A model generated the notes under the pieces. That model had not been told where the DNA came from and made no database searches. It worked only from the letters and a program-made list of their open reading frames with translations. The position numbers and the translations under genes are program-made. Below, one piece after another: positions 1 through 64,000 of a DNA stretch of 64,000 bases. Where the stretch lies: contig JAILRH010000187.1 of the NCBI GenBank assembly GCA_024698345.1, forward strand, positions 443-64,442, given 5' to 3'. This DNA comes from Lachnospiraceae bacterium (lineage in GTDB: Bacteria; Bacillota; Clostridia; Lachnospirales; Lachnospiraceae). Within the stretch, counting starts at the first letter, position 1. Each line of letters starts with the position of its first letter.

Positions 1-52
1 TGAAGGTTATCCTGGAAGTTCTTCCGCATCAAAGATTTTATTGAAAAGAATA

Positions 53-81
53 TTGATAAATATATTGGTATCTGATATAAT
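53..81 (+). promoter_or_regulatory. sigma-A-type promoter, leader copy A
   Basis: TTGATA (53-58), 17-nt spacer, extended -10 TGaTATAAT (73-81); same architecture recurs at 52302-52330. Confidence 0.6.
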
Positions 82-108
82 ACATATGTATTTATTTTTT
101 TGGTGTTT

Positions 109-216
109 CCTGACATAAGTTAATTGTCAGGGTAGTTTTTTGGTAGACATTATAAGTTTGCCGGTGGTAATTTCATAAGGCATGTATGTTAACAGCTTGA
201 GAAAGCTGTTTTTTTT
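109..216 (+). promoter_or_regulatory. structured 5' leader with three hairpins, the last an intrinsic terminator (copy A)
   Basis: H1 CCTGACA/TGTCAGG 109-131; H2 GGTAGAC/GTTTGCC (two G-U pairs) 142-162; H3 ACAGCTT/AAGCTGT 192-209 plus T-run to 216; then ATGCCC, A-run, GGAGG 230-234, ATG 242. Homologous copy at 52359-52465. Confidence 0.6.
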
Positions 217-241
217 ATGCCCAAAAAAAGGAGGAAGCGCT

Positions 242-409
242 ATGGATAAGATTTTAATTCAAGGTTGCGATCTTGCGGTAGAGGTTGGTGCAAGAGCAAA
301 AGTGTTGGTTAATGGCCAGTGGTTATTAACTAGCAAAGTATTAGAAGTTGTAAGAGCAGGAGCTTATGTTGAGATAACAACAAAGAATCATGTTTATGCA
401 ACTAAGTAG
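242..409 (+). CDS. small hypothetical protein (55 aa)
   Basis: ATG 242 lies 7 nt after GGAGG. The ORF-track start at 182 lies inside the leader terminator, so the start was moved. Confidence 0.5.
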   Translation: MDKILIQGCDLAVEVGARAKVLVNGQWLLTSKVLEVVRAGAYVEITTKNHVYATK

Positions 410-433
410 TCAATCATATCGGCGAGAAAGAAA

Positions 434-471
434 GGAGGAAGGGAGCTGCTAAGCGGCTCCCGATTTTATTT
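434..471 (+). promoter_or_regulatory. SD-hairpin-AUG translation-initiation element (1 of 6)
   Basis: GGAGG 434-438, 2 nt, stem GGGAGCTGC/GCGGCTCCC 441-461 (loop TAA), 10 nt GATTTTATTT, ATG 472. Confidence 0.55.
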
Positions 472-2142
472 ATGAGAATTGAAAAAAGAGAATTAAGAGA
501 ATTTGATTTTTCATTTACTGGATTTACTAATGCAATAGTAAAAACTGCAGAAGCAGTAGAAGAGAACCTGATGTCATACTTTGACAACGATAAACGTATT
601 CAATCGCTTGCCAAGGAGAAGATGGGTAAGGTTGTTAGGTCAGAAAGTGTATTTGTTGGGTTAAAGATAAGTAGATGTTGCGATTCTTTATTTAGCACGC
701 TCCGTTATTTAGCGGCAGCCTGTAAGTATTATAAGAAAGAAGTGATATCATTACTTAATAACGATTTAGATACGCTCAATGGCAGGCTTGCAAAACATGA
801 CATAGAAATAAGTGAATTAGTCGGAAGAGGATTGGAGGCTGATATAGCAAGAAGTAAATCGAAAACAGGTTACACTAAATTATTTTGTGCAGAGATAGTA
901 AAAGATGATGTAATTTACTATCAGTATGGTTCAGATGTTGGAACTAAATCTAAAGCTGTTGAGAGAAGTTGGTGCAGTACGAGTACCGGCGAAGTAGCTC
1001 AGGCAACAGATATAGTTAACCTTGTATGTCTGTGTTTCCTTATTGATGATATTAATAAGGAATTAAAAAAGAGTATATATGAGGATGTAGATTTGTTGAG
1101 TGACTATCTGAGTGTGTATGATATTTATGTATTATACAGGACTTCAAAGCAGGAAGACATATTACCATTTCTTGATTTGCCAATGTTTGGTAGTGATGAT
1201 ATTGCCAAACAGATATTAGGTGAGAAGGCTAGAAACATTAGAATTCTTGATGATAATTATATCAGAATGGTATGTGACAGACATTTTGAGCTTATTCCAC
1301 GAAAAGATACAGTAAGCTTCAAACGGAAGTATGTTGCTGATGATGTAACATTGTTGTACTTCTTAGACAATTATCGGTTTCTGATGAAGATTGACAGAAT
1401 AATTAAGACTTTATGCGTCAGAGCAGAGGCAAGGGAACGAAACTATAAGCATGAGCATACGGTTTCGGGTGATTACGCAAGAAGTTTTCAGACAAAAAAG
1501 AATATTCCAAATGCGACAGTAAAAGCGATGAAAAATTCAAGATTCAATAATTTCTTTGGATTTGTTGAGTTTGATGAGCTTGTCGATTTGAAGAAGATTG
1601 AAGAGATTGAAAAGGAATTTGAAGCTTTCAATCTTTTTTTGTTTGGAGAAAAAGGATTGGTTACTAAGAATGTTGAACTTAGATTCAGACGTCTTGGAAA
1701 TCATAAGGCAGCGGGTTTATATTATCCGTTTTTTAACTGTATCTGTATTGATATTAATAATCCTGGTAGTTTTGTACATGAGTACGGGCACATGCTTGAC
1801 TATACGAATGGCAATGCATCGGAAAAGGCTGAGTTTTACTCGCTTAGAGAATTGTATTGTGATGCAATGAAAAGAGCGGTAAAAGAACAGGATATAAAGC
1901 TTAAGGGTAAATACAATATGGATTACTATTCAACACCTACCGAGGTGTTTGCAAGGTGTTTCGAACTGTATATGTTTTACTGCAGAAAGATGTCAAACAA
2001 TATCTTGAAAGACATCGATGGTTTTGCATATCCAAATGACGAATTGTTTTTGAAACATGTCGATAAGTACTTTACAGCATTCTTTGAGAAATATTCAAAG
2101 AAGGAGAGTATTGGAGGTGAACAGAAATGTGCATCTACATAA
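472..2142 (+). CDS. HExxH zincin-like metallopeptidase-domain protein (556 aa), function unknown
   Basis: Long ORF. C-terminal FVHEYGHMLDY (HExxH) followed by TPTEVFARCFELY, reminiscent of ArdC/SprT-type and polyvalent-protein metallopeptidase modules of mobile elements. Confidence 0.55.
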   Translation: MRIEKRELREFDFSFTGFTNAIVKTAEAVEENLMSYFDNDKRIQSLAKEKMGKVVRSESVFVGLKISRCCDSLFSTLRYLAAACKYYKKEVISLLNNDLDTLNGRLAKHDIEISELVGRGLEADIARSKSKTGYTKLFCAEIVKDDVIYYQYGSDVGTKSKAVERSWCSTSTGEVAQATDIVNLVCLCFLIDDINKELKKSIYEDVDLLSDYLSVYDIYVLYRTSKQEDILPFLDLPMFGSDDIAKQILGEKARNIRILDDNYIRMVCDRHFELIPRKDTVSFKRKYVADDVTLLYFLDNYRFLMKIDRIIKTLCVRAEARERNYKHEHTVSGDYARSFQTKKNIPNATVKAMKNSRFNNFFGFVEFDELVDLKKIEEIEKEFEAFNLFLFGEKGLVTKNVELRFRRLGNHKAAGLYYPFFNCICIDINNPGSFVHEYGHMLDYTNGNASEKAEFYSLRELYCDAMKRAVKEQDIKLKGKYNMDYYSTPTEVFARCFELYMFYCRKMSNNILKDIDGFAYPNDELFLKHVDKYFTAFFEKYSKKESIGGEQKCAST

Positions 2143-2320
2143 TTGATAAAGAAACGAGAGAAACATATTCGTGTATTGATGAAGAAAAAGCCATAAACAC
2201 TGTACGTATATTGGCAGATTCAAAAGAAGAAGCGCAAGAGCAGTTGGAAATAATTGGTGATTTTGACCGATTGTTTGAAAAAGCATTTGAATTCAGGATT
2301 TAAAAAGGAGGACGGTTATT

Positions 2321-2947
2321 ATGTTAAATAACTCATATATACATTGTTTAATGGGAGGCAGTATCAAACTTAATGAGAGCGATATTGTAAAAATTGATGG
2401 TATTAATTTATGTGCGGGAGTAAAGTATGGAGTTCCATATGAATACCGCATTTATAAGTCATTGAGAATAGAAATTAAAAGGGATGGGAGAGATTTTACT
2501 CCTATTTTAGAGAGTGATGCAACCTATGTGGAACTTGAAGGTATCCTGTATAGTATGCCAATGAATAAGGGAAGTGATTTCAGAAATATTGATATTGCTA
2601 ACCAGAGGGTATTGTTTGAAGAAGATGCGGTAATAATTGAAGCACACAACATGGTAAATGATTGGTATATGCCAACATGCTTCAGAGAAAAATTACCGTT
2701 TCAGATCTATAACAAGCAGATATTCCTTAGTGGACATACTAATGCAGCGGCAAGTGTACGGAAAGTTAAAGGTAAGTTCGAAGTGATAGTGCTTGATAAA
2801 TTACAGGAATATGAACTTGAAAAACTTGGATTGCTTGAAAGTGGTAACAAAGTGCAGAAAGAATTACGTGCTTGGTATCCCGAGGTAATGGTTACTGAAA
2901 TTAGAAGGAGGATTGACAATGAATTCAGAAAATACAGTTATGTATAG
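2321..2947 (+). CDS. hypothetical protein (208 aa)
   Basis: ORF with AAGGAGGA 8 nt upstream of ATG 2321; no motif recognised. Confidence 0.6.
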   Translation: MLNNSYIHCLMGGSIKLNESDIVKIDGINLCAGVKYGVPYEYRIYKSLRIEIKRDGRDFTPILESDATYVELEGILYSMPMNKGSDFRNIDIANQRVLFEEDAVIIEAHNMVNDWYMPTCFREKLPFQIYNKQIFLSGHTNAAASVRKVKGKFEVIVLDKLQEYELEKLGLLESGNKVQKELRAWYPEVMVTEIRRRIDNEFRKYSYV

Positions 2948-3983
2948 TTACAAATGTATGCACAGACCTCCTTCACCGGGAGCTGTGCCAAAGGACGGAC
3001 TTGTAGATGTTAAGGATTTTGACATGCGTGATGAAAGTGGTTGTTACGGAGAGGTTGTTTACAATCGTGCTTTATCAAATAAAGAAGTTTGCGATTACGA
3101 ACTGGAGCCTTTGAAGGAAAAACCAAAAAATATGATGTTTATCAATGCTAAAAAGAGTGATGTAGACAATGCCGTTAAGAGAATTATATGTACAAAGGGT
3201 TTCGGTGAAAACTGCGACTGTGACGCATGTAAAGCTTATGATAACGGTGTTAATCCTGATGTGCTGATAATAGATTGTAAGAATGATGAGCTTGGTGTTT
3301 CTGATTTTAGAGATAAGCTTAAGCATTTTTATTTCAAATCTATTAATATGTCGGCAAATAAGGTGTTGCTTATTGATGGTGCTGATGAATTATCAGATAA
3401 AAAGCAGAACGCATTGCTTAAATTTATTGAGGATTATAACGATAAGGCTGTATTGATTGCTATGGCTGGTGAAGAGAAGAGAGTTCTTAAAACCGTCAGA
3501 TCAAGAGTTTTTGTTAAGAGGTATTCAAGTATACTTGCTTATACTGATTTTTGTGAATACTGCAAGGATAAGGCTATTGATAAGGCAAATATTTATTACC
3601 TTCTTACTGATGGTGATGTAAATGAAATCAAGTCAGTTAATAACGTTGAAATCTATTCAAATCTTATATTGGCAGTAGCAGGGAAGAATGTTGCTGATTA
3701 TTTCAATCTCTTACATATATCCAAAGAAAAGGATAAAGAAGTGATTGTTAATGACAGAAGCAGCATTTTGATGTGTTACAGGCTTATAAGAAATGTACTG
3801 CTCGATTGTTTTCTTGGGAAAATGAATAAAGAGCATATTCTTACAGTTGAAGGTACTGTTTGGAAAACAAAAGAACTTGCAAACAAGATTGTTGAGCTTG
3901 ATCTTGAAATTGAGAAGGTTAGGAACACTAACTCGTACAAAGCGAAGGAGTTTCAGAGCTTCTCGATTAACCTTTTTAGTTAA
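2919..3983 (+). CDS. holB: DNA polymerase III delta'-like clamp-loader subunit with about 70-aa N-terminal extension
   Basis: ATG 2919 lies 7 nt after GGAGG. No P-loop. Zinc module CDCDAC. KVLLIDGADELSDKKQNALLKFIEDYN (cf. ANALLKTLEEP). TVRSRVF (cf. TIxSRC sensor motif). Confidence 0.65.
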   Translation: MNSENTVMYSYKCMHRPPSPGAVPKDGLVDVKDFDMRDESGCYGEVVYNRALSNKEVCDYELEPLKEKPKNMMFINAKKSDVDNAVKRIICTKGFGENCDCDACKAYDNGVNPDVLIIDCKNDELGVSDFRDKLKHFYFKSINMSANKVLLIDGADELSDKKQNALLKFIEDYNDKAVLIAMAGEEKRVLKTVRSRVFVKRYSSILAYTDFCEYCKDKAIDKANIYYLLTDGDVNEIKSVNNVEIYSNLILAVAGKNVADYFNLLHISKEKDKEVIVNDRSSILMCYRLIRNVLLDCFLGKMNKEHILTVEGTVWKTKELANKIVELDLEIEKVRNTNSYKAKEFQSFSINLFS

Positions 3984-4021
3984 TTAGTTAGATAGTGTAT
4001 TATTTTTTAAATTTAAAAGAA

Positions 4022-4055
4022 GGAGGAAGATGTTTATATAACATCGATGTGTATT
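4022..4055 (+). promoter_or_regulatory. SD-hairpin-AUG translation-initiation element (2 of 6)
   Basis: GGAGG 4022-4026, 2 nt, stem GATGTT/AACATC 4029-4045 (loop TATAT), 10 nt, ATG 4056. Confidence 0.5.
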
Positions 4056-4385
4056 ATGAAGAAAGGTTTGAAATTATATAATATTTATTTAGAAAAAGAG
4101 GAGGAAGTATTATTTCGTATCGGAAACTATGACAGCAACGGAAACACATATGTACAGATGATTGGAGCAGATGGAGAGCCTTACGGAGATCTTACTGTTA
4201 ATTTTGAAACATTGAATGACGAGAGAAAGGCTTATATTGATACAAATAATAATCCAGGTATCTTGAAGTTCATTGAAGATAACGAGTTGGGTTTTTGGTT
4301 TGGTCTTGAAAAACAGAGTAATTTTTGTACGTATCCTCTTTATTATTTGGATCTTGAGGAAATTAAAAAATATGTTGTTGAATAG
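4056..4385 (+). CDS. small hypothetical protein (about 109 aa)
   Basis: ORF-track start is 4047. ATG 4056 is preferred by analogy with the fixed 10-nt hairpin-to-AUG spacing at five other genes. Confidence 0.6.
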   Translation: MKKGLKLYNIYLEKEEEVLFRIGNYDSNGNTYVQMIGADGEPYGDLTVNFETLNDERKAYIDTNNNPGILKFIEDNELGFWFGLEKQSNFCTYPLYYLDLEEIKKYVVE

Positions 4386-4397
4386 GAGGAAATGCGA

Positions 4398-5744
4398 ATG
4401 TTATACAACGAAGACAGGCCCTTAAGTCTTGATGAGCTTAGAGGGCATGAGATAAATAAACAAATATTTAGAAGTCAGCTGAAAAATCAGAAGTTTGGAC
4501 ATGCCTATCTGTTTGCCGGACACCATGGCTCCGGTAAAACTACGGTGGCTAGAATTTTTGGACGTGCAGCAGTGTGTGAACATCCAACGGAGAATGGTCC
4601 TTGTATGGAGTGCGAAGCCTGTAAGAGATTTGGTTCATCAATTGACTTTGTTGAGATTGATGCAGCATCAAATACGGGTGTAGATGCCATAAGAGATAAG
4701 GTTATCGAAGCTGTTAAGTACAAGCCGGCAGAATTAAAAAAGAAAATAATTCTTATTGATGAGGTTCATATGCTTTCAACTAGTGCATTCAATGCATTGT
4801 TAAAGACAGTAGAAGAACCGCCGGAGAATGTAATTATTTTTCTTTGTACAACCGAGCTTAATAAAGTTCCAAAAACTATTGTTTCAAGGTGTCAGAAATT
4901 CATTTTCGAGGGGATTCCTCAAAATGAAATTGAAGATGGGGTTTTTGATTCGGCAAAAAAGCATGGAATTGATATTGAACCTGACGCAGTAAGGCTTATT
5001 GCTAAGATTGCTGATGGGTCAATGAGAGATGCTCTTTCTTTGTTGGAACAGGCTTCATCAAGCGGCACTGTTACAGAGTCAATGGTTGCTGAAATGACAG
5101 GCTATGGTTCGGCTATAGCAGTAGAGAGTATTCTTGATGGATATGTGAATGCTGATTACGATTTGATGTTTCAAGGTGTTGAAGAGTTCTTAAGAACGAG
5201 CAGTGTTAATACTCTTATTGAAGCTTTGATGGAAAAACTGATTGACAGAATTGTTACACATGATGGTGTCGATTACATTCCTTTAGTAAACGGATTGTCG
5301 GAAATTAAAGGAAAAAATGTTAGTCAGGCAGCAATTAAGGTGGTTTTATATAAGGTTGGCTGTGAGGAGTCTAAAATAGCTGCTCTTGAAAAGAGAGTGA
5401 GCGAACTTGAAGAAGCATTGAAGAACGGAGTTGTTATTAGCAGTGATAGTGCTGAGGTTGTGACAGAAGATGTTCCAAGCAAAGTAGCAAACGAAGGTGT
5501 AAATGACGTTTCTGGGGCAGAAAGTGAAGCCAAGGGAACAAATACACCGGATAAGGATGAACGTAGCGAAGATGAGCTGTTAGAGGCGCTTAATGCTGCG
5601 GGATTTAGTGATGTTACAGTAGCGGAAGAAAATCCTTTTGAGGAACCAGTAGAAGTACCTGTTGTAAAGGAAGAAAAGGTTGTAGAAAAGAAGAAAGAAC
5701 CTGAAACTAAATTTCCGGGTTTTTCTTCACCCTGGGATTGGTAG
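4398..5744 (+). CDS. dnaX: DNA polymerase III gamma/tau subunit
   Basis: Walker A GHHGSGKTT, zinc module CMECEACKRF, Walker B ILIDEVHML, sensor TIVSRCQKF, acidic/Lys-rich C-terminal tail. ATG 4398 is 8 nt from GGAGG; the ORF-track ATG 4392 is only 2 nt away. Confidence 0.9.
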   Translation: MLYNEDRPLSLDELRGHEINKQIFRSQLKNQKFGHAYLFAGHHGSGKTTVARIFGRAAVCEHPTENGPCMECEACKRFGSSIDFVEIDAASNTGVDAIRDKVIEAVKYKPAELKKKIILIDEVHMLSTSAFNALLKTVEEPPENVIIFLCTTELNKVPKTIVSRCQKFIFEGIPQNEIEDGVFDSAKKHGIDIEPDAVRLIAKIADGSMRDALSLLEQASSSGTVTESMVAEMTGYGSAIAVESILDGYVNADYDLMFQGVEEFLRTSSVNTLIEALMEKLIDRIVTHDGVDYIPLVNGLSEIKGKNVSQAAIKVVLYKVGCEESKIAALEKRVSELEEALKNGVVISSDSAEVVTEDVPSKVANEGVNDVSGAESEAKGTNTPDKDERSEDELLEALNAAGFSDVTVAEENPFEEPVEVPVVKEEKVVEKKKEPETKFPGFSSPWDW

Positions 5745-5766
5745 TCTAAAAGGCTACCAGGATAAG

Positions 5767-5952
5767 TTGGCTTTATTGGTTGAAGATGCGGCTTTCCTTA
5801 AGCCTTTGGTTAAAAGATTGCGATACAAACAAGATAAAGAAGGAAATATTCATATTTGTGCACGATACAGATGTGTTGCAGAGATGATTAATCTTTTTGA
5901 TGTTTCAGAAATCGGAATTGACAAAATCGAGGTTGATGAAAGCCTGTTTTGA
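5767..5952 (+). CDS. doubtful small ORF (61 aa, TTG start, no SD)
   Basis: Only an open frame with protein-like composition between dnaX and the next SD-hairpin element. Confidence 0.25.
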   Translation: MALLVEDAAFLKPLVKRLRYKQDKEGNIHICARYRCVAEMINLFDVSEIGIDKIEVDESLF

Positions 5953-5965
5953 TATTTGTAAGAAA

Positions 5966-6003
5966 GGAGGACGGAGATACATTTTGTATCTCCTATATTT
6001 ATT
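5966..6003 (+). promoter_or_regulatory. SD-hairpin-AUG translation-initiation element (3 of 6)
   Basis: GGAGG 5966-5970, 2 nt, stem GGAGATAC/GTATCTCC 5973-5993 (loop ATTTT), 10 nt TATATTTATT, ATG 6004. Confidence 0.55.
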
Positions 6004-6354
6004 ATGAGTTTAATGGATATTATTTTTGGTTTAATGGAAAAAGCAGTGAATGCATATCATCATTCAGTCTATGTCAGAACAGACGTGGGCGGTGCTTACG
6101 AAGTATTCTTCTGGTTTAGCTTAATTGCTTTTGAGTGTATTGGTTTTACATATCTTGATGGATTCAAGAAAAGAGATGAGGTCTGGACCGTAATCATTTG
6201 TGTGTTATGGTGGCCGGCTTTAATTATTGGATTTACATACAGGAAGGCTGTACATGCAGTACATGATGCTTTACTTAAGTATGTTACAAAGCGAAAGAGA
6301 AGAAATGTAAGAAAATACAGAAAGGTAGGAAGCAGAAGTTATGCTGGAGAATAA
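6004..6354 (+). CDS. small membrane protein with basic tail (116 aa)
   Basis: Two to three hydrophobic helices (FFWFSLIAFECIGFTYL, VIICVLWWPALIIGFTY) then KRKRRNVRKYRK. Confidence 0.55.
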   Translation: MSLMDIIFGLMEKAVNAYHHSVYVRTDVGGAYEVFFWFSLIAFECIGFTYLDGFKKRDEVWTVIICVLWWPALIIGFTYRKAVHAVHDALLKYVTKRKRRNVRKYRKVGSRSYAGE

Positions 6355-7393
6355 TTTTTATCAGAGTACACAGAATATAGCGAAGGCGGGTGCTTACTAT
6401 ACAGATCTTGCACATTGTGCAAGACTTTCACAGGCATTTAATTGGCCTGAAGGGGAAGTGTCCGTTTTAGAGCCTAGTGCTGGAGATGGTGCAGCAGTTA
6501 TTGAGATAACAAATAATTGCGACAAGCCTAAAATTTTTGCTGTTGAGCTTCGTACAGAAGCATTCAGAGAGCTGAAAAATAATAGCAATATAACATGTGC
6601 TATAAATTGTGATTTTTTACAGGCGAAAATTTCAAATAATGTGTTTTCGTTTATGTTTGCAAATCCACCATATATAAACGGTATGGACGGAAGAATGGAA
6701 GTAGAGTTTTTACAACGTTCGACAAGATATATCGCGGAGGATGGAATTATAGTGTATGTAGTTCCTTATTCAGTGGCTACCAGTCGTGAATACTTGAGCT
6801 TTTTGCTTAGAAATTACAAAGTGATTCATGCGTTTCGTTTTGATGAAGCAGAGTATGAGAAGTATAAGCAGATAGTATTTATTGCTAGGAAGGTAAAGAA
6901 TGAGGGAATAGAGGAAGAGCTTCAAAGATATATGGCAATGAGAAAAGAAGATTTTCCATTGATTCCGGAGGTTTGGACTGATGAATACGAACTTGTTGAT
7001 GTAGAAGAAAGCCCTGAAAGTAAAATAGTTTACTTTTCGTCAAAGGAATTCAATAGGGAGGAAGCTTTTATTGATTTGTGTGAATGTGAGCCTCAGAAGA
7101 AAAATTTGGATGCCTTGAGTATCAAAGCATTTTCTGCTAATGATATGGGACGTCCACCGGTAATGCCTAATCAGAATGTGTTGTATTTACTTTCGACACT
7201 CGGTTGTGGTTCGGGTATTACTGGATCAGAAGATAATATGGATATTCATTTACAGCGAGGTAATGCAAGAATATGCGAGTATTCATTTGAAGAGGTTAAC
7301 GAAAAGGGTAATGTTGAAGCTGTTACTCAGAGGAGTACTAAAGTATCTGTAACGATATTGGAAAATGACGGGACATTTACAGTGCTTGAATAA
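6341..7393 (+). CDS. N6-adenine DNA methyltransferase (orphan)
   Basis: Motif I VLEPSAGDGA and motif IV FANPPY; no restriction endonuclease gene adjacent. Confidence 0.8.
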   Translation: MLENNFYQSTQNIAKAGAYYTDLAHCARLSQAFNWPEGEVSVLEPSAGDGAAVIEITNNCDKPKIFAVELRTEAFRELKNNSNITCAINCDFLQAKISNNVFSFMFANPPYINGMDGRMEVEFLQRSTRYIAEDGIIVYVVPYSVATSREYLSFLLRNYKVIHAFRFDEAEYEKYKQIVFIARKVKNEGIEEELQRYMAMRKEDFPLIPEVWTDEYELVDVEESPESKIVYFSSKEFNREEAFIDLCECEPQKKNLDALSIKAFSANDMGRPPVMPNQNVLYLLSTLGCGSGITGSEDNMDIHLQRGNARICEYSFEEVNEKGNVEAVTQRSTKVSVTILENDGTFTVLE

Positions 7394-7407
7394 TAAATAT
7401 TAAAGAA

Positions 7408-7447
7408 GGAGGAAAGGAGTCGCATTTTGCGGCTCCTGATTTGTGAA
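7408..7447 (+). promoter_or_regulatory. SD-hairpin-AUG translation-initiation element (4 of 6)
   Basis: GGAGG 7408-7412, 3 nt, stem GGAGTCGC/GCGGCTCC 7416-7436 (loop ATTTT, one G-U), 11 nt, ATG 7448. Confidence 0.55.
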
Positions 7448-10400
7448 ATGGAATTTAGTATAGGGTTTCAGACGATTTCATTAGATTTTGCAGTGGTTGC
7501 GAACGAGAAAGGCTATGTATACTCAATTTTTGACAGATCCGCAATGATGGTAAGAAGCATGGCGGTTCAGGCATCATTCGATTCGGTAGCTATTGAAGGG
7601 AAAACCTATGGTGTTCCAAGAAATTCAGAAGGTGATAGTTACAAGACTAAAAGATACATTGAAAGGTTCGAAAGTGGTAGGGACAGAGTTTCATCAGCGC
7701 TTATAGTCAATGGAGCTATAGGTGAAAAAGTATTTTTGACTGATGATAAAGGTAAATATGATGATTTCTACAACTTTCTTATGAACAACTATACCTTACC
7801 GTTGCTTAAAGAGTGGTCGGGCTATCTTTATGATGGTCTTGTTCGTTCTTATTTTGTAAGTGAATACAGGAATGCTGTTATTGGTGAGAGACTTGAAAGA
7901 GAGATTACTCTTAATGGCAGAAATATTAGACTTGATGAAATGATTCTTGTTGATTGCAGCAGTCTTGATGAGGAATTTCTTAAGCGACAGGTAAGTACGG
8001 GACTTTCAAGTAAGAAGATTTGTATTACCGAGTTACCGGTTAAAAAACTTGAATTTGAAAATCTTGATGAGTATTACCAGAAGTATGGAAAGAATATCGT
8101 AGAAAACTTAGAAAGGGTTATCGATCCTTTGAATGAGATTGATGGCTATTGTCCGTATGTTGCTACAAAGTCGAAAAGACTTTTTCCGGCACAGGCTAAT
8201 GGTGTTAATGCTTATATTAAAAAGTTTGAAACATCAAATGGTGCCATAGCCAATATGGATATGGGTACTGGAAAAACACTGCAGGCGTTAACAACCTTTG
8301 ACGGCTTTTTTAATAAAAAGCAGATGAGTCAGGGGAAGACACTTAAACAGGTGATTGATGAAGATTGCGTTAATTATGTTGGTGCAGTCCTTTGTCCGTC
8401 GCATTTGGTTAGCAAATGGGTAAGTGAGGTCAGTGAATTGCCTAATGCTCACGCAGAAGCAGTTACTTCGTTGGCTCAGCTTATTAAGATTAACGAAAAC
8501 AGAAACTTATACAAAAAGGGAAAGCATATTTTTGTTTTCTCTAAAGATTTTGCAAAACTTGGGGATATGAGGGCGCCAATTCCTACTACGGTAAGTCGTG
8601 TGTTGAGAGCCCCTTATGTTCAGTATTGTGTTGATTGTCATAAGAATACTGGCAATTACAGGTACAGGCAGTTTGGTGACAGAGTATGTAGGCATTGTGG
8701 TGGAAATAATTGGAGAAAATCATTATCAAGAGAGGTGTCGGGTAATGCAGTTCTTTGTCCTCATTGTAATGAGGTTTTAATTAAGAACACAACTAAAAAG
8801 ATTGACAAAAACAGTTATCCGGAGATTCTTACTCCTGTTGATTTTTCAAGTGAAACTTCTGCTAACAGAAAATGTTACAACTGTTTAAATCCTCTTTGGG
8901 GAGCCCAGGTAAAAAATAAAGGAGACGGTTATAAATACAAGTGGAAAAAACTTGGATATTATACCAATAAAAGCCGAAAAGGAACGAGTACAGCTTGGAT
9001 TCTTGACGGTTTTAAGAGTAGCTTCATGTCAGTAAAGAACTTGAAAGAGGATGAAGTGTGGGAATCATCTAATATAGGTGTAAGAAAGTATTCGCCTGCA
9101 AGATATATTCAAAAACACATGAAAAACTTTTTTGACTTTTTTATTGCGGACGAAGCTCATATGTATGAATCATCATCTGCACAGGGACAGGCATTTGCTT
9201 CGCTTGCGAAAGTGTCAAAGAAGACTTTGGCACTTACAGGAACACTGACTAACGGTTATGCAAAAGGCTTGTTTTATCTGTTTTGGAGAATAATACCTCA
9301 GAAAATGGTTGATATGGGGTATGAATTTTATGGCAGAGATGGTGTAGGAAAGTGGAATTACACATATGGTGTTTTAGAGAAGAGAACTGAGTATACGGAA
9401 GAAGAACTTAAATACAATACTTCATCTCGCGGGAAAAAAGACTCTGGGATGTTTAAAGAAAGACCGGGTGTTTCACCGCGGCTTATGAAGGATTTTCTTT
9501 TAGAAGATGTAATTCAGTTACAGATTTCAGACTTGAGTGAGGGGCTGCCTGAACTTAAGGAAGAGATTGTGTCTGTTGAGCCTGAGAAAGAAGTAGTAAG
9601 TAGTCTTAATTCGCTTACGAATACACTTAAGAATTGGGCCAGCAATAATAAATGCCCTGCAATTAATATTGCAGCTTTAAGGTACCAGCTTTTTTATACC
9701 GATCAGCCGTATGACATACCACCAATATTAAGTCCTTTAACGAGGGGGGATATAGTAGCTGCACCGGATAATTATCCTGATTTGGTGGCAAATGGAGGTT
9801 TGTTAAAGAAGGAAATAAAACTTGTTGAAATCGTAAAGAAAGAGCTTGAGGAAGGAAGAAGATGTTATGTGTTTTTGGAAAATACAGGTAAATCGGAATT
9901 TTTCCTCTTAAAACGTATTAAAAAGGTTTTGGAAGAAAATGTTCCTTGTGCTAAGCCTCTCATTATGGAAGCCAATTCAACTTCTGCAAGTAAAAGAGAA
10001 GACTGGATGAAAAATAAGATTGAGAAGGAAAAGTACAATATTGTTATTTCTAACCCAAGACTTGTTGAAACAGGAATCGATTTTGTGTGGAAAGCAAAAA
10101 ACGGTGAGGGTTATAACATTCCAACAATTGTATTTTATCAGGTAGGTTGGTCGCTTGCTACTTTATGGCAGGCATCAAGAAGACACTACCGTTTGATACA
10201 GAAAGAACAGTGTCGTACATATTATATTGTGTGCGAAGGAACTATGCAGCTTGAATGTCTTCAGATGATGGCAGAAAAACAGGTTGCTGTGTCGGCCATT
10301 CAGGGCGGCGAGTTCTCATCAAGAGGACTTTCGTCTATGGCAAAAGGTGTTGACCCAAAGATTGAGCTGGCAAAAAGAATGCTCGCAGGTGAGCATTCAG

Positions 10401-10684
10401 ATGTGGATGATGTAAAGGAAATGTTTAAAAATATTTCCTTGAGTGGAAGCCGGTCATGGGATTGCAAACAGAATTTGTTGATTTCAGATATTACTACTAC
10501 TGTAGTAAAGACGGCAGAAAAACCAAGTTTGTTTGACGAATCTACATGGGGCGATGAATGGTTTGCATCGTTCTTTGGATCTATAAAAGAAGAATTTGAA
10601 AATGAAAAGAGTAAAAGCAAATCAAAGAAAAGAAAGGAGAAGAATAAACTCGAACAGTTAACACTCTTCGATTTATTCGAGTGA
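7448..10684 (+). CDS. SNF2-family helicase with zinc-ribbon insertions
   Basis: Motif I DMGTGKT, motif II FIADEAHMY, motif III LTGTLTNG, motif VI QASRRHYRLIQ. Four CxxC pairs (CVDCHK, CRHCGG, CPHCNE, CYNCLN). The ORF-track TTG 7427 lies inside the hairpin, so ATG 7448 is used. Confidence 0.85.
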   Translation: MEFSIGFQTISLDFAVVANEKGYVYSIFDRSAMMVRSMAVQASFDSVAIEGKTYGVPRNSEGDSYKTKRYIERFESGRDRVSSALIVNGAIGEKVFLTDDKGKYDDFYNFLMNNYTLPLLKEWSGYLYDGLVRSYFVSEYRNAVIGERLEREITLNGRNIRLDEMILVDCSSLDEEFLKRQVSTGLSSKKICITELPVKKLEFENLDEYYQKYGKNIVENLERVIDPLNEIDGYCPYVATKSKRLFPAQANGVNAYIKKFETSNGAIANMDMGTGKTLQALTTFDGFFNKKQMSQGKTLKQVIDEDCVNYVGAVLCPSHLVSKWVSEVSELPNAHAEAVTSLAQLIKINENRNLYKKGKHIFVFSKDFAKLGDMRAPIPTTVSRVLRAPYVQYCVDCHKNTGNYRYRQFGDRVCRHCGGNNWRKSLSREVSGNAVLCPHCNEVLIKNTTKKIDKNSYPEILTPVDFSSETSANRKCYNCLNPLWGAQVKNKGDGYKYKWKKLGYYTNKSRKGTSTAWILDGFKSSFMSVKNLKEDEVWESSNIGVRKYSPARYIQKHMKNFFDFFIADEAHMYESSSAQGQAFASLAKVSKKTLALTGTLTNGYAKGLFYLFWRIIPQKMVDMGYEFYGRDGVGKWNYTYGVLEKRTEYTEEELKYNTSSRGKKDSGMFKERPGVSPRLMKDFLLEDVIQLQISDLSEGLPELKEEIVSVEPEKEVVSSLNSLTNTLKNWASNNKCPAINIAALRYQLFYTDQPYDIPPILSPLTRGDIVAAPDNYPDLVANGGLLKKEIKLVEIVKKELEEGRRCYVFLENTGKSEFFLLKRIKKVLEENVPCAKPLIMEANSTSASKREDWMKNKIEKEKYNIVISNPRLVETGIDFVWKAKNGEGYNIPTIVFYQVGWSLATLWQASRRHYRLIQKEQCRTYYIVCEGTMQLECLQMMAEKQVAVSAIQGGEFSSRGLSSMAKGVDPKIELAKRMLAGEHSDVDDVKEMFKNISLSGSRSWDCKQNLLISDITTTVVKTAEKPSLFDESTWGDEWFASFFGSIKEEFENEKSKSKSKKRKEKNKLEQLTLFDLFE

Positions 10685-11847
10685 TTATTATGAAGATGAA
10701 GATGAATGATATGGTGAATGCAGTTAATAAAGTTTCAGTAACAAAGGCAGATATAACAATGAATTGTAAAGAAGGGGCGGTAATTCTTGCATCAACTGAT
10801 GTTGCATCTGGAATTGAGGTTCAGAGCAGATTTGGTGCAACAGATGTTAAAGAGGAAAAAGTCTTTTATCTCCCATGTTCAATCAAGGAAGGGCTTGTGG
10901 CTCTTTCTTCGGCTGGAGATGAAGTGGCAATTGAGGAACTTACAGGTTCAGTTAAATTTTTAGCAGGACAGGCGGATATTTCGGTTGGTAAGCTTGCAGA
11001 GCAGCCCGCAGGAATTCTTGTGGGTGAACCTTATGCAGCTTATCAGTTTTCCGGTAAAGAGTTTGTTAATGCGATGAATGTGATAAGCAGTGTTGCCAGA
11101 AAAGGCGGAGAAACATTTACATGCTGTTATTGCTTGATTAAAGGCGATACTTTGGAAGTGTTTGGTACTGATGGTAACAGAATGGTTAAGAACAAAATGA
11201 GAGTTTTGCAGCAGCAGATTAGAGATGATAAAGCATTTATTGATTCAACAGTTATTGTTTACGATAAGGATACGCAGAATCTTGGCTTTGCTATAGATCA
11301 TGAAATTTGGAAAAAAATTTCTTCTGCTTGCAGTCCTGAGTTTGTTCAGCTTTACGTTTGTGAAAAGCAGGTAAGACTTTCATGGAAAGACTCAGTTTTT
11401 GTATTGCCATTGTATGACACAGACAAATTAATATCTATAAATGGAGTTTGTGACTCTACATGTGAAGAAAAAGATGGTGATGTAGTGTTCGAACTGAATA
11501 TTGCTGACTTCTATAATGCAGTTAACATTGTATCAGTTGTCAATGAGGACAAGCGTGTATCTCTTAAGGCAAAAGGTAAAAATCTTACAGTTAAGTCATT
11601 GAATGGAAGTGCTAAGCTTGCTATTAATGATGTGGGCGAAGGATTTAGCGGTGATTATAATGTTGATTATTTGAAGGAACATCTTAGTTTTATAAAGTCA
11701 ACGGAAAAAACCGCAGTAAAGGTGGCCACTTCAAACAAATGTATGATTTCGTTAGATGCGTTATTAGATTATACTTATGGGTCTGATAATGGAGAAGTTG
11801 TGCAGCAGGTTGAAGTTGTGCAGGCTATTATGCCAGTAAAAGAATAA
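10681..11847 (+). CDS. dnaN: DNA polymerase III beta sliding clamp-like protein
   Basis: About 385 aa. LASTDVASG (cf. LTGTDLEME), VFGTDGNRMV (cf. VATDGHRLA), YNVDYLKEHL (cf. FNVSYVLDVL), C-terminal AIMPVKE (cf. VVMPMRL). GTG 10681 overlaps the upstream stop (GTGA); alternative ATG at 10690. Confidence 0.75.
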   Translation: MIIMKMKMNDMVNAVNKVSVTKADITMNCKEGAVILASTDVASGIEVQSRFGATDVKEEKVFYLPCSIKEGLVALSSAGDEVAIEELTGSVKFLAGQADISVGKLAEQPAGILVGEPYAAYQFSGKEFVNAMNVISSVARKGGETFTCCYCLIKGDTLEVFGTDGNRMVKNKMRVLQQQIRDDKAFIDSTVIVYDKDTQNLGFAIDHEIWKKISSACSPEFVQLYVCEKQVRLSWKDSVFVLPLYDTDKLISINGVCDSTCEEKDGDVVFELNIADFYNAVNIVSVVNEDKRVSLKAKGKNLTVKSLNGSAKLAINDVGEGFSGDYNVDYLKEHLSFIKSTEKTAVKVATSNKCMISLDALLDYTYGSDNGEVVQQVEVVQAIMPVKE

Positions 11848-11866
11848 GGCTTGTCAAGAAGTTAAT

Positions 11867-11902
11867 ATCACAGTTGTACATATTGTGCAACTGTGATACA
11901 AT
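11867..11902 (+). promoter_or_regulatory. promoter overlapped by 14-bp-arm palindromic operator
   Basis: ATCACAGTTGTACA (11867-11880) TAT TGTGCAACTGTGAT (11884-11897), one T-G mismatch. TTGTAC 11874-11879, 17 nt, TGaTACAAT 11894-11902. Confidence 0.5.
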
Positions 11903-11925
11903 ATAAAAAGAAAGGAGGAAAGCGT

Positions 11926-12351
11926 ATGGCAGAATTTTTTTCGGGACGCTGTGATGCGGAAACAAAAAGACGTTTTAGCGACTTGTTTGACGAAGAAGAG
12001 TTGTCTTTTGGCGATAAAATTAATATAATGCTTGACAGTTATGAAGAGTTGCATAAAAATCATCATCCTGATCCAATAGGTTTGAAAGTGTCTATGAATT
12101 CGATGAAGAGAAGTTTTGAAAATTCACTTCTTCAATTAGATGAAATGGAACGTTTGTATAATACTTTTGCAAATAAACTTTCAGATGTTGCTAATGTATC
12201 GGAGCTTAAGGCTGAGAATAAGGCTATAAAGTCCGAAAATGCAAAACTACGTCAGGAGTGCAATTCGCTTAAAAATGAATTAAAAAAATGTGAAGCAGAA
12301 TATAAAGATGCTGTACGTGCACTGATTTCGCTTGAGCAAAAGATTAAGTGA
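11926..12351 (+). CDS. coiled-coil protein, possible ribbon-helix-helix-like N-terminus
   Basis: ATG 11926 follows AAGGAGGA. The C-terminal two thirds are heptad-like (KAENKAIKSENAKLRQECNSLKNELKKCEAEYK). Confidence 0.55.
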   Translation: MAEFFSGRCDAETKRRFSDLFDEEELSFGDKINIMLDSYEELHKNHHPDPIGLKVSMNSMKRSFENSLLQLDEMERLYNTFANKLSDVANVSELKAENKAIKSENAKLRQECNSLKNELKKCEAEYKDAVRALISLEQKIK

Positions 12352-12372
12352 AACGGTGATTAGATAAAAATT

Positions 12373-12828
12373 ATGAATAAGGTTATTTTAATGGGTCGAT
12401 TAACTAGAGACCCTGAAATTAGATATTCTCAGTCGGGAGATGGCCAGTTGGCAATTGCCAGATATACATTAGCCGTTGACCGCAGATTTAAAAGAGATGG
12501 TGATCAGCAGACAGCAGATTTCATTTCATGTATTGCATTTGGCAAACAGGGAGAATTTGCTGAGAAGTACTTACATCAGGGAACAAAGATGGTTGTCGAG
12601 GGAAGAATCCAGACAGGCAACTATACAAATAAAGAAGGCCAAAAAGTATATACAACAGATGTTGTGGTTGAAAACTCGGAATTTGCAGAGAGTAAAGCTT
12701 CAGCATCGAGTGTTGGAGTAAGTGTAGGTTTTAAGGGACAGACACCTCCGCAGCCAACATCAAATGTTGGTGATGGCTTCATGAATATACCAGATGGTGT
12801 AGAGGACGAAGGATTACCTTTCAATTAA
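12373..12828 (+). CDS. ssb: single-stranded DNA-binding protein
   Basis: MNKVILMGRLTRDPEIRY OB-fold start, Gly/Pro/Gln-rich linker, acidic tail DEGLPFN. Confidence 0.9.
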   Translation: MNKVILMGRLTRDPEIRYSQSGDGQLAIARYTLAVDRRFKRDGDQQTADFISCIAFGKQGEFAEKYLHQGTKMVVEGRIQTGNYTNKEGQKVYTTDVVVENSEFAESKASASSVGVSVGFKGQTPPQPTSNVGDGFMNIPDGVEDEGLPFN

Positions 12829-12834
12829 TAATTA

Positions 12835-12860
12835 GCCTCGCATTTGCGGGGCTTTTTTTT
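12835..12860 (+). terminator. intrinsic terminator after ssb
   Basis: GCCTCGC ATTT GCGGGGC stem-loop followed by T8. Confidence 0.8.
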
Positions 12861-12863
12861 ATG

Positions 12864-12872
12864 TGGTATAAT
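12864..12872 (+). promoter_or_regulatory. candidate extended -10 for cas12a
   Basis: TGgTATAAT immediately after the ssb terminator; -35-like TTGCGG lies in the terminator stem 17 nt upstream. Confidence 0.4.
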
Positions 12873-12921
12873 TTTTGAGAAAATAAGATGTTAAGAAAGA
12901 TAAATATCATTGGAGGTAAGG

Positions 12922-15900
12922 ATGGGGAGTAATCTTGATCTTTTTAGGAATAGAACAATACAAACAAAAACGATTTGTCAAAAATTAATCCCAATGGGTA
13001 AAACGAGGGAAACAATTGAAAAATACAATCTTATGGAAATTGACAGAAAAATAGCAGAAAATAAGGAACTGATGAACAAGCTGTTCAGTCTTATAGCAGG
13101 CAAGCATATAAATGATACACTTGCTAAATGTACTGATTTGAATTTTATTCCAATATTTGAGGGAATTACGGCACTAAATCAAGCAAAAGAGAACAATAGA
13201 GATAATTTGAGAGATTACTATGATACTGTTTTCGAAGCGAGAAAAAGTGTAGCAGAAGAAATTTCATCAAGATTAATAGAGTTGAAGTTTGCGGGAAAAG
13301 ATTTCTTCACTAAGATTATTCCTGATTTCTTGGAAAAATATAATGGTAAAGATAAAAATGAAATGAGTGAACTTGTATCGTTAGTAGTTGAAAATACCGC
13401 AACTGCTGGGTATGTAAAAAAACTCGAGAAAATAGATAATTCAATGGGTGTAAAATTGGTATCTGGGACAGTTGTAAAGAGGGTATTGACGGATAATACA
13501 GATATTTACGAAAAAAATATTGCACATACTAGAAATTTTGACTATGGAGTATTGCAAATTGAAGAATCAACTCAGTTTATGACTTTAGATTGGAAAGATT
13601 ATTCAAATTATATAACAGCTGATGGAATAGCTTTATATAATGCCATTATTGGAAAAATCAACCTTGCACTTAATGAATACTGCCAAAAGAATAAGGAATA
13701 TTCTTTTAATAAGTTGGCTCTTTTACCATTGCAAAAGATGTTGTACGGAGAAAAAACGAGTCTTTTTGAAAAATTGGAAGATTTTAGCTCTGATGATGAA
13801 CTTATAAACGCATATAACTCATTTATAAAAACAGTAAATGATTGTAAAATTGCTGAGAATATCAAAAAGACCATACCTTCTTATGATGAAATTATGATTA
13901 AGACTAACAAAATCAATTATTATTCTAATGTTATTACTGGTCAATGGTCAGCTGTTAATAGAGCCATGAAAGACTTTTTGGAAGATAATGGAATTAAAAA
14001 TGCCGATAAATATATGGAAAAAGGACTTACAGCATCAGAAATAGAAGATGCTTTGGAACATAAGAATATTAAACACACAGATTTTATATCAAATCTTATT
14101 ACAGATTTAGGTCATACTTATGCAGAAATTAAAGAAAATAAGGAATCGCTGAAAAAAGATGATTCCTTAAATTCAGTAATAATAAAAAAAGAATTGGATA
14201 AGTTGCTTTCAGTATTGCAAAACTTAAAGGTATTGGATGTGGATAATGAGATTTTTGATACAGGTTTTGGAATTGAGGTTTCTAAAACAATTGAAGTTTT
14301 GGGATTTGGTGTTCCTCTGTACAATAAAATTAGAAATTATATTACAAGGAAACCTGATCCAAAGAAAAAGTTTTTGACAAAATTTGGTTCAGCAACTATT
14401 GGAACAGGTTTAACAACAAGTGTTGAGGGTTCAAAAAGGGCAACGTTCATAAAAGATGGTGATGCTGTATTTCTTCTCTTATATAACGGCTATGGATGTA
14501 AAGCAAACAATATATCTGTAAGCAACCTTGCTGCGATTATTAATTCCGAACTTAGAGATACTAATAATGGCAATTCATATCAGAAGATGATATATCAGAC
14601 ACCTGGGGATATTAAAAAACAGATTCCAAGAGTGTTCGTTTACAAGTCTGAGGATGAAGAGTTGATTAAAGACTTCAAAGCAAAACTTCATAAAACGGAT
14701 TTATCATTTTTAAATGAAAGATTAATCCCTTATCTTAAAGAAGCCTTCGCAAATCATGAAACTTATAAGAATTATAAATTTAGCTATAAAAACAGTTATG
14801 AGTCATATGATGAATTTTGTGAGCATATGTCAGAACAGGCATATATCCTTGAATGGCAATGGATTGACAAGAAACTAATTGATGACTTGGTTGAAGATGG
14901 CTCTCTTTTGATGTTCAGAGTATGGAATAGATTTATGAAGAAAAAGGACGGGAAAATAAGCAAACATGCTAAAATTATAAACGAGCTTTTCTCTGAGAGA
15001 AACACATCAAATGCAGCAATTAAGCTGTTAAGTGTGTTTGATATTTTCTATCGAGATAAACAGATTGATAATCCTATCGTACATAAGGCTGGTTCTACTC
15101 TTTATAACAAGAGATCGAAGGACGGAGAAGTAATCTCTGATTATTCTTCAATGGTTAAGAATAAAGAAAAAAGAGAAAACGTTTATACTACAACTAAAAA
15201 GTACGATATAATCAAAGATAGAAGATATACTGAAGAGCAATTTGAATTACATATCCATGTTCAACTTGGAAAAGAAGAGAATAAAGAGATCCTTGAAACT
15301 TCAAAACTTATAAACGAAAAAAAGAATACTTTAGTAGTGACAAGAAGTAATGAGCATTTGCTTTATGCAGTAGTGTTTGACGAAAATGATAATATTCTTC
15401 TCAAAAAATCATTAAATACAGTTAAGGGTATGAACTTTAAATCAAAACTTGAAGCAGTAGAGATTCAGAAAAAGGAAAATATGCAGAGCTGGAAGACAGT
15501 TGGCAGTAATCATGCATTAATGGAAGGTTATCTTTCTTTCGCAATAAAGGAAATTGCTGATTTGATTAAGGAATATGATGCAATTCTTGTTTTAGAACAG
15601 AATTCTATTGGTAAAAATCTTCTTAACGAGCGTGTTTATACAAGATTTAAGGAGATGCTTCTTACTAACTTGTCATTGGATATAGATTACGTGAACAATG
15701 ACTTTTATTCATATACGGAAGTTGGGCAAAAGGTTAGTTCTTGGAGAGATTCTGTAACTAATGGAATCTGTATTCAGGTACCATCTGCTTATAAGTATAA
15801 GGACCCGACAACTACTTATTCTCCGGTAAGTATGTATGCAAAAACAACAGCAGAAAAAACTAAAAAACTCAAGCAAATCAAATCATTTAAGTATAATCGA

Positions 15901-16335
15901 GAAAAAGGTTTGTTTGAATTGGTTATTGCAAAAGGAGTAGGGCTTGAGAATAACATTGTATGTGATTCCTTTGGAGCAAGAAGTACTATTGAGAATGATA
16001 TCGCCAAAGAAGTAAACTGCACCATTAAGATTGAAAAATATCTCATTGATGCAGGTATCGAATACAATGATGAAGGGGAAATACTGAAAGAACTTGATAC
16101 TGCAACAAAGACAGATGCAGTTCATAAGGCGATATCTTTATTATTAAAGTGCTTTAATGACGAAGCAGGTGGAAGATATTACATATCGCCTTGTGGAGAA
16201 CACTTTACTTTATATGATACCCCTGAAGTATTATCTGCAATCAACTATTACATACGAAGTCAATACATAAGGAGACAGATTGTAGAAGGTGTAAAAAAAG
16301 TAGACTACAAGAAAATAATTCTACTTGCAGGATAA
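12922..16335 (+). CDS. cas12a: Cas12a (Cpf1)-family type V-A effector with substituted RuvC-I/Nuc residues
   Basis: ATG 12922 lies 5 nt after GGAGG. KTICQKLIPMGKT N-terminus; WED His/Lys/Lys triad region; RuvC-II AILVLEQ. RuvC-I reads LVVTRSNEHLLY instead of IGIDRGERNLLY. A canonical Cas12a-type repeat array follows immediately downstream. Confidence 0.9.
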   Translation: MGSNLDLFRNRTIQTKTICQKLIPMGKTRETIEKYNLMEIDRKIAENKELMNKLFSLIAGKHINDTLAKCTDLNFIPIFEGITALNQAKENNRDNLRDYYDTVFEARKSVAEEISSRLIELKFAGKDFFTKIIPDFLEKYNGKDKNEMSELVSLVVENTATAGYVKKLEKIDNSMGVKLVSGTVVKRVLTDNTDIYEKNIAHTRNFDYGVLQIEESTQFMTLDWKDYSNYITADGIALYNAIIGKINLALNEYCQKNKEYSFNKLALLPLQKMLYGEKTSLFEKLEDFSSDDELINAYNSFIKTVNDCKIAENIKKTIPSYDEIMIKTNKINYYSNVITGQWSAVNRAMKDFLEDNGIKNADKYMEKGLTASEIEDALEHKNIKHTDFISNLITDLGHTYAEIKENKESLKKDDSLNSVIIKKELDKLLSVLQNLKVLDVDNEIFDTGFGIEVSKTIEVLGFGVPLYNKIRNYITRKPDPKKKFLTKFGSATIGTGLTTSVEGSKRATFIKDGDAVFLLLYNGYGCKANNISVSNLAAIINSELRDTNNGNSYQKMIYQTPGDIKKQIPRVFVYKSEDEELIKDFKAKLHKTDLSFLNERLIPYLKEAFANHETYKNYKFSYKNSYESYDEFCEHMSEQAYILEWQWIDKKLIDDLVEDGSLLMFRVWNRFMKKKDGKISKHAKIINELFSERNTSNAAIKLLSVFDIFYRDKQIDNPIVHKAGSTLYNKRSKDGEVISDYSSMVKNKEKRENVYTTTKKYDIIKDRRYTEEQFELHIHVQLGKEENKEILETSKLINEKKNTLVVTRSNEHLLYAVVFDENDNILLKKSLNTVKGMNFKSKLEAVEIQKKENMQSWKTVGSNHALMEGYLSFAIKEIADLIKEYDAILVLEQNSIGKNLLNERVYTRFKEMLLTNLSLDIDYVNNDFYSYTEVGQKVSSWRDSVTNGICIQVPSAYKYKDPTTTYSPVSMYAKTTAEKTKKLKQIKSFKYNREKGLFELVIAKGVGLENNIVCDSFGARSTIENDIAKEVNCTIKIEKYLIDAGIEYNDEGEILKELDTATKTDAVHKAISLLLKCFNDEAGGRYYISPCGEHFTLYDTPEVLSAINYYIRSQYIRRQIVEGVKKVDYKKIILLAG

Positions 16336-16449
16336 ACAATCCTCAGTCTTGATGAGGGAGGAATAGAATTGTATATGTTAAAATGTACAAGTATGAGCTT
16401 TATTGATTATTAGATGATGTAATATTTTGTGCATTTTGACAATATACGA

Positions 16450-16917
16450 GTTAAATTAATAATAAATGTCTACTATACTGTAGATAACTATATTGTTAGG
16501 TATATTGCGTCGTTAAATTAATAATAAATGTCTACTATACTGTAGATAGAGATATGGTTGTGCATAGTATTTCAGTTAAATTAATAATAAATGTCTACTA
16601 TACTGTAGATCTGCTTAGGTCTGTTGCAAATGCAAGAGTTAAATTAATAATAAATGTCTACTATACTGTAGATTTATCCATTGTTAAGTTCTTAATAAAC
16701 TTAAATTAATAATAAATGTCTACTATACTGTAGATTGATAGCAGTTTCCACTGTTTTCTGCGTTGAATTAATAATAAATGTCTACTATACCGTAGATTCG
16801 ATTTGCTTAGACCATCAATAGAGAGTTAAATTAATAATAAATGTCTACTATGGTGTAGATAACTGATAGAGAAAGAGTGAAACAGACTTAAATAAAAATG
16901 TCTATCATAGCATAGTT
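16450..16917 (+). CRISPR. type V-A CRISPR array, 7 spacers
   Basis: 36-nt repeat GTTAAATTAATAATAAATGTCTACTATACTGTAGAT at 16450, 16512, 16575, 16638, 16700, 16762 and 16825, plus a truncated degenerate copy at 16887-16917. Spacers are 26-27 nt. The repeat 3' end forms the Cas12a handle UCUAC-loop-GUAGA-U. Confidence 0.95.
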
Positions 16918-16994
16918 CTCAAATTGATATCGTTTGGCAGAATAATAAAAAATTGCTATTGTGTAGTACGTTTTTTTCAATAATATTTAATGTA

Positions 16995-17154
16995 TTGCCA
17001 TTTTTTGTCATATGTGTTAAACTACAACTGTGTATTAAAAGTTACACGTTTTATTTTTCGTTTGAACAGAATAGGGTATATTATTAAAAGACTGTTTTTC
17101 GATGGTCTTTGTTTTTATGAGCGGAGTCGGAACAAATATGCTGACTCCGCTTTT
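16995..17154 (+). promoter_or_regulatory. promoter plus three-hairpin leader ahead of the T4SS operon (diverged copy C)
   Basis: TTGCCA 16995-17000, 17 nt, TGtTAAACT 17015-17023. Hairpins GTGTA/TACAC 17030-17047 and AAAGAC/GTCTTT 17087-17110. Terminator GCGGAGTC/GACTCCGC 17121-17150 plus TTTT, then ATGCCC box, SD, ATG 17181. Confidence 0.5.
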
Positions 17155-17180
17155 ATGCCCTTATTCAAGGAGGATATTGG

Positions 17181-17648
17181 ATGGATGTAGTTGATTCACC
17201 AAGAGTGGAATTGCTCGCAAAAAATAAGAAAAAGAACAATAAAAACAAGACAAATACAAAAACTAAGAAAGGTGTCTTAGAATATAATTCAAAGAAAAGC
17301 GTAGATGTTAAGAAAGAAATCACAGAGAAGAAAGAGACGAGTAATTCAAGTGGAGGAATTAACTCATTTGATGTTTTAACTCAACAGCCTTCGTCTGATG
17401 TATTTGCTACGCCGAGGGAACACACAGAGGGGTTTCTTGCAAGCGGATACAGTTTGTTTTTTACAACAGGAACAATAATGGCTATTTTATGTATAATGGC
17501 AAGTGGTATTTCGTTTATGTGGAATCATAACAGGAATGCTGGAAAAGAGATAAAACATACGCTTACAAAAATATTATTTTATTCAGGTTTGTTATTCGGC
17601 GCAGTGTCGATAGCAACTTTAGCATATAACATAGGAAAATCATTATAA
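17181..17648 (+). CDS. small 2-TM membrane protein, VirB2/TrbC-pilin-like or Maff2-like (paralogue 1)
   Basis: Lys/Asn-rich N-terminus, then TM, MW, basic loop, TM (ILCIMASGISFMWNHNRNAGKEIKH...LLFGAVSIATLAY). Confidence 0.5.
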   Translation: MDVVDSPRVELLAKNKKKNNKNKTNTKTKKGVLEYNSKKSVDVKKEITEKKETSNSSGGINSFDVLTQQPSSDVFATPREHTEGFLASGYSLFFTTGTIMAILCIMASGISFMWNHNRNAGKEIKHTLTKILFYSGLLFGAVSIATLAYNIGKSL

Positions 17649-17666
17649 TTATTGGAGGTATTACAA

Positions 17667-18047
17667 ATGAAAAAAATGAAATTACTTGCTATGGGAGCTA
17701 TATCATGGTTAGATTATACAATAATCAGAGTTAACAGTGTGTTGGCTGATTATAAGCCAGAAGATATTAAAAATAATAGTGATGGCACTTTTGATCCCGT
17801 TGAAGATGCTATTAAAGGGAAAGGTGCTTCTGCATTTAGTCTTCTTCAGACTATTGGTGTTATTTCTGCCGTATTAACAATTATTGCAGCCGGTTTAGGA
17901 ATTATGTGGTTCCCAAGTGCTAATAAGAAAGATGAGCATAAGTCAAAGCTTGCTATGATTGCTTTTGGTGCAGCTTTAGTGTTTGGTGCAATATCAATTG
18001 TAACTGTTTTCATGGGATTCTTTTCCCCTACAGGAGCGACAAAATAA
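17667..18047 (+). CDS. small 2-TM membrane protein (paralogue 2)
   Basis: ATG 17667 is 8 nt from GGAGG. Signal-like N-terminus, then VLTIIAAGLGIMWFPSANKKDEHKSKLAMIAFGAALVFGAISIV. Confidence 0.5.
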   Translation: MKKMKLLAMGAISWLDYTIIRVNSVLADYKPEDIKNNSDGTFDPVEDAIKGKGASAFSLLQTIGVISAVLTIIAAGLGIMWFPSANKKDEHKSKLAMIAFGAALVFGAISIVTVFMGFFSPTGATK

Positions 18048-18061
18048 GTGAATAATTATTG

Positions 18062-18092
18062 TTTTAAGGTGCGCTTCTAGCGTGCCTTAAAA
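18062..18092 (+). other. 13-bp stem-loop between paralogues 2 and 3
   Basis: TTTTAAGGTGCGC TTCTA GCGTGCCTTAAAA (two G-U pairs). No U-tract, so more likely an mRNA processing/stability element than a terminator. Confidence 0.35.
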
Positions 18093-18109
18093 TCTATATT
18101 GGAGAAAAA

Positions 18110-18433
18110 ATGATGATGAATATAATATATATTATTGCAAAAATCGATAAAAATACAGATCCGTTTACATATTTGAACGATACTAGTATGACTGATAATC
18201 CAACAATCATATCATTGTTGCAGTCAACGTCGGGATTGCTTATGACTATCGGACTTGGTGGAGGTGTGCTGTCGCTGATGTGGTATGCCATAAAAAAATT
18301 ATTAGGTAGTGGTTCTGAAAGAAATGATGCAAAAGATGTGATTACTAATAAAATATTTATGCTCGCAGGAATATCAGGATTTACTTTTTTCTGCGGTGTA
18401 GCAAAGATGGCTGCAGATGCATTAATAAAATAA
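18110..18433 (+). CDS. small 2-TM membrane protein (paralogue 3)
   Basis: LLMTIGLGGGVLSLMWYAIKKLLGSGSERNDAKD...FMLAGISGFTFFCGV; same TM-MW-basic loop-TM layout. Confidence 0.5.
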   Translation: MMMNIIYIIAKIDKNTDPFTYLNDTSMTDNPTIISLLQSTSGLLMTIGLGGGVLSLMWYAIKKLLGSGSERNDAKDVITNKIFMLAGISGFTFFCGVAKMAADALIK

Positions 18434-18451
18434 AGTTAAATGGAGGGGAAT

Positions 18452-18790
18452 ATGGCATTAAGGTTTGATGAAGCGGAAGTACCGCATCAGATGAAAGATG
18501 AGGATATATGGTTTCGATTTTTTACAAAATCGCAGCTTATGGCTTTAGCTCCGGTTGTTGGAATTGATTTTGTGCTTATAAAAATAACGGCGGCTTTTAA
18601 AATACTTCCAGTAGGTGTTACGATAGCTTTTGTTTTTTCGTTGGCTGCATTAGTACTTGTGATGATAAAAATTCCGGAAAATATGTATCTATATGGGATA
18701 GGAAAGCCTCTTTATGTTCCTATCGCTCAATGGTTGCTCAGAAAAGTCGGTAAAAAGAAAATATATACGAAAAATTATAAAGATAAATAA
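18452..18790 (+). CDS. PrgI/VirB3-like small membrane protein
   Basis: ATG 18452 is 5 nt after GGAGG. Hydrophilic N-terminus then two adjacent TM helices. Position upstream of a VirB4-type ATPase is typical of VirB3/PrgI. Confidence 0.45.
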   Translation: MALRFDEAEVPHQMKDEDIWFRFFTKSQLMALAPVVGIDFVLIKITAAFKILPVGVTIAFVFSLAALVLVMIKIPENMYLYGIGKPLYVPIAQWLLRKVGKKKIYTKNYKDK

Positions 18791-18807
18791 AAGGAGTACG
18801 GATTACT

Positions 18808-20046
18808 ATGTTGGAACAGCTTAATGATTATCTCCACATACTTACTGCGATAATTATTGTTATTGGCGCGGTGTTACTTGGAGCTAGTTTTTTCTTTATT
18901 AAAAAGGGAATACGAGTAAAGGCAAAAAATGAAGATGAAAGTGATTACAGTAGCTTCGATAGGGAAGATGCAAGTACATATTTAGAGTTCGATGATATTA
19001 TTGATACTGTTAGTGGAGCAATCATGGTTGTTGTTCCTAACAAACAGTATATTGCAATGCTTTCAACTGTAGGAAGTGAATGGAAATCTGCAAGCAGAGC
19101 AGATAAAATTGCAAGGATTGGTTCTGAGGTTTCAAGAATGTCTATCATAAAGAATCCGATGGAGGTATGGCAGTATGCAAAACCTGTTGATATGTCGGAT
19201 TATATAAAGAAGTATGAAGAGAGAAGAAATTTTATTAATAATCAATACTTGAATGCGAAGGCTGATTATGAGGAATTGAAAGCAAAAGCAGATTTTATAG
19301 ATAACGATAATTTTGAAGTGTTTTATGAAGAAGTAAAGAAAAAGAGAGCTGAAGTTTTCTCTCTTGATTTCCAAAGAAAGAACATTGATGAACAGATTGC
19401 TTATGTGAAAAGGATTACAGGTCCTGGTTCAGAGCCTGAGAAATGTATCTGCTATGTGTTTGAGTGGAATTATGATCCAATTAATTTTACAGACCCGCTT
19501 GAAGAAGACGAGATTTGGAGACAGGCTGCAAAAGAATTGGATAATCTTTGCAAAAAACATATTGATTCATTAGCCGGCAGTGGCGTATATGCAAGACGAA
19601 TGAACAAGGCAGAGATGATAGAAGCAATAAGAAGACAGACTTGTCCTATTACTGCAGACATATATAATATTGATGATATTATTGGTAGCTCATTTAATGA
19701 GATGGTTGTTGAGAGCGACTCTCTTGCGGAAGAACTTGAGTTGAAAAGAAGGGAAGATACTGAGGATTCTGTAGTTGAGGAATTCTCGTTCGATGTTCTT
19801 AAAAAGAAACAAAGATACAATGAATTGCTTAATGACAAGATAAGAATTACCATTCGCTGTACAGACTGTGGTAAAAAAGCGAATATTGATATGACTGATG
19901 AACAGTATGGTCGTTACAGAAGATATCTTTCAGGCGAAGGCTTGATCCAGGATATGCTCTATGATTTGAAAGAAGAGCATAAGGAATTAATTCTTTCAGG
20001 ATTGTGCCAGTCATGTCTTAATGAGGGGGTGAATGGAGTTGACTAG
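18808..20046 (+). CDS. membrane-anchored T4SS-operon protein with C-terminal zinc ribbon
   Basis: N-terminal TM (ILTAIIIVIGAVLLGASFFFI), charged coiled region, CTDCGKK...CQSC. Confidence 0.5.
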   Translation: MLEQLNDYLHILTAIIIVIGAVLLGASFFFIKKGIRVKAKNEDESDYSSFDREDASTYLEFDDIIDTVSGAIMVVVPNKQYIAMLSTVGSEWKSASRADKIARIGSEVSRMSIIKNPMEVWQYAKPVDMSDYIKKYEERRNFINNQYLNAKADYEELKAKADFIDNDNFEVFYEEVKKKRAEVFSLDFQRKNIDEQIAYVKRITGPGSEPEKCICYVFEWNYDPINFTDPLEEDEIWRQAAKELDNLCKKHIDSLAGSGVYARRMNKAEMIEAIRRQTCPITADIYNIDDIIGSSFNEMVVESDSLAEELELKRREDTEDSVVEEFSFDVLKKKQRYNELLNDKIRITIRCTDCGKKANIDMTDEQYGRYRRYLSGEGLIQDMLYDLKEEHKELILSGLCQSCLNEGVNGVD

Positions 20047-22333
20047 AGAAATATATATGTTTATTGCAATGATTTCTATGATCGTATTGTTTAGTGCTGT
20101 CATAATGAAGATTGTTATTGCATTAAAAAAACGAGATTATGAGCAAGAATTGGAAGAGAGCGAAAAGTTTTCCGATGAAGAAATTAGAACATTTAACGAA
20201 GTAGAGCATGATATATTCGACAAGAAAAGAGTTGTTAAGCAGCTTGTAGCTCCTAATGGTATTAATCCAAAACCACTTGGATATCTTATAGTAAATGACG
20301 GTGGTGTTGATGTTTATAAAAGAACATTTACAATCGATCAGCTTCCAAAGAAGATGAGATTTGCAGATACTTGGCCTGCAATAGCAAATTTTGAAGGCTC
20401 AACAGCATCCGTTTTTATTGAACCTCTTACAACAAAAGAGGCATCTAAGCAGCTTGATAACCATGTTGTTGAACTTGATGCCGAAATAATACATGCTGAA
20501 AAGCCTGAGATTCAGGATAGAAACAGGGCGAGAAAACTTCGTTCTCAAAGACGTAAAACAGAAAACTGGGCAGATAAAATTGAAGGTGGAGATGATTCTT
20601 TCTATAGAGTGGGATTTCTCATTACGATTGCTGCAGAGTCTTTGTCAAAATTAAATCTGATGTCTGATACTTTACAAAAAACTGCACAGGAAAAGGGAAT
20701 GCTTCTCTCTTCTTGCTACAGTGTTCAGTCAGAGGCATTTAAGTCAAATATGCCAATGAACAGGATATACAGAGGAAAGCTCAATGCTTCGCCTGTTAAA
20801 TGGCACCTTATGAATAAGGAATCGGTGGCATGTATATATAATCATACTACTGAGAGATTTATGCATGAAAATGGTATTCCACTTGGAAGGAATATGTATA
20901 CAGCAGATCCAGTTACTTTCGACCTTTATCATAAGGGACATAAGAAAGGTTATTCGGTTATATTCTCCGGACCAATGGGTGTTGGAAAATCGACTGTAGT
21001 TAAGAAGATGATGAATGAGTTTATGTCAATGTATGACTACAGATTTGTTGTTATTGATTCGCAGTCCGTTGCTGGAAGGGGTGAGTATGTAAATACCTGT
21101 CTTGCAAACAATGGAACTGTGTTTGAAATTTCTCACCGTTCTAAGAACGTTGCAAACCTGTTTGATGTAAATGAAGAAATTACTGCGGAGGGTAAACGAG
21201 ACCTTAAGCTGAGCGAAAAAATTGAAAGTTTGGCATCTGCTTTTTCTACAATGCTTCAGATACAGACAGCAACCTTTGCTGAAAGCACTTACATTAGAGA
21301 TATTAATATGAAAATGTTGGGTGAGGCTTATACTGTGCTAGGTATTTATGATGGAAAGCCTGATTCGCTTTATGAAGAAGGAAAAGTATCTTCAAAGGGA
21401 GAAATTGTTGCAGGTAAGGTAAGAAAAGAAATGCCGACAATATCTTCATTCTACAAGCAGCTTCTTATTGGAATGAAAAATGAAACTAATGAGAAGAAAA
21501 AGGAAGTATACGATATTATGCTCTCGGGATATGCGAGATTTGTCAGAGGTGTTTACTATTCTCAGGACAAGCTTGATTTCTTAACAAAGGAAGAGTTTTA
21601 TAAACTTCCGGAAAAAGAAATCAATAAGAAGAAATATCGTTACAGACTTGTAGATGGAGTAGAAGAGTTGGTTATTGGTGTTGAGGGACAATCATCTTAC
21701 TTTGACGGACAGTCAAACGTATCGATTGACAAGAAATGTCCTTGTACCGTATTTGATATATCTGCACTTCCAAAAGAAGAGCAGAAGATGGCCAGGGGGT
21801 TACTTTCTCCATATATTGAAGAAAACTTTGTTAAAACAAATAATGAAGATATTACAAAAGCTGAAAAGCTCGTACTTGTATATGATGAAGCTTACGAACA
21901 GTATAATGTTGGATTGGCTTCAAGAAAACAGTGTTCAGGATTGTCGAGAACATGTAGAAAGAAGAATGTTGGTTTGTGGTGGATTACACAGGCTTGCGCC
22001 GATTATGATGTAGATGATGATTTAAGAGCAATCTTTAAATTGTCAGATATGAAATTTATCTTCCAGCAGTCAAGCATGGATGATGAATTCTTAAAATCAG
22101 CACTAACGCTTACTGATAATCAGAGAAAGAGACTATATGTTATTAATGGTTCAAAGAGTGCTGACGGACAGACTTATTCTAAACCGGGACAGGTGTGTTT
22201 GATAGATGGTGCAGCTGTATGTTTCCTACAAGTAGAAATTATGCCTGAAACAGAAGGTTTTATTGTAGAAACAGATATGAGAAAGTTAGCTAAGAAGTAT
22301 GGAAAGGATGCGATGTGGTGGAATCAGGAATGA
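20033..22333 (+). CDS. virB4: VirB4/TcpF/PrgJ-type conjugation ATPase
   Basis: 766 aa, N-terminal TM, Walker A FSGPMGVGKST, Walker B LVLVYDEAY, in an operon with other T4SS parts. Confidence 0.8.
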   Translation: MELTREIYMFIAMISMIVLFSAVIMKIVIALKKRDYEQELEESEKFSDEEIRTFNEVEHDIFDKKRVVKQLVAPNGINPKPLGYLIVNDGGVDVYKRTFTIDQLPKKMRFADTWPAIANFEGSTASVFIEPLTTKEASKQLDNHVVELDAEIIHAEKPEIQDRNRARKLRSQRRKTENWADKIEGGDDSFYRVGFLITIAAESLSKLNLMSDTLQKTAQEKGMLLSSCYSVQSEAFKSNMPMNRIYRGKLNASPVKWHLMNKESVACIYNHTTERFMHENGIPLGRNMYTADPVTFDLYHKGHKKGYSVIFSGPMGVGKSTVVKKMMNEFMSMYDYRFVVIDSQSVAGRGEYVNTCLANNGTVFEISHRSKNVANLFDVNEEITAEGKRDLKLSEKIESLASAFSTMLQIQTATFAESTYIRDINMKMLGEAYTVLGIYDGKPDSLYEEGKVSSKGEIVAGKVRKEMPTISSFYKQLLIGMKNETNEKKKEVYDIMLSGYARFVRGVYYSQDKLDFLTKEEFYKLPEKEINKKKYRYRLVDGVEELVIGVEGQSSYFDGQSNVSIDKKCPCTVFDISALPKEEQKMARGLLSPYIEENFVKTNNEDITKAEKLVLVYDEAYEQYNVGLASRKQCSGLSRTCRKKNVGLWWITQACADYDVDDDLRAIFKLSDMKFIFQQSSMDDEFLKSALTLTDNQRKRLYVINGSKSADGQTYSKPGQVCLIDGAAVCFLQVEIMPETEGFIVETDMRKLAKKYGKDAMWWNQE

Positions 22334-25170
22334 TGAAAAAAACATCTATATTAGTTTTTCTGATTATGACTATTATGAGTGTATTTGTGGGGATTGCTCA
22401 GCCGACTACTGTTCATGCCGGAGGTTGGATAGATCATAACGACGGAATATATAATCAAGCCGAACAAGACAGTAAAGAAAAGGAAAAAGAATATAAGTAT
22501 ACTGATGAGTTTGGGAAAAAGGATGACAAAGATAATAAGCCGGGAATGCTTGAAAAGTTACTAGGTGAGTTTTTTTTCGGCGTTGCAAACAAGTTCAATA
22601 AATTGTTTGAGTCTTTTAATCTTGATATTGATTCATTGGTTCTTGGTAGAGTTAAGGCGGGATTTAATGACGTCAATCTTCTTGCTTTTGAACTATCGCC
22701 CGGAAACCCGTTTGGTCTGGTAGGTTCCATTGTATTTACTACACTAAGAAGTGCCGCTTTTTTGATTGTTGCCACATATGTTCTTTTTGTTTTTGTAAAA
22801 GGAGCTATAAGTAATACCGCAAATTCAAGGGAAAAGATAAAAGATGAACTCGTTAGCACTATGTTAATGTTTTTTGTATTGACACTTGCTCCTTATGTCC
22901 TTGATGTATGTATCTATGTAAGAGATGTTATCCTAGTGTTTTTAAAAGATTCACTGTCTGAGGCAGCAGGAAGTAGCGGTCTTGAAATTTATGATTGTTT
23001 TTCTGCTTCTTATGAAGCTAGTGGACACGGAATTATTCCAGCAGCATTGTGTTTAGGAACAGCAGTTTTGACAATATGTTTTATATACAGTTATGGAAGT
23101 ATAGCATTAACAAACCTCTTGCTGTTTATTTCTCTTCCAGCCATTGTGTGCTTTGGAGCTGAAAAGAGGAAGAAGACATTGGGGAATTGGACATCAATGT
23201 GGGTTGCAAACCTTGCAGTTCCTTGTTTTGACTATATCCTATTAATGGTAATAGTAATGATACCGGTTGTTAGCGGGTACAATTTAAAGAGTGCTATTGT
23301 CCAACTTGTTCTTGCTAGTTTAATTCTTAAGGCAAGACAGATTGTTCTTTCAATCTTGGATCTTCATACTACAGCAAATTTAAGAGGTGTTGGCGGACTT
23401 ATGGGAGTTATGGCAGCTGGAAGACTTCTTGGCAATGCTGTTGGCCTTGTTAAAAGTGCAGGAGAGAGTTTCAAAGAAGCACATGAAGCAAAAAAGGATG
23501 CAGAACTTGAAGAAGATCTCGCTAATGAAGAAAATGATGTTGCAAAAGACCTTGATTCAGAGGACGCAGTAAGGGATAGTAATCAGACTGACGCACCAGA
23601 ACATGATTCTATGGATGAAGATGCTGATGAAGAGGCAAATCTTAATGACGAAGATGAAAATATTGGTGATGAATCTGTGGAAACAGACGGTGATGAAAGA
23701 AATAGGGACAAAATGGACTCTGATGAGCATGATGAATTTAGAGATGGTGATGTAGATAACAGCTCTGATGAGGAAGGCGAAGAAAAGCAGGCAGATGATA
23801 GTTTGGATGAGAAGTCTAGAACTGACCGCTCTGGTGCTAAAGAGTCAGATGATTTAGATGATGGAGATTCAAGAGATAATCCAAATGATAAGCTTGAGGA
23901 TTTGCAAAGAGCGAATGATGAATTAAACGAAAAGAATAATAGACTTGAGGATGGTATCCAAAGGGATAACAAGGAAATTGCTAGAAATGATGCAAATATC
24001 GAGAGGTTAGAGGCAGATAATAAGAGAGCCCAGGAACAACTTGACAGACTTAATGATGAAGGTCAGGGACAAAGTGAGCAGGCAAGAAAACTTCAGGAAC
24101 GTATAGATGGTAATAATTCTGAGATAGGTAGGCTGAAAGGAAGAAACAGTGCTCTTGCCAGTGATATTTCAGCTAGAAGCAGTGAAAAAGTTAATAATCT
24201 TTCCGCTATCAGAGCAAATAATGAGCAGATACAGCAGATTAGAAATGAAGCTGCACCAATGCAGAATTATGGCAGAAAATGGATGAATGCTTACAATGAA
24301 AAAAATGCAACTCCTGAACAAAAGAGACTTCATGATATTGCTATGAAGCGAGCAAATGTACATAACTTTGATTCGCCTCAGTTTGATGGTATGCTTTCGC
24401 ATCAGGAAAAAGCAGAGTTTTATAGACAACGTGCTAGAAACAAAGCTGCAGAAGGGGTTGGAAAGATTGTTGCTGGTAGTGGCGGAATGATAGTAGGTGG
24501 TGCCGGAGGTATGGCTGCATCTACATTTCTTGGCCCTGAGTATCAGCTGATGATGGCAGCAGGCGGCTCGGGACTTGGAGGTGATCTTGGTACATTTGTA
24601 GGTGGTACAGTCGGAGAAAGAGCTTTTGATGCCGGACAAATAATAAGAGATAGGGTGCCTGGAGCTGTGACAGTATTAATGAATAATGAAAACAGCGGCT
24701 TTGGAACCAATAATAATCAAAGTTCTAATACAAATGCAAATCAGCCAACAAGACGTGTGTTTGAAGTTTCAAACGGTGCTAGAAATAAAGATGCTCAGAA
24801 CTCAAGAGAATTCCCTGCACTTGATAGTGTACCAATATCAAAACCGGAATCAGTAGAGGTTTTTGACAATAAAGAAGGTGAATTTATGATAAGAATGAAA
24901 GAAACTCATGACAGGTTGGAAGAAATGAATAACAGAGCGAACCAGACATTACAATATGCTGAGCTTGATGGTGAGAGACAGAATGTTGCAATTAACGGTA
25001 TTATAAGCAAATATATGACTGCTGTTTCGCTTAATGATATGACTAAAGAAGAAGTGCCTACACGTATCAAAGAAGAGTACAGAAGGGGCTATGATGACAT
25101 GAGTCCTGAAAGCAAGGCAAAGATAGACGCATTTATTGATAAAGTTACTAAAGAATGGGAGAGTAGATAA
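22330..25170 (+). CDS. polytopic VirB6/TcpH-like membrane protein with long acidic and coiled-coil C-terminal half
   Basis: ATG 22330 overlaps the upstream stop (ATGA). Signal peptide, at least 6 hydrophobic helices (residues about 130-380), a D/E-rich stretch of roughly 150 aa, then heptad-like NDELNEKNNRLEDGIQRDNKEIARNDANIERLEADNKRAQEQL. Confidence 0.5.
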   Translation: MMKKTSILVFLIMTIMSVFVGIAQPTTVHAGGWIDHNDGIYNQAEQDSKEKEKEYKYTDEFGKKDDKDNKPGMLEKLLGEFFFGVANKFNKLFESFNLDIDSLVLGRVKAGFNDVNLLAFELSPGNPFGLVGSIVFTTLRSAAFLIVATYVLFVFVKGAISNTANSREKIKDELVSTMLMFFVLTLAPYVLDVCIYVRDVILVFLKDSLSEAAGSSGLEIYDCFSASYEASGHGIIPAALCLGTAVLTICFIYSYGSIALTNLLLFISLPAIVCFGAEKRKKTLGNWTSMWVANLAVPCFDYILLMVIVMIPVVSGYNLKSAIVQLVLASLILKARQIVLSILDLHTTANLRGVGGLMGVMAAGRLLGNAVGLVKSAGESFKEAHEAKKDAELEEDLANEENDVAKDLDSEDAVRDSNQTDAPEHDSMDEDADEEANLNDEDENIGDESVETDGDERNRDKMDSDEHDEFRDGDVDNSSDEEGEEKQADDSLDEKSRTDRSGAKESDDLDDGDSRDNPNDKLEDLQRANDELNEKNNRLEDGIQRDNKEIARNDANIERLEADNKRAQEQLDRLNDEGQGQSEQARKLQERIDGNNSEIGRLKGRNSALASDISARSSEKVNNLSAIRANNEQIQQIRNEAAPMQNYGRKWMNAYNEKNATPEQKRLHDIAMKRANVHNFDSPQFDGMLSHQEKAEFYRQRARNKAAEGVGKIVAGSGGMIVGGAGGMAASTFLGPEYQLMMAAGGSGLGGDLGTFVGGTVGERAFDAGQIIRDRVPGAVTVLMNNENSGFGTNNNQSSNTNANQPTRRVFEVSNGARNKDAQNSREFPALDSVPISKPESVEVFDNKEGEFMIRMKETHDRLEEMNNRANQTLQYAELDGERQNVAINGIISKYMTAVSLNDMTKEEVPTRIKEEYRRGYDDMSPESKAKIDAFIDKVTKEWESR

Positions 25171-25176
25171 ATAATT

Positions 25177-27288
25177 ATGCAGAAAGCAAAGAAGACTATA
25201 ATAATAACAATTTCATTATCTATGCTGCTTGTGGTTATAGTTGTTTCGCTGTTTTCTGCAATTTTATCTCCACTTTATGCGATCAAAGACTTTTTCACAG
25301 AAAACGGTACACAGTCTGTTAAGCTGGTGGGTGGAAAGAAAGAAATCGGAAGTAAAGTATTAAAGCACAAGGACTTAATCGAAAAATATGCCAATAAATA
25401 TGGGATTACGGAATATGTTCCGCTAATTGCGGCAATTATGATGCAAGAAGCTCCACCAGAGGGAGATGGTGTTAATGTAATGCAGGTAAATGCAGGTGCG
25501 TCTAGTGTAGAAGATTCTATTGATAAAGGTGTTTCAATAATTAAATCATTGATTACTGAAGCGGGGGTTACTTCGCCTACGGATATGGCTAACATATATA
25601 TTGCGGTGCAGTCTTACAACTTTGGCTCTGGTTATATTAAATATGCAAAGGAAGCAGGGGGATGGAGCAAAGAAAATGCTTTGGCATTCCAAAAATATCA
25701 ATCCGGTGGAAAAATGAGAGATAAAAGCACAGATTCCTTGTATCAGAATGCGGGACCTTATGCGTACGGAGATGCGTATTATGTTGAACATGTAATGCAG
25801 TATTATAGTGTTGATGAATCTTTGTTTGCCACGCAAAAGGTTAATTCTATAGAGAACGCAGCTTTTTCTATTGAATCAATGTACAGCTTTGTATCAAGTA
25901 ATATGGAGCTTTCTAAAGAGCAGAAAGAAAAATTCAAAAATGGTGGTATAGCATATAAGCAGTTCAAACATATCATCGATGTATATCAGGAACAGTTTGA
26001 TGGACTTTCTACGTTTACTATTGAAGCAGAGAAGTTGTATAAAATATATGATAATAAAGGAAAATTGATTGAAACAAAGGTTGTTGCTGAGCCAATGGCA
26101 GTAGGGGATAGAGAATATTTTAAAAAATATTTAGTTCCTTGGCAATATGTTTTATATATGTACTTGTCATCTGATGTGGCAGAGGTTTATAATCATGAAG
26201 ACGGTGACAGTGAAGAAGGGGATTTTCATTTTGGTTTTACAAGAAATAAATTTATTGATGATATTTATAAATCATATTCATTTATCCCATATTATGAAAC
26301 TAAAATTGAAAAAATTGTATCATCAGAGCATGGTAAGTATACATGGAGTGAATTAGGACAGCTTAACTGTGAAGAAAGCTATTATGAGGTGGCGACTCCA
26401 GAGAATGTTTTGGGAGATAAGTACAAAGATAAAAAGGTTGTTTGTACAGTTAGGACTCCTGTTTCAAAATTATCTTCTGCAGAAACAATGTATGGTGATC
26501 TATACTTTGATTACACGAGACAACCATGTATGATAACTGGTTATGATTTTGGTGAGAAAATAGAAAATATTGGTAGTAATCTTGTGACTGAGAATAATAT
26601 TGGCTATAACAGAGATTTCATGATGGTGTTTATGGAAGAGGCAAACTTTAGTGGTGCATGTCAGGATTTCATAGACCAGATTAACAAATATAGTGAGGCA
26701 GCAGGACCTATTGGAACCGGAGGAAACAGAATAGGAGCGAATGGTAGCTCTGATGGTAGCTCAAATAACTCTGATAATGGCAAAGATAGTTTTCCTGAAG
26801 GACTTAATTATACAGATGGAGAGGTTGATTTAACAGATTCGAAGTATATAACTCATGTTGAAAATGGTGTTAAAGTCTATGGACTTGAAAATATTAAACT
26901 TACTGACATAACATCTTATGCTGTTACTTGGGTAGGTTTTCCATATGTTTATGGAGCGACTGATCCAAACAGAGATGGAGCAATGGACTGTAGTGCTTTT
27001 GTTATGAAAGTTATAAAAGAAACAAGAGGGGTGCAACTAGATAGAACATCTCGAGCACAATTTGCGGATAACGTGCATTTAAAGAATGTGACCAAACCGC
27101 AGGCTGGAGATTTAGTATTTTGGAAGAAAAATGATGTTGTAAACCATGTCGGTATTTACCTTGGAAATGAAATGGTTGTTGCAGAGTCTTGGGAACCTGC
27201 GTGGCCAAGAGGTGGATGCAAGATACATCCAATGTATTATTCAAGTAATGATGGACAGGTTTTTGCTGGGTTTAAGAGATTGAAGTAA
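25177..27288 (+). CDS. bifunctional cell-wall hydrolase (lysozyme-like/transglycosylase N-domain + NlpC/P60 C-domain)
   Basis: N-terminal TM; IMMQEAPP...VMQV lysozyme-like Glu motif. C-terminal GFPYVYGATDPNRDGAMDCSAFV ... NHVGIYLG (P60 Cys/His). Confidence 0.75.
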   Translation: MQKAKKTIIITISLSMLLVVIVVSLFSAILSPLYAIKDFFTENGTQSVKLVGGKKEIGSKVLKHKDLIEKYANKYGITEYVPLIAAIMMQEAPPEGDGVNVMQVNAGASSVEDSIDKGVSIIKSLITEAGVTSPTDMANIYIAVQSYNFGSGYIKYAKEAGGWSKENALAFQKYQSGGKMRDKSTDSLYQNAGPYAYGDAYYVEHVMQYYSVDESLFATQKVNSIENAAFSIESMYSFVSSNMELSKEQKEKFKNGGIAYKQFKHIIDVYQEQFDGLSTFTIEAEKLYKIYDNKGKLIETKVVAEPMAVGDREYFKKYLVPWQYVLYMYLSSDVAEVYNHEDGDSEEGDFHFGFTRNKFIDDIYKSYSFIPYYETKIEKIVSSEHGKYTWSELGQLNCEESYYEVATPENVLGDKYKDKKVVCTVRTPVSKLSSAETMYGDLYFDYTRQPCMITGYDFGEKIENIGSNLVTENNIGYNRDFMMVFMEEANFSGACQDFIDQINKYSEAAGPIGTGGNRIGANGSSDGSSNNSDNGKDSFPEGLNYTDGEVDLTDSKYITHVENGVKVYGLENIKLTDITSYAVTWVGFPYVYGATDPNRDGAMDCSAFVMKVIKETRGVQLDRTSRAQFADNVHLKNVTKPQAGDLVFWKKNDVVNHVGIYLGNEMVVAESWEPAWPRGGCKIHPMYYSSNDGQVFAGFKRLK

Positions 27289-27306
27289 TTGGAGGTTTTT
27301 ACATTT

Positions 27307-28137
27307 ATGAGAAAAGAAAAATACGTTGCAATATCAGTAATTTTACTATTTGCAATGGGGGTTACTGCAGTTAACACAAATATGTTTTATATTGGAAAAG
27401 TTACAGCTCAGGAAATAGAAGAATCGGAAGAAGATACTTATGAGTATGGAACGTTTGACGCAAGTGTATACGAAAATTATGATCCTTCGCTCGAAGATCC
27501 AGAATATGACGGTGGAAGTGACATAGGAGTAGAAGAATATGTGGGAGACAATTTTGAGGTTGAATCTTATGGACCAGACACTCCTATTTCGGTTGAGGAA
27601 GATAATCTTAACAGTAAAGAGTATCTCTCACAGATTATAAGCGAATGTGTAGAGGCCGTTGCATATGTGAAGAACGGCAGAGAATATAGTCCTTATCTAA
27701 TGAAATATGTCGGTGGCACTGACAAGGAGATAAAGGCAGCTAGTAGTAAAGATGATATAGCAGGTCTTGATGAAAAAGGATTTGTTATGTGGGCTTTAAA
27801 AAGAGTTACGGGTAAGACATTAGATGAAGCAAAAGACCCGGTTTCATATCTAAAAAATCATCCTGAATCAGAAATAGAAGCCAAAGATGTTAGGATTGGT
27901 GATATTGTTTTTGATGATGATGGTGTTTCTATGGGGATTATAGCAGGTTTTCGTGAGAAAAGACCGGTGGTTGCTATATGTAACAACTATCCAATGAGAA
28001 ACTTTAGGGAAACAGGGTGTGTACATTTAACATTGCTTAAAAATGCAGCAGGCAATAGATGTATATATGGTACTCCAGCGATGGAGTTTGACCATATAAT
28101 AAGGCCTGATGTAGAGTGGATAGAAGAGGATATATAA
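27307..28137 (+). CDS. NlpC/P60-like protein lacking the catalytic Cys and His
   Basis: GLDEKGFVMWALKRVTG aligns with MDCSAFVMKVIKETRG (Cys->Glu). GDIVFDDDGVSMGIIAG aligns with GDLVFW..VNHVGIYLG (His->Ser). Confidence 0.5.
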   Translation: MRKEKYVAISVILLFAMGVTAVNTNMFYIGKVTAQEIEESEEDTYEYGTFDASVYENYDPSLEDPEYDGGSDIGVEEYVGDNFEVESYGPDTPISVEEDNLNSKEYLSQIISECVEAVAYVKNGREYSPYLMKYVGGTDKEIKAASSKDDIAGLDEKGFVMWALKRVTGKTLDEAKDPVSYLKNHPESEIEAKDVRIGDIVFDDDGVSMGIIAGFREKRPVVAICNNYPMRNFRETGCVHLTLLKNAAGNRCIYGTPAMEFDHIIRPDVEWIEEDI

Positions 28138-28139
28138 TT

Positions 28140-28838
28140 ATGGGAAAGAAAATAGCAAAAATAGCAGTTGTAACTTGTTTAATTTTGGTTGTTGGTGTGG
28201 TTTTTGTAATGGGGCAGATTAATAAGGCCAAGGAAAAGAAAGAAGTTAAAAACAGTAAAGAAACAGAAACAAAAATAGGCTTTGATGAGTATCCATCAGT
28301 GGAGATTAATGAGGATACAGATGGGGAATACAATGAAATTCCAGAGGTCGAATTCAGATATGAGGATTCACTAGGGGTGATTAAAAGCAGTTTAGCACAG
28401 TCTCATTATTATTATTCTGACGTTGGAGCTGCATCAGATGATTTGGCGGATCACTTGTTGTATGGTTATATGGAGTTATTAGCATCTGGAAATTACAGTG
28501 AATTGTATAATAGGACACCTATGGAAGAAGCTTATGATGAAGGAAGATATACATATTATTGTGATCAGTTAAAATTCCACGATTTTATTAATGAGTGGGA
28601 GAATGCCTATGGAGATACAGAAGGTGAATGGTATATGACGATTGACCATGTTCATGAATCTAGAGATATAACAGTGTTTGATATGACTGTTGGGAAGGTA
28701 AAAGATGATAAATATATAAATCTAAACTATTTGTCCGTTTCAGGATACTATGAAGGTGGTGAATATCATTACATCCTTGGAGATGTATGGGAAGGACGTT
28801 TGTTTGGGAATGTTCAATTGGCAAGATATATTAAATAA
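28140..28838 (+). CDS. membrane-anchored exported protein, unknown function
   Basis: ATG 28140 follows AGAGGA. N-terminal TM IAVVTCLILVVGVVFVMG, then a Tyr/Asp/Glu-rich domain. Confidence 0.5.
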   Translation: MGKKIAKIAVVTCLILVVGVVFVMGQINKAKEKKEVKNSKETETKIGFDEYPSVEINEDTDGEYNEIPEVEFRYEDSLGVIKSSLAQSHYYYSDVGAASDDLADHLLYGYMELLASGNYSELYNRTPMEEAYDEGRYTYYCDQLKFHDFINEWENAYGDTEGEWYMTIDHVHESRDITVFDMTVGKVKDDKYINLNYLSVSGYYEGGEYHYILGDVWEGRLFGNVQLARYIK

Positions 28839-28866
28839 ATAAGTAACTTATAAAATGAGTTTTATG

Positions 28867-28896
28867 TACAAATGTGACAAAATTTGTACATTTGTA
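28867..28896 (+). promoter_or_regulatory. inverted repeat (candidate operator) upstream of the 29004 operon
   Basis: TACAAATGT (28867-28875), 12 nt, ACATTTGTA (28888-28896); each arm adjoins a TGTACA palindrome. Confidence 0.35.
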
Positions 28897-29003
28897 TAGA
28901 AAATAGCAAAAAAGCAAGAATAGACATTTTAATTTTGTGAAAAATGTGTTAAAATTTCATTTAGTTTCGGAAAAAACTATAAATAAAACAGGAGGATAGA
29001 GCA

Positions 29004-31781
29004 ATGATTAGAGTTCTTTTTAGTTTTGGTGATAAAACTATAAAGGATGCGATTGAAGATGCTCTTATCCGCAAGAACGTTCAGTTTGAGAGTGTTGTTG
29101 CGGAATCCAAGCTTGAGTTTTTCAAGATAATAACTCAAAGCGAGGATATTGATTGTGCAGTTATAATGGAAGGCTGCGCAGATGAGTCTAGTTGGACGAG
29201 TAGGGAATTATCTCGATTAGCAGATGGACGAGATGTCAACATCGTTCCAATTCTTACAGAAGAGCATGAGGAAGGTAGTGATTACCTTCAAGAACTGTAC
29301 GCATCCGGTATTATGTCAGCGCTGATTGGGGGCGTTAGACCATCAGAGGTAGCGGAGATGATTGTTAATCCGCGTGAGAGGAAGGATGCGAAGAGATATT
29401 ATGGATTAAGTCCATACAGTTGCATCAATAATAAGGGGATTGAGAAAAAAAGGGTAGACAGAATGCTTGCATACATCACAGGGGTTGACGAGCCTAAGCA
29501 GATGGCAGAAAGGTTCGACGATGTGTGTTTTGAGCTTAATAGAGAGCAAATAGAATTTGTTCTTAAAAGGTGCAATGCAAATATCAAAAATGCTCTTAAA
29601 TATTCTAACATTTACACCAATCTTAACAGTAAAAAAACTAAATATAGAGATATTATTGAAGTTCCAGAATTCAAACATGAATGCTCGGAGTCTATTAATG
29701 TTGTGTACGGATTCGATAATGATGGTCTAGTCGATAAACTAGAGGAGTTGATTACCTCTAATGGAAGAACCGTTAAGAGTGATAAAAGATACACCAAAAA
29801 GGGTATCCTTAATATGCTATCTCAGGATCCAACTATTAATACCGTTATTGTGGTAGAGAACCTTGAACGTCAGGGAGCATATAAGGTTGAAGAATTAATC
29901 GACATCAAAGAAGAGTACGGAGTTAATCTTATCGTATTCTTGACGGAGGATAAGGTTGGAAGTGAGTATATCAACAAGTTGTACTGTGCCGGTATCTATA
30001 CGGCTACTCCGGGACAGAGAAGATTTGATTACATATATGACCTGGTCATTAATGGCAGGACAAGGCAACAAGCTAGAGAATGTTATGGGTTAGACTTCGG
30101 AGGCAAATGCGGAACAAAATTACCAGTTAAATACAAAAAAAGTATTGTGCAATTTTTAGAACTTAAAGATGGTGACTTTTACAACCGCGTTTCGTTCCTG
30201 TCAAGATTAATTAAAGACGAAGAAGTTAAGGACGTATTGGATTATCTTCCGGCAGAACTAAAGGAAAAAGTTGATGATACGGAAATCTTCTTATCAGAAC
30301 AAGAAAAAAAGAAAAGACACAAAAAAAGAGAAAAAGAGGCTAAAAAAACTCAAAAAAGCAAAAAGAATTCTGTAGTAGAAGAATCTGTTAGGGAAGAAGT
30401 TGTTGCAGAAGAATCTGTACATGCAGAAGAAACTCTTAAAACAGCAAAACCATTCATATCTGATTTTAAAAGTGATTCCGTTGTTGATGATAGTACAGCA
30501 GAAGATGTTGTGACAGAAAAGGTGGATATAAGTGATGGTAATGCTGCGAGCGATGAGTTCGAAGGTATTATTCTTCCAGATAGCATGAAAGATCTCATAG
30601 AAAATAACGAAAAGGCAGATGATACAGAAAAGGAATCTTCAATAAAAGAAAGCGATATTAAAGAATTAGTTACAGAGACTAATTCCAGTCCTCAAGAAGA
30701 AGCTACTAAAAATGTAACGGAAGCAGTAGAAGAGCCTATGGTTGAGGTAAAAGCGGATGATAGCTCTGATTATAAAGAAGAAAAAATTATTGCTAAACCT
30801 CAAAAGGTTCAAAGTGCAGAACCTAAACAAAATAAAAAGCCTAAAGTAAGCAAAAAAACAAAGTTAAAAGCTCCAAGTGTTGATTTGGCAAGTGTTGCGA
30901 ATAAGATTACGCATATAAATAAGAAGATTTTGATATCAAGCATAGTAGCTGTATTATTACTTGTAGTCGGTATTGGATTCTTCAGTAGACGAGCAAAGGT
31001 AGGAGAGCCTGAGAGTCTATATGCTGGTGAGAATGTTGTAATGCAGGGTGTAGGTGCTGAAGACTTGGCAGAAGGCGAAGAAGGAAGGCTTGGAGAGATT
31101 GACTTGGCAGCAGAGGAGACCACAGAAGAAGAACTGGCTGTAATTGAGTCAGTGGATATGACAGAAGAACAGACGGAAGAACTGACAGAGGAATTGACTG
31201 AGGAGCAAACTACTGAAGAAACAACTACTCAGGTAGAAACTACAAGTCGTATTAAGAAAAAGAAGAAAAAGAAAGTTGAACAAACAACTAATAATAATGA
31301 AATCTCAACCGTTGCCCCAACAACAAGAACTGAAAAGCAGACAAAGAAAAAAGAAAAAGCAACAAAGCCTAAAAAAGAAAAAACAACTAAGCCAAAAGTT
31401 GTAAACACAGTTCCTAAGCAAAGTGAAAACACAGGTGGTTTGGACAGAAGCAGTGTCAACTTAATTAAAAACACTATAATGAGTAACTTCTTAGGCTCGT
31501 ACAACGGAAACATGGAAAATCTTGCTAGATATATGGCTAATAACGGAAATTCTGATGCACAAGGATGTATTAATAGGCTATGTCAGAATACAACTTTAAA
31601 GGTCAGTGGTAATATTGCAACTGTAACTGCGAATTCGGATAATTCTGAAGATATACTTGCGGCCGCTTCGAAATTGGCTGACTCTCTAGCTGGTTCAGGA
31701 ACATATGGAGTCGGTATTTGTGTTCATGAACAGAATGGTAAGTATAAAATAACAGCAGCAATAGCTGTTCAGATGAATTAG
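29004..31781 (+). CDS. 925-aa single-pass membrane protein with two N-terminal receiver-like repeats and long K/E/T-rich low-complexity tracts
   Basis: Internal repeat IRVLFSFGDKTIKDAIEDAL...YLQELYASGIMSA versus INVVYGFDNDGLVDKLEELI...YINKLYCAGIYTA. TM ILISSIVAVLLLVVGIGFF. TEEQTEELTEELTEEQTTEETTT and KKKKKK tracts. Confidence 0.5.
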   Translation: MIRVLFSFGDKTIKDAIEDALIRKNVQFESVVAESKLEFFKIITQSEDIDCAVIMEGCADESSWTSRELSRLADGRDVNIVPILTEEHEEGSDYLQELYASGIMSALIGGVRPSEVAEMIVNPRERKDAKRYYGLSPYSCINNKGIEKKRVDRMLAYITGVDEPKQMAERFDDVCFELNREQIEFVLKRCNANIKNALKYSNIYTNLNSKKTKYRDIIEVPEFKHECSESINVVYGFDNDGLVDKLEELITSNGRTVKSDKRYTKKGILNMLSQDPTINTVIVVENLERQGAYKVEELIDIKEEYGVNLIVFLTEDKVGSEYINKLYCAGIYTATPGQRRFDYIYDLVINGRTRQQARECYGLDFGGKCGTKLPVKYKKSIVQFLELKDGDFYNRVSFLSRLIKDEEVKDVLDYLPAELKEKVDDTEIFLSEQEKKKRHKKREKEAKKTQKSKKNSVVEESVREEVVAEESVHAEETLKTAKPFISDFKSDSVVDDSTAEDVVTEKVDISDGNAASDEFEGIILPDSMKDLIENNEKADDTEKESSIKESDIKELVTETNSSPQEEATKNVTEAVEEPMVEVKADDSSDYKEEKIIAKPQKVQSAEPKQNKKPKVSKKTKLKAPSVDLASVANKITHINKKILISSIVAVLLLVVGIGFFSRRAKVGEPESLYAGENVVMQGVGAEDLAEGEEGRLGEIDLAAEETTEEELAVIESVDMTEEQTEELTEELTEEQTTEETTTQVETTSRIKKKKKKKVEQTTNNNEISTVAPTTRTEKQTKKKEKATKPKKEKTTKPKVVNTVPKQSENTGGLDRSSVNLIKNTIMSNFLGSYNGNMENLARYMANNGNSDAQGCINRLCQNTTLKVSGNIATVTANSDNSEDILAAASKLADSLAGSGTYGVGICVHEQNGKYKITAAIAVQMN

Positions 31782-31790
31782 GAGGAAATA

Positions 31791-33587
31791 ATGAAGAAAT
31801 TTATTAAAGGTACCGTATTATCAATAATGATTGGAATATTATCATTAACAGGGACAAGTATAGCAAAAGCAGAAGTAAATGTGTATTTTAATGTTGAACA
31901 AGGAATGTGTGCGTATGTAGCCCCAACAGGAACACCTCGTTGGGATAATGGTAGTATGTACCATGAGGTTTCATGGGGCGATACTGAACATGTAGGTAAA
32001 GTTACTCCAGAATTTATAACTAACAGAAATCTTCACTGTTTTGAAGGAGTAAAATTAGGTCATGTTTGCTACGAAGTAAATGAATCAGATCCGTATCAAT
32101 GTATAGTTTATTACCATATTCGAGTTCACAATCAAGCTACGGGTTTCGTATTTGATACAGACCAAACACTTTCAGATCAGTACATATATTTATATGAGGG
32201 CAGTAAAGTTACATTGAACTGCACAACGTTACCGTTCAATAAAGACGTGCAGGAAGATGGTAATATAGAACACATGAATGCAATTCAAGGTATTGTTATT
32301 ACAAATAATAAAAATAGTGAGGTTGCAACTGCTGTGGGAAGAAGACCATCATGGAGAGCACCGTCTTATTTAGATATTGATGCAAAAAAAGAAGGAGACA
32401 CAGAGTTTACAATTAATTCTGCAGGAAGTGCAGTTCCAACAGGAATTACAAAAGGTTCATATTTTAAAGGATTTACCGTTCATGTTCGAAAAAAGCCTGA
32501 GATAAATATAGAGGGAACAAAAGTTATATCTCTAAATAAAACTGTTGAAAATGCAGCTAAAGCATCTATTACATGTAGTGGCACACCAATATGTACATGG
32601 ACTTCATCTAATACAGATATTCTTGAGGTAGTTGGAAGTGGTGAAAATGCTAAATTCATATCAAAAGGAAAAGAAGGCAAGGTAAAAATCACCTGTACAG
32701 TAAAAGATGAAGTTGCATTATATAATCCTTCAGTAAAACCAGTTAGCAAAACTATTGAGGTAGAAGTAAAAAATGCAAATATTGAATTGTCTGGTATAAG
32801 GAATGGTGACACATTCATATTCCCTAAAGACAGAAATACTGTTGAAATACCAGTAAGCGAAGTGGAAGGAAGCACAATTAACTGGACCTCTTCGCTTGAT
32901 AATGTTGCGAACGTTGACTTTGTAAACGGTAAATTGGTATTAACCAAAAAAGGTGTCGGTACTACCGAAATAGTTGGTATATCTAGCACCGGAAATATTT
33001 ATAAATTCAAGGTACATGTCGAATTTGTTCCTGAAACTCCAAAAATTACGAACGTTAAAGCTTCATACGGAACAGTTGTTTTCAATTTCGAGGGAACTTT
33101 ATACGACTGTTATGAGTTGGAGTGTGGTACAAGCTCAAATGATTTTAAACTGGTAGCAAGTACAAAGAATAAGTTTGCTAGTATAAATTTAGATTCTGGA
33201 ACTTATTTTGCAAGGATAAGATCATGTAAAGAAATCGAGAATAAGAATGTTTATAGCAATTATTCAGAAATCGTGACTTTTACAGTTAGTAAAGATGGAG
33301 ATGTAGTAGTTGTAAACGGAGTTGGTAAGACAAAGATTGTAAAAGCAAAAAGAATAGGTAAGAAAGTCACTTTAAAGCTCAAAAAAGTTAAAAATGCTAA
33401 AGGATACCAAATTAAATACTCTTTCTCAAAAAAATTCAAGAAATCAAAAAAAGTATTTGTTAAGAAAGCAAATTCTAAAATCAAGATCAAGAAAGCGAAA
33501 AAAGTATTTATTAGGGCAAGAGCTTATAAAGTTATAAACGGAAAAAAGAAGTATGGTAAGTGGTCTAAGGTAAAAATAGCTAAATAA
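31791..33587 (+). CDS. secreted Ig-like (Big_2-type) repeat protein with C-terminal Lys-rich FN3-like module
   Basis: Signal peptide; repeated beta-rich modules. C-terminal KGYQIKYSFSKKFKKSKK...FIRARAYKVINGKKKYGKWSKVKIAK. Confidence 0.6.
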   Translation: MKKFIKGTVLSIMIGILSLTGTSIAKAEVNVYFNVEQGMCAYVAPTGTPRWDNGSMYHEVSWGDTEHVGKVTPEFITNRNLHCFEGVKLGHVCYEVNESDPYQCIVYYHIRVHNQATGFVFDTDQTLSDQYIYLYEGSKVTLNCTTLPFNKDVQEDGNIEHMNAIQGIVITNNKNSEVATAVGRRPSWRAPSYLDIDAKKEGDTEFTINSAGSAVPTGITKGSYFKGFTVHVRKKPEINIEGTKVISLNKTVENAAKASITCSGTPICTWTSSNTDILEVVGSGENAKFISKGKEGKVKITCTVKDEVALYNPSVKPVSKTIEVEVKNANIELSGIRNGDTFIFPKDRNTVEIPVSEVEGSTINWTSSLDNVANVDFVNGKLVLTKKGVGTTEIVGISSTGNIYKFKVHVEFVPETPKITNVKASYGTVVFNFEGTLYDCYELECGTSSNDFKLVASTKNKFASINLDSGTYFARIRSCKEIENKNVYSNYSEIVTFTVSKDGDVVVVNGVGKTKIVKAKRIGKKVTLKLKKVKNAKGYQIKYSFSKKFKKSKKVFVKKANSKIKIKKAKKVFIRARAYKVINGKKKYGKWSKVKIAK

Positions 33588-33875
33588 GAGAGGCTTTATA
33601 ATCAAAAAGAATATTTTTGAAAAATAGAAGTGTTTAAGGTGGATGGATTAAAGAAATTAGGCTTTCGGATATATAATACTTGCAAAAAAATCAAGAAAGC
33701 TAAGAAAAAATATTCAGGAAGACTACTGGTACTTTTAAATATTTGCGTCAAAGAAAACTTAATATTTAAAAGTTATGTACAAAAAACAATAAGAGTAGTC
33801 AATGGAGTAAAGTTAAAAAGACTGTGATTAAATAAGAAATATTCACAAGTTTTATAAAAACAGGAGGTTATTATT

Positions 33876-35801
33876 ATGAGAAAAGGTTTAAAGTTTATGG
33901 GGTTAATAGCTGCAAGTTTAATTTCCGCAGCATGTGTGTTTGGTGAAGTGAAAGCAGCCTATAATTTTGATGTGTATGTTGGGGCTGAAACATCTTGGAC
34001 CCATTATGCGTATACTTATGGAATGCCTTACTATATAAGTGGTGATAAGTGTGCCAGTATTGGTGGGTCAGGAACAACAACTACCACTTTTTATGGAAAG
34101 AGTGTCGGGATAGGTCTGTACGGGGCTAATTATGCGAGCGGTGGTTATGCTGCACCTAGTGAATTCTTAATATGCGTACATACATTGCCAACTGGAATAT
34201 CGTTAGACAGCGGATGGTTCTCAAAAGATAAGCAGGATATATATATGTATATTGGAGATGAAGCAAAATATAGCTATGTTGTATATCCTAATACTGGTGC
34301 AAGAGATTGTGATAAGGCTATTCAAAGGCTTCTAAATAAAGGATATGATTATAATGTTATTTCGGTTTCGAATAATAATAATATGGTTATCGCCAAAGGA
34401 AAGCAAGAAGGTGATACTAGGATTATAAATTATACGGCGGAACTACCAGAGAAGGATACGAAATCTGTGGAAGTTGAGGTGCACGTGAGAAAGAAACCGG
34501 TAGTCAGTTTATCTGCTTCTTCGTTAGTTCTTGCTACTGGTATCGAAGAACCGGAAATAATAACGGCAGCATTGACTAATGAATCAACTTTTAGTAAATA
34601 TGAAACTACTTTAAAGTGGGAAACAAACAGCTCTGATTTAGCAATAATTGGAGATTCTACTGGAAAAAGTGTTTCATTGAAAGCAGCGAAAGCAGGACAA
34701 TATAAATTATATTGTTATGCTATGGATGAAGTAACAGCTCATACTGGACATAGAAATGTGCTAGGAGTATGTAATGTAACAGTAGTTGATGATTATGCAA
34801 AGATAAGTACAGATAAAGGAGTTGATTTAAATAATAAGACTCAAAGATTAACTGAAAGAGGATTAAAAGTTAAAGTAGAAACAAGCAGTTATAGCACAGT
34901 AAAGTCAGTTGAGTATGATACGTCTATTGTAAAGTGTGTTGGAAATGATGATGATACATATACATTTACAAGAAAACAGCCGGGAAAGACAAAGATAACT
35001 TTTACAACTAAATATGGTGTTCAGGGTTCTTTCTATTTAGAAAATTATGCTGATAGCCCAAAATTCGACAAGCTTCAATTTGATACAAATACGATTACTT
35101 GGGAAGAATCTTACGGAGCAGTTTTATATAAATTATACAGGTCCGAAGATGAAGAATCGGGATATGAGTATATTGGCACAACAATTGATTGTTCCTATAG
35201 TGACAGTACGATAAAGAATGATACATATTATTATTATAAAGTTATTGCAATACCTTATAATACGGAATATGCGTCTTCAGCATCTGCTTGTACAACAGTT
35301 TATGTAAAAAAGCCAGCTGCTCAGCCAACACAGAATAATAGCTCTGACAATAATAATAAAACATCCGCAAACGGTGGCAACGTAAAGGGTAATACTGATA
35401 GTGGTAATAGCAATAACAATCTTAGTAAGAGTGGTACTGCTGTAAATACTGCTAAAAAGTCGCAAAATGTCGTTGTTATAGATACTAAATTAAAAGAAAA
35501 GGGTGTCTCTGTAAAGAACGGAAAATTAAAGAAAGCTAAGTTTAAGTTCAAAAGAAGCAAGAACAAGAAAAAAATAACTGTTACGGCAAAGAAGCAGAAA
35601 GCTGCTGTTGGTTTTGAGTTTGCGATTTCTACTAATAAGAAATTCAAGACATCTTATGCTACATATTCTGTTTCAAAAAATAAATATACATTTAAGAAAT
35701 TGAATAAAACAAAGAAGTATTTCTTGCGTGTTAGAGCATTTAAAGTGGTAAATGGAAAATTTGCCTATGGTAAATGGAGTAAAGTGGTAAGAGCTAAATA
35801 G
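33876..35801 (+). CDS. paralogous secreted Ig-like/FN3 protein with the same C-terminal Lys-rich module
   Basis: Signal peptide; YKLYRSEDEESGYEYIGTT...YYYYKVIAIP (FN3-like). C-terminal GFEFAISTNKKFK...YFLRVRAFKVVNGKFAYGKWSKVVRAK. Confidence 0.6.
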   Translation: MRKGLKFMGLIAASLISAACVFGEVKAAYNFDVYVGAETSWTHYAYTYGMPYYISGDKCASIGGSGTTTTTFYGKSVGIGLYGANYASGGYAAPSEFLICVHTLPTGISLDSGWFSKDKQDIYMYIGDEAKYSYVVYPNTGARDCDKAIQRLLNKGYDYNVISVSNNNNMVIAKGKQEGDTRIINYTAELPEKDTKSVEVEVHVRKKPVVSLSASSLVLATGIEEPEIITAALTNESTFSKYETTLKWETNSSDLAIIGDSTGKSVSLKAAKAGQYKLYCYAMDEVTAHTGHRNVLGVCNVTVVDDYAKISTDKGVDLNNKTQRLTERGLKVKVETSSYSTVKSVEYDTSIVKCVGNDDDTYTFTRKQPGKTKITFTTKYGVQGSFYLENYADSPKFDKLQFDTNTITWEESYGAVLYKLYRSEDEESGYEYIGTTIDCSYSDSTIKNDTYYYYKVIAIPYNTEYASSASACTTVYVKKPAAQPTQNNSSDNNNKTSANGGNVKGNTDSGNSNNNLSKSGTAVNTAKKSQNVVVIDTKLKEKGVSVKNGKLKKAKFKFKRSKNKKKITVTAKKQKAAVGFEFAISTNKKFKTSYATYSVSKNKYTFKKLNKTKKYFLRVRAFKVVNGKFAYGKWSKVVRAK

Positions 35802-35820
35802 CGTGAATAGGGGGTTTATT

Positions 35821-36747
35821 ATGAATTTTAATTCTAAAAGAAAAGGGATTATAGATTTCTTTTCACGCTGTTCAGACTGTGATGAAGCATTAGAAGAAAG
35901 TATACATTTTCTTTCGGGAAGATATGATGTTGATATTTCTGTGTTTACGTACAATCGTGACAATGAACTGGCACTTTATGTTTCGACACTAAAAAATGAA
36001 GACAGTAAGGCTTTTGTTCTCAAAAGTATAAATGAAGGGAGTTCAGAGAAACGAGAAAAAGTTGTAAAGGCTGATAATAAGTACATAGAATTCTTCAATA
36101 AGAGGAAAGGAACACTTTTGCTTGAATACTTTTCAGGCAAAAGACTTCCTGATAATTTAATTGAAGAACTTCAATTATTATCATTAACAACTTTTCTTAA
36201 CAATGAAACTTCACGTGCTTTAAGTGTTGATCCGGTAAGTGGAGCAAATTTGATGTTAAGCAAAGACATTAAAGAACTAAAAAATGGTTATCTAGGAATT
36301 ATAAAGATACCATATACACTAAAGTTAGCAAAAAATCTTTTAACTGTTGCAATTATAGCTAAAAGGTATGCAGATAAAGTGTATCGTGAAGGTGATTATA
36401 TTTGTTATTATTCCACTAAAGGTAAGATTGATGTTAGAGAATTGTCAGGTAAAATAGAAGCAGATATCAGAAAAAATATTTCTGATATCTCTGTGAAAAT
36501 AATGTTTGTTGAGATATCAAAGGATTCATTGAATGTATTAAGGGAAAAGATTGAAAAGGCAGATGATGGTGTTACATATCTGAGTGTTTTTTCCAATGAA
36601 ACAATAGATTCATTTGAGGAAAGTATTGAAAAGGAGGAAAGCCAGAAAGGCAAAGAAAAAAAGGTTGAAGATAAGCATTCTTTGGGTGTTATCGATTCAG
36701 TGGTTCAAAATCCTACAGGAATTAATGATCTTTTTTCTGCTTGGTAA
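35821..36747 (+). CDS. hypothetical cytoplasmic protein (308 aa)
   Basis: ATG 35821 follows AGGGGG; no secure motif. Confidence 0.55.
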   Translation: MNFNSKRKGIIDFFSRCSDCDEALEESIHFLSGRYDVDISVFTYNRDNELALYVSTLKNEDSKAFVLKSINEGSSEKREKVVKADNKYIEFFNKRKGTLLLEYFSGKRLPDNLIEELQLLSLTTFLNNETSRALSVDPVSGANLMLSKDIKELKNGYLGIIKIPYTLKLAKNLLTVAIIAKRYADKVYREGDYICYYSTKGKIDVRELSGKIEADIRKNISDISVKIMFVEISKDSLNVLREKIEKADDGVTYLSVFSNETIDSFEESIEKEESQKGKEKKVEDKHSLGVIDSVVQNPTGINDLFSAW

Positions 36748-36753
36748 GAAGTT

Positions 36754-37137
36754 ATGAGAAAAATCGTAATGATTATGATGTTGTTACTGGCCACAGTTTT
36801 TCTTTGTTCATGTAGCAACAGTGAAGATATATATAAAACGGTAAAGGAGCATAATGAGAATAGTTATAATTCTCTTTGGGACGAAAATGAAGAACTCGAA
36901 GGATTGTCTCAAAAAGAAAGAGGTCATTATTATGCAATGAAGGTTTTAACACCTTCAAAAACAATCTTTTTCGTTTTAGGTGGTTTAAGTATATTGGTTG
37001 GAATATTCCTATTTGCCATTTTTAAGAAAGAAAAGATGATTCGAAGAAAAGCTGTAATGGTGTTTATGATAGGAATACCGGTTACGTTGTTTGTCTTTTT
37101 CATGCTAATACTTGGGACGGCAGCATTAACTGAATAA
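36754..37137 (+). CDS. small membrane lipoprotein candidate
   Basis: MRKIVMIMMLLLATVFLCSCSN lipobox-like signal plus two C-terminal TM helices. Confidence 0.5.
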   Translation: MRKIVMIMMLLLATVFLCSCSNSEDIYKTVKEHNENSYNSLWDENEELEGLSQKERGHYYAMKVLTPSKTIFFVLGGLSILVGIFLFAIFKKEKMIRRKAVMVFMIGIPVTLFVFFMLILGTAALTE

Positions 37138-37161
37138 AAACAGGAGGTTATTATTAAAATT

Positions 37162-38106
37162 ATGGATTATAGAAGTGTTGATTTGGATAAAATGTCGCAA
37201 AATATTAAGGATAAATATTTTGTTAACTCTGGTTCAATGTTTATTGAGAAGAGTAAAGAAAAAATAAAGTTAGAAGATTTCAAGGAAGCCCTTGCAAATA
37301 AGACGTCTATGAAAATTCGATTTACTTCCGTTTTAGGAGGCAAATTAACTATGACTTGCTCTGCATATAAAGTTCAGTGTGATGTGTCTGAATGGCAAGG
37401 TAATACAGCATATATTGTAAAAAGAGACGTCGAGGTTTTGGTTACTGATATTGATGAAACTGAAAACATTGTCACGGTTTCTATTAAAGAAGCCCAAAAA
37501 AAAGTTGCTGAGCAACGTAGACAATATGCAAGTGAAATTGATGCAGAAATCGATGAAAGAATAAAAAAAGGTGAAACTGTTGTTCTTCCAGCGAAGATTG
37601 TTAAAATTGTATGCAATGGAAAGTTTTCATTTGCGATTCTGCAGATTCTTGGTTCCAAAGTAATAGGTAGAATATTAGCCAAAGATTGGGCTCCTAATTA
37701 TGTTTCAAATTTAAAAGAAGTTTGTCATGTTGGTGAATGGTATGATGTAGAAGTAGTATCAAGAAGGCAGAATTCCGGATATGACAATTACTGGGACTGT
37801 TCAAGAGTGTCAATAGCGGAAGACCCTTGGAAGACACAGAATTTTGATGAACGATTCAAAAAAGGTGATTTGCTCAGTGTAAAATGCGTAAGCATTGATA
37901 AGTCGGAAACATGGTTTTGGGGTGAATGTGAAGATGTTAAGGGAATACAATTATTCTGCGATATGCCACAGAAGTTTAAGATACAAATTGGCCAAGTGTA
38001 TCCTTGTATGGTAAAGCATGTCGATAGTTCTCAAAGGATGTTCAAGGTTGTTCCTATTAATATTGGTCCTGATAAAGCTACATCTTCAGATAGTTGCGAT
38101 AGATAA
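37162..38106 (+). CDS. hypothetical protein, possible S1/OB-fold repeats
   Basis: Repeated G-x-hydrophobic-x-V motifs (GEWYDVEVVS, GDLLSVKCVS, GQVYPCMVKHV); weak. Confidence 0.4.
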   Translation: MDYRSVDLDKMSQNIKDKYFVNSGSMFIEKSKEKIKLEDFKEALANKTSMKIRFTSVLGGKLTMTCSAYKVQCDVSEWQGNTAYIVKRDVEVLVTDIDETENIVTVSIKEAQKKVAEQRRQYASEIDAEIDERIKKGETVVLPAKIVKIVCNGKFSFAILQILGSKVIGRILAKDWAPNYVSNLKEVCHVGEWYDVEVVSRRQNSGYDNYWDCSRVSIAEDPWKTQNFDERFKKGDLLSVKCVSIDKSETWFWGECEDVKGIQLFCDMPQKFKIQIGQVYPCMVKHVDSSQRMFKVVPINIGPDKATSSDSCDR

Positions 38107-38126
38107 AAGGAGGGTATTAAGAAACT

Positions 38127-39170
38127 ATGAATACAAACGAAAAACAAAACGATGTAATAAGAAAGTTGTTCGATTATGCTACAGGTTACAATTATGACGG
38201 CCAGATAGTAAAAAGAACAATTTATACAGATAAATATGAAGCAAAAAATATTGAAAGATTATTCTGCAGTTCCGAAAATTCTTCTTCTCCTTCCGTTTTA
38301 TCAGAAAGCGACAAGAACCTGTTGTCATTGCTTGCTAATATAGATGTGTTTACACTTGCGATAGCAGAGCAGTTAAAAGTGCTGTATTGTTCAAAGATCA
38401 CAGGATATGTTATTTCGCAGGATATGGAAGCGGCAGTTAAAAGATTGATGAGTCATGGGCTACTATGTTGTACGGAACTTATCTCTCCTGTAATTAGAGA
38501 ACAGAAGCCTAAGAGATATTATAGGCTTTCTTCTTTCGGAAAAGCATGTGTTAACTACTGGGATAGAGAGATAAAAGATGTCGGGCTTAAAGAGGTTGGA
38601 AATCCGGATGTTATCTTATCTCATTGTGCAGCTGCTTATGTCACTTTGGCTTTAGTTGCGAAAGATTTTGAGTTTTTGCCGGAGAAGAATGTGAGTTGTG
38701 GTCCGCCGATTGGAGTTGACCATTTCAGTTCGGTAATGTATAATAAAAAAGGCGAGAATGGTACAAAGTTGTTAATACAGCCATTATATTTTACTCATAG
38801 AACGAAAAAAGAAACAAAAGCTCAATATGAAATGAGGGTTTCAAGAATCTGTGAGAAAGTGCTGACTGCAGTGAATAACGCAAGGTTAGAACGCAGATTT
38901 GGTACTACAAAAATAATATGTGTGGCTAACAACTTTGAGGATATACAGACATTCATTCGCGAATTGTATTTTCTTTGTGAACAGAATAATGGATCAAGTT
39001 TCGACGATGTATTAGATTGCGTATTCTTTACTTCGCCTAGTGTGATTAATCAGTATAAGACTATTGATAAGAGCTGTTTTAGTTACACCTCATATGATAA
39101 CATCAATGAAACAGGGAAAATGACAAATGCTCCGTTTATGAGGTGGATTAGTGATAATACAATTCAATAA
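38127..39170 (+). CDS. hypothetical protein, possible winged-helix replication-relaxation-family member
   Basis: LLSLLANIDVFTLAIAEQL...AVKRLMSHGLL...RYYRLSSFGKA resembles the wHTH pattern of that family; weak. Confidence 0.35.
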   Translation: MNTNEKQNDVIRKLFDYATGYNYDGQIVKRTIYTDKYEAKNIERLFCSSENSSSPSVLSESDKNLLSLLANIDVFTLAIAEQLKVLYCSKITGYVISQDMEAAVKRLMSHGLLCCTELISPVIREQKPKRYYRLSSFGKACVNYWDREIKDVGLKEVGNPDVILSHCAAAYVTLALVAKDFEFLPEKNVSCGPPIGVDHFSSVMYNKKGENGTKLLIQPLYFTHRTKKETKAQYEMRVSRICEKVLTAVNNARLERRFGTTKIICVANNFEDIQTFIRELYFLCEQNNGSSFDDVLDCVFFTSPSVINQYKTIDKSCFSYTSYDNINETGKMTNAPFMRWISDNTIQ

Positions 39171-39183
39171 AGTTAGTTAGTTG

Positions 39184-39216
39184 ATCGGGAAAGTTTAGTG
39201 CTTTCCCGATATTTTT
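39184..39216 (+). terminator. intrinsic terminator
   Basis: ATCGGGAAAG / CTTTCCCGAT 10-bp stem followed by ATTTTT. Confidence 0.75.
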
Positions 39217-39235
39217 AATTTATAAGGAGGGTTAT

Positions 39236-40759
39236 ATGAAATCAGTTAAAAGCTTAGGGATTGTGTTTGTCGCACTGGCAATATTTACTATTTGTGGCGG
39301 TACTAAGGTTGATGCAGCAAAAATCAAAATTAGTAAAAAGAGTGTCACTATGTCAGTTGGACAAACACGAAAAGTTAAATTGAAAGGCGCAAAGAAAAAT
39401 AAAGTATTATGGCGTTCAACTAAAAAGAAAGTCGCCACTGTTAAAAAGGGAGCGATTAAGGCTAAAAAAGTTGGTAATACCGTAATAATAGCTAAGTATC
39501 AAAAGAAATTATATAGATGCAGGGTAAGTGTTGTGGATATAAACCAAAAAAAAGAACAGAAAACTGCAGAAGCACCGACTTATTATGATACTGGGGTGAA
39601 AGAAAGAGAAAGTCAGAAGATTGTAAAAAGAGAGGAGCAGACAACTGCTAAGGAAGAAACAACTACAAAGGCTCCAACTGATTATACAAAATTGGAAACT
39701 AAATGTGGTGATGTAAGTGTTAGTATTGGTAATAATATACTGACTTTATCAGGAAACGGACAAATGCAGGACGTTTTTGCTGATGATATTCCATGGAATG
39801 GATACAAGTATGATAAGGTAGTTGTTCAGGAGGGAGTATCTTACATTGGCAAAAATGCATTTGCAAATCAAAACATATCATCACTTGAGATAAAAGGTAA
39901 TGTTACTATAGGTGCATACGCTTTTGAAAAATGTACAAATCTGGCAAAGTTAAGTATTGAAGGAAATGCTATATTAGGAAAAGGGGCATTCAAAGGTTGC
40001 GAAAAATTATCCAATATAAGTCTTGGAAAGACAACAACTATTGGGGCATACGCTTTTGATGGTTGTGCTTTAGCTTTAGTAAAACTTCCAGATACCGTTA
40101 AAGAGATAGGTGCATTTGCATTTAATGGTTGCGATATTGTGGAATTAACAATCCCAGTTTCAGCAAGCATTGATCTTAACAGTTTCAGCACTAAATCACT
40201 GTCTAAATTAACTGTAACAAAAGGGGATGGAAACGCATGGGATTATACGCCAAATGTTTCAAAAAATACACCATGGCATAATACAGAAGTAGATTTGGAT
40301 GTTATTATTAATGCTGATGTTAATTACATTGGTGAAAGAATGTTTTACGATTGTGTCAAAATCAATTCGCTTACTACTTCAACAAGTATGAACGTTGAAG
40401 GGTCCTCTTTTGCAGGCACAAATAATATACCAAGGATAACAATCAAAAAAGGTTCTGTGGGAATTGCAACATATACGAACATTAATTCAGTATATTATCC
40501 GTGGAACAGAGAGGCTACAGCGAGAAAGACAGTTACTCTTGATAATTCAATTAGTGAGATTCCTGAATATATGTTCAGTCAGTCTAATTCTTATTTGATT
40601 GTATCTTTCAGTAGTAATGTCACAAATATATGTAGTAATGCTTTTGCTGAAAGTAAAGCATCAATTTTCTTTAGCGGAAGTGAAGAAGAGTTTAATTCTA
40701 TTACAAAAGAAGCTGACTGGGATAACGGAGCGGCAGTGAATTTATATTATACAAATTAG
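39236..40759 (+). CDS. surface protein: Big_2 domain + BspA-type leucine-rich repeats
   Basis: Signal peptide; KISKKSVTMSVGQTRKVKL...VATVKKGAIKAKKVGNTVIIA (Big_2). Repeats IGKNAFANQNISSLEI, IGAYAFEKCTNLAKLSI, LGKGAFKGCEKLSNISL, IGAYAFDGC. Confidence 0.65.
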   Translation: MKSVKSLGIVFVALAIFTICGGTKVDAAKIKISKKSVTMSVGQTRKVKLKGAKKNKVLWRSTKKKVATVKKGAIKAKKVGNTVIIAKYQKKLYRCRVSVVDINQKKEQKTAEAPTYYDTGVKERESQKIVKREEQTTAKEETTTKAPTDYTKLETKCGDVSVSIGNNILTLSGNGQMQDVFADDIPWNGYKYDKVVVQEGVSYIGKNAFANQNISSLEIKGNVTIGAYAFEKCTNLAKLSIEGNAILGKGAFKGCEKLSNISLGKTTTIGAYAFDGCALALVKLPDTVKEIGAFAFNGCDIVELTIPVSASIDLNSFSTKSLSKLTVTKGDGNAWDYTPNVSKNTPWHNTEVDLDVIINADVNYIGERMFYDCVKINSLTTSTSMNVEGSSFAGTNNIPRITIKKGSVGIATYTNINSVYYPWNREATARKTVTLDNSISEIPEYMFSQSNSYLIVSFSSNVTNICSNAFAESKASIFFSGSEEEFNSITKEADWDNGAAVNLYYTN

Positions 40760-40772
40760 GAGAGTATAAGAA

Positions 40773-41549
40773 ATGCAAAACGAAACTAGAGAAAAAATTA
40801 AATCGTTGAAAACTGCAAGTACATGTTTAACAGTACTCATTATTGTATGTGTGGTAATTGTATCAATTTGCGTTATACAGGCAAATCAATTAAAAGAGGA
40901 ACAGCCAGAAGTTCTTCCTGATGGGCGTTTATCTCATTCAATTTTTGAACTGCAGAATAATGAGTATAATGCTGATAATGATATGCCTATATTTTATTAC
41001 ATTAATAACGGACATTATTCTTATGATATGTATGCAGATGTACAGAAAGCGGACGTTAACGATTCATCATTCTTTGCGATTGATTCAGACGTGACGTTAG
41101 GTGTTACAACATGCGAAAATGCAGATGATTCATTAGAAGTTCTGAAACGTGATATAGAAGAAGGTTTTTCAGTTAAAGATGTAGAAGTAGTCCAGGAGAC
41201 AGAAGGCTATGCTAACGGGTGGGTTGCTAAGTTTTATTTGTTTGTTGGCAAATCTGGAAATGCTGATGTAAACGGTGCAGCTTACGTTGCACAGACAGAA
41301 GAAGGTTCTTTTGTTGTTTCAGCAGTAGGATTAAAGGATTTTGAATGGTTGCAGGAATGTGCAAGAGCAACTTATGATACTGTTCATGTAACTGCAGAAT
41401 GGATCGATAATAACGTTGAAGAAACTTCGCAAATGTTTATTTCAGAGGAAGAGTCTTCTGAAGAAATATCAGAGAATGTAAACACAGAAAATACAACAGA
41501 GGAGATAATTCAAGATACTAATACAGATGATGTAGAAGGGGGAAATTAA
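40773..41549 (+). CDS. membrane-anchored protein with acidic tail
   Basis: TM CLTVLIIVCVVIVSICVI and a C-terminal E/S/T-rich tail. Confidence 0.5.
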   Translation: MQNETREKIKSLKTASTCLTVLIIVCVVIVSICVIQANQLKEEQPEVLPDGRLSHSIFELQNNEYNADNDMPIFYYINNGHYSYDMYADVQKADVNDSSFFAIDSDVTLGVTTCENADDSLEVLKRDIEEGFSVKDVEVVQETEGYANGWVAKFYLFVGKSGNADVNGAAYVAQTEEGSFVVSAVGLKDFEWLQECARATYDTVHVTAEWIDNNVEETSQMFISEEESSEEISENVNTENTTEEIIQDTNTDDVEGGN

Positions 41550-41552
41550 TCC

Positions 41553-44500
41553 ATGTTTAAAAACAAGAAATTTATCGGCCGAAGAATTGTGGCTGCTGTA
41601 GTAGCATTGTCACTTATTGCTTCGGGTATTGGTTTAAGAGCTTATGCAAATGACAAATCAGAAGTTGGCTCTAAGGGTAGTTTGACTTCCTATCAGTATA
41701 TTACAGGATTGCAAAACTTATCAGATAACTTTGGGAATCATTCAATCCAGAAATTAAAGATGGATGTTGCTGGACAGTCGGATGATTTAGCTGCTTTTTG
41801 TATTGCTCCCGGTGTAAAGATTAATACAGAAAAAAGTAATCCATATACTGCAACATCAAACACTTGTGGTTATGCCACAAGATACTATAAAGCAGCATTA
41901 TCTTATAGATTAGAGCATACAAAAGAAGAAGCTGATATACATAGAATAGCAGCTCAGTTATGGTGTTGGCAGATTTATAAGGCGCACGAAAAAAACAAAG
42001 GTAAAGCCATTACTGCGAATGATGTCATAAATGCAACAAGCGGATTTAAGAGCGACTTTATTGCTATATTGAGTGATAGTAGCTTGCAACACAATGTAAG
42101 AAATTTTGATTTGGTTTCCGCTTCACGGGCTGAAAATATATATAATGATTCACTTCAGTATATTGTTAAAGAAGGTTCAGAAAAGAAGCATACTCAAATT
42201 GATTTGTTAAAGTGGACTTGTCCTTCCGCACAGACTGTTATTACAGGGAAAAAAGTAAAGGACAGAAGTGTTAAGTTGCAGGTTAAGAAAACAGGTTCTG
42301 CTTTAGGAAAAGAAGCATTTCTTGCCGGATGTAAATACAAGGTATATGCGGATGCCGACTGTACAGATCCAGTAAAAGCATATAAATCAAAAGAAGATGC
42401 TGTAATGACTATTAAAGCTGATGGAACATCAAATGTTGTTACATTACCGGCAGCTTCGGACAAGGAATTTGCTTACTATGTAAAAGAGGAGGCGGCTAAT
42501 GAAGGTACTGTAAAAAATAGTACGCCTTATCCTGCAAAATTTGCTGTTGGATTGTCAGAAAATGATGTTGTTGTATTAAACACTAAGAATAACGAAAAAA
42601 ACTTCAGACTGGATATCCATAAAAAAGGTGATGATGGAGTGAATCTTTCAGGGGTGACTTTTGCTGTAAAAGAAAAGAAAAATGGAAATTGGGAACAGAT
42701 TGATTCCAAAACAACAGGTAGTGATGGAAAGTTAAGCTTTGGACCATATTACTATTCCAAAGAAAATCATGGTGAGTTTATGGTTGTTGAAACTGCATGC
42801 ACCAACACGGCTTATATTAAAACAAATTGGTCAAAAGTAATAAAGTTGGCTGATCAGAATGCGGAAAGTAAAACATATACTTACGACGTTATTAATCCGA
42901 GAAACAGTATAGATTTAATTATTAACAAACTTGATTCCAGCACAGGGGCGATGATTCCGGAAGATACAGGCTTTTTACTTTGTGAGATTACTACTGATCT
43001 ATGGAATAAGTATCATAATAATCTTGGCAGTGCGGTTTCTGAATCGGTTAGTACAATTGATGGAGTAAGACAGTCTGATGGAACTTATCTCTTCAAGGGT
43101 GCTAAGCCTAATACACGATATATTATTGACGAATACAGTAGACCAAATGGATGGCTTAGAGGTTCTGAAATTGTAGAAGCAAAAGTAGTTAGCGGTGATT
43201 GTTCTATAGTAAAAGATTATTTAGAATTAAATGCCCCATTATACAGTGGAACTGGTTTTCAGGATAGAGCTGATTATTATATTCCAATTATAACAGGAAA
43301 CACAAGTGGAAGTTCAATTGTAATTGATGTATTTGATGATGAAGCTGCAGTTTCACTAAAATGTTATAAAGAAGATACGGAAACAGGCAAAAAAGCACAA
43401 GGAGATGCCAATTTCTCAAATGCTGTGTTTGGTGTGTATGATGTTGCTGATGACAGTTTAGTTACAACAATAACTACTCGCAGTAATGGAGAAGGTGAAT
43501 CAGAGGTTAAGTTAAACGCAAAGACAAATTATTATGTTAAGGAAATCGTTGCACCTAAAGGTTATAAACCAAATCCAGAAAAGCATTATGTTGATGAAAC
43601 ATGGAATGGTTATTATGGCTACCAAAAGTTGAATGAAGAGCGTAAAGTAGTTGTTAAGGATGATGTAATCAAGGGTTCTGTTGAGGCTTATAAATATACT
43701 GTAAATCCAAAAACAGGACAACAGGAACCGGTCTCTGGTGTTGAGTTTGGTTTATATTTATGCAGTTCCCTTACTGGTTGGAACGACCTTAACTATATAG
43801 AATATGATTATTCAAAATACACGCCAATAACAACTTTTAAGACTGGTTCAGATGGATTAGGTTTATCAAGCGAAATACCTTACGGTCAGTATGTTTTAGT
43901 TGAATTGTCACATCCTGCCAACTTGTTAAATGCTGAACCTGTAGTTATAGATATAGATGATTCTTTTGAATTTAAAAGAGATCCTGTCTATGTTGAAGTT
44001 CTTGACCCTGAGTTTGAAGCCAAACTTGAAATTGTAAAGAAAGATGCTGATACTGGTGAAATAATTAAAAAAGAGGGGAATACTTTTAAAATCTTAAATC
44101 TTGACACTAATGAATATGTTAAGATGGGTGTACTTGAAATTACTAAAGGTAGTTTTGAGGATGGAGATTACGAAACAGAGCTTGTTTACACTTCTATGTT
44201 TACCACTAATAAAGATGGAAAAGTTCTTTTGCCAGATACTTTATTGCATGGTAATTATCAAATAGAAGAGGTTGAGGCATGTCCTGGATACAAATTGAAT
44301 AAAACTCCGTTAAAAGTTGAAATTTCAGACAGCCAGAAATATGAAATTGATCCTGATACTCTTAATCCGGTTATTTCAGTTACATTCGAAAATGAAGCTA
44401 TTACCGGTGTGGTTGATATTACCAAGAGGGGTGAAGCTGTATCCGGATTCGAAGATAATGAATTTGTTTACAAGAATGCAAGTCTTGCTGGAGCTATGTT

Positions 44501-46373
44501 TGATGTATATGCAGCGGAGGATATATATTCGGTAAGCAATGATACAATTATTAAATATCAAAAGGACGAGTTGGTAAAAACTGTTACTACCGGTGATGAT
44601 GGTGTTGCCAGAGCTGATAAATTGATTCCAGCGACATACTATGTTCGTGAGCATACTGCACCGTTAGGTTTCACAAGAAGTGATGAGCAGAAAGATATTG
44701 AAATAGTAGAAGGCTCTAAAGATACTCTTCAACAGGAAGTAACATTTACAAATGAACGTCAGAAAACTGATCTATCAGTATTGAAAGAAGATGTGGAAAC
44801 TAAGTTGCCTCTAAAAGATGCAGTCTTTGGTGTTTATGTGTCAGAAGATATCAAAAATAATGCAGGAGAAGTAGTGGTTCCAAAAGATACTTTGATTGAA
44901 CAGATAACATCTGATGAATATGGTATTGCAAAACTTACTAAAGATTATCCTGTTAATGCACAGCTTACTGTCAAAGAATTAGTACCGCCGAAAGGTTATA
45001 CAACATCAAGAGAGACTATTTCCATAATAATAGAGCCGCAAAATGATGATGTAAAAACAATAACAAACAGATATGTAATTGGTGACAAGCCTAAAGAGGT
45101 GTCAGTTACTAAATATGATATTACAACACAAAAAGAATCTCCTGGTAATAAACTTAAAGTGTCATATATAGATGAAGATGGAAAAGAAATAATAGTAGAT
45201 TCTTGGACTTCAGGGGATACTGAGCATATCATTAAATACATAGAGGTCAACAAATCATATACTTTGACTGAAACAAAACCAGCGGATGGTTATTGTACTG
45301 CAGCTGCCATTAACTTTACGGTTAAAGATGATGATACTGTAGATGCTGTTAAAATGTATAATGATGTTACGAAACTTAAAATTAGTAAGACGGATATTAC
45401 CACTGGTGAATTGGTTGTTGGTGCAAGACTCCAAATAATCAACTCAAACGGTGAGATTGTACAGGATTTCATAACAACAAATAATCCTGATGATGGATAT
45501 TTTGAAAGACTTCCAATGGGTACATATATTTTGAAAGAGATATATGCTCCAGAGGAAGATGGTTACATTAAGGCACAGGATATTAAATTTGAAATCAAAG
45601 ATACTAATGAAATTCAAAAAGTAGAAATGAAAGATGATTATACTAAGGTTAAGTTCTTTAAGAAGGATTCTACTTCAAATGATAATGTTAAGGGGGCTGT
45701 CCTTACTCTTAAAGATGATTTAGGTAATGTGGTGGAAACATGGGAAACTGATGGTTCTGAACATGTTATTAATTATATTAAACCTGGTAAATATATCTTG
45801 TCTGAAAATTTTGATGAAACACCTTTTGGTTATTTAACGGCCGAAGATCTTGAAATTGAAATTCTTCCTACAGGAGAAGTTCAGGAGTTTACAATGCTTG
45901 ATGATAGAGTTATCGGACAGATTTTCCTAACTAAATTGGACAAGAAGGATGATACTCCACTTAAAGGTGCTGTGTTCGAGGTAAGAGATTCAGAAACAGA
46001 TGAACTAGTTTGTAAAATGGTTACTGATGAAAGTGGTACCGCTGCATCCGGGTTAATTACAGTAGGTAAGTATAAAGATGGTGAATGTATTGGAATGAAA
46101 AAATTTATTGTTTCTGAGGTAAAAGCTCCAAGAGGATACATTCTTCCAGAAAACAAGCAATATAAAGTTGAATTTGAGTATGTTGACGGTGCTGATAATA
46201 TATTAATGTATAATGTTGGTAAGGTATATAATGTACACAAAGATTCTATATTTGCGAAAACAGGTGATGGCTTCCATCCAGTAATAATGTTTATTTTAGC
46301 TGGTCTTGTTGTTGCTCTTACTGGTGCGAGTACAATATATTCGACAAATAAACGTAAAAAGAAACAGGCATAG
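41553..46373 (+). CDS. 1606-aa cell-wall adhesin with many Cna-B/SpaA-type repeats and C-terminal sorting signal
   Basis: Signal peptide. Recurrent GAVFGVYD, GVTFAVKEKKNG, GAMFDVYAAEDIY, GARLQIINSNGE, GAVFEVRDSETDE modules with APKGY/PPKGY/APRGY. C-terminus is FAKTGDG, then a hydrophobic helix, then KRKKKQA. Confidence 0.8.
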   Translation: MFKNKKFIGRRIVAAVVALSLIASGIGLRAYANDKSEVGSKGSLTSYQYITGLQNLSDNFGNHSIQKLKMDVAGQSDDLAAFCIAPGVKINTEKSNPYTATSNTCGYATRYYKAALSYRLEHTKEEADIHRIAAQLWCWQIYKAHEKNKGKAITANDVINATSGFKSDFIAILSDSSLQHNVRNFDLVSASRAENIYNDSLQYIVKEGSEKKHTQIDLLKWTCPSAQTVITGKKVKDRSVKLQVKKTGSALGKEAFLAGCKYKVYADADCTDPVKAYKSKEDAVMTIKADGTSNVVTLPAASDKEFAYYVKEEAANEGTVKNSTPYPAKFAVGLSENDVVVLNTKNNEKNFRLDIHKKGDDGVNLSGVTFAVKEKKNGNWEQIDSKTTGSDGKLSFGPYYYSKENHGEFMVVETACTNTAYIKTNWSKVIKLADQNAESKTYTYDVINPRNSIDLIINKLDSSTGAMIPEDTGFLLCEITTDLWNKYHNNLGSAVSESVSTIDGVRQSDGTYLFKGAKPNTRYIIDEYSRPNGWLRGSEIVEAKVVSGDCSIVKDYLELNAPLYSGTGFQDRADYYIPIITGNTSGSSIVIDVFDDEAAVSLKCYKEDTETGKKAQGDANFSNAVFGVYDVADDSLVTTITTRSNGEGESEVKLNAKTNYYVKEIVAPKGYKPNPEKHYVDETWNGYYGYQKLNEERKVVVKDDVIKGSVEAYKYTVNPKTGQQEPVSGVEFGLYLCSSLTGWNDLNYIEYDYSKYTPITTFKTGSDGLGLSSEIPYGQYVLVELSHPANLLNAEPVVIDIDDSFEFKRDPVYVEVLDPEFEAKLEIVKKDADTGEIIKKEGNTFKILNLDTNEYVKMGVLEITKGSFEDGDYETELVYTSMFTTNKDGKVLLPDTLLHGNYQIEEVEACPGYKLNKTPLKVEISDSQKYEIDPDTLNPVISVTFENEAITGVVDITKRGEAVSGFEDNEFVYKNASLAGAMFDVYAAEDIYSVSNDTIIKYQKDELVKTVTTGDDGVARADKLIPATYYVREHTAPLGFTRSDEQKDIEIVEGSKDTLQQEVTFTNERQKTDLSVLKEDVETKLPLKDAVFGVYVSEDIKNNAGEVVVPKDTLIEQITSDEYGIAKLTKDYPVNAQLTVKELVPPKGYTTSRETISIIIEPQNDDVKTITNRYVIGDKPKEVSVTKYDITTQKESPGNKLKVSYIDEDGKEIIVDSWTSGDTEHIIKYIEVNKSYTLTETKPADGYCTAAAINFTVKDDDTVDAVKMYNDVTKLKISKTDITTGELVVGARLQIINSNGEIVQDFITTNNPDDGYFERLPMGTYILKEIYAPEEDGYIKAQDIKFEIKDTNEIQKVEMKDDYTKVKFFKKDSTSNDNVKGAVLTLKDDLGNVVETWETDGSEHVINYIKPGKYILSENFDETPFGYLTAEDLEIEILPTGEVQEFTMLDDRVIGQIFLTKLDKKDDTPLKGAVFEVRDSETDELVCKMVTDESGTAASGLITVGKYKDGECIGMKKFIVSEVKAPRGYILPENKQYKVEFEYVDGADNILMYNVGKVYNVHKDSIFAKTGDGFHPVIMFILAGLVVALTGASTIYSTNKRKKKQA

Positions 46374-46390
46374 TAAAATAAATTGATTTA

Positions 46391-46427
46391 TAGGTAGTTT
46401 GAGTTTCTCGAACTACCTATTTTTTTT
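46391..46427 (+). terminator. intrinsic terminator after the adhesin gene
   Basis: TAGGTAGTTTGAG / CTCGAACTACCTA 13-bp stem (one G-U) followed by T8. Confidence 0.8.
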
Positions 46428-46441
46428 GATAAAAGAAAAAG

Positions 46442-46568
46442 CTGATAACATTTTTAAACTTTTTTTGGAGGAACTCTTTCTATAAGCCTTATAAATACGG
46501 CAATCAATGTTATACACCCTGATAACATTTGTTAAAAACTATTGCCTCTTATGTGCTACTGTGCTACT
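46442..46568 (+). repeat. direct repeats in the intergenic region
   Basis: CTGATAACATTT at 46442-46453 and 46519-46530; tandem GTGCTACT GTGCTACT at 46553-46568. Confidence 0.6.
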
Positions 46569-46617
46569 GTATGTTTAACAACAAAAGTTATTCACATTAA
46601 AAGAAAGAGGTGTTAAA

Positions 46618-47055
46618 ATGGGAAGAGAATTTGAAAAAATAGTGAAAGAAATATACGATTATTGTTTGAACACAAAGGGATTTCAGTTCCAGTATTGTGA
46701 TAAGCCAAAAATCGAAAGGATTTTCTCTTTAGAAAAGTTTGTTACTATATGTAACGGTGATGGTGAAGAATGTGAATTTGTTTTCGACGATGGTAAGGAC
46801 GCACCAAACTTATATGATGGTTCAAATGTGCTGACATTGTATGTAGATGATTTTATGGCAGAGCAGGATGCTTGCGACAAAAGACTTAGAGGGGAAGGAG
46901 AGGTTAGTGTTATCACTTGGGAAACACCTTATCTGCTTAATAAAATATTGACATCAAATGTAAGCTTTGTTCGTATATATTGTAATTATTACTCAATTTA
47001 TATTGGGATTGAAACATTGATGGACTGTTTTAGTGATAGTGATTTATTGAACTAG
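46618..47055 (+). CDS. hypothetical protein (145 aa)
   Basis: ORF with AGAGG SD; no motif. Confidence 0.55.
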   Translation: MGREFEKIVKEIYDYCLNTKGFQFQYCDKPKIERIFSLEKFVTICNGDGEECEFVFDDGKDAPNLYDGSNVLTLYVDDFMAEQDACDKRLRGEGEVSVITWETPYLLNKILTSNVSFVRIYCNYYSIYIGIETLMDCFSDSDLLN

Positions 47056-47087
47056 ACGCAGTAGTTTAAATTATTGGGAGGTATATT

Positions 47088-47951
47088 ATGAGAAATTTAT
47101 TAAAGAAAGTATTAATCACATTTGCATTTGCTATAGTAATTCAGGGGGTAACTAATGTAAATGTTGATGCAGCAGAAGTTAAAAAAGTTACAAGGTTAAC
47201 TGTGCATAATGGAGATAATAAGAATCTGCTTTTACAGTGGAGAAAGCAGGAAGGTGCAGGTTATGTTATTTATAGATCAGAGAAGAAAAAAACTGGTTAC
47301 AAAAAAGCAGGCACTTTAAAAAACAGTTATTGGGCTGATGTTGATTACGAGTACGTTCAGTGGGTTGATACAAAGGTCAAAAAGAATCATAAATATTATT
47401 ATAAAGTTAAAGCATACCAGTATATAGATGGTAATAAAGTACACGGTGACTTTTCTAAAGTAAAAGGTTCTACGGTTAAAGCAACTTCTAAAGTGTCGCT
47501 TTGTTATGATGCGCTGCCGATTATTAACAAAGAACGCTCAAAAGAAGGATTGAGGCGTGTTTTATGGGATTTTAAGGCTGATAATGGTGCTATTGTTAGA
47601 GCAAAAGAAATTTCAAAAGAATTTGATCACACAAGACCTAATGGTAAGGATTGTTTAAGTGCATACAAAGGGGCTAATACATGTAGTGAAAATATCGGTT
47701 ATGGATATATTTCTGTAAAATCATGTATCTATGCCTGGTTAAATTCAGTAGGCCATCGTGGTTGGATTTTATGTGGATATACAGAGGATATCGTTGCTGG
47801 AAAATATGGCTTAATGTATGGGAAAAATTATGATAAGTCGCTTGAGCCGGGAGAAGTTCTTCCGGGTGATGTTTGTGGTATTAGTGTTACTACTTATAAA
47901 TCATATTATGACTATGTATTTACTAAAATAGTTGATAATTTATATAGCTAA
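47088..47951 (+). CDS. secreted FN3-like + CAP/SCP (YkwD-like) domain protein
   Basis: Signal peptide; WRKQEGAGYVIYRSEKKKTGYKK...HKYYYKVKAYQYIDGNKVHGDFSKV. CAP-like INKERSKEGLRRVLWD...FDHTRPNG...SENIGYGY...AWLNSVGHRGWIL. Confidence 0.6.
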   Translation: MRNLLKKVLITFAFAIVIQGVTNVNVDAAEVKKVTRLTVHNGDNKNLLLQWRKQEGAGYVIYRSEKKKTGYKKAGTLKNSYWADVDYEYVQWVDTKVKKNHKYYYKVKAYQYIDGNKVHGDFSKVKGSTVKATSKVSLCYDALPIINKERSKEGLRRVLWDFKADNGAIVRAKEISKEFDHTRPNGKDCLSAYKGANTCSENIGYGYISVKSCIYAWLNSVGHRGWILCGYTEDIVAGKYGLMYGKNYDKSLEPGEVLPGDVCGISVTTYKSYYDYVFTKIVDNLYS

Positions 47952-47962
47952 TTGGAGGTCTT

Positions 47963-48196
47963 ATGAATGATTTCTTAAGGTTTTTTAATGAAAAAGTATC
48001 ATTTTATCCAATGGAGTTAGAAATAAGTCGTTCTTCTAGTTCTGAGTGGTCTATTACTATAAGTCAAAGGTTGTTAGGGCCTGAAGTACGTGATAAACAA
48101 ATAATAAAGGTTTGTTCCGAGGATATGGAGTTGTGCTTTGCTAAGGCTCATGTGCAGCTGAAAGAATGGTTACTGACAAATTGTGGAGGTTACTAA
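47963..48196 (+). CDS. hypothetical protein (77 aa)
   Basis: ORF with GGAGG SD. Confidence 0.5.
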   Translation: MNDFLRFFNEKVSFYPMELEISRSSSSEWSITISQRLLGPEVRDKQIIKVCSEDMELCFAKAHVQLKEWLLTNCGGY

Positions 48197-48198
48197 GG

Positions 48199-48630
48199 AT
48201 GTACGAATATGAAAATCAGGAGTTTAGTTCAATAAGGTTGTTAGCAGCATATGTTGGGATACATGAGAAAACACTTACCGCAAGACTTAGAAGAGGAATG
48301 AGTATTAAGGAGGCTTGTGAAAATAAAGATTTAAGATGTCATTATTTACAACAGGGTTTGGAAGAAAACTCTATAGCTCAAATCTGCAGGGATAATAACA
48401 AAGATATAGATTTAGTAAGAAATAGGCTAAAATATGGATATTCAATAAACGAGGCATTGAATAAACCTAAAAAAATATCGAGACAAGGCAAGCCAATACT
48501 GGTGAACGGAGTTTTATATAATTCTTTAGCGGAAGCATTGAGAGTACTTGATTTGGTGGGAAAAGAAAGTACGATACGTTCAAGATTAAGAATTGGATGG
48601 AGTATAAATGATGCTTTTATGAAATGGTGA
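48199..48630 (+). CDS. small protein made of three tandem HTH-like repeats
   Basis: ATG 48199 follows TGGAGG. The three repeats end RLRRGMSIKEAC, RLKYGYSINEAL and RLRIGWSINDAF, each preceded by a helix (AAYVGIHEKTLTA, AQICRDNNKDIDLVRN, AEALRVLDLVGKESTIRS). Confidence 0.55.
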   Translation: MYEYENQEFSSIRLLAAYVGIHEKTLTARLRRGMSIKEACENKDLRCHYLQQGLEENSIAQICRDNNKDIDLVRNRLKYGYSINEALNKPKKISRQGKPILVNGVLYNSLAEALRVLDLVGKESTIRSRLRIGWSINDAFMKW

Positions 48631-48692
48631 CTATTTTTTAGATACAAATAACTCATGGATAGAAATTAATTTAGTTAATAAGAGGTTTGATT

Positions 48693-49229
48693 ATGTTTGA
48701 AAAAGTGATTAAAAAAATTATTATTGGAGGGCATGGAATGGGCGCAAGTCGTGAATGCATGAAAATAGTAAAGGAAGTGAAAGAAAGTGTAGTTTATCTT
48801 TCGGCGGTTCCAAATGCAAAAGAATATTATAACAAGTATCCGGATTTAGATTTTGACAATACTTTTGTGTGCAAAGATAATGATCGGGAATTTAACGTAG
48901 AAAACGAAACGAAATATTTCCTGACAGCAATCAGAGATCAATTCAATCGATATCTTTTCCCTTTGGCGGAAAATGCAGCTTTTACTTTTAACAGTAAGAA
49001 CTCAGTGGCAATAGCAAGAGCTGGACAAGTCTTGTTAATTTATGATGATGGTGCATGGAAATATCAGGAAGATAAGTTTTTGAACTTTTGGAAATTAACG
49101 CACTCTTCTAATGATTGTATTATTACGATAGTGGATGAAAAAGAATTATTCGACTGCGAACTTTCACCGGAGATGAAAAGGGATATCGCAAAATATTGGG
49201 ATATTCAGTATTTGGAAGAAAATCAATGA
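48693..49229 (+). CDS. hypothetical protein
   Basis: ORF; start uncertain (ATG 48693 after AGAGG, or the internal ATG after TTGGAGGG). Confidence 0.5.
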   Translation: MFEKVIKKIIIGGHGMGASRECMKIVKEVKESVVYLSAVPNAKEYYNKYPDLDFDNTFVCKDNDREFNVENETKYFLTAIRDQFNRYLFPLAENAAFTFNSKNSVAIARAGQVLLIYDDGAWKYQEDKFLNFWKLTHSSNDCIITIVDEKELFDCELSPEMKRDIAKYWDIQYLEENQ

Positions 49230-49248
49230 TTTAAAGGGGGTAAGATAT

Positions 49249-49536
49249 ATGTTTATACGATTTATGAATGAAAAAATGGCAGTTAATGCAGATAATTTTG
49301 ATTATATTAGAATCCGCGAAGATTCAGAATGGAGTGACGAATATAAAGTTGAACTGGTTAGAGTAACTGCCGAAATTAGCTCAAGCGGTGGTTCTATTGA
49401 TATTGGTTCAATTTCATCAGAAGATGAAGCAGTCTTGACAATCAAATCTTTTAAGGAAAAGAAAGAAGCGACATCTTTTTACGATAGACTCCAATATGCA
49501 TGGATCAACAAATTGGATATTTTTGAGGTGGAATAG
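49249..49536 (+). CDS. hypothetical protein (95 aa)
   Basis: ORF with AGGGGG SD. Confidence 0.5.
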   Translation: MFIRFMNEKMAVNADNFDYIRIREDSEWSDEYKVELVRVTAEISSSGGSIDIGSISSEDEAVLTIKSFKEKKEATSFYDRLQYAWINKLDIFEVE

Positions 49537-49572
49537 AAAACTACAATAGATTTTTTAAAAGGAGCATAGGAA

Positions 49573-49761
49573 ATGAAGAAAATAGTTGAATTTGAAATAG
49601 ACGAAATACCGCCTTGTTGTTCTAGCGAAAATTATATATGTCCTTTTGCTTATGATGGAATATGGGAGCATTGTTCATTGCAGTTTCGCAATAATAAAGA
49701 GTACGGCATTGAAATTCAGACAGATGATAATGAAGCATATAAAACGTGTCCGCTTAAATGA
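49573..49761 (+). CDS. small Cys-rich hypothetical protein (62 aa)
   Basis: ORF with AAGGAG SD; CC..C...C...C pattern. Confidence 0.45.
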   Translation: MKKIVEFEIDEIPPCCSSENYICPFAYDGIWEHCSLQFRNNKEYGIEIQTDDNEAYKTCPLK

Positions 49762-49880
49762 TAGAACTTAAACAATAGAAGAAGTAAAAGATATTAAAAG
49801 AACGGTGGTTAAGGTTGAACAATACTCCAAAAATGTATCGTTCAACTGATTTGAAAAAACAATGTTAAGGAGGTAGAAGG

Positions 49881-50258
49881 ATGACAAAGGAAGAAGAAGC
49901 GATTATTTTGTTATCCGAAAATATAAATACATCTAATTATCGAAATGGTGCAGAACTAGAAGAAGCACTATTTATAATTGCAAACGCTATCAGGCATCAA
50001 GTTGAAAGGCCAAAACTTCCTGCATTAGGAATTGGAAGAGTTGCAGTTACTCCTGCAATATTAGAAGGAAAGGGTTGTATTTTGTTAAATGAACAAGAAC
50101 AACCTAAAATAGGCGAGTTGGTTCAGACAAAAGAAGAGTGGTATAAAAACCCATTGATTAGAATAGATTTTTTGAATAATGATGGTGTTGATGTTTTAAT
50201 TCGAGAATTAAATGAATTAAAGCTTATGATTGAATTGGAAAGAAGATTTGATGATTAG
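49881..50258 (+). CDS. hypothetical protein (125 aa)
   Basis: ORF with AAGGAGG SD. Confidence 0.5.
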   Translation: MTKEEEAIILLSENINTSNYRNGAELEEALFIIANAIRHQVERPKLPALGIGRVAVTPAILEGKGCILLNEQEQPKIGELVQTKEEWYKNPLIRIDFLNNDGVDVLIRELNELKLMIELERRFDD

Positions 50259-50322
50259 GTGGTTAGTTACATGTAAATACAATTGTTATAGTGTTATATG
50301 ACATAAAGGTGGTGCTTGGTAA

Positions 50323-50517
50323 ATGATTGACATTTGTGAAGTCCAAAAAGAACGGGGTTCAAATAGGTTTGGTACTTGCAAACAGTGTGGTATAAATACT
50401 CAGCAGGACAAGGGAATGAAGAGAATAAGATTTATGAATGTTTCTGTTTGCCTTTGTGATAAATGTTACAGCAATTTTTACCCACATTGCAGAGCAGATG
50501 TGAGGAAGGTGGAATAA
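50323..50517 (+). CDS. small zinc-ribbon-like protein (64 aa)
   Basis: CKQCG ... CLCDKC Cys pairs. Confidence 0.45.
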   Translation: MIDICEVQKERGSNRFGTCKQCGINTQQDKGMKRIRFMNVSVCLCDKCYSNFYPHCRADVRKVE

Positions 50518-50520
50518 ACA

Positions 50521-50860
50521 ATGACAAGAGAAGACGCAATTAAAGATATTAAAGAGCATGTAAAATTGGACGGTAATGGACGCATAGTACTTGTGGGAGA
50601 GATTTCCCCAATCACTATTGATATGGCAATCAACGCACTTGGGGAACAAAAACACGAATTACAATATCGAGTTGGAAAAGAAATAAAACCGAGTAGATGT
50701 TGTACTTGTGATAGTGAGGATTGTGCTGATTGCAATGATGATTTTAATAGATGTCCAACTTTGTGATAATGTATTAGATGATGATTTTGGTAGCGAGCCA
50801 AATTATTGTCCTGATTGTGGGCAAAAGTTAATATGGAAAACGATAGGTGTTTTTCATTAA
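50521..50860 (+). pseudogene. Cys-rich ORF whose C-terminal zinc ribbon is split by a +1 frameshift
   Basis: Frame 0 ends ...NRCPTL* at 50766. Skipping one T of the TTT at 50760-50762 gives ...NRCPTCDNVLDDDFGSEPNYCPDCGQKLIWKTIGVFH* (stop 50858-50860), i.e. CPxC-x16-CPxC. Confidence 0.5.
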
Positions 50861-50901
50861 GTGGTTATAAAGAATGTGTTAATAATAGACCCATTCTATA
50901 G

Positions 50902-51534
50902 TTGAAAAAGTCTAGAGCTTTAGATTTGTTCAAGAGAAAGGAGGAAGTAGCAATTTATTATTGCTGCGATTGTAATATGAAAAGACCAGGAAATTATGTT
51001 GATGATGGATTAAGAATAGGGGTAGATGAGCTTACTATCATATTTGGCAGTGCGTCTGTTAGGCGAAATATATTTGAAGATGTTAATAATAACGTCCAAT
51101 TGGAAGATGTTGCAAATAAATATAATATGACGGTAGATATTGCAAAGAAAAAATATTTCTCTGCATATATGAGATGTCGAGAGTTTATGATGTATAAGGA
51201 TAATCCTACTTCTGTTAGATATTTGAAGGCAGTGCGCAAAATAGATAGGCGAATTGCAAATCGATTGTTGAGAGCAGGCATTTATGATATGAATGTTTTC
51301 AGTCGTCGCAAAATTGAAGATGTTATTTCACAGTATGATGATGTGGGATTATCTGTAAAAACTATATATGATACTTGTCAAAAATTAAATATCAGTACTA
51401 TGTATAATAATTCGAATGTTGACAATGGTGATGTAGTGGAAAATGTAATATCTAAATTAGTGGCACGGTATGGGATTGATGCTGTTAAAAAGGCTGTTAA
51501 TGAATATCAACCCAATAATGCTATTAATCTATGA
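50902..51534 (+). CDS. hypothetical protein with RNA polymerase alpha-CTD-like helix-hairpin-helix segment
   Basis: IDRRIANRLLRAGIYDMNVFSRRKIEDVISQYDDVGLSVKTIYDTCQKLNI resembles LSVRSANCLKNAGI...L...NFGKKSLEEI..L. Start uncertain (TTG in the track; an SD sits at 50937-50943). Confidence 0.4.
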   Translation: MKKSRALDLFKRKEEVAIYYCCDCNMKRPGNYVDDGLRIGVDELTIIFGSASVRRNIFEDVNNNVQLEDVANKYNMTVDIAKKKYFSAYMRCREFMMYKDNPTSVRYLKAVRKIDRRIANRLLRAGIYDMNVFSRRKIEDVISQYDDVGLSVKTIYDTCQKLNISTMYNNSNVDNGDVVENVISKLVARYGIDAVKKAVNEYQPNNAINL

Positions 51535-51552
51535 TTAGAAAAAGGAGAAATT

Positions 51553-51927
51553 ATGGATAAAATACAATATATAGATCAGTTGATTTATCTTTTATGTAAG
51601 AAATACGGTGGGACATTCAATATGTCGATTGATAAAGGTGTTTTGACATTAGTAAATAGTGAATCGGTAAATGATATATTTTTTAAGGTGACACTATATT
51701 CTGATGAATCTTTTGGTGAAGTCAAAACATGGACTAGTTGTAATAACGTCAATCACTCAGATCTAGTATCTTTGGTAAACAAGCATGATAGTTTGGTAAT
51801 GTACCAAGATACCGGTAAGATAGGAACAAGTGCAATACTGCCTGAGATTTCTTCTCCAGACGTATGTTTTAAATTAATAAACGATATGTTAAAAGAACTG
51901 CATTGTTGTTGTGTTCATACAGCTTAA
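51553..51927 (+). CDS. hypothetical protein (124 aa)
   Basis: ORF with AAGGAG SD. Confidence 0.5.
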   Translation: MDKIQYIDQLIYLLCKKYGGTFNMSIDKGVLTLVNSESVNDIFFKVTLYSDESFGEVKTWTSCNNVNHSDLVSLVNKHDSLVMYQDTGKIGTSAILPEISSPDVCFKLINDMLKELHCCCVHTA

Positions 51928-51990
51928 TTGATTAATACGTTTATGCATTCTAAAAGAGTGTGAAAGTATTTATTGTCAGAGGAGGTAACT

Positions 51991-52278
51991 ATGAGGTTAA
52001 TTGCACTAAAAAATCAGTTACAAATAGAGGGCTTGTTAAATGTTCACGTTGGTTCTGGCATTAAGAAATATGTGCTAGGGGAAAGTGTATATTCTAATAA
52101 TGTTTGGGAAAACATGATAAATGTTTTTGGGATTTATCAAGGAAATGATGGAAGATTCTGCTTTTTTATTACAGATTCCGAGCGCGGTATTCCAGAATAT
52201 TCTGCGGTATTTGCAACAGAGGAAGAGGCTTGCGATGCACTTAGTTTCTGTCAAGAAATCGTTGGCACGATTTCTTGA
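51991..52278 (+). CDS. hypothetical protein (95 aa)
   Basis: ATG 51991 follows AGAGGAGG; the track start TTG 51973 was rejected. Confidence 0.5.
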   Translation: MRLIALKNQLQIEGLLNVHVGSGIKKYVLGESVYSNNVWENMINVFGIYQGNDGRFCFFITDSERGIPEYSAVFATEEEACDALSFCQEIVGTIS

Positions 52279-52284
52279 CAGAAA
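52245..52284 (+). other. perfect 17-bp stem-loop spanning the stop codon of the preceding gene
   Basis: TTTCTGTCAAGAAATCG (52245-52261) TTGGCA CGATTTCTTGACAGAAA (52268-52284); no U-tract. Confidence 0.6.
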
Positions 52285-52301
52285 CGGCCAAGCAAATGCT
52301 A

Positions 52302-52330
52302 TTGAAAAAAATATATATATTTGATATAAT
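52302..52330 (+). promoter_or_regulatory. sigma-A-type promoter, leader copy B
   Basis: TTGAAA 52302-52307, 17 nt, TGaTATAAT 52322-52330. Confidence 0.6.
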
Positions 52331-52358
52331 ACTATTGTATTTATTTTTTTTGGTGTTT

Positions 52359-52465
52359 CCTAGCATAAGATAATTGCTAGGGTGGTATTTTGACAGATAT
52401 GATAAGTCTGTCGGTAGTTTTTATATAAGCATAATTACAAGCAGCTTTTATAAGCTGTTTTTTTT
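52359..52465 (+). promoter_or_regulatory. structured 5' leader with three hairpins ending in a terminator (copy B)
   Basis: H1 CCTAGCA/TGCTAGG 52359-52381; H2 GACAGA(T)/(G)TCTGTC 52392-52412; H3 CAGCTT/AAGCTG 52440-52459 plus T-run to 52465; then ATGCC, A-run, SD, ATG 52493. Confidence 0.6.
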
Positions 52466-52492
52466 ATGCCAAAAAAGAAGGGAGGAAGCTAT

Positions 52493-53299
52493 ATGATCAT
52501 TATCTATGGCAATGAACCATACTGTATTGACAAACATGTTACAAAACTAAAAGAACAGTATGATTCAAAGGTTTTCGATGAAATAAATGAATCGGAAATC
52601 ACTACATTTTTATGTAGTATTAGTTTTTTTGAAACTAAACCAAAGGCTGCTGTATACAACTTAATTGACAAAAAAGATGTTACCAAATTAAAACCGATTA
52701 CCGGCTTAAATGTGATTGTGTACTATTATGGTGCGTGCGCAGAGATAAAAAAGTTTGCAGAGAAAAATGAGGTCGAAGTATTTCTTTATGAAAAGTATAA
52801 TATGAGGCAATTATACAAATTTATCAATAATCGTATAAAAGCGGATGAACAGACAATAGGTTTGTTTGTTGAGCGAATAGGTTATCTTAATGATAAAGAT
52901 GTTAGTTTGTATGATATTGTTACTAACTGTGAAATATTAAGCTCGTTAGAAGATGTAAGCAAATCAGCGATTGCATCATTATATGGTGAAACTGTTGAAA
53001 GTAAAGTTTTTGCTATTGCAGGCATGTTGGAAAAAAATAATTCTTTAGCTCTAAGTTATGCTAGTAATTGTCCTGCAGGAGAAGAACTTGCATACCTGGG
53101 TGCGCTCCAACGCTACTATAGAGTTGGCTGGAAAAAGAATTATTTACATGATGTCGGAAACGGATATAAAGTTAATCCGGAGAGGGCTAAAACCTGTTTA
53201 AATATATTGAACTCAAGGTGGGATGATATAGTAAACGGTAAATTGACTGCAAAACTGGCTTTAGTTTGTGCTATCAAGGAGGTGTTGGCTCTTGGTTAG
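52493..53299 (+). CDS. holA: DNA polymerase III delta-like clamp-loader subunit
   Basis: MIIIYGNEPYCIDKH (cf. YLLLGNDPLLLQES); FAIAGMLEKNNSLALSY...GEELAYLGALQRYYR (cf. delta domain III F.L.DA...G....AL..L..L...GE.P..LL..L.R). Shorter than E. coli delta. Confidence 0.55.
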   Translation: MIIIYGNEPYCIDKHVTKLKEQYDSKVFDEINESEITTFLCSISFFETKPKAAVYNLIDKKDVTKLKPITGLNVIVYYYGACAEIKKFAEKNEVEVFLYEKYNMRQLYKFINNRIKADEQTIGLFVERIGYLNDKDVSLYDIVTNCEILSSLEDVSKSAIASLYGETVESKVFAIAGMLEKNNSLALSYASNCPAGEELAYLGALQRYYRVGWKKNYLHDVGNGYKVNPERAKTCLNILNSRWDDIVNGKLTAKLALVCAIKEVLALG

Positions 53300-53357
53300 G
53301 TATTATCTTGATAATAGCATTGTTAAGGATGAATTTAAAAAAATGCGTGAAAAGAAA

Positions 53358-53385
53358 ATCGATAAGCAGAGTCCTGCTTATCGAT
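53358..53385 (+). terminator. 12-bp stem-loop, probable terminator with interrupted U-tract
   Basis: ATCGATAAGCAG AGTC CTGCTTATCGAT followed by TTAGTCTTTTTA. Confidence 0.45.
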
Positions 53386-53573
53386 TTAGTCTTTTTATGG
53401 CATCAGAAAATCCAACAGATTTCTCATTAGAGGAGCTGTTGGATTTTTATTATCACTGTCCCTGACTATAGCTCGCAGTATATGCGTCTTGAATTTGTAG
53501 AATTATCAAAGAAACTTAATAAAGCAGATTCAGCAATTTCAAGACAGGTTTGGTTTTAGAAAAGGAGGAAGAT

Positions 53574-54257
53574 ATGGGTGATATATTAGATATCCATATT
53601 GATTTATCAAAATGTGATGAGGCTAAGGTTAGTTTTTTGGAAGGAGAGCTTTATAGTTCAAAAATAGTTGATTACAATACTTTAGCTAAGTTTATTAACA
53701 AAATATCAAAGACTGAAACAAAAATAGGTTATTCGATTCCCAACAATTGTGTTTCTTTAATTAATGAAAACGATAACGTAGAAGTTACCGTTTACAAAGA
53801 AGCATGTATACTTCCTGTTGTTATGTATGACGGTTCGGCGTATTTAGTGCCTTATCCTAAATTGATATTCAACATTAGCATAAATTTAGAAGATAGGGTG
53901 ATGAATAGCTGTAAATGTTTTGCAATCAAAGATTCTGCCGATCCTTATGATTTGGATGAGGAATTGTATCTGTTTCCGTATTCAAATGTGGGTGGTAATG
54001 GTGATGTTTGTTTTGGTAGCAATGCGACCAATGATTTACAAGGCTCGATACGAGAGATTGTTGGATATTTGTTGGATTTGTTTTATAGTGCACCATATAA
54101 CGGCGACTACTACAATATGTCTAGAACAGGATATCTTATTGGTTCTTTGCCTGAGCTTTTTAAAAAGCTGAATGGGCACGAGTCATTTGATGATAAGATG
54201 CTAGTATCTACTAATAAACAAATCGGTGAAGTGTTTGATATTAAAAACTTATATTAA
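53574..54257 (+). CDS. prokaryotic E2-like (UBC-fold) protein candidate
   Basis: ATG 53574 follows AAGGAGGA. LFPYSNVGGNGDVCFGS resembles the E2 HPN-x-C active-site loop (Cys codon 54009-54011). Operon partner of JAB and E1-like genes. Confidence 0.5.
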   Translation: MGDILDIHIDLSKCDEAKVSFLEGELYSSKIVDYNTLAKFINKISKTETKIGYSIPNNCVSLINENDNVEVTVYKEACILPVVMYDGSAYLVPYPKLIFNISINLEDRVMNSCKCFAIKDSADPYDLDEELYLFPYSNVGGNGDVCFGSNATNDLQGSIREIVGYLLDLFYSAPYNGDYYNMSRTGYLIGSLPELFKKLNGHESFDDKMLVSTNKQIGEVFDIKNLY

Positions 54258-54273
54258 ATTATAAAAATAAAAA

Positions 54274-54306
54274 GGAGGAAGATGCTATTTAGCATCGATA
54301 TGAATT
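54274..54306 (+). promoter_or_regulatory. SD-hairpin-AUG translation-initiation element (5 of 6)
   Basis: GGAGG 54274-54278, 2 nt, stem GATGCT/AGCATC 54281-54296 (loop ATTT), 10 nt, ATG 54307. Confidence 0.5.
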
Positions 54307-56109
54307 ATGAGTGAAATGAATGAAGTATTTGATTTTGGTGGAATGTTTGGATTTGATACAGATAATGTTCCTACAGCAAAAAAACCAGAAAAGAAGAAAG
54401 AAGCTAACAAAACAGAGAAAAAAGAAAAAAAGAGCTCTAAGACTGCTAAGAAAGAAGAAGAAAAGTTTTCTTTGCCTGTTACTGTTTATTGTGAATGGGG
54501 TGAAGAAATTGTCATTGAGGGTGCATCTGATGAAAGTATTACTTTAAGTGCACTGTCAAAGAAAGTTACTAAATTTCCTTGTGAAGTGGTACATAAAAAT
54601 GATTTCTTTGTTGCTGTTCCCAAAAGTTCTTCAATAGAAAATTTGGAAAATGTAGAGGGAGATGTTCTTATTATGGGACAGTTAATTAAAGTTTCTAAAG
54701 GAACGCTCGAAGATACAATCAAAGAATTGCTTGCTGAGTATCCTGAATTGGAAGAGGTTAAATGTTACAAGTCGGGAAAATCCTATCGTTTAAAACACGA
54801 TACTAGTGCAACAGCTGCTTGGAATGTGAAACTCCCAGTTGGTACAAAGGTAGGTTTATTAGGAACTGATTATATGGTAATGGATGGTGACGAAAATACT
54901 GAGTATACTTTGAAGGAAATCGCTACAAAGTACGTCGAAAAGTGTCCTTGGCTCAAATCTTTGGACTTGTGTTGGAAAGTAATTGATAAGGGATCAGATA
55001 AATATGCAATTGCATATTTAGTAGAAAATAAATCTACTGAAAAACTTATTGTAAAGCTTCCATGTGATATACGCTTTATACATGATGCAGGACCTTTAAG
55101 TGGTGGTTTAACGTCAGATATGTTTGGCGGGAAAGAATATGTAGAAACAAATGAAATATTAAAAGTAGTATCCAAATATTTCCCTGGTATATATCAGGAG
55201 AAGAATACTAATATCACTTATGTGGCAGAAGTAAATACCGTATGCGTGGTGCATATGGGACGAGCAAAAGGTTGTGTACTTGAAGTATCGACCTATGCCG
55301 GAAAGTTCAAAATAGATGAAGATGGTTTGGAGTATAAAAGATTGATTAAGAAGATTCCTCAGGGGTTTTTGTATGATATCATAAATTATTTCAAATCCAT
55401 GATGCCTAATGAAGCTATTGTACAAATTGCTTATGATAAAGAACGAGATAAATATAGAATTATCTATCCTGAAGCTAAAGTAATGCGGGCAAGAGTGGAA
55501 TGGGATGATACAGATATGCTTTTATCATTAAACAAAAATGAGGCGGTTGTGTGTGAAATTCATTCGCATAACAGTATGCCGGCTTTCTTCAGTCTTGTTG
55601 ATGATTACGATGAAGTGTCGCCTTTAATATACGGTGTCATAGGTAAGCTTGATTGTAAATATCCATCTATGGCTTTTAGGGCTGGGTTTAACAATAAGTT
55701 TGAGCAACTGGATGTTTTTGATATTTTTGAATTAGAAGATTTTGGGAATGTTTTTAAAAATACATCAGGAGCACTGTGTACTGTGCTTTGTTCCAACAAG
55801 AATCATAAATTAATATTCAATACTAAACAAGGTGCATTTTATTTAATACATGGGCCATTTGAATTGAGAGACGGAACTATTGAGTGGGCTCATAGCAGTT
55901 ATCTTGGCGAGAATATGATGGCTATAGATTTTTATAATTTATATAGTGAGTATTTTGTGCCAGATAACAGAGAATGTGTATCCATAATCGAAGTATTGAA
56001 AAAAGATGTATCTTTAAACGGTAAGTCCAAAGAAGATATCATAAGTGATTATTATGAAGAGAACTATGTATTGACTTCTGAAAATCATTCAAATACATAT
56101 TTCGTTTAA
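54307..56109 (+). CDS. JAB/JAMM metalloprotease-domain protein with long N-terminal region (600 aa)
   Basis: Exact JAMM signature EIHSHNSMPAFFSLVDD (H-x-H-x7-S-xx-D; His codons 55561-55569, Asp 55600-55602). Lys-rich N-terminus; two possible beta-grasp-like segments. Confidence 0.7.
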   Translation: MSEMNEVFDFGGMFGFDTDNVPTAKKPEKKKEANKTEKKEKKSSKTAKKEEEKFSLPVTVYCEWGEEIVIEGASDESITLSALSKKVTKFPCEVVHKNDFFVAVPKSSSIENLENVEGDVLIMGQLIKVSKGTLEDTIKELLAEYPELEEVKCYKSGKSYRLKHDTSATAAWNVKLPVGTKVGLLGTDYMVMDGDENTEYTLKEIATKYVEKCPWLKSLDLCWKVIDKGSDKYAIAYLVENKSTEKLIVKLPCDIRFIHDAGPLSGGLTSDMFGGKEYVETNEILKVVSKYFPGIYQEKNTNITYVAEVNTVCVVHMGRAKGCVLEVSTYAGKFKIDEDGLEYKRLIKKIPQGFLYDIINYFKSMMPNEAIVQIAYDKERDKYRIIYPEAKVMRARVEWDDTDMLLSLNKNEAVVCEIHSHNSMPAFFSLVDDYDEVSPLIYGVIGKLDCKYPSMAFRAGFNNKFEQLDVFDIFELEDFGNVFKNTSGALCTVLCSNKNHKLIFNTKQGAFYLIHGPFELRDGTIEWAHSSYLGENMMAIDFYNLYSEYFVPDNRECVSIIEVLKKDVSLNGKSKEDIISDYYEENYVLTSENHSNTYFV

Positions 56110-56115
56110 TAGAAA

Positions 56116-56154
56116 GGAGGATGAGAGCTGCGTTTTGCGGCTCTCTATATTTAT
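56116..56154 (+). promoter_or_regulatory. SD-hairpin-AUG translation-initiation element (6 of 6)
   Basis: GGAGG 56116-56120, 2 nt, stem GAGAGCTGC/GCGGCTCTC 56123-56145 (loop GTTTT, one G-U), 9 nt, ATG 56155. Confidence 0.55.
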
Positions 56155-56901
56155 ATGAATAAAATGATTAATGGAAAAACCAAGAGTGAAATAATGAAAG
56201 AACTAGCAGCGCCTTTTAATAGTTCTGATATACAGCCAACACATGATGGTTTTCAATGTGTTTCTATCCAAAAAATATTGGATAGGCTTGATCAAGTTAT
56301 TGGTTGTCTGAATTATAGTATAGAAACTATAGCAACGGAGATTACTGATAGAGTAATATATAAAACTGTCAGAATTACAATATATTATGATGATGGTAGT
56401 ATTTGTTGTTGTAAAGATGGTGATGGCGGTTCAATGTTCATTTTTCAAAAAACTGGGGAAGAAAATGATGAAAAGGATGTTAAAACACCTGGTAATACTA
56501 ACGCATCTGCTTGTAGTGAAGCTATAAAGCAAGCTGCAAGAAAATTAAGAATTGGAGTTGATGTGTATAACAATAATTGTTTAATCGGTGATGCTATGGG
56601 CGATAGAGAAATTCTCCCTGGAAGAAAAGTGACGGGGCAGGTTGAGGAGTTTAAGATAAGCTTTCTGTCCGATTTCACGAGGTGTGGTGGCGCATATCAA
56701 GCAAAGGTCAAGACGCAAGATGGAGAAGCTTGTACGCTTCATATTTGGCATGAAGATATTGAGCGATTGCGTAATATGGGGCTTCTAGGCGATTTGGCTG
56801 AACGTGCAAAAACTTTATCAAAAGCAAAGTTGAGAGGCGTCTACAAGATTTATGAAGATAGATATCCACAAATCATTTTTAAGGAGGTTGCACATGAATG
56901 A
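56155..56901 (+). CDS. Rad52/Sak-type single-strand annealing protein candidate
   Basis: ELAAPFNSSDIQPT...CVSIQKILDRLDQVIGCLNYS and ASACSEAIKQAARKLRIGVDVYN match my recollection of Rad52_Rad22-family bacterial/phage SSAPs (L..PF....I..R...Y.....V..RLN.V.G...W; A.SDALKR.A..FGIG..LY). Confidence 0.45.
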   Translation: MNKMINGKTKSEIMKELAAPFNSSDIQPTHDGFQCVSIQKILDRLDQVIGCLNYSIETIATEITDRVIYKTVRITIYYDDGSICCCKDGDGGSMFIFQKTGEENDEKDVKTPGNTNASACSEAIKQAARKLRIGVDVYNNNCLIGDAMGDREILPGRKVTGQVEEFKISFLSDFTRCGGAYQAKVKTQDGEACTLHIWHEDIERLRNMGLLGDLAERAKTLSKAKLRGVYKIYEDRYPQIIFKEVAHE

Positions 56902-57247
56902 TAGTATTGAATTAAAACATGCTATAAATGAAGTGTGTTATTATACAAAAAAACTGTATGAATTAAAAAATGACATGCAGTTAGGTGTCATTCCTGATGA
57001 AGAATACATTGAAACAATAGTTTCAAACTTGGATGATGCTGAAAGTAGACGATTATCACTTTTAACTGACAGCGATAATAAGAGTAATTCATTTACCGAC
57101 AATATAATATTCAAAGATAATGGTGAACTTATTGACGGAGTGGTTGTTGGACCTGTTAATGGAGCTTTGGATTTTGTTGCTGAACAGTCTGCAAGTGATG
57201 ATTTATATATGCGAGAGATGGCAGCTTTTGTTGCCATCTCATTATGA
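56894..57247 (+). CDS. hypothetical protein (117 aa)
   Basis: ATG 56894 follows AAGGAGG and overlaps the upstream stop. Confidence 0.5.
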   Translation: MNDSIELKHAINEVCYYTKKLYELKNDMQLGVIPDEEYIETIVSNLDDAESRRLSLLTDSDNKSNSFTDNIIFKDNGELIDGVVVGPVNGALDFVAEQSASDDLYMREMAAFVAISL

Positions 57248-58311
57248 TTGACTTTAAACTGTACCCTATATTGTTCACAAAAAGGACTTTAGGGTGCAGT
57301 TCTTTTGATTGTGATGGCTATTCATGTTCTAATGTTGCATCGGCGGCCAGACTAAAAGTTATCAATACTGTTTTGCAAAGGCTGTTAAAAAATAATTATT
57401 ATAACAGTCGAACTCGCAAATCAATATTTAAAGACATTGTTCTTAAGAATGGTGTATTAAAAATCAATCACGTAACTGCTTCTAGTTTAAATAAAAAAAG
57501 CCCTGAAGATGCTATTGAGCTTTACAATTTTGATGTTATTAATAATTTCTTTTTTAACACATACAATAGGAAATCATATTGGAAAAATACTATTGATGAT
57601 GGAGAAGATATTGTTGTGGCATCATATGAGTTATATATGTCGCTAAATGCATTATGCGAATGTGGAAAATACCAGTTTCTTTTGTCAGGTATTGATTTGT
57701 TAATGATGGATGGTGATATATATCAGCATGTTTTAGATGATGATTGGGATTCCTTTTGTAATGAAATAGTAGAGTACAGTATCGATAATTCCAAACAAAA
57801 TATATCAACAGATGAATGTCTAGAATTTCTACAGAGTGATATTCAATTATATGATACGTTTTGTGATTTGCATAAGGAAATGAGCTCAAGCAATATAATT
57901 TCATTTGCTTATGAAGGGATTATTCCGTATATGATAGCTAATTATCAATCTTTCAATGATACATTGTACATTTACGAGACATATGAATGTGAAATCATAA
58001 ATGATTACAAAGAGTTTAAATTATCGTTGTTAGACAATTTAAATGATGAATTAATTGATAGAGCTGATTATCTTATATCGTTACACCCTTCTAAGTTTGC
58101 TTTTTTTCACGAATTATTGAATTATGACTATGGAGAATGTGACATTGCCAATTACGAATATATGCCATTAATGCTTGGTTTGTATATGGTGGAAGTAGAC
58201 GAAGTTATGAGAAGGCTTAATGATAAATATAGTTTTTCAAGGCAACAACCTGAATTAGTTGACGGTTCTTGTTTTTATGAAAGAAAAAGGAGGAACTACA
58301 AAAATGATTAA
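57244..58311 (+). CDS. hypothetical Tyr/Asp/Cys-rich protein (355 aa)
   Basis: ORF overlapping its neighbours by a few nt (translational coupling). Confidence 0.55.
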   Translation: MIDFKLYPILFTKRTLGCSSFDCDGYSCSNVASAARLKVINTVLQRLLKNNYYNSRTRKSIFKDIVLKNGVLKINHVTASSLNKKSPEDAIELYNFDVINNFFFNTYNRKSYWKNTIDDGEDIVVASYELYMSLNALCECGKYQFLLSGIDLLMMDGDIYQHVLDDDWDSFCNEIVEYSIDNSKQNISTDECLEFLQSDIQLYDTFCDLHKEMSSSNIISFAYEGIIPYMIANYQSFNDTLYIYETYECEIINDYKEFKLSLLDNLNDELIDRADYLISLHPSKFAFFHELLNYDYGECDIANYEYMPLMLGLYMVEVDEVMRRLNDKYSFSRQQPELVDGSCFYERKRRNYKND

Positions 58312-59032
58312 TTATAATATTGTTTGTGTAGGATGTGGAGGAACTGGTAGCGCTTTTTTACAAAAATTAGCTCGCTATCAGGCATCCAGTAAAGAAATAA
58401 TAAATGTTGCCGTTATTGATGGTGATATAGTAGAACAGAAGAACTTAATACGTCAGAATTTTTTCTCTGGCGATATTAGAAAGAAAAAGGCAAATTGCAT
58501 TATCGATCTTGCGTCTTGTTCTTATGGTGTCAATTGGTTTTCATACCCGGACTATCTTGTTGATTCAAAACAAATTGCTGAGATATTTAATTCAATGGTA
58601 TCAAATAACAATATGAATATAAATATGCTAGTAGGGTGTGTTGATAACCATAATGCTAGAAGAGTGATGGAGTCCTGGTTCGAAAAACAAAATAATTGTT
58701 TTTATATTGATTCTGCCAATGACGAATATGATGGTGAAGTTATTGTATCATGCATGGCTAATTCACAGGAAGTTTCTCCTAGGAGAAGTTTTTATTTTCC
58801 TGATGTGCTTACTGATGAAACACCATCTGTGGTTGAATTAAGCTGCGAGCAAAGAAATATTTCATCGCCACAACATCAGACAACCAATGACATGGCCGGT
58901 AATATTATTTTATCGGTAGTATCTCAAATTATAAATAGAAATGTTCCTACAGGAATGATTCTATTTGATTCTAAAGAGTTTATCTGTAAAAGATTGGCTT
59001 TTTCCGATGGAAAGTTGGTGGTTGATCCATGA
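58304..59032 (+). CDS. ThiF/MoeB/E1-like adenylyltransferase
   Basis: ATG 58304 follows AAGGAGGA. Rossmann VCVGCGGTGS, DGDIVEQKNLIRQNF (Arg finger), GCVDNHNARR. Confidence 0.75.
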   Translation: MINYNIVCVGCGGTGSAFLQKLARYQASSKEIINVAVIDGDIVEQKNLIRQNFFSGDIRKKKANCIIDLASCSYGVNWFSYPDYLVDSKQIAEIFNSMVSNNNMNINMLVGCVDNHNARRVMESWFEKQNNCFYIDSANDEYDGEVIVSCMANSQEVSPRRSFYFPDVLTDETPSVVELSCEQRNISSPQHQTTNDMAGNIILSVVSQIINRNVPTGMILFDSKEFICKRLAFSDGKLVVDP

Positions 59033-59883
59033 TGAGCATTGATGAAAAAATCCAAAAACTTAAACAGGTGCTGACATGTATAAAAGATAGAGATATTGGA
59101 GAGGAATGTGATTGTATTAATGATGACTACTATATTTCTGAAAATAAGAGCGTTGCATTTAAATACAAGTTTGTTGTTTATTTATTAAACTACTTAGAAA
59201 TATTTCCATTTAAACTGAATTATGAAACAGAATGTATGTTTGATGAATACTATATGCATGCTAAATTTGATTCATTAATTTCTGACCTGTTTAAAAATCT
59301 TATAGCTTGGAAATTGGCTGATATTGGTCAGGATGTTTATGATTGTGTAACAAGTTATCTCGATACTAATAGCATTAAGAAGTTTGATTTTTCTACCTTG
59401 CATTCAGTATTAAATGATAAAAGTAATGCTGATTATACAATCGCCGTTGGTATAAAAAAGATAATTAGTGAAGAAATTGGCTACTATTTTGGTTCAACGA
59501 GCGATGAAGTGGAAAAGCTTTTTGCTAGAACCGGAGATTATTATATAAATGGAGATTATGGAGAATTTTTTGCGTGCAATATTTATGCGTGCCATAAATA
59601 TAAAGAAATGGTAGAAAAAGGATATATTGATGAAAGTTTTCTTATGCTGGAGTATCCAGTTTATTATTATCCTTATGATATGTCGCCTGTATGGAATAAA
59701 GATATGGGTATAGGCGGATATATGACGGGTTATTCGGACAACTTCATGAGCCATGTCTTGAGTCATGAATATGTATCTGTTAAATTTCTACTGTCTTTAT
59801 TGTACGTTGAATTAGTATACAGAAAGCATTATTTACAAGATGAAGTGAAATATTACAAGCAAGGAGATTTTTCTTATAAGTAA
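59029..59883 (+). CDS. hypothetical Tyr-rich protein (284 aa)
   Basis: ATGA overlap with the E1-like gene. Confidence 0.55.
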   Translation: MMSIDEKIQKLKQVLTCIKDRDIGEECDCINDDYYISENKSVAFKYKFVVYLLNYLEIFPFKLNYETECMFDEYYMHAKFDSLISDLFKNLIAWKLADIGQDVYDCVTSYLDTNSIKKFDFSTLHSVLNDKSNADYTIAVGIKKIISEEIGYYFGSTSDEVEKLFARTGDYYINGDYGEFFACNIYACHKYKEMVEKGYIDESFLMLEYPVYYYPYDMSPVWNKDMGIGGYMTGYSDNFMSHVLSHEYVSVKFLLSLLYVELVYRKHYLQDEVKYYKQGDFSYK

Positions 59884-60013
59884 TTTTAGATATTTTCAAT
59901 AATATATGTTACAATATCCTTACCAGGAAGGATTTCTCTTTTGAGATAAATAGAGAAGTCTTTCTTGGCTCCTCTAAGCTGGAATTATTATTACTAGTAT
60001 GGGAGGAGTCATA

Positions 60014-60262
60014 ATGAATATAACCGATTTACCTGCCGATTCGAAGGGTATTCCTTTTTCAAAACCTACTTTTTTTCTACCAATGAGGGAATACACAAAG
60101 ATAGTATCTGAGATAAATAATCTATATAAAGCTCGTTATAAAGGAAAGCGTATATGTACCCATATTTCATTTGGGATAGATGGAAATTCATATATTTATT
60201 GGTTCGAAAATCATGGATTCAATGAATATAATATTTATCTTAGAGTTTTTGATATGCACTAG
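60014..60262 (+). CDS. hypothetical protein (82 aa)
   Basis: ATG 60014 follows GGGAGGAG. Own promoter TGtTACAAT near 59908-59916, and a small hairpin+U leader at 59916-59942. Confidence 0.5.
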   Translation: MNITDLPADSKGIPFSKPTFFLPMREYTKIVSEINNLYKARYKGKRICTHISFGIDGNSYIYWFENHGFNEYNIYLRVFDMH

Positions 60263-60274
60263 GGAGGTGTTTTT

Positions 60275-60499
60275 ATGAAAGAGTTTGTACTAAAATTAGA
60301 AAATATATCTGATTCTTATTATGATTTTGTTGTTGCAGTATTAACTTATGTAAAGAAAAAAAGTGTACGCTATGATAAGGTGAATGATTATTTGGAAAAT
60401 AATCCCAATGCACTAACATCTGATGTGTTAGCTTTTATTTCTGAACAGGATGATTTTTACGAAGATGCTGCTTATGTAGAGCAACAACGTGTAGTTTGA
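60275..60499 (+). CDS. hypothetical acidic protein (74 aa)
   Basis: ORF with GGGAGG SD. Confidence 0.5.
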   Translation: MKEFVLKLENISDSYYDFVVAVLTYVKKKSVRYDKVNDYLENNPNALTSDVLAFISEQDDFYEDAAYVEQQRVV

Positions 60500-60504
60500 T
60501 TACT

Positions 60505-60537
60505 AAGGAGAATCTTTCGAGATTCTCCTTTTTTTTT
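60505..60537 (+). terminator. intrinsic terminator
   Basis: AAGGAGAATC TTTCGA GATTCTCCTT followed by a T-run. Confidence 0.8.
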
Positions 60538-60884
60538 ATGGAATTTAGGAACTAAATTGGGTATAATTATTTACGAAAAAAATTTTTACTTATAAATTCA
60601 TACTAATTAGTTTTAAAAAAACGAAGTGTGCATCAAACTATTTGTGTGATTTATTTTTTGCTATATAGCACATCACATACTATATATGTATTCGTTAAAG
60701 CGGTATTTCGCGAATAGTTGAATTTTTGATAGGTGTATACCTATCAAATTAGTACGCATACTGTCAATATGTACTTAGCTCTACTATTAGTACTTAAAAG
60801 AACTTACTTGTTGATATTTATTTAAATTTAATCAATATAATATTATAAAATGTAGTTGTATATGCCAGCATAGATGGTATAATA

Positions 60885-60972
60885 GTTATGTCGCCAACTT
60901 TAGCATCAACCCGCGAGAGTTCTTGGCGATATCTTGAAGACACCTTTAGGCTGAAGGTGTCTCTTTTCTTTT
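60885..60972 (+). ncRNA. candidate small RNA (about 80-90 nt)
   Basis: Promoter TTGTAT 60856-60861, 16 nt, TGgTATAAT 60875-60883. Hairpin TCGCCAA/TTGGCGA (60891-60929). Terminator AGACACCTT/AAGGTGTCT 60938-60962 plus CTTTTCTTTT. No ORF or SD. Confidence 0.4.
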
Positions 60973-61049
60973 CAGTTTCTATTATTTAGAAAAATCTCCA
61001 TAAACTCCTTCTTGGTTCCAGAATTACAATTCTACGATATAAATAACAA

Positions 61050-61195
61050 TTGATATGTGCTTAATTTTCGTCTATAATATACTTATACATTAGATCGTGT
61101 GTGCCTCAATTTTAACTCGGTTAATGTATTGATATTTTTATTTATTAACAGAACAACATTTTTATTTTATCGCACTAGCACAGGTGCGATTTTTT
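61050..61195 (+). promoter_or_regulatory. promoter plus leader with terminator-like attenuator ahead of the 61222 gene
   Basis: TTGATA 61050-61055, 17 nt, TATAAT 61073-61078. ATCGCAC/GTGCGAT hairpin 61169-61190 plus T5, 10 nt before AAGGAG. Confidence 0.5.
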
Positions 61196-61221
61196 GTTGT
61201 TATAAAGGAGATTATGTAAAT

Positions 61222-63360
61222 ATGAATGATGTAAACTTAGCCAGTTTGTGCTTCGATCGCATTATAGCAAACAAAGAAAAGTTAATAAAAAATGAGTCTA
61301 TGCTACGGGAGTTAAAGGAGCAATACGTGGCTCATTTGATTGAAAGAGGTGTTTCAAAAGAGAACGTATATGACGCATTATTAATTAATGGTCTTGCTGA
61401 TGGTACGGAGGAACCGCTTTCTTATGTCGAAAAATTGTATATCGATAGCAACGATATTACATGTGTTGAATACTATAATCGATTTGATTATAGCAATACT
61501 TTCTGCAGAATATGTCCTTTTTCTAAAATTGACAATAATCAATTTGGGGAATATGAAAGGAAACTACTTCTTTTTTCTTTGTATAAAGAAGAAAATGCAA
61601 ATATTGTTGCAGAATTTGAAAAAGAAGGCCCGATTTTTAACTATATAGCTACAGATGAGTTATTCCTTAATAATAAGTATATTCAACCTTTATTTACTCT
61701 CCCCTTCAATCGACTATTTTTCGATAATGTTATAATGAAGAAAATTGAAGATAATGAGTTTATTGAATTAATAACTCGCAAATATGGTGACATGTATGCG
61801 GCCAGAGCTTATGCATTGCAACAGATTACTTGTTTACGTATGGAAGTAGCAATGGCAGCAAGAACACCGCTTAGCAAAAATGTTGCAACAAAATATGCTC
61901 GCGAGATTCACGACGTGTTTGGCCGAAGTATTGTATTTCCACCTGCAGGTTTGATGGTCACTCGGAAGAAGAAGAAAGATATTAAGCAGGAAAGTTTTGA
62001 ACAAATAATAAATGATACTACTAATACTGCTCTCTCTTCCAATGAACAGGAAACTGTCGAACCTGAGGTAACTAAGGAAGAATCATTAAAAGCTGTTGAA
62101 CAAACAATTAATGATATTTCTGAGCAGAAAGAACCTGATCCGATAGAAACTGTTGAGCCGAAAGAATATGACGATGAATATGCCGACTCTATTATAGAAG
62201 AAAACATTTCAGAGCTGTGGGAAAATTCTGAACCTACTGATAATACTACTGATAATAATGACGACAATGCATTCATTCCGCCAGGAAGTGAAACAGTGGA
62301 AAAACAAAATTCCTCTTCACTCACTTCAGAACCAAAAGATAAATCAGATTGTGAAGATAATTCAAATGAGGACAATAATGAAAAATCTTCTAAAGTTGAA
62401 GATGAACTTTATACTCCATTCCAATTAATTAATAAGGATAATTTGGCATTAAACAAAAATGTTATCAATTTAGGTGCCGACAAAACATTCTATCAGGAAT
62501 TTGAAAATGGCTTATTGAATGATGAGTATATGGTTTGTGAATTGATTGGAACCAACTCTCTACTACTACTGTTTTACGTGCAAAGTGTAAAAAAACACTT
62601 TATAGTTCCTTTATCAGATAATGCTTTGATAGAGCAGCTGATTCCATATTTTAAGAGAAAGAAATTTTCTATTTATACAAGCACTCCATGGATGTTGATA
62701 TTTGCATTAAGTAGTAAGAAGAAAGTTGTTCCTAGGGGTGTTCGTTCAATATACTGTTTATACGAAATGCTTTATCCGGAGCAAAAAATGTACTCTCTCA
62801 GAAAAATTATAGAAGAATCATTAAACATAAAATTATCTTCAAACGATAATATATTATTACAGTCAATGATGAAATACAAACAATGTTACGATATTTTACT
62901 CAAGCAATGTCAGGAGCAGTCATTGGAAAATGAACTGTCAAGAAGAGAACTATCTAATGTTGCTTTGGGAATATCCATGAATAGAGGAAGTGTTGCCGGT
63001 GGAAGTTACCTTCTTTTATGTGATAAATCCGGAAAAATAAATATTGTCAATGATGTTATTGAAAAGAAATTCCCTGAATGTAAGTATTTTTCTTTATCTA
63101 TTGAGGCTTATGAACATGACGGAAATATATCCGAACAACTATCTAATACAATTCTTGATGGTTGTATTGCTGAATATGTTGAAAATGGCAAATATAAGAC
63201 TTGTCCCTTATATGTGATTGGCCGAGATAACAATTCACTGCAGCTCTACTCTTCTTCCGACGAAGAGTACAATTATGTATTTGAAAATATGGTTGTTTTA
63301 GCAAAAAAGTTTAGCAAAATGAATAACGCAGGGGCTAAAGTTATGGTTAAATCACTTTGA
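61222..63360 (+). CDS. hypothetical protein (712 aa) with central acidic/Ser-Thr-Asn-rich linker
   Basis: ATG 61222 follows AAGGAG. The track start 61099 lies in the leader and its first 41 codons are hydrophobic noise. Confidence 0.6.
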   Translation: MNDVNLASLCFDRIIANKEKLIKNESMLRELKEQYVAHLIERGVSKENVYDALLINGLADGTEEPLSYVEKLYIDSNDITCVEYYNRFDYSNTFCRICPFSKIDNNQFGEYERKLLLFSLYKEENANIVAEFEKEGPIFNYIATDELFLNNKYIQPLFTLPFNRLFFDNVIMKKIEDNEFIELITRKYGDMYAARAYALQQITCLRMEVAMAARTPLSKNVATKYAREIHDVFGRSIVFPPAGLMVTRKKKKDIKQESFEQIINDTTNTALSSNEQETVEPEVTKEESLKAVEQTINDISEQKEPDPIETVEPKEYDDEYADSIIEENISELWENSEPTDNTTDNNDDNAFIPPGSETVEKQNSSSLTSEPKDKSDCEDNSNEDNNEKSSKVEDELYTPFQLINKDNLALNKNVINLGADKTFYQEFENGLLNDEYMVCELIGTNSLLLLFYVQSVKKHFIVPLSDNALIEQLIPYFKRKKFSIYTSTPWMLIFALSSKKKVVPRGVRSIYCLYEMLYPEQKMYSLRKIIEESLNIKLSSNDNILLQSMMKYKQCYDILLKQCQEQSLENELSRRELSNVALGISMNRGSVAGGSYLLLCDKSGKINIVNDVIEKKFPECKYFSLSIEAYEHDGNISEQLSNTILDGCIAEYVENGKYKTCPLYVIGRDNNSLQLYSSSDEEYNYVFENMVVLAKKFSKMNNAGAKVMVKSL

Positions 63361-63407
63361 TTGCTAGTAATTGAATAAAATTTAAAGCTTTGTAAGGAGT
63401 AATATAT

Positions 63408-64000
63408 ATGATTGGATGCAGAAAAGAAGATATAGTCAAAGAATTTGAGAGATTTGGATTTGTTAATGATGGTAATTTAGGTGTGGTAAATTTAGATGTT
63501 GGTGTATATTTTCCATATGCTAATCAGGACGATATAATAATTCAATTTGCCTTATTAGATTCTCAAATATTGGAGGATAATGTTGATTCGTGCCTAAGTC
63601 GATTTTTATATGATGACATTCAATGTAATCACAGATATCCCAACGAATATTATATTACCGCTTCGAAACGAAAAGGGAGAAAGGTTTGTAAAACAGGTTA
63701 TCCCATTATCAAACCTATATGTGAATTAAATGGTTCTAAATGGCTTGCAATAAGTGTTTATCCACGGCAGGTAAAACAGAAACACATATACTGTTATCCT
63801 GTTAGTATTGATTTATCCAAGGATAGATGTGTAACCGGAGTTGGAATTCGTATAAATATTGAGAAACCTAGGGTCGATATGTTAACATATGACAATATTA
63901 ATGAGCCTCATAAGCACGAATTTTTCCATGGAGAACTACTAGAAGATGATTGGAGAGAGGGGCGTATAGAACTATGCTCAGGCGATATATATGAAAACGA
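63408..64000 (+). CDS. hypothetical protein, 3'-truncated by the window end
   Basis: ATG 63408 is 8 nt after TAAGGAG. The frame stays open to nt 64000 (MIGCRKEDIVKEFERFGF...). Absent from the ORF track because no stop is reached. Confidence 0.55.
   Translation, partial: MIGCRKEDIVKEFERFGFVNDGNLGVVNLDVGVYFPYANQDDIIIQFALLDSQILEDNVDSCLSRFLYDDIQCNHRYPNEYYITASKRKGRKVCKTGYPIIKPICELNGSKWLAISVYPRQVKQKHIYCYPVSIDLSKDRCVTGVGIRINIEKPRVDMLTYDNINEPHKHEFFHGELLEDDWREGRIELCSGDIYEN

Follow-up and report, generated by a model that had tools for sequence, protein, structure and literature searches.

A promoter–leader cassette of ~190 bp heads two operons at the least, and probably a third, of one gut or rumen Lachnospiraceae conjugative plasmid, analysed here as a 64,000-nt stretch of DNA (hereafter, the window). 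It belongs to a widespread family of leaders that is absent from RNA catalogues, and the two clear window copies, A and B, are not a private duplication. We favour, while holding it somewhat short of even confidence, the reading that the cassette is a cis-acting attenuation leader common to these operons, at which read-through would be set by a trans-acting factor or a modified RNA polymerase.

The first-pass annotation had proposed that positions 53–240 and 52302–52492 of the window are homologous, and our comparison confirmed this, with all parts in the order claimed: a near-consensus promoter and a U-rich 5' tail, then H1 and H2 (both hairpins), a terminator with U8, AUGCC, A-run, SD and ATG. 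The parts of copy A are:

53–81 (+): promoter; −35 TTGATA at 53–58, 17-nt spacer, TG at 73–74, −10 TATAAT at 76–81
88–108 (+): putative 5' end of the RNA and U-rich 5' box, GUAUUUAUUUUUUUGGUGUUU
109–131 (+): hairpin H1; CCUGACA, loop UAAGUUAAU, UGUCAGG
141–163 (+): hairpin H2; arm UGGUAGAC, loop AUUAUAA, arm GUUUGCCG
164–176 (+): single-stranded box GUGGUAAUUUCAU, by-eye counterpart of the relatives' GGGUGCUAUUUUCAG
191–216 (+): predicted intrinsic terminator; hairpin 191–210 (AACAGCUU GAGA AAGCUGUU) overlapping U8 at 209–216
217–244 (+): 3' part; ATGCCC at 217–222, A-run, SD GGAGG at 230–234, ATG at 242 (55-aa ORF)

Those of copy B are:

52302–52330 (+): promoter; −35 TTGAAA at 52302–52307, 17-nt spacer, TG, −10 TATAAT at 52325–52330
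52337–52358 (+): U-rich 5' box
52359–52381 (+): hairpin H1; CCUAGCA, loop UAAGAUAAU, UGCUAGG
52391–52413 (+): hairpin H2; arm UGACAGAU, loop AUGAUAA, arm GUCUGUCG
52439–52465 (+): predicted intrinsic terminator; hairpin 52439–52460 (AAGCAGCUU UUAU AAGCUGUUU) overlapping U8 at 52458–52465
52466–52495 (+): 3' part; AUGCC at 52466–52470, A-run, SD GGGAGG at 52480–52485, ATG at 52493 (HolA-like gene)

The two promoters align with each other and each scores 11 of 12 positions, copy A with an extended −10 and copy B likewise with TG. The cassette is AT-rich (leader GC about 0.3), its predicted leader RNA is ~130 nt long, and TTTTTTGGTGTTTCC has exactly two mismatch-free occurrences. Folding of both RNAs recovered H1, H2 and the terminator (z about −4). 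Each terminator comprises 8–9 pairs and U8, the hairpin-then-U-tract arrangement of an intrinsic terminator, with a core hairpin of ~ −8 kcal/mol in copy A and ~ −6 kcal/mol in copy B. From the end of the T-run to the ATG there are 25–27 nt in both copies, which leaves no space for another promoter, so the downstream genes would depend on read-through. The box GUGGUAAUUUCAU of copy A may, tentatively, be the equivalent of the GGGUGCUAUUUUCAG box of relatives, an assignment from which the MAFFT alignment differs.

The base changes between the two copies, previously read as stem covariation, bear that description out: 9 of the 30 stem bases in H1 and H2 are substituted and all 15 pairs are kept, three pairs being altered on both sides (compensatory) and three on one side via G–U. 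Since the probability of such retention by chance depends on the substitution model (7e-5 if uniform, 1.3e-3 if transition-biased, 0.03 if transitions-only), the covariation of A and B is by itself suggestive; the relatives make the case strong. In a three-way comparison of H1 between both window copies and the orthologous leader of locus L022, five of seven pairs are changed on both sides. Across these three leaders 98.7% of cells are paired, versus 34–44% in slid controls, and six pairs are altered on both sides, versus 0–1 in the controls. The stems contain 81 G–U pairs versus nine A–C mismatches, where composition alone predicts 77% G–U (p 9e-4); with G–U so far in excess, the template strand folds worse, and the G–U pairs of H2 in copy A are workable on the + strand only. 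These observations support selection on RNA pairing. The loops, which had also been singled out as conserved, do not significantly exceed the rest of the unpaired sequence in this respect (A and B differ at 2 of 16 loop bases, versus 20 of 76 unpaired bases overall). Energy z-scores of the pre-terminator part failed as a strand discriminator, with a modest mean of −1.4 for the + strand against a stronger one of −3.0 for the − strand, and shuffles of the U/G-rich + strand also fold well. An outer helix between GGCAU before the terminator and AUGCC after the U-tract, which appears in many minimum-energy folds, is not claimed here (Fisher p 0.21, from a crude shuffle test in which some boundaries were mis-set).

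Many related plasmids carry homologous leaders, the additional homologues on which the first-pass annotation had made its reading depend. We recovered 50 unique leader-like sites in 46 of 100 related loci, with at most four per locus; in related conjugative plasmids as many as four copies fall within 20 kb, and a separate leader copy precedes each of the LPD1, DnaX and DUF6094 methyltransferase genes in relatives. Upstream of the orthologous LPD1 gene, the leaders of five loci (L001, L007, L008, L021 and L022) have the same order of parts with different stems. The covariance model R2, built without window sequences and run over a search space of 1.37 Mb, recovers copy A at 88–221 (34.9 bits, E 1.4e-3) and places copy B within the same boundaries at 52337–52470 (23.4 bits, E 0.23, by itself not significant); 62 of its 65 matches lie on the gene strand. 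Conserved across the family are the 5' box, the two positioned hairpins and the single-stranded box, and GUAUUUAUUUUAUU... recurs family-wide 5–7 nt downstream of the −10. Between relatives, H1 and H2 vary freely in the sequence of both stem and loop. Among 16 representative leaders, H1 lies at about nt 20–45 and H2 at about nt 47–80, and hairpin scores exceed those of shuffles (per-leader p 0.001–0.2; Fisher 1e-13). Many of the relatives' terminators are strong (−16 to −25 kcal/mol), several with stems of 14–17 bp. Leaders of the L037 type contain UGCUAUUUU, which may be boxA-like and from which the window copies diverge.

Because MAFFT set H1 and H2 of different subfamilies out of register, and RNAalifold on that alignment saw the terminator only, CM-guided and per-sequence hairpin analyses were used; nhmmer iteration on the promoter and 5' box drifted to one subfamily. 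A match of model R1 (L007:20834–20951) proved to be an operon-end terminator, and 12 pattern matches in IMG/VR were dismissed as chance, none of the 12 scoring with R2. Exact-pattern scans for the H1 region in genome and viral collections, and BLAST against PLSDB with the window and the leaders as queries, returned nothing. Rfam 15 gave no match at gathering score over the whole window, only chance-level matches for window positions 1–480 at E ≤10, and, on seven related loci, a sole match to the unrelated RAGATH-18.

Beyond A and B, architecture and motifs point to a divergent copy C, probably a third cassette, which would head the type IV secretion (T4SS) operon:

16959–17183 (+): copy C; −35 TTGTGT at 16959–16964, −10 TAATAT at 16981–16986, GUAUUG at ~16992, one internal hairpin
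17086–17111 (+): terminator-like hairpin, then U5
17121–17150 (+): second hairpin, then UUUUAUGCCC at 17151–17160
17167–17173 (+): SD, with ATG at 17181 opening the first TrbC-like pilin gene

The copy C leader folds with a z of −4.6. TTTTATGCC occurs three times in the whole window, each time ending one leader (A, B or C), and the three operon heads share UUUUAUGCC and an SD at the leader end. Between copy C and A or B there is no BLAST- or CM-level similarity. The operons headed by A and B are:

242–12828 (+): copy A operon; 55-aa orphan ORF, LPD1/HExxH protein, DarA_C-delta', DUF4313, DnaX, DUF6094 methyltransferase, SNF2 helicase, SSB
52493–59883 (+): copy B operon; HolA-like delta, Prok-E2_D, JAB+PcfM, ThiF-like E1, unknowns

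The gene order of the copy A operon recurs in relatives. Copy A does head the operon with the HExxH protein, as had been noted, but its first gene is the 55-aa orphan ORF (242–409), followed by a GC-rich hairpin (441–461) and then by HExxH/LPD1 from 472. Naming the first gene of the copy B operon HolA is weakly supported (TIGR01128, E 1.2e-9, under the curated cut-off), and we call it HolA-like. A k-mer search returned no homologues of the HolA-like protein or the 55-aa ORF, and both were traced solely to short contigs of GCA_016648615.1; the 55-aa ORF further has no match in PDB or PHROGs, and its AlphaFold model is unusable (pLDDT 53). The earlier view that one leader serves several operons of a conjugative plasmid stands; its limitation to two replication loci does not, as the T4SS operon is probably included. 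All genes lie on one strand, and in window positions 1–20 kb we counted 16 terminator-like sites versus 6.7 expected. Terminator-like hairpins occur within operons, e.g. at 441–461 and 5973–5993, and long-stem hairpins at operon ends (46390–46420 and 53356–53387).

On the attenuation reading, a strong sigma-A-type promoter would start a leader RNA of ~130 nt made up of a U-rich single-stranded 5' tail, H1, H2, a short conserved single-stranded box and a terminator with U8. Most transcripts would be expected to stop at U8, and the downstream operon would be made only by polymerases that read through; transcription start, U-tract termination, read-through and its controlling factor are all predictions from sequence. 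With cassettes at an anti-restriction/clamp-loader operon, a HolA-like/E2/JAB operon and probably a T4SS operon of one plasmid, a single signal could set them together. In truncated folds of 13 leaders, the terminator 5' arm gains only −0.4 to −6.3 kcal/mol from alternative pairing, none of it conserved, and H1 and H2 persist in most of these folds, winA and winB (the window copies) included. In the absence of a competing antiterminator helix, a trans-acting factor or an altered elongating polymerase would most likely decide, and a change in the polymerase would be recruited through the leader, whether by its hairpins, its boxes or the initial transcribed sequence. The proposed mode would be antitermination, not classical alternative-structure attenuation.

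Several established classes were compared with the cassette. The description of the element as riboswitch-like is not supported: across relatives, hairpin sequence and loops change freely, there is no mutually exclusive antiterminator helix, and, with stems and loops so variable, the leaders show no conserved ligand- or tRNA-binding core of an attenuator, riboswitch or T-box. The pCF10-type antisense mechanism that had been invoked fared no better, in that copy A has an antisense promoter-like site in the H2 loop (ATGAAA-16-TATAAT, 176–149) with no counterpart in copy B among the best 60 of 106 sites, and no well-spaced equivalent was found in L037-type leaders read by eye. A leader peptide was rejected, as the short ORF at the predicted transcription start does not keep its frame between A and B and lacks an SD, and so was a zipper-type attenuator, no upstream stem-loop being complementary to the terminator in the 13 truncated folds. 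A Frpo/ssi single-strand promoter was also discarded, since template-strand DNA folds of both copies do not place −35 and −10 in a conserved long duplex. Cassettes A and B, read by eye, showed no heptamer repeats. Domain searches of window ORFs, many of them without annotation, returned no NusG/KOW, ANTAR, CAT_RBD or Q-like domain, the Pfam search for the NGN and KOW domains of a NusG paralogue covering ~60 ORFs.

The main rival to factor-controlled read-through, which we consider unlikely, is a constitutive leaky terminator or insulator: a fixed partial terminator would damp output and block upstream transcripts, the hairpins would stabilize the RNA, and no factor would be needed. The A and B terminators, weak despite U8 (about −6 to −8 kcal/mol), could indeed be plainly leaky and unregulated; neither an antiterminator structure nor a regulator was found, and EGeRS1 of pLS20 stops upstream read-through (PMC8708921). 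With genes on one strand and many terminator-like sites, insulation between operons would also be useful. However, a terminator 3' of its own promoter cuts its own operon too, ordinary insulators sitting upstream of the promoter, and the conserved 5' box, two positioned hairpins and single-stranded box exceed what a passive terminator needs. The relatives' terminators of −16 to −25 kcal/mol would, if unrelieved, nearly silence essential plasmid genes. The stem length in several relatives weighs against the read-through model itself, as 14–17-bp terminator stems resist conAn antitermination in pLS20 (PMC10325885).

A self-sufficient RNA antiterminator of the put/canT kind, in which H1 and H2 would bind their own polymerase and make it resist terminators in cis without protein, so that only transcripts from the cassette promoter would pass the leader terminator and later ones, appears to us distinctly improbable. 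It would accommodate two positioned, covarying hairpins just 3' of strong promoters at several sites per element, as well as the terminator-like hairpins within operons (441–461 and 5973–5993), and canT is a cis-acting RNA antiterminator in a Firmicutes conjugative element (PMC11658703). Against it, the stems and loops of H1 and H2 are unconserved, which is unexpected of RNA docking on a conserved polymerase surface; transcripts arriving from upstream would also carry H1 and H2, removing promoter specificity; and canT (452 nt) and conAn2 are far larger (PMC11658703, PMC8191782), the latter without similarity to the cassette. Very unlikely in our view is that the cassettes are stand-alone sRNA genes, whose ~130-nt terminated RNA would act in trans and whose position before operons would be incidental: promoter, structured RNA and long-U-tail terminator make up sRNA gene anatomy, and attenuator-derived RNAs can work in trans (PMC6614838), but SD and ATG follow 25–27 nt past the U-tract without an intervening promoter, in relatives as well, and the cassette invariably precedes a gene directly and points the same way as that gene (62/65 model matches on the gene strand). 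We give least credence to a DNA-level element, either operators for a dimeric repressor (like the p576 Reg sites) or a single-stranded Frpo-like promoter or priming site. The location among establishment-type genes on one strand of a conjugative plasmid would suit it, repeated regulatory sequences ahead of establishment operons are known (PMC8708921), and leading regions contain single-strand promoters (PMC11541004). Half-sites nevertheless differ between copies of one plasmid with symmetry kept, G–U pairs far outnumber A–C mismatches and the template strand folds worse, −35 and −10 lie in no conserved long duplex in template-strand folds, and a canonical double-strand promoter is present.

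Should the preferred reading of factor-set attenuation extend further, the cassettes might define a new antitermination regulon, a doubtful proposition for now: one plasmid or host factor, or the leader RNA, would reprogram cassette-started polymerases and co-switch clamp-loader/anti-restriction, HolA/E2/JAB and T4SS genes in conjugative plasmids of gut and rumen Lachnospiraceae, for instance soon after the plasmid has reached a new host. Genes move through the microbiome on the conjugative plasmids of gut Firmicutes, but how such plasmids time their own genes is understood in only a few Bacillus and Enterococcus models. The leader family offers a compact, recognisable marker of the operons that such plasmids control together, here those with their own clamp loader, orphan methyltransferase, SNF2 helicase, polyvalent-protein domains and, probably, the machinery for transfer. 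Were a factor to control read-through, the family would open a new way to influence how plasmids establish themselves and transfer, and would supply synthetic biology in anaerobes with a new small antitermination/attenuation module; should read-through be constitutive, the covariance model can still be used to annotate promoters and operon starts in otherwise unannotated metagenomic plasmids.

Among known systems, the rep leaders of pIP501 and pT181 and prgQ/Anti-Q of pCF10 likewise come from Firmicutes plasmids, with control placed at a terminator in the leader. Attenuation driven by a countertranscript requires a convergent antisense promoter and an alternative leader fold; the cassettes differ in having an antisense site in copy A only (for copy B, among the best 60 of 106 sites) and no alternative fold. 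The put RNA of phage HK022 is a cis-acting RNA with two sites per genome, each of two stem-loops, that lets polymerase pass terminators. Like the cassette, put and canT are structured cis-acting RNAs 3' of promoters (canT: PMC11658703); unlike it, neither is known to form a fixed unit with a terminator of its own directly behind it and an SD next, and canT is ~450 nt long (PMC11658703). The cATT zipper attenuator of pLS20 shares with the cassette a promoter-proximal terminator in a conjugation-operon leader with hairpins upstream, but its leader is 456 nt long and it requires an upstream stem-loop complementary to the terminator, by which a long central stem grows into an antiterminator (PMC13401043). 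Closer in layout is the LoaP leader of the difficidin operon, where a small essential hairpin precedes an intrinsic terminator with no alternative RNA structure, the terminator is NusA-dependent, and read-through is by a dedicated factor (PMC12691694). The cassette anatomy of hairpins and a weak-stem terminator is compatible with a leader of this type, although LoaP is a nearby NusG paralogue serving antibiotic synthesis operons in single copy (PMC12691694) and no NusG paralogue was detected in the window.

Firmicutes plasmids offer precedents for conjugation and establishment operons that are rich in terminators and have a control system of their own (PMC8191782, PMC8708921, PMC11658703, PMC13401043). 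In the conAn system of pLS20, as here, a Firmicutes conjugative plasmid has long one-strand operons with terminators and an RNA near the operon start that could render polymerase terminator-resistant; conAn, however, occurs once, where the conjugation operon begins, with a protein gene, conAn1, followed by the large RNA conAn2 (PMC8191782, PMC10325885), whereas the cassette is a short leader with its own terminator, repeated at several operons upstream of the first gene. The parallel with conAn that had been drawn found no support at the sequence level: tblastn with pLS20 ConAn1 (L114:2564–3082) did no better than E 2.8 on the window and E 1.0 on the related loci, weak evidence of absence as its authors call the family poorly conserved, and the conAn2 region has no sequence similarity to the leaders. 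EGeRS1 (pLS20) and EGeRS2 (p576) are, like the cassette, homologous sequences directly 5' of the RBS at several operons of one Firmicutes conjugative plasmid, and the operons they head carry anti-restriction and establishment-type genes, as here (PMC8708921). Such repetition upstream of several RBSs in one plasmid is found for A, B and probably C, and for up to four sites per locus in relatives. The strong promoter of EGeRS2 and the highly structured, one-orientation read-through block of EGeRS1 are both cassette-like, but EGeRS1 is 420–750 bp, GC-rich and without a constitutive promoter, and EGeRS2 works through repeats of the heptamer TTATCCC, to which an RHH repressor binds (PMC8708921). 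By these descriptions, the ~190-bp, AT-rich unit of promoter, two hairpins and terminator stands apart from EGeRS, and multi-site processive antitermination of the proposed regulon would differ from the conAn, canT, put, LoaP and Q systems.

Pairwise alignment of window positions 40-260 with 52290-52510 gave 85% column identity, and BLAST matched the two promoter-plus-leader cassettes, copy A (53-240) and copy B (52302-52492), at 77% across 197 nt, with homology extending from the -35 box to the start codon. Both promoters are near-consensus (11 of 12 positions, each with an extended -10 TG), and an exact 15-mer, TTTTTTGGTGTTTCC, present in both copies occurs without mismatch only twice in the window. 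Each cassette continues with two hairpins (H1 and H2), a hairpin-plus-T8 terminator, ATGCC, an A-run, the SD, and the ATG; RNA folding from the predicted start recovered H1, H2, and the terminator in both (z ~ -4), the terminator hairpins being weak. The first-pass annotation had proposed this shared order of parts, which alignment, promoter scan, and RNA folds bear out. The leader's U-rich 5' tail also has complementarity to the post-terminator stretch, pairing 93-110 with 217-241 in copy A (GGUGUUUCCU with AGGAAGCGCU, the latter being the SD region) and 52344-52356 with 52464-52477 in copy B (UUUUUUUGGUGU with AUGCCAAAAAAA). These helices are present in the minimum-energy folds of both copies and, on those models, could occlude the SD of read-through RNA.

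The LPD1 protein, the HExxH protein encoded in the operon of copy A, has 210 homologues, and 100 related loci were fetched for comparison. In L001, L007, L008, L021, and L022, the orthologous LPD1 gene is preceded by the same order of parts (promoter, GUAUUU...-type U-rich start, two hairpins, long terminator, U7-8, AUGC/U, and SD), with stems wholly different from those of the window. A covariance model built from copies A and B (R1) gave a 35-bit match to the L022 leader (E 1e-4 to 7e-6) and placed H1 and H2 of L001 and L007 on those of the window. Of the 100 loci, 46 held leader-like sites in a regex-plus-fold scan, 76 in total and 50 unique, with up to four per 20-kb locus (L037 at 7640, 8829, 14724, and 20044, for example). 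Sixteen representatives whose stems differ all have their two best hairpins near nt 20-45 and nt 47-80 of the leader, and these outscored dinucleotide shuffles (p from 0.001 to 0.2 per leader; Fisher 1e-13, the tests not being fully independent). A second model (R2), built from 12 L037-type leaders and containing zero window sequences, matched copy A at 88-221 (34.9 bits, E 1.4e-3 in 1.37 Mb); its match to copy B at 52337-52470 (23.4 bits, E 0.23) is not significant alone, and its boundaries there coincide with those set independently beforehand. Running covariance models on further DNA, as had been suggested, yielded the L022 leader with R1; R2 gave 65 matches in all, 62 of them on the gene strand. 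Conserved family-wide are the U-rich initial transcribed sequence, the placement of the two hairpins though not their sequences, a GU-rich stretch at the H2 base, a box 3' of H2, and a U-tract followed by AUGC; the box, GGGUGCUAUUUUCAG in the L037 type, tentatively corresponds to GUGGUAAUUUCAU in copy A.

The L037-type plasmids carry a separate leader copy at each of the LPD1, DnaX-like, and DUF6094 genes, and others ahead of LPD16, UvrD-like, and unannotated genes. After the leader of their DnaX-like gene lies a mini-ORF of 13-19 codons (e.g. MAKKNLERRDCRW), whose 3' end extends over that gene's SD and start, an arrangement that suggests translational coupling:

L037:14933-14974, mini-ORF
L077:9065-9125, mini-ORF
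L079:15325-15385, mini-ORF

The first-pass annotation had also read the H1 and H2 stems as covarying. Between A and B, 9 of the 30 stem bases differ and 15 of 15 pairs remain standard, three altered on both sides and three on one side via G-U; the terminator stem is nearly the same, and its loop differs. The chance that random substitutions keep all pairs is 7e-5 under a uniform model, 1.3e-3 with transition bias, and as high as 0.03 with transitions only, so the apparent covariation from two copies alone is suggestive, not conclusive. In a three-sequence alignment of A, B, and the L022 leader, fitted with R1, itself built from two of the three sequences, 98.7% of cells pair versus 34-44% with slid partners, six pairs are altered on both sides versus 0-1, and 5 of 7 H1 pairs covary. 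In pairwise comparisons of paralogues and orthologues, pairing survived 34 single and 25 double changes and was broken in 34 pairs, many of these due to sequence-only misalignment.

A probable third copy, copy C (~16959-17183), precedes the first TrbC-like pilin gene (ATG 17181). It comprises a promoter-like site (TTGTGT, 16-nt spacer, TAATAT), GUAUUG 5 nt 3' of the -10, and a leader of ~170 nt. The leader has two terminator-like hairpins, and UUUUAUGCCC and an SD come after the second. The sequence TTTTATGCC occurs three times in the 64 kb, each time ending leader A, B, or C; neither BLAST nor the CM detected similarity of copy C to A or B. Other leader-like or terminator features of the window are as follows:

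46390-46420, terminator with a 14-bp stem, adhesin gene end
53356-53387, terminator with a 14-bp stem, after the HolA-like gene
61050-61225, promoter (TTGATA-17-TATAAT), leader of ~100 nt, terminator at 61169-61190 with T-run, SD, and ATG at 61222

The last unit, unrelated in sequence to leaders A and B, lies 5' of an unannotated 712-aa ORF. The intergenic region 60500-61220 (720 nt, AT-rich, many inverted repeats) may contain an origin of replication or transfer. Just 5' of leader B, a perfect 19-bp inverted repeat (52243-52285; 4-5-nt loop, without a T-run) overlaps the end of ORF 51973-52278.

All long ORFs of the window lie on the + strand, and its gene content is as follows:

After copy A, 55-aa orphan ORF, LPD1/HExxH protein, DarA_C-delta' fusion, DUF4313, DnaX, DUF6094 methyltransferase, SNF2 helicase, and SSB (12373-12828)
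441-461, GC-rich hairpin (GGGAGCTGC TAA GCGGCTCCC) between the 55-aa ORF and the LPD1 gene
After the copy-A operon, Cas12a and CRISPR array (16449-16860; 7 repeats, GTTAAATTAATAATAAATGTCTACTATACTGTAGAT, period 62-63)
After the array, TrbC-like pilins, VirB4-like ATPase, lysozyme/NlpC-P60 protein, and adhesins
After copy B, HolA-like protein, Prok-E2_D, JAB+PcfM, and ThiF

Syntenic relatives encode Rep3, ParA, and a TraG-like coupling protein, and the element is conjugative plasmid-like. It has its own clamp-loader set, the DarA_C-delta' fusion and DnaX (2913-5744) and, 47 kb away, a HolA-like delta (52493-53299; TIGR01128 E 1.2e-9, below cut-off); no clamp or polymerase was recognised among the window's genes, and related Rep3/ParA plasmids (L001, L007, L008) also keep the delta'-DnaX pair. 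The 55-aa ORF directly 3' of leader A has no homologues, family, or usable structure model, and the insert carrying it and the GC-rich hairpin (242-461) is missing from relatives. The Cas12a-like gene (1141 aa; RuvC_1, Cpf1 REC2 and PI-like domains) and its array (together 12910-16860) lie between the establishment-type and T4SS operons, the gene having its own TGgTATAAT promoter-like site 3' of a terminator at 12834-12853. Genes for Prok-E2_D, JAB (with a PcfM-like end fused to it), and a ThiF-like E1, at 53550-59032 and 3' of leader B, make up a ubiquitin-like conjugation module such as has been described for mobile elements. In a related plasmid, the syntenic operon contains a RAGATH-18 RNA (Rfam RF03064, 66 bits; L022:12172-12246); the window has no match to this family that reaches the gathering score.

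Taken together, G-U excess, DNA folds, and strand-specific U-tracts give the + strand RNA the strongest support as the functional form. With G-U and A-C allowed symmetrically, the stems of 32 leaders contain 81 G-U versus 9 A-C pairs (56:9 in hairpins, 25:0 in terminators), exceeding the 77% G-U share predicted by base composition (p 9e-4 overall, p 0.04 for hairpins alone). Template-strand folds place the promoter in no conserved duplex, which rules out an Frpo-like element; energy z-scores give no separation between the strands, and DNA-level readings of the cassette retain a smaller share of the probability.

In A and B, the U-tract ends 25-27 nt 5' of the ATG and the interval holds just the SD; downstream genes therefore need read-through of the predicted terminator. 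The first-pass interpretation is supported in part: a terminator-containing structured leader 5' of genes stands, whereas its riboswitch-like reading finds no support in the folds, nor does the pCF10 antisense precedent it cited in the promoter scan. With the terminator 3' arm withheld, alternative pairing of the 5' arm reaches only -0.4 to -6.3 kcal/mol and lacks conservation; H1 and H2 still form in most of 13 truncated folds, winA and winB (copies A and B) included. These folds exclude attenuation of the classical kind, a riboswitch-type switch, and a zipper attenuator (PMC13401043). The leaders encode no peptide in a frame conserved between A and B. The antisense promoter-like site of copy A has no match in copy B among the strongest 60 of 106 sites, which leaves pCF10-type antisense attenuation unsupported.

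This leaves control acting through polymerase or a factor that binds, unless the leader is not regulated at all. We tentatively favour factor-dependent control of read-through, at somewhat under even probability, although the window ORFs searched yielded no candidate factor. A constitutive leaky terminator or insulator is the main, less probable rival; the weak A/B terminator hairpins would fit leakiness and, equally, NusA dependence as in the LoaP-controlled leader (PMC12691694). A self-sufficient RNA antiterminator and an sRNA reading of the leader each take a smaller share. Several relatives have leader terminators with long stems, of a length that resists conAn antitermination in pLS20 (PMC10325885), as also applies to the 14-bp stems at 46390-46420 and 53356-53387; a conAn-like process is disfavoured because of the relatives' stems.

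By their defining tests, the leader falls outside conAn, the zipper attenuator, Frpo, countertranscript attenuation, and every Rfam family, the Rfam searches having given no match. In logic it comes closest to the establishment-gene regulatory sequences repeated on pLS20 and p576 (PMC8708921) and in anatomy to the LoaP-type hairpin-plus-terminator leader; we file it as a promoter-proximal termination-control leader of conjugative plasmids, in a previously uncharacterised family.

Follow-up and report, generated by a model that had tools for sequence, protein, structure and literature searches.

Background

The closest described counterparts of the leaders reported here are the split (noncontiguous) ribosome-binding sites of bacteriophage T4 genes 38 and 25. 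In these, a hairpin lying wholly between the Shine-Dalgarno sequence (SD) and the start codon cuts the spacing between the two from 22 to 5 nt (gene 38) and from 27 to 11 nt (gene 25) (PMC3014915), and mutations that destabilise the stem lower translation (PMC3014915; PMC7297116). The term "split RBS" has been applied alike to sites of the T4 type and to those of Escherichia coli thrS and rpmE, where the ribosome also tolerates a stable hairpin in the mRNA track (PMC3936740; PMC7297116). In thrS and rpmE, however, the hairpin parts a standby or enhancer region from an adjoining SD and AUG, and it is the operator of an autoregulatory protein. A strong SD-like sequence away from the start codon, in one case beside a stem-loop, is also found in the STAB-SD or polypurine 5' stabilisers of Bacillus mRNAs (cryIIIA, phage SP82), which sit near the transcript 5' end and are followed by an RBS of their own. 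Lastly, intercistronic hairpins, in the form of internal intrinsic terminators, occur in the long conAn-type operons of Gram-positive conjugative elements (PMC8191782, PMC8955417).

Here we describe seven composite leaders in a 64,000-nt stretch of DNA from a Lachnospiraceae bacterium (JAILRH010000187.1:443-64442, assembly GCA_024698345.1; hereafter "the window"), together with their relatives in other elements. As in T4, the linear stretch from SD to AUG is too long (28-35 nt here as against 22 and 27 nt in T4), the hairpin lies wholly between the two so that the spacing becomes 5 and 11 nt in T4 and 11-12 nt here, and the structure is kept in relatives and absent from distant ones that have ordinary spacing (PMC3014915 for T4). 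Unlike T4, where single genes of a Gram-negative phage are concerned, seven genes in one element and at least 40 unique sites are involved in a Lachnospiraceae plasmid family, the SDs are very long (up to 10 nt complementary to the anti-SD), a variant with AGUA/GAA at the stem base occurs, and function, tested in T4, is predicted from sequence. In contrast to thrS and rpmE, the hairpin parts the SD itself from the AUG; in contrast to the Bacillus stabilisers, the composites are intercistronic and come without another RBS; and in contrast to conAn-type operons, they lack an uninterrupted U-run, hold a fixed place between SD and AUG, and are found in an element in which we identified no conAn homologue. 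Our survey of the literature outside subscription journals returned only the T4, thrS and rpmE cases, and no multi-gene or Gram-positive plasmid use.

Seven composite leaders in a conjugative element

The window has a G+C content of 34% and carries essentially all of its genes on the + strand. The SNF2-family protein encoded at 7448-10684 matches an NCBI protein of a Lachnospiraceae MAG at 100% identity. Judged by its predicted genes, the window has the content of a Gram-positive conjugative plasmid or element: LPD1, DarA_C, DUF4313, a DUF6094 methylase, SNF2, DpnD/PcfM and JAB, E2 and ThiF-like genes, clamp-loader subunits, an AAA_10 (VirB4-like) ATPase, a lysozyme/NlpC-P60 hydrolase and a SpaA-repeat surface protein, with a Rep3 initiator encoded on one syntenic relative. 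A megablast of positions 1-8000 against phage and plasmid collections gave zero matches. Rfam 15 at the gathering score recovered nothing in the window or in three of its relatives (L005, L056 and L057), and a permissive Rfam scan of window positions 1-8000 found nothing at the composite sites.

Scanning every GGAGG in the window yielded seven composites (Table 1), i.e., the six that the first-pass annotation had listed, all present as placed, and a seventh ahead of the gene at 50977 that it had missed. They are confined to 50.9-56.2 kb and 0.4-7.5 kb, with none in the T4SS-like transfer block (17-47 kb), and a duplicated promoter, leader and terminator module heads both composite-bearing operons. 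The stems fall into paralogous groups: those at 472, 7448 and 56155 form one and those at 4056 and 54307 another, and each group holds a compensatory change (G-C to A-U in composite 7 relative to composite 1, and U-A to C-G in the second group). As the stems are paralogous within the element, the seven sites are not independent inventions, and from the sequences it appears that a cassette was copied within the element.

Table 1. Anatomy of the seven composite leaders of the window. Energies are minimum free energies (MFE, kcal/mol) of the SD-to-ATG interval, for composite 2 that of the hairpin; z compares each SD-to-ATG interval with 1000 dinucleotide shuffles of the same interval; G·U is the number of such pairs in the stem.
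Composite	Span	Strand	SD (position)	GGAGG	SD-stem gap	Stem arms (position)	Loop	Spacer	ATG	MFE	z	G·U	Downstream gene
1	429-474	+	AGAAAGGAGG (429-438)	434	AA	GGGAGCUGC/GCGGCUCCC (441-461)	UAA	GAUUUUAUUU (462-471)	472	-17.4	-4.5	1	LPD1-domain gene (Pfam LPD1), 472-2142
2	4020-4058	+	AAGGAGG (4020-4026)	4022	AA	GAUGUU/AACAUC (4029-4045)	UAUAU	GAUGUGUAUU	4056	-5.3	-1.8		DUF4313 gene, 4056-4385
3	5961-6006	+	AGAAAGGAGG (5961-5970)	5966	AC	GGAGAUACA/UGUAUCUCC (5973-5993)	UUU	UAUAUUUAUU	6004	-12.4	-6.2		116-aa gene, 6004-6354
4	7406-7450	+	AAGGAGG (7406-7412)	7408	AA	AGGAGUCGCA/UGCGGCUCCU (7415-7437)	UUU	GAUUUGUGAA	7448	-16.5	-4.9		SNF2-family helicase, 7448-10684
5	50935-50979	+	AGAAAGGAGG (50935-50944)	50940	AA	GUAGCAAU/AUUGCUGC (50947-50967)	UUAUU	GAUUGUAAU	50977	-9.7	-3.2	1	185-aa gene, 50977-51534
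6	54271-54309	+	AAAGGAGG (54271-54278)	54274	AA	GAUGCU/AGCAUC (54281-54296)	AUUU	GAUAUGAAUU	54307	-7.2	-3.2		Prok-JAB and DpnD/PcfM gene (Pfam), 54307-56109
7	56111-56157	+	AGAAAGGAGG (56111-56120)	56116	AU	GAGAGCUGCG/UGCGGCUCUC (56123-56145)	UUU	UAUAUUUAU	56155	-16.3	-5.4	2	248-aa gene, 56155-56901

The geometry is the same at all seven sites: GGAGG, 2 nt, a stem of 6-10 bp closed by a loop of 3-5 nt, then 9-10 nt and an ATG that opens a long ORF. The hairpins span 16-23 nt and yet the flanking gaps stay constant, so that the unpaired SD-to-ATG distance is 11-12 nt throughout while the linear distance is 28-35 nt. The linear range and the quoted stem sequences agree with those of the first-pass annotation; its unpaired distances (12, 12, 12, 14, 12 and 11 nt) stand with one exception, the 14 given for 7448, which becomes 12 when the flanking A-U pair is counted. 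Five of the seven hairpins are strong, and the AT-rich pair (4056 and 54307; composite 2 is the weakest) is marginal taken alone. Checking the genes of the window also bore out that most others have an ordinary SD, which at nearly all of them lies 4-10 nt from the start, and that none of the seven composite genes has a nearer one; a search of the composite spacers for an SD-like tetramer found none.

Related elements and orthologous junctions

Relatives were retrieved by aligning SNF2 homologues (55 genome loci, 80 metagenome loci and four closer-relative contigs), and the comparative sample consists of loci around this one marker gene. Composites with unrelated stems are present in relatives whose SNF2 proteins are only 34-53% identical to that of the window: six in L056/L062 (SNF2 51% identical over the alignment), six to seven in L005 (34%), five in L057 (49%), three to four each in L060/L061 and L093 and in L097 and L104, and one each in L001 and L058. 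Within this family the hairpins span 15-32 nt, 2 nt most commonly separate the SD from the stem and 9-10 nt the stem from the ATG, and the mode of the unpaired spacing is 10-12 nt.

A first, lax pattern scan that allowed G·U pairs freely and any start codon gave 13 matches against 3-5.5 expected; it was too permissive and was replaced by a strict census and a distance-defined test. The strict census, which covered 2.19 Mb, returned 48 matches on the gene strand, 40 of them unique, and none on the opposite strand.

The junction upstream of SNF2 carries a composite in six elements (the window, L001, L056, L058, L060 and L093). Their stem pairs were tabulated by hand, the unrelated stems being beyond what MAFFT could register, and share a purine-rich base (GGGAAG/CUUCCC-like) below apical halves that are unrelated in sequence but paired. 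L057 and many other relatives have an ordinary SD 5-9 nt before that start codon, frequently preceded by a hairpin, and L026 has the order SD, hairpin, SD, ATG. The junction downstream of SNF2 is of the ordinary kind in 32 cases and composite in 6-8. This same alternation at two junctions implies that the SD switches sides of the hairpin in evolution while the start codon stays fixed. The genes syntenic with that behind composite 3 also have composites with unrelated stems in L056 (ATG 6793) and L057 (ATG 7517).

Spacing and RNA structure across the family

Support for two modes of spacing comes from a histogram of the distance between GGAGG and the first ORF-opening ATG, to which no hairpin criterion was applied. 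The distribution is bimodal, with a main peak at 5-10 nt, a second at 26-35 nt (mode 33) and a shoulder at 38-42 nt; distances of 13-25 nt are almost lacking. Ordinary SDs in the window's element have their mode at 7-8 nt. We considered and rejected the idea that a hairpin had simply been inserted into a normal RBS, as the spacing without it would be 12 nt and thus longer than the normal 7-8 nt. In length and in strength, the composite SDs exceed the ordinary SDs found in the elements that carry them (p = 6e-6 and p = 1.6e-4), a comparison in which GGAGG is present in both sets and the elements are ones picked for containing composites.

Choosing intervals by distance (24-46 nt, no nearer SD) gave 50 cases, of which 42 contain one well-placed hairpin, i.e., one starting at most 6 nt past the SD and ending 5-14 nt before the ATG, as compared with 4.4 ± 1.9 in shuffles (maximum 12 in 200); the mean MFE of the 50 is -10.7 kcal/mol as compared with -4.1 ± 0.23 kcal/mol, the elements again being ones picked for their composites and the shuffles matching base composition only. 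Hairpins are thus roughly tenfold enriched over shuffles in these distance-chosen intervals. When G·T and A·C mismatches were permitted equally in the same picked elements, the stems proved to contain 19 G·U pairs and not a single A·C (p = 4e-6). Because they hold G·U and never A·C, the structure lies in the sense-strand RNA, and the same count rules out a DNA-level palindrome or operator. In the predicted ensemble the probability of being unpaired is 0.07 for the stem, 0.57 (mean) for the SD and 0.59 for the AUG. The SD of the composites lies outside the stem, in which they differ from SD-sequestering riboregulators and RNA thermometers.

An SD that is free in this conformation could still be masked in another, and the first-pass annotation had proposed such a switch, in which the end of the 3' arm (CUCC or CUCUC) pairs with the upstream GGAGG and turns translation off. 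The stems of the window's clade do have purine-rich, SD-like 5' arms (purine fraction 0.7-1.0) and anti-SD-like 3' arms (0-0.3), as exemplified by the L060 stem AAGGAGAG/CUCUCCUU. However, structures with the SD:3'-arm pairing enforced lie +11.0, +2.9, +8.5 and +6.5 kcal/mol above the MFE at the four candidate sites, the complementarity is absent at three window sites and at all sites of the AGUA/GAA variant described below, and a nascent 3' arm encounters the neighbouring 5' arm first. With the pairing unfavourable at each candidate site, we consider the switch very unlikely.

Start codons

The conserved N-terminus of the SNF2 proteins (M-x-A-x-I-G-F-Q...LDF) begins, in an N-terminal alignment, at the ATG that follows the hairpin, and NCBI protein P0001 has the same start as ATG 7448. 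An in-frame stop 0-2 codons ahead of this ATG excludes other SNF2 starts in L093 and L056. The alignment thereby fixes ATG 7448 as the conserved start in preference to TTG 7427: the extension from 7427 is not conserved, nor is that of the public gene call for L058, which starts inside the stem. At composite 2, the in-frame ATG 4047 follows the stem by 1 nt, and the 3 unpaired nt that part it from the SD are too few. The naive longest-ORF starts at 4047, 7427 and 50902 are probably wrong, and automated gene calling that looks for an SD no more than about 13 nt away would miscall composite starts.

These data also bear on the idea that the strong SD serves a tiny upstream ORF or a start inside the hairpin, with the main ATG reached by termination-reinitiation coupling. 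TTG 5984 and TTG 56135 do start mini-ORFs whose ends form ATGA overlaps, TTG 7427 shares the frame of SNF2, and ATGs 4030 and 54282 come directly after the SD. Against this, the candidate codons are not at a working spacing from GGAGG, being either 13-14 nt or as little as 3 nt away; a canonical start 4-11 nt past the SD is found at none of the seven window sites and at six of the 40 family sites; the reading frames differ from site to site; and the extension from 7427, besides not being conserved, is made impossible by the in-frame stops in L093 and L056. A mini-ORF explanation is largely refuted by these observations, and we regard it as exceedingly improbable.

Hairpins as terminators or stabilisers

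The hairpins could alternatively be leaky intra-operon terminators or RNA-processing or stability elements, whose placement between SD and AUG would be secondary. Such elements, acting mainly on transcription or decay, might attenuate downstream expression, cap the 3' end of the upstream message or, with a ribosome bound at the SD, serve as 5' stabilisers of the STAB-SD/SP82 kind, and these modes are compatible with split-RBS function. Several features fit: three of the seven window hairpins (441, 5973 and 56123) pass a lax terminator filter, the composite spacers of the window are rich in U, a U7 tract immediately follows the stem ahead of ATG 2085 in L060, and in most relatives the SNF2 junction has a hairpin and U-tract that precede an ordinary SD. 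There are also the promoter, leader and terminator modules ahead of both composite operons, and in Gram-positive conjugation operons internal terminators are overridden by processive antitermination (PMC8191782, PMC8955417). Because such modules are duplicated here and antitermination systems are known (PMC8191782), weak termination at a few sites becomes more plausible.

On the other hand, a U-run immediately past the stem is reported as critical for terminator function (PMC8955417), and none of the seven window hairpins is directly followed by UUU, the next bases being GAU or UAU instead, while the convincing terminators of the window (46390, 52439, 60505 and 191) have T runs of 7-8. Across the family, TTTT occurs within 6 nt of the stem in six of 42 hairpins, and 6-10 of the 42 are U-rich past the stem; the stems of the AGUA/GAA variant are followed by GAAG, not by a U-run. 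A terminator would furthermore leave the downstream genes without a usable SD and predicts neither the fixed gap of 9-10 nt to the AUG nor the bimodal distance distribution. Termination, which the first-pass annotation had offered as its alternative, is thus poorly matched by the window hairpins, and as the primary explanation we consider it, together with processing and stability, unlikely. RNase III sites were rejected as well, stems of 6-11 bp being too short for this enzyme.

A variant with AGUA and GAA at the stem base

Four relatives (L005, L057, L118 and L124) hold 14 sites of a second form, here called variant B, of which the window has none. In it, an invariant 5'-AGUA and GAA-3' flank hairpins with unrelated stems, and 6-10 nt follow before the ATG. 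Permuted-motif controls for AGUA/GAA gave only trivial 4-bp chance stems. A scan of viral contigs, which doubles as a negative control, found 33 loci with the linear signature of variant B and a closed hairpin in none of them, from which it follows that variant B in its exact form is not a general phage feature.

AGUA and GAA in this orientation match the canonical sarcin-ricin (bulged-G) module (PMC1865062), and variant B agrees with its consensus in having the two on opposite strands and abutting a Watson-Crick helix. On the far side, L057 has a U·G flank, L118 U·U, L124 A·A and L005 G·G; of these, the first two are of types that the module tolerates, namely G·U or U·U flanking pairs (PMC8450098). 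If AGUA/GAA stacks on the stem, the unpaired spacing would be 7-11 nt, near that of variant A. Variant B makes it conceivable that initiation involves an RNA 3D module.

Variant B is also where a regulated gate is at its most attractive. In that reading the hairpin is the site of a plasmid or host RNA-binding protein, a helicase or a ribosome-associated factor, or else a temperature-sensitive element, so that one factor would switch the translation of establishment and anti-restriction genes together, with AGUA/GAA as its recognition element in variant B. The device is indeed limited to one functional region (LPD1, DUF4313, SNF2, JAB/PcfM) and absent from the T4SS-like block, the flanks are constant within an element while the stems vary (AGUA-stem-GAA at 14 sites in four elements), and the canonical sarcin-ricin module is a known protein-recognition surface (PMC1865062, PMC8450098). 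However, the stem and loop sequences have nothing in common between sites and would require recognition of shape only, no candidate regulator was identified, the AGUA/GAA module is absent from the window's own variant, and its closing pair is not clearly canonical in L005. We consider such a gate quite unlikely.

Composites as candidate split ribosome-binding sites

Given the constant geometry, the bimodal distance, the G·U pairs, the conservation in relatives and the position of the start codon, all of which agree with the earlier proposal of split ribosome-binding sites under selection for structure, we consider it reasonably likely that the composites are split (noncontiguous) sites of the T4 gene 25/38 type. 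A strong, extended SD 28-35 nt 5' of the AUG would be recognised by the 30S subunit, and the short hairpin, which starts 2 nt past the SD and stops 9-10 nt short of the AUG, would be looped out on it, leaving the SD-anti-SD helix and the start codon 11-12 unpaired nt apart, a value that agrees with the 11 nt of T4 gene 25 (PMC3014915), and permitting initiation. We infer this bridging by the 30S, for which the hairpin would be needed or which it would enhance, and the step from structure to translation is the part of the reading that is argued by analogy with T4. The spacing of 11-12 nt is 3-4 nt above the ordinary optimum, and the width of the helix end comes on top of it, so the composite sites may be suboptimal by design or may work in another way.

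It is also probable that the hairpin has a second role of its own, in stability or insulation, since relatives keep hairpins upstream of ordinary SDs at the same junctions. It may protect the message by capping the 3' end of the cistron before it and, together with a ribosome on the SD, by blocking the 5' end of the cistron after it. The module of about 45 nt would be a portable, context-insulated RBS cassette that is copied within each element.

We further postulate, as a speculation to which we assign a low probability, that the SD-hairpin-spacer-AUG unit of about 45 nt is a self-insulating cassette that spreads both within and between plasmids, and that in one lineage the sarcin-ricin stem base either docks onto the platform of the 30S subunit or serves a dedicated factor as its recognition site. 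Were this the case, it would mean coordinated translational control of establishment and anti-defence genes, and Gram-positive mobile DNA would contain a modular translation-initiation element of a new class.

Conclusions

The class of mechanism proposed here is known; what is new is its systematic, cassette-like use in Lachnospiraceae conjugative plasmids and the AGUA/GAA variant. As dozens of natural versions of a single geometry, the composites lend themselves to toeprinting, cryo-EM and reporter studies, and, if split-site function holds, they would supply context-insulated RBS parts for the engineering of Clostridia. It would then follow that the Firmicute 30S subunit routinely tolerates hairpins of 15-32 nt placed between the SD and the start codon, and that the split ribosome-binding site, so far a matter of a few single-gene curiosities (T4 genes 38 and 25), would become a systematic design principle in Gram-positive plasmids.

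Gene content and operon leaders of the plasmid

The plasmid harbors a type V-A CRISPR system, composed of a Cas12a/Cpf1-like gene and an array with spacers of ca. 26 nt, whose repeat (GTTAAATTAATAATAAATGTCTACTATACTGTAGAT, 36-37 nt) carries the type V-A handle; no cas1, cas2 or cas4 was noticed near them in the window. A weak Rfam match to CRISPR-DR6 inside the SNF2-family helicase coding sequence (7638-7665; 22.8 bits, E = 0.39, under the gathering score) is almost certainly due to chance. The clustered Prok-E2_D, Prok-JAB + DpnD/PcfM and ThiF genes form a plasmid ubiquitin-like conjugation/deconjugation set.

Each of the two operons bearing composites (SD, hairpin, 9-10 nt and ATG, read as split ribosome-binding sites) has one copy of a promoter/leader module in front. 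The copies share 86% identity and a strong promoter (TTGAtA-17-TGnTATAAT), and their first leader hairpins differ by compensatory changes (CCUGACA...UGUCAGG vs. CCUAGCA...UGCUAGG). This duplicated module may act as an attenuator or antitermination leader.

Features of the window and of loci from relatives
Feature	Location	Strand	Remarks
Module copy 1, ~200 nt	window 40-250		promoter, structured leader, hairpin then T8
Module copy 2, ~200 nt	window 52290-52500		promoter, structured leader, hairpin then T8
Cas12a/Cpf1-like protein, 1137 aa	window 12922-16335	+	RuvC_1, Cpf1 REC2 and PI-like domains
CRISPR array	window 16449-16860		adjoins Cas12a/Cpf1-like gene; 7-8 repeats
Prok-E2_D protein	window 53574-54257
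Prok-JAB + DpnD/PcfM protein	window 54307-56109		gene bears a composite
ThiF (E1-like) protein	window 58304-59032
SNF2 homologue start region	L058 9982-10027; also L059 ~258		hairpin overlaps public gene call

Probable structured ribosome-binding sites and start codons

Within the window clade (the window and the related loci L001, L056, L058, L060 and L093), the 5' arms of the composite stems are strongly purine-rich and SD-like (e.g., GGGAAG, AAGGAGAG), and the 3' arms are pyrimidine-rich and anti-SD-like (purine fraction 0.7-1.0 vs. 0-0.3). Variant-B stems, i.e., those with AGUA/GAA at the stem base, lack this bias. Candidate explanations for the window-clade pattern are an origin by SD duplication or the avoidance of an SD-like 3' arm. 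In another relative (L026, ~1030-1075), the region 5' of the SNF2 homologue reads SD, hairpin (GGUUCC/GGAACC), second SD and ATG, an order that could be an evolutionary intermediate between ordinary and split arrangements.

At L058, the public call for the SNF2 homologue, P0005 (1079 aa), takes as its start codon an ATG within the hairpin 5' arm. N-terminal conservation points to the ATG 24 nt downstream, giving 1071 aa. Gene callers are misled by structured ribosome-binding sites of the composite kind.

Follow-up and report, generated by a model that had tools for sequence, protein, structure and literature searches.

In Cas12a, the RNA-guided effector of type V-A systems, the RuvC-I Asp binds both metals, as it does in RNase H-fold nucleases, and its loss alone kills the enzyme: the RuvC-I Asp-to-Ala mutants As D908A, Lb D832A and Fn D917A have lost DNA cleavage but still process crRNA and bind DNA. 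Interference by binding only is documented for Cas12m and Cas12c, as cited by two reports (PMC12669027; PMC11656645), and Cas12m, which is plasmid-enriched and binds without cutting, has been implicated in inter-plasmid competition (PMC11013384; PMC11656645). Type IV-A3 systems acquire spacers in trans and interfere in a CRISPRi-like, nuclease-free manner (bioRxiv 10.1101/2023.06.23.546257), and the Cas12a-related Cas12a2, Cas12a3 and Cas12a4 are RNA-triggered nucleases in which all the RuvC motifs are intact and a zinc ribbon is present (PMC12851939). Against this background we analysed a 64,000-nt stretch of DNA from a gut/rumen Lachnospiraceae bacterium (the window), which, in the reading that we favour with moderate confidence, is part of a pCF10-like conjugative element encoding a natural dCas12a for binding-only interference between plasmids.

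The effector ORF can open at TTG 12910 or at ATG 12922; because a GGAGG ribosome-binding site (12911-12915) precedes the latter by 7 nt, the real product is the 1137-aa protein (Table 1). Residue numbers in the original prediction, which counted from 12910, therefore stand 4 above ours (its Thr811 is Thr807 here). The assignment to the V-A lineage as a full-length Cas12a was upheld by the family model, sequence searches, fold comparison and alignments alike. The product scored 327 bits against the curated NCBIfam model TIGR04330 (cas_Cpf1; cutoff 300), Pfam found RuvC_1 and Cpf1 REC2 together with a Cpf1 PI-like match slightly below its cutoff (25.5 versus 27 bits), and phmmer against PDB returned Cas12a chains only (top, Lb2Cas12a, 2e-52). 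With an AF2 model of moderate quality (pLDDT 67, pTM 0.39), the top 50 Foldseek matches were all Cas12a (best E 8e-46); hhalign against a canonical Cas12a profile covered residues 2-1121 at 100% probability, and the bilobed Cas12a architecture (WED, REC1, REC2, PI, RuvC with bridge helix, and Nuc) was present, at 22-26% identity to canonical members. The ORF is thus confirmed as a full-length Cas12a-family protein whose catalytic residues are substituted. The shortening had been placed mainly in the Nuc/RuvC-III part, which did not hold: the deficit of ~130 aa was distributed along the whole protein (REC2, -30; WED-III, -20; C-terminus, -18; Nuc, -16; REC1, -15; RuvC-II, -13; PI, -11).

Table 1. 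Coordinates of the effector gene, its key residues, the CRISPR array and associated features in the window
Feature	Position	Strand	Remarks
dcas12a, 1137-aa Cas12a-family effector	12922..16335	+	RuvC positions Thr/Glu/Glu; Nuc Arg position Phe
RuvC-I catalytic position, Thr807 (ACA) replacing Asp	15340..15342	+	HMMER and MAFFT alignments, codon check
RuvC-II Glu892 (GAA), kept	15595..15597	+	E in 145/147 relatives
Nuc Arg position, Phe1078 (TTT)	16153..16155	+	Column R in 117/147 relatives; hhalign
RuvC-III Asp position, Glu1102 (GAA)	16225..16227	+	Clade-invariant; MAFFT, hhalign
WED RNase residues	15082..15216	+	His721 15082-15084, Lys730 15109-15111, Lys765 15214-15216
Arg570, position of PI-domain PAM-contacting Lys of Cas12a	14629..14631	+	Alignment of 147 relatives
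Terminator-like hairpin and T-run closing upstream ssb	12834..12860	+	8-bp stem, 6 GC pairs
AT-rich leader	16336..16449	+	Between dcas12a end and array
CRISPR array, V-A type	16450..16919	+	Seven 36-nt repeats GTTAAATTAATAATAAATGTCTACTATACTGTAGAT, seven 26-27-nt spacers
Spacer 5 TGATAGCAGTTTCCACTGTTTTCTGC	16736..16761	+	21/26 nt match in L002 dcas12a
Protospacer-like site and TTTC PAM	29418..29447	-	L002 spacer 6 match, 23/26 nt

At RuvC-I, HMMER paired 'nviGIDRGERnLLY' of Cas12a with 'ntlVVTRSNEhLLY' of the window protein, and MAFFT gave the same pairing. A comparison of the clade profile with a canonical profile built from 12 sequences (hhalign, probability 100%) aligned Phe1078 with the Arg of the Nuc motif LQ[LM]RNS and V1103-L-S-A with the A-N-G-A of DANGAY; Glu1102 therefore sits at the catalytic Asp position, where MAFFT aligned it directly, and an equivalence that the original prediction had considered less certain is now firmer. 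These C-terminal equivalences (Nuc, RuvC-III) are based on profile and multiple alignments; the last 148 aa searched alone against PDB sequences gave no significant match, and ~15 residues found in canonical Cas12a just before the RuvC-III Asp position are deleted. Neither HMMER nor MAFFT placed an acidic residue at the RuvC-I position. In place of the Asp-Glu-Asp triad the protein thus has Thr807, Glu892 and Glu1102, and the Nuc Arg of LQMRNS, which target-strand cleavage requires, is replaced by Phe1078, a position that is Phe, Tyr or Asn elsewhere in the clade, a set of residues that points to a loss of DNase activity. In the WED RNase columns the 147 relatives held H (147/147, His721), K or R (144/147, Lys730) and K (145/147, Lys765), and all three residues were invariant throughout the dCas12a clade; the protein presumably processes its own pre-crRNA through this His/Lys/Lys set. 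What had been claimed from the sequence therefore stood for the RuvC-I Asp-to-Thr change (on which codons and alignments concurred), for the Nuc Arg-to-Phe change (hhalign and MAFFT), for the kept RuvC-II Glu and for the intact crRNA-processing triad. Arg570, which we take from the AsCas12a sequence to be equivalent to As K607 / Lb K595, lies in a column with Lys in 95 and Arg in 27 of the 147 relatives and is invariantly Arg within the clade.

The dCas12a clade has no fewer than six members, which are diverged (34-84% identity) and encoded by full-length ORFs throughout, and is set off from other Cas12a: in a search of representatives, P0036, P0037 and P0038 scored 712-785 bits and the next match fell to 293. 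The residues across six members were T/T/T/G/T/T at RuvC-I, non-acidic throughout, and F/F/F/N/Y/Y at the Nuc Arg position, and E892 and E1102 were invariant in all six. Of the Thr/Glu/Glu plus Phe pattern suggested for the clade, the two Glu therefore held, whereas Thr (Gly in P0036) and Phe (Tyr, Tyr, Asn) did not; the clade consistently lacks the RuvC-I Asp and the Nuc Arg, and has Glu at both the RuvC-II and the RuvC-III positions. A check of the orthologues for random decay found intact ORFs under strong purifying selection, dN/dS between the window and L002 being 0.08 for the whole gene, 0.05 from RuvC-I to RuvC-II and 0.15 in Nuc/RuvC-III. The dcas12a genes are a selected clade, not a decaying gene. 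The original prediction was aware of no V-A clade of this kind, and the literature that we searched yielded no published description; a natural dCas12a of V-A lineage is apparently undescribed, engineered dCas12a being already known.

Genes in the window encode an SNF2 protein and a DUF6094 methyltransferase, SSB, TrbC/VirB2-like pilins, a VirB4-like ATPase, lysozyme/NlpC-P60, a SpaA adhesin and a PcfM-like protein, and this gene content bears out the proposed carriage by a conjugative element. To the question of whether the clade is always plasmid-borne, the answer was that all members lie on conjugative or plasmid contigs; neighbours of orthologues included Rep3 (L004) and resolvase, PcfJ and sortase (L002, L008), and the L009 gene occupies the same syntenic slot as the window gene. 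At 2 kb upstream of dcas12a, the window and L009 carry a gene for an SNF2-family helicase, which is absent beside the L002, L004 and L008 copies, and no neighbour gene was conserved across the six loci. As had been predicted, Pfam detected no Cas1, Cas2 or Cas4 in 41 window ORFs (>=100 aa), and none was found at the orthologue loci; an adjacent cas4-cas1-cas2 set is a typical, non-universal trait of type V-A.

Upstream of dcas12a, the hairpin marks off ssb from the transcription unit of dcas12a and is followed by an extended -10-like TGGTATAAT at ~12863-12871, picked out by eye and unscored. In the region bordering the array, the best sigma70-like match (TTGACA-16-AATAAT, 11/12) spans the leader/first-repeat junction at 16436-16463 and is suggestive by placement only, since the promoter count of the region was no higher than in shuffles. 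Repeats start at 16450, 16512, 16575, 16638, 16700, 16762 and 16825, with a degenerate terminal repeat at ~16887-16919, and the 3' end of the 36-nt repeat forms the V-A handle hairpin UCUAC...GUAGAU. V-A-type arrays with 25-29-nt spacers were present at all clade loci with sufficient downstream sequence; handle stems in L009 change in compensation (UCUAC/GUAGA to CCUAC/GUAGG and CCUGC/GCAGG), and the base 5' of the stem is consistently G or A in the clade versus the canonical U. Two solitary repeat-spacer-like units lie upstream of the dcas12a gene of L009; their comparison with that element gave no informative self-match. Between L009 and L011, the backbones are 97.6-99.0% identical, yet only the terminal array unit is in common, and the window and L002 share no spacer. 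The arrays are live and their spacers are turning over.

The target of spacer 5 lies in the sister element L002, within its dcas12a gene (11627-11652, - strand), with a TTTC PAM alongside, and the site matched by spacer 6 of L002 (protospacer 29418-29443, PAM 29444-29447, - strand) falls within window ORF 29004-31781. These two matches, obtained with 35 spacers against 10,596 TTTV sites, compare with 0.007 expected, and none of 300 shuffles gave two PAM-flanked matches. The PAM was accordingly 5' T-rich (TTTV), as TTTC at 2/2 protospacers, n being only 2; targets were found for only 2 of ~35 spacers, both matches are imperfect, and in one of them three mismatches fall within the PAM-proximal seed. 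The source of spacer 5 translates as AENSGNCYQK, which we read as a third dCas12a variant. In both target genes the protospacer is on the template strand, and base pairing of the crRNA is therefore to the coding strand; in dCas12a CRISPRi, guides of this orientation repress transcription within ORFs less strongly. No site in the window came within 6 mismatches of any spacer, and searches with the spacers found no phage target and no target in database plasmids. Among the roles that had been listed, action on rival plasmids thus gained support from the two TTTC-flanked sister matches, and phage and self targets drew no match.

From these features we propose that the array would be transcribed and the pre-crRNA cut by the protein's own WED RNase site, with the canonical 5' handle held, and that the RNP would locate TTTV-flanked dsDNA through its kept PI/WED PAM-reading apparatus and form an R-loop. 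Given Thr in place of the RuvC-I Asp, no Nuc Arg and a remodelled RuvC-III region, the RNP is not expected to cut; it would therefore stay on the target DNA and may obstruct the expression, replication or establishment of that DNA. Since the recognisable targets are same-family sister elements, including a rival's dcas12a, the module would serve inter-plasmid competition, rival plasmids most likely being blocked by binding and not by cutting. The element is without adaptation genes, for which reason spacers are probably added in trans by the Cas4-Cas1-Cas2 of a co-resident V-A system.

It is unlikely that the protein is still a nuclease through a rearranged site (Glu892, Glu1102 and another residue), or that the bound RNP brings in another nuclease or helicase, encoded elsewhere, as type IV-A recruits DinG and some Cas12m loci Cas3. 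The invariance of E892 and E1102 down to 34% identity could reflect residual or altered catalysis and not structure alone, constraint along the gene is strongest on the RuvC scaffold (dN/dS 0.05), and the upstream SNF2 gene of the window and L009 could supply a helicase; however, the ligand of both metals is replaced, a change lethal to Cas12a cleavage, with Gly at that position in one clade member, the Nuc Arg and the segment preceding RuvC-III are lost too, and no partner gene is common to the six loci, three of which have copies without SNF2. Nor is the locus a functionless decaying remnant of a V-A system, a view that is effectively refuted: its lost catalytic residues, absent cas1/2/4 and degenerate terminal repeat would fit, but ORFs are intact in six lineages to 34% identity at a dN/dS of 0.08, RNase and PAM-contact residues are conserved, and arrays turn over.

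An anti-CRISPR decoy, which would titrate host V-A crRNAs or cover the plasmid's own protospacers and so shield the element, has a precedent in the phage-encoded RuvC-inactive Cas9 variant II-C2 (PMC10910872; PMC11656645); the repeat handle is near canonical V-A handles, and dcas12a in the window and L009 has as its neighbours genes for SSB and a methyltransferase, of the sort that anti-defence leading regions typically contain (PMC11541004). We nevertheless consider this quite improbable, because II-C2 has no array whereas clade loci with enough downstream sequence carry fast-turnover arrays, because two PAM-flanked spacers match rival elements, and because the base 5' of the handle stem departs consistently from the canonical one. 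We also give little credence to RNA targeting, in which the crRNA-loaded protein would block mRNA translation or stability without cleavage, as a dead counterpart of Cas12a2/Cas12a3/Cas12a4. At both protospacers the crRNA would be antisense to the mRNA, and the RNA-side flank, GAAA(A), is like the purine-rich flanking sequence (PFS) preferred by Cas12a2-4 (PMC12851939), but these are two data points only, whose shared orientation would arise by chance with a probability of 1 in 4, the nearest proteins in sequence and fold are DNA-targeting Cas12a, the PI-like domain and PAM-contact position are retained, and known RNA-targeting relatives require an active RuvC (PMC12851939). Domestication as an RNA-guided transcription factor regulating genes of the element or host is very unlikely: inactivated RNA-guided nucleases turned regulators have a general precedent in TldR (PMC10705468), and the solitary units upstream of the L009 gene could be read in this way, but those units gave no informative self-match, no spacer matched the window itself within 6 mismatches, and complete spacer turnover between near-identical elements is at odds with fixed guides.

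A natural dCas12a that interferes by binding would fall, by functional resemblance only and as read from sequence, with the binding-only plasmid CRISPR systems V-M and IV-A, although the window effector is not homologous to Cas12m or Csf proteins. With Cas12m it would share plasmid carriage of a type V effector and binding-only interference, but Cas12m is compact and belongs to another Cas12 branch of independent origin, whereas the window protein is a full-size V-A effector with a V-A handle. Type IV-A3 resembles it in conjugative plasmid carriage, the absence of an adaptation module and spacers against other plasmids, and differs as a Class 1 multi-subunit complex with a DinG helicase and no homology to the effector. 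Cas12c and Cas12k are likewise type V proteins that bind DNA without cleavage, as predicted here; Cas12c, however, retains an active RuvC for crRNA processing, and Cas12k is tied to Tn7-like transposition genes, whereas no tnsB, tnsC or tniQ lay beside dcas12a, the neighbours being SSB, SNF2, pilin, resolvase and Rep3. Membership of Cas12a2/a3/a4, Cas12a-related branches that can also carry V-A-type repeats, was rejected, the RuvC-I Asp being absent and no CxxC pairs being visible in the sequence; no Cas12a2 chain was among the PDB sequence matches at E<=1. The closest likeness is to Cas12a itself (Fn, As, Lb, Lb2), in the TIGR04330 score above cutoff, the full-length alignment and fold, the crRNA 5' handle hairpin without tracrRNA, the WED RNase triad, the TTTC PAM at 2/2 protospacers and an array 3' of the gene. 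It differs from Cas12a in its RuvC-I Thr, its RuvC-III Glu with the preceding segment deleted, the missing Nuc Arg, a shorter lid after RuvC-II, its reduced length and low identity, and a locus that lacks cas4-cas1-cas2 and is borne by conjugative elements. Like the dCas12a engineered for CRISPRi, it has no RuvC-I Asp and is predicted to process its own crRNA and to bind DNA in a PAM-dependent manner; unlike that construct, it is natural, ancient, multiply remodelled and presumably selected for binding.

Sequence and fold comparisons all placed dcas12a, a Cas12a-family effector gene with an array downstream, within the Cas12a family, as the original prediction had assigned it. The protein scored 327 bits against the NCBIfam equivalog TIGR04330 (cas_Cpf1; cutoff 300), and Pfam assigned it RuvC_1 and Cpf1 REC2 domains together with a Cpf1 PI-like match of 25.5 bits, slightly below the cutoff of 27. 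A phmmer search against the PDB returned 26 chains, 26/26 of them Cas12a, with Lb2Cas12a at the top (2e-52); hhalign of a profile of dcas12a and its five clade relatives against 12 canonical Cas12a sequences gave a probability of 100% over residues 2-1121; and Foldseek with an AF2 model (pLDDT 67, pTM 0.39) found solely Cas12a structures among its top 50, the best at 8e-46 over the full length. Identity to ordinary Cas12a was only 22-26%. The C-terminal 148-aa fragment gave no Cas12a match when searched against the PDB, and C-terminal residue equivalences therefore rest on profile alignments. The predicted ORF and residues were also recovered, the original numbers (counted from 12910) being those used here (counted from the ATG at 12922) plus 4. 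The GenBank-derived protein of the window contig (64,675 bp, a Lachnospiraceae MAG), P0001, is a "hypothetical protein" of 1113 aa whose public start, Met25, lies 24 residues too late; window 12922-12993 is left out, and with it the N-terminal strand TKTICQKLIP, conserved in all orthologues. The public annotation gives the gene no Cas label.

For the active sites, we took the reference RuvC residues to be As D908/E993/D1263, Lb D832/E925/D1180 and Fn D917/E1006/D1255, and the WED RNase residues to be Fn H843/K852/K869. Both HMMER and MAFFT aligned VVTRSNE with GIDRGER of RuvC-I, and the catalytic Asp therefore corresponds to Thr807 (codon ACA, 15340-15342). Phe1078 stood at the Arg of the Nuc motif LQ[LM]RNS, and EVLSAI aligned with the DANGAY helix of RuvC-III, Glu1102 occupying the Asp position and ~15 residues preceding it being deleted relative to canonical Cas12a. 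RuvC-II Glu892 was retained, as were His721, Lys730 and Lys765 of the WED RNase site; among 147 full-length cluster representatives nearest the clade profile (among P0039-P0184, a sample biased towards the query profile), these three columns held H in 147/147, K/R in 144/147 and K in 145/147. Arg570 fell in the PI-domain PAM-contact column, which was K in 95/147 and R in 27/147. Each residue call of the original prediction (RuvC-I Asp and Nuc Arg replaced, RuvC-II Glu kept, an apparently intact crRNA-processing triad) agreed with these alignments, including the RuvC-III Asp-to-Glu change that had been offered tentatively. Judged by alignment, dcas12a lacks the RuvC triad and Nuc Arg that characterize a catalytic Cas12a. 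At ~130 aa below the 1267-aa median of canonical sequences, the protein is indeed shorter than typical Cas12a; the loss had been placed mainly in Nuc/RuvC-III, but was spread across REC2, WED-III, the C-terminus, Nuc, REC1, RuvC-II and PI.

A word-indexed homology search recovered P0002 (84%) and P0003 (56%), with the next relative at only 25%, and P0036, P0037 and P0038 came from an exhaustive profile search across 1.84 billion representatives, at 712-785 bits (next match 293); a second word-indexed search with the six-member alignment gave no new relatives and missed these three. The six proteins formed one long-branched group in a rough neighbor-joining (NJ) tree. The RuvC-I position read T/T/T/G/T/T across the members and the Nuc Arg position F/F/F/N/Y/Y, so that of the Thr/Glu/Glu plus Phe pattern whose conservation had been posed as a check, Glu892 and Glu1102 were invariant, together with the RNase triad and Arg570, while Thr occurred in 5/6 and Phe in 3/6. 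The ORF was intact in 6/6 members, and dN/dS between the window gene and its orthologue at L002 was 0.082 overall (0.051 from RuvC-I to RuvC-II, 0.153 in Nuc/RuvC-III). Random decay of dcas12a is effectively ruled out by the intact ORFs, the low dN/dS and the invariant functional residues; by these sequence measures the lineage is a conserved clade under purifying selection.

Substitution at RuvC-I was not confined to this clade: 39/147 of the query-biased representatives carried a non-Asp residue there (mostly Asn, Thr or Ser; also K, H, C, I, G, V and A) and were scattered over ~ten places in the NJ tree. Among 79 GTDB-representative loci, the substitution was found only in the clade member itself. 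Most of the other RuvC-I-substituted lineages kept the RuvC-III Asp, and the label "double-dead" was rejected for them on that ground. Three of the substituted lineages were inspected at their loci (L092, L094 and L096; table). A second Cas12a-like lineage, P0034 and P0035, lacked both the RuvC-I and the RuvC-III Asp; at L005 its gene is flanked by ParA/ParB on one side and an FtsK/SpoIIIE gene on the other. The same locus carries solitary canonical handles at 7756 and 13147 and, at 13267-13670, a mini-array in which GCCTAC...GTAGGC units recur at irregular intervals; at L006 the array lies upstream and has the stem GTCTAA...TTAGAC.

Features of the window and of loci encoding other RuvC-I-substituted Cas12a proteins
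Feature	Location	Coordinates	Strand	Remarks
DnaX-like clamp-loader genes, two, AAA+	window	2913-5744		syntenic module in L009
DUF6094 methyltransferase	window
SNF2 helicase	window
SSB	window	12373-12828
Terminator-like hairpin of upstream ssb	window	12834-12853
GGAGG box	window	12911-12915	+	precedes ATG 12922
dcas12a ORF	window	12910/12922-16335	+	single long ORF, product 1137 aa
Array	window	16450-16919	+	seven 36-nt repeats GTTAAATTAATAATAAATGTCTACTATACTGTAGAT, degenerate terminal repeat at end
TrbC/VirB2-like pilins, two	window	17181-18047
VirB4-like ATPase	window	20033-22333
Lysozyme and NlpC/P60	window	25177-27288
SpaA and LRR adhesins	window
PcfM-like domain	window
Prok-E2_D	window	53550-54257
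JAB and PcfM-like protein	window	54307-56109
ThiF/E1-like protein	window	58259-59032
P0034/P0035 lineage gene	L005	8001-11732
P0034/P0035 lineage gene	L006	218-3919
Asp-to-Asn lineage	L092			cas4-cas1-cas2 and 9-repeat array; conjugative element with SSB, relaxase, coupling protein (T4CP)
Substituted lineage	L094			between giant polyvalent proteins
Substituted lineage	L096			adjoining RRXRR protein

With its genes essentially on one strand, the window is a pCF10-like conjugative element, which bears out the conjugative setting proposed for dcas12a. A mobile-element setting was seen also at the orthologue loci: L002/L013, on a 206-kb contig from a rumen MAG of the Lachnospiraceae, has SpaA, a resolvase and PcfJ; the L004 effector adjoins a Rep3 plasmid initiator; L008 neighbours include a resolvase, PcfJ and a sortase; and L009 is syntenic with the window (clamp loader, DUF6094, SSB, SNF2, a 397-aa gene, effector, array, T4SS). 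A conserved partner gene beside the effector was considered and rejected, since neighbours differed in every locus; because no neighbour gene is common to all loci, the effector appears to act alone. Cas1, Cas2 and Cas4 gave no matches among the 41 window ORFs scanned. The ssb and methyltransferase neighbours resemble plasmid leading regions (PMC11541004), a position that hints at early expression after transfer.

Nearly all long window ORFs are coded on the + strand, and every 2-kb segment (1-64000) shows a positive GC skew, which fits unidirectional replication and/or transfer polarity. The first clamp-loader-like gene has a DarA_C domain (defence against restriction) at its N-terminal end, and a prokaryotic ubiquitin-system-like cluster occupies 53550-59032. 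The SSB and pilin of the window, looked up as exact proteins, had no record, an Rfam scan of 12000-18000 gave nothing meaningful, the ORF at 29004-31781 had no relatives in genome contigs, and the VirB4 alignment against metagenome contigs yielded only 2 loci, one of them (L011) informative.

The window array has a 114-nt leader and spacers of 26-27 nt. Its repeats finish with the V-A handle hairpin UCUAC-loop-GUAGAU, in the orientation that fits the + strand; 5' of the handle stem stands G (A in L009), as against U in canonical handles. An array lies directly downstream of the effector in each of L002, L004, L008 and L009, while the L007 sequence stops 139 bp past its gene. In L009, both stem changes (CCUAC/GUAGG and CCUGC/GCAGG) preserve pairing by compensation. 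L009 and L011 are copies of one element (nucleotide identity 97.6-99.0%) that have no leader-proximal spacers in common and share the terminal unit only; the window and L002 arrays have near-identical repeats and no spacer in common. Because spacers differ within both pairs, spacer acquisition is ongoing, even though adaptation genes were not seen.

The region's best sigma70-like match (16436-16463, TTGACA-16-AATAAT, 11/12) spans the leader/first-repeat junction, promoter counts overall not exceeding those of shuffles, and an AATAAT -10-like hexamer is present in every window repeat. In the promoter-distal part of the L002 array (13959-14168), four increasingly divergent repeats (e.g., GTCTACTGCAGCGTAGAT) have different 5' halves, variable loops and intact stems, with shorter spacers of 21-24 nt. 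Upstream of the L009 effector gene (10001), two solitary repeat-spacer-like units at 9677-9830 carry a canonical V-A handle, AATTTCTACTTATGTAGAT, and the element's own handle, AATACCTACTGATGTAGGC, the latter followed by a terminator-like hairpin. These units might serve as a decoy of the RNA anti-CRISPR kind or guide autoregulation; they have no equivalent in the window, and a target search with them gave nothing informative.

Two spacers matched sister elements. Window spacer 5 matched 21/26 nt within the L002 dcas12a (L002 11627-11652), L002 spacer 6 matched 23/26 nt within window ORF 29004-31781 (29418-29443), and 5'-TTTC preceded both protospacers (2/2). In a chance test that set 35 spacers against 10,596 TTTV sites (193 kb of sequence) and allowed ≤3 mismatches over 22 nt, these 2 matches compared with 0.007 for shuffled spacers, and 0/300 shuffles reached 2; weaker cross-matches (≥5 mismatches) lacked a TTTV PAM and were dismissed as chance. 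By our reading, the source of spacer 5 encodes AENSGNCYQK, intermediate between NNGNSYQK of the window and ENSRNCYQK of L002, which makes a third dcas12a gene the origin of spacer 5. At the homologous site in the window itself the flank is CTTC and there are ~10 mismatches, and no window sequence matched any window spacer within 6 mismatches. The window array and 28 orthologue-array spacers gave only chance-level matches in INPHARED phages and PLSDB plasmids (E ~0.4-0.9), and seven spacers searched as exact 23-24-mers gave 0 matches in IMG/VR; elements of this kind are probably absent from these collections. Of the roles originally suggested, rival-plasmid targeting gained the two PAM-flanked sister matches, and self-regulation and phage targeting found no matches. 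Both protospacers (n=2) are on the template (-) strand of genes read from the + strand, which makes their crRNAs complementary to coding strand and mRNA alike; this placement is the weaker orientation for dCas12a roadblocks inside ORFs and is equally compatible with mRNA pairing, two sites being too few for a conclusion. The RNA-side flank of both sites would be GAAA(A), like the PFS of the RNA-targeting Cas12a2-4, which with n=2 may be chance.

The clade is a Cas12a lineage under purifying selection that lacks the RuvC-I Asp and Nuc Arg and keeps its crRNA-processing and PAM-contact residues; its arrays are live, and two spacers have PAM-flanked matches in sister plasmids. Binding-only interference has precedents in V-M and V-C (PMC12669027; PMC11656645), and type IV-A3 provides one for plasmid-versus-plasmid targeting with spacers gained in trans (bioRxiv 10.1101/2023.06.23.546257). 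In the proposed mechanism, the effector would process its own crRNA, the RNP would bind TTTV-flanked DNA and stay bound, and the bound RNP would interfere with a rival's expression, replication or establishment. Sequence comparison supports the original interpretation of a programmable binder once it is narrowed to putative rival-plasmid targeting. We propose tentatively, at somewhat below even odds, that Gram-positive conjugative elements repeatedly deploy nuclease-dead V-A systems as a weapon that has gone unrecognised, a class 2 counterpart of type IV: lying beside leading-region-type ssb, methyltransferase and SNF2 genes, the clade effector would be expressed early in a new host and, by TTTV-guided binding, shut down resident sister plasmids including a rival's dcas12a (CRISPR versus CRISPR), with its array refreshed by adaptation proteins borrowed in trans; it would double as a naturally optimised dCas12a for CRISPRi tools.

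Cas12a is one of two workhorse genome-editing nucleases, and to our knowledge every dCas12a described until now is an engineered mutant; plasmid warfare by type IV and V-M involves mostly Gram-negative plasmids. We found no description of a natural dCas12a in the searchable literature, which excludes subscription-only papers, in keeping with the earlier remark of not being aware of such a V-A clade. The 2025 classification lists inactivated V-C, V-K, V-M, V-O, V-P and possibly Cas12b3, its V-A entry being only V-A2 (PMC12669027); a 2024 review of mobile-element CRISPR gives plasmid competition only by type IV and V-M (PMC11656645); a 2025 survey of Cas12a clades reports RuvC and Nuc catalytic residues conserved in all subtypes; and a plasmid CRISPR census leaves V-A unmentioned. 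The clade is a candidate V-A variant for CRISPR classification. If the clade is indeed a natural, long-selected dead Cas12a, V-A joins those type V lineages in which cutting was independently abandoned (V-C, V-K, V-M, V-O, V-P), nuclease-free plasmid warfare extends to pCF10-like conjugative elements of gut/rumen Firmicutes, and dcas12a would provide a DNA binder that is compact (1137 aa), self-processing and selected for binding rather than cutting, with uses in multiplexed CRISPRi, base editing and imaging. Compared with known systems, dcas12a differs from Cas12a in lacking the RuvC triad, the Nuc Arg and an adaptation module; Cas12a2, Cas12a3 and Cas12a4 are set apart from it by their retained RuvC and zinc ribbon (PMC12851939); the absence of Tn7 genes argues that it is not Cas12k; and at the subtype level it has no homology to Cas12m or type IV.
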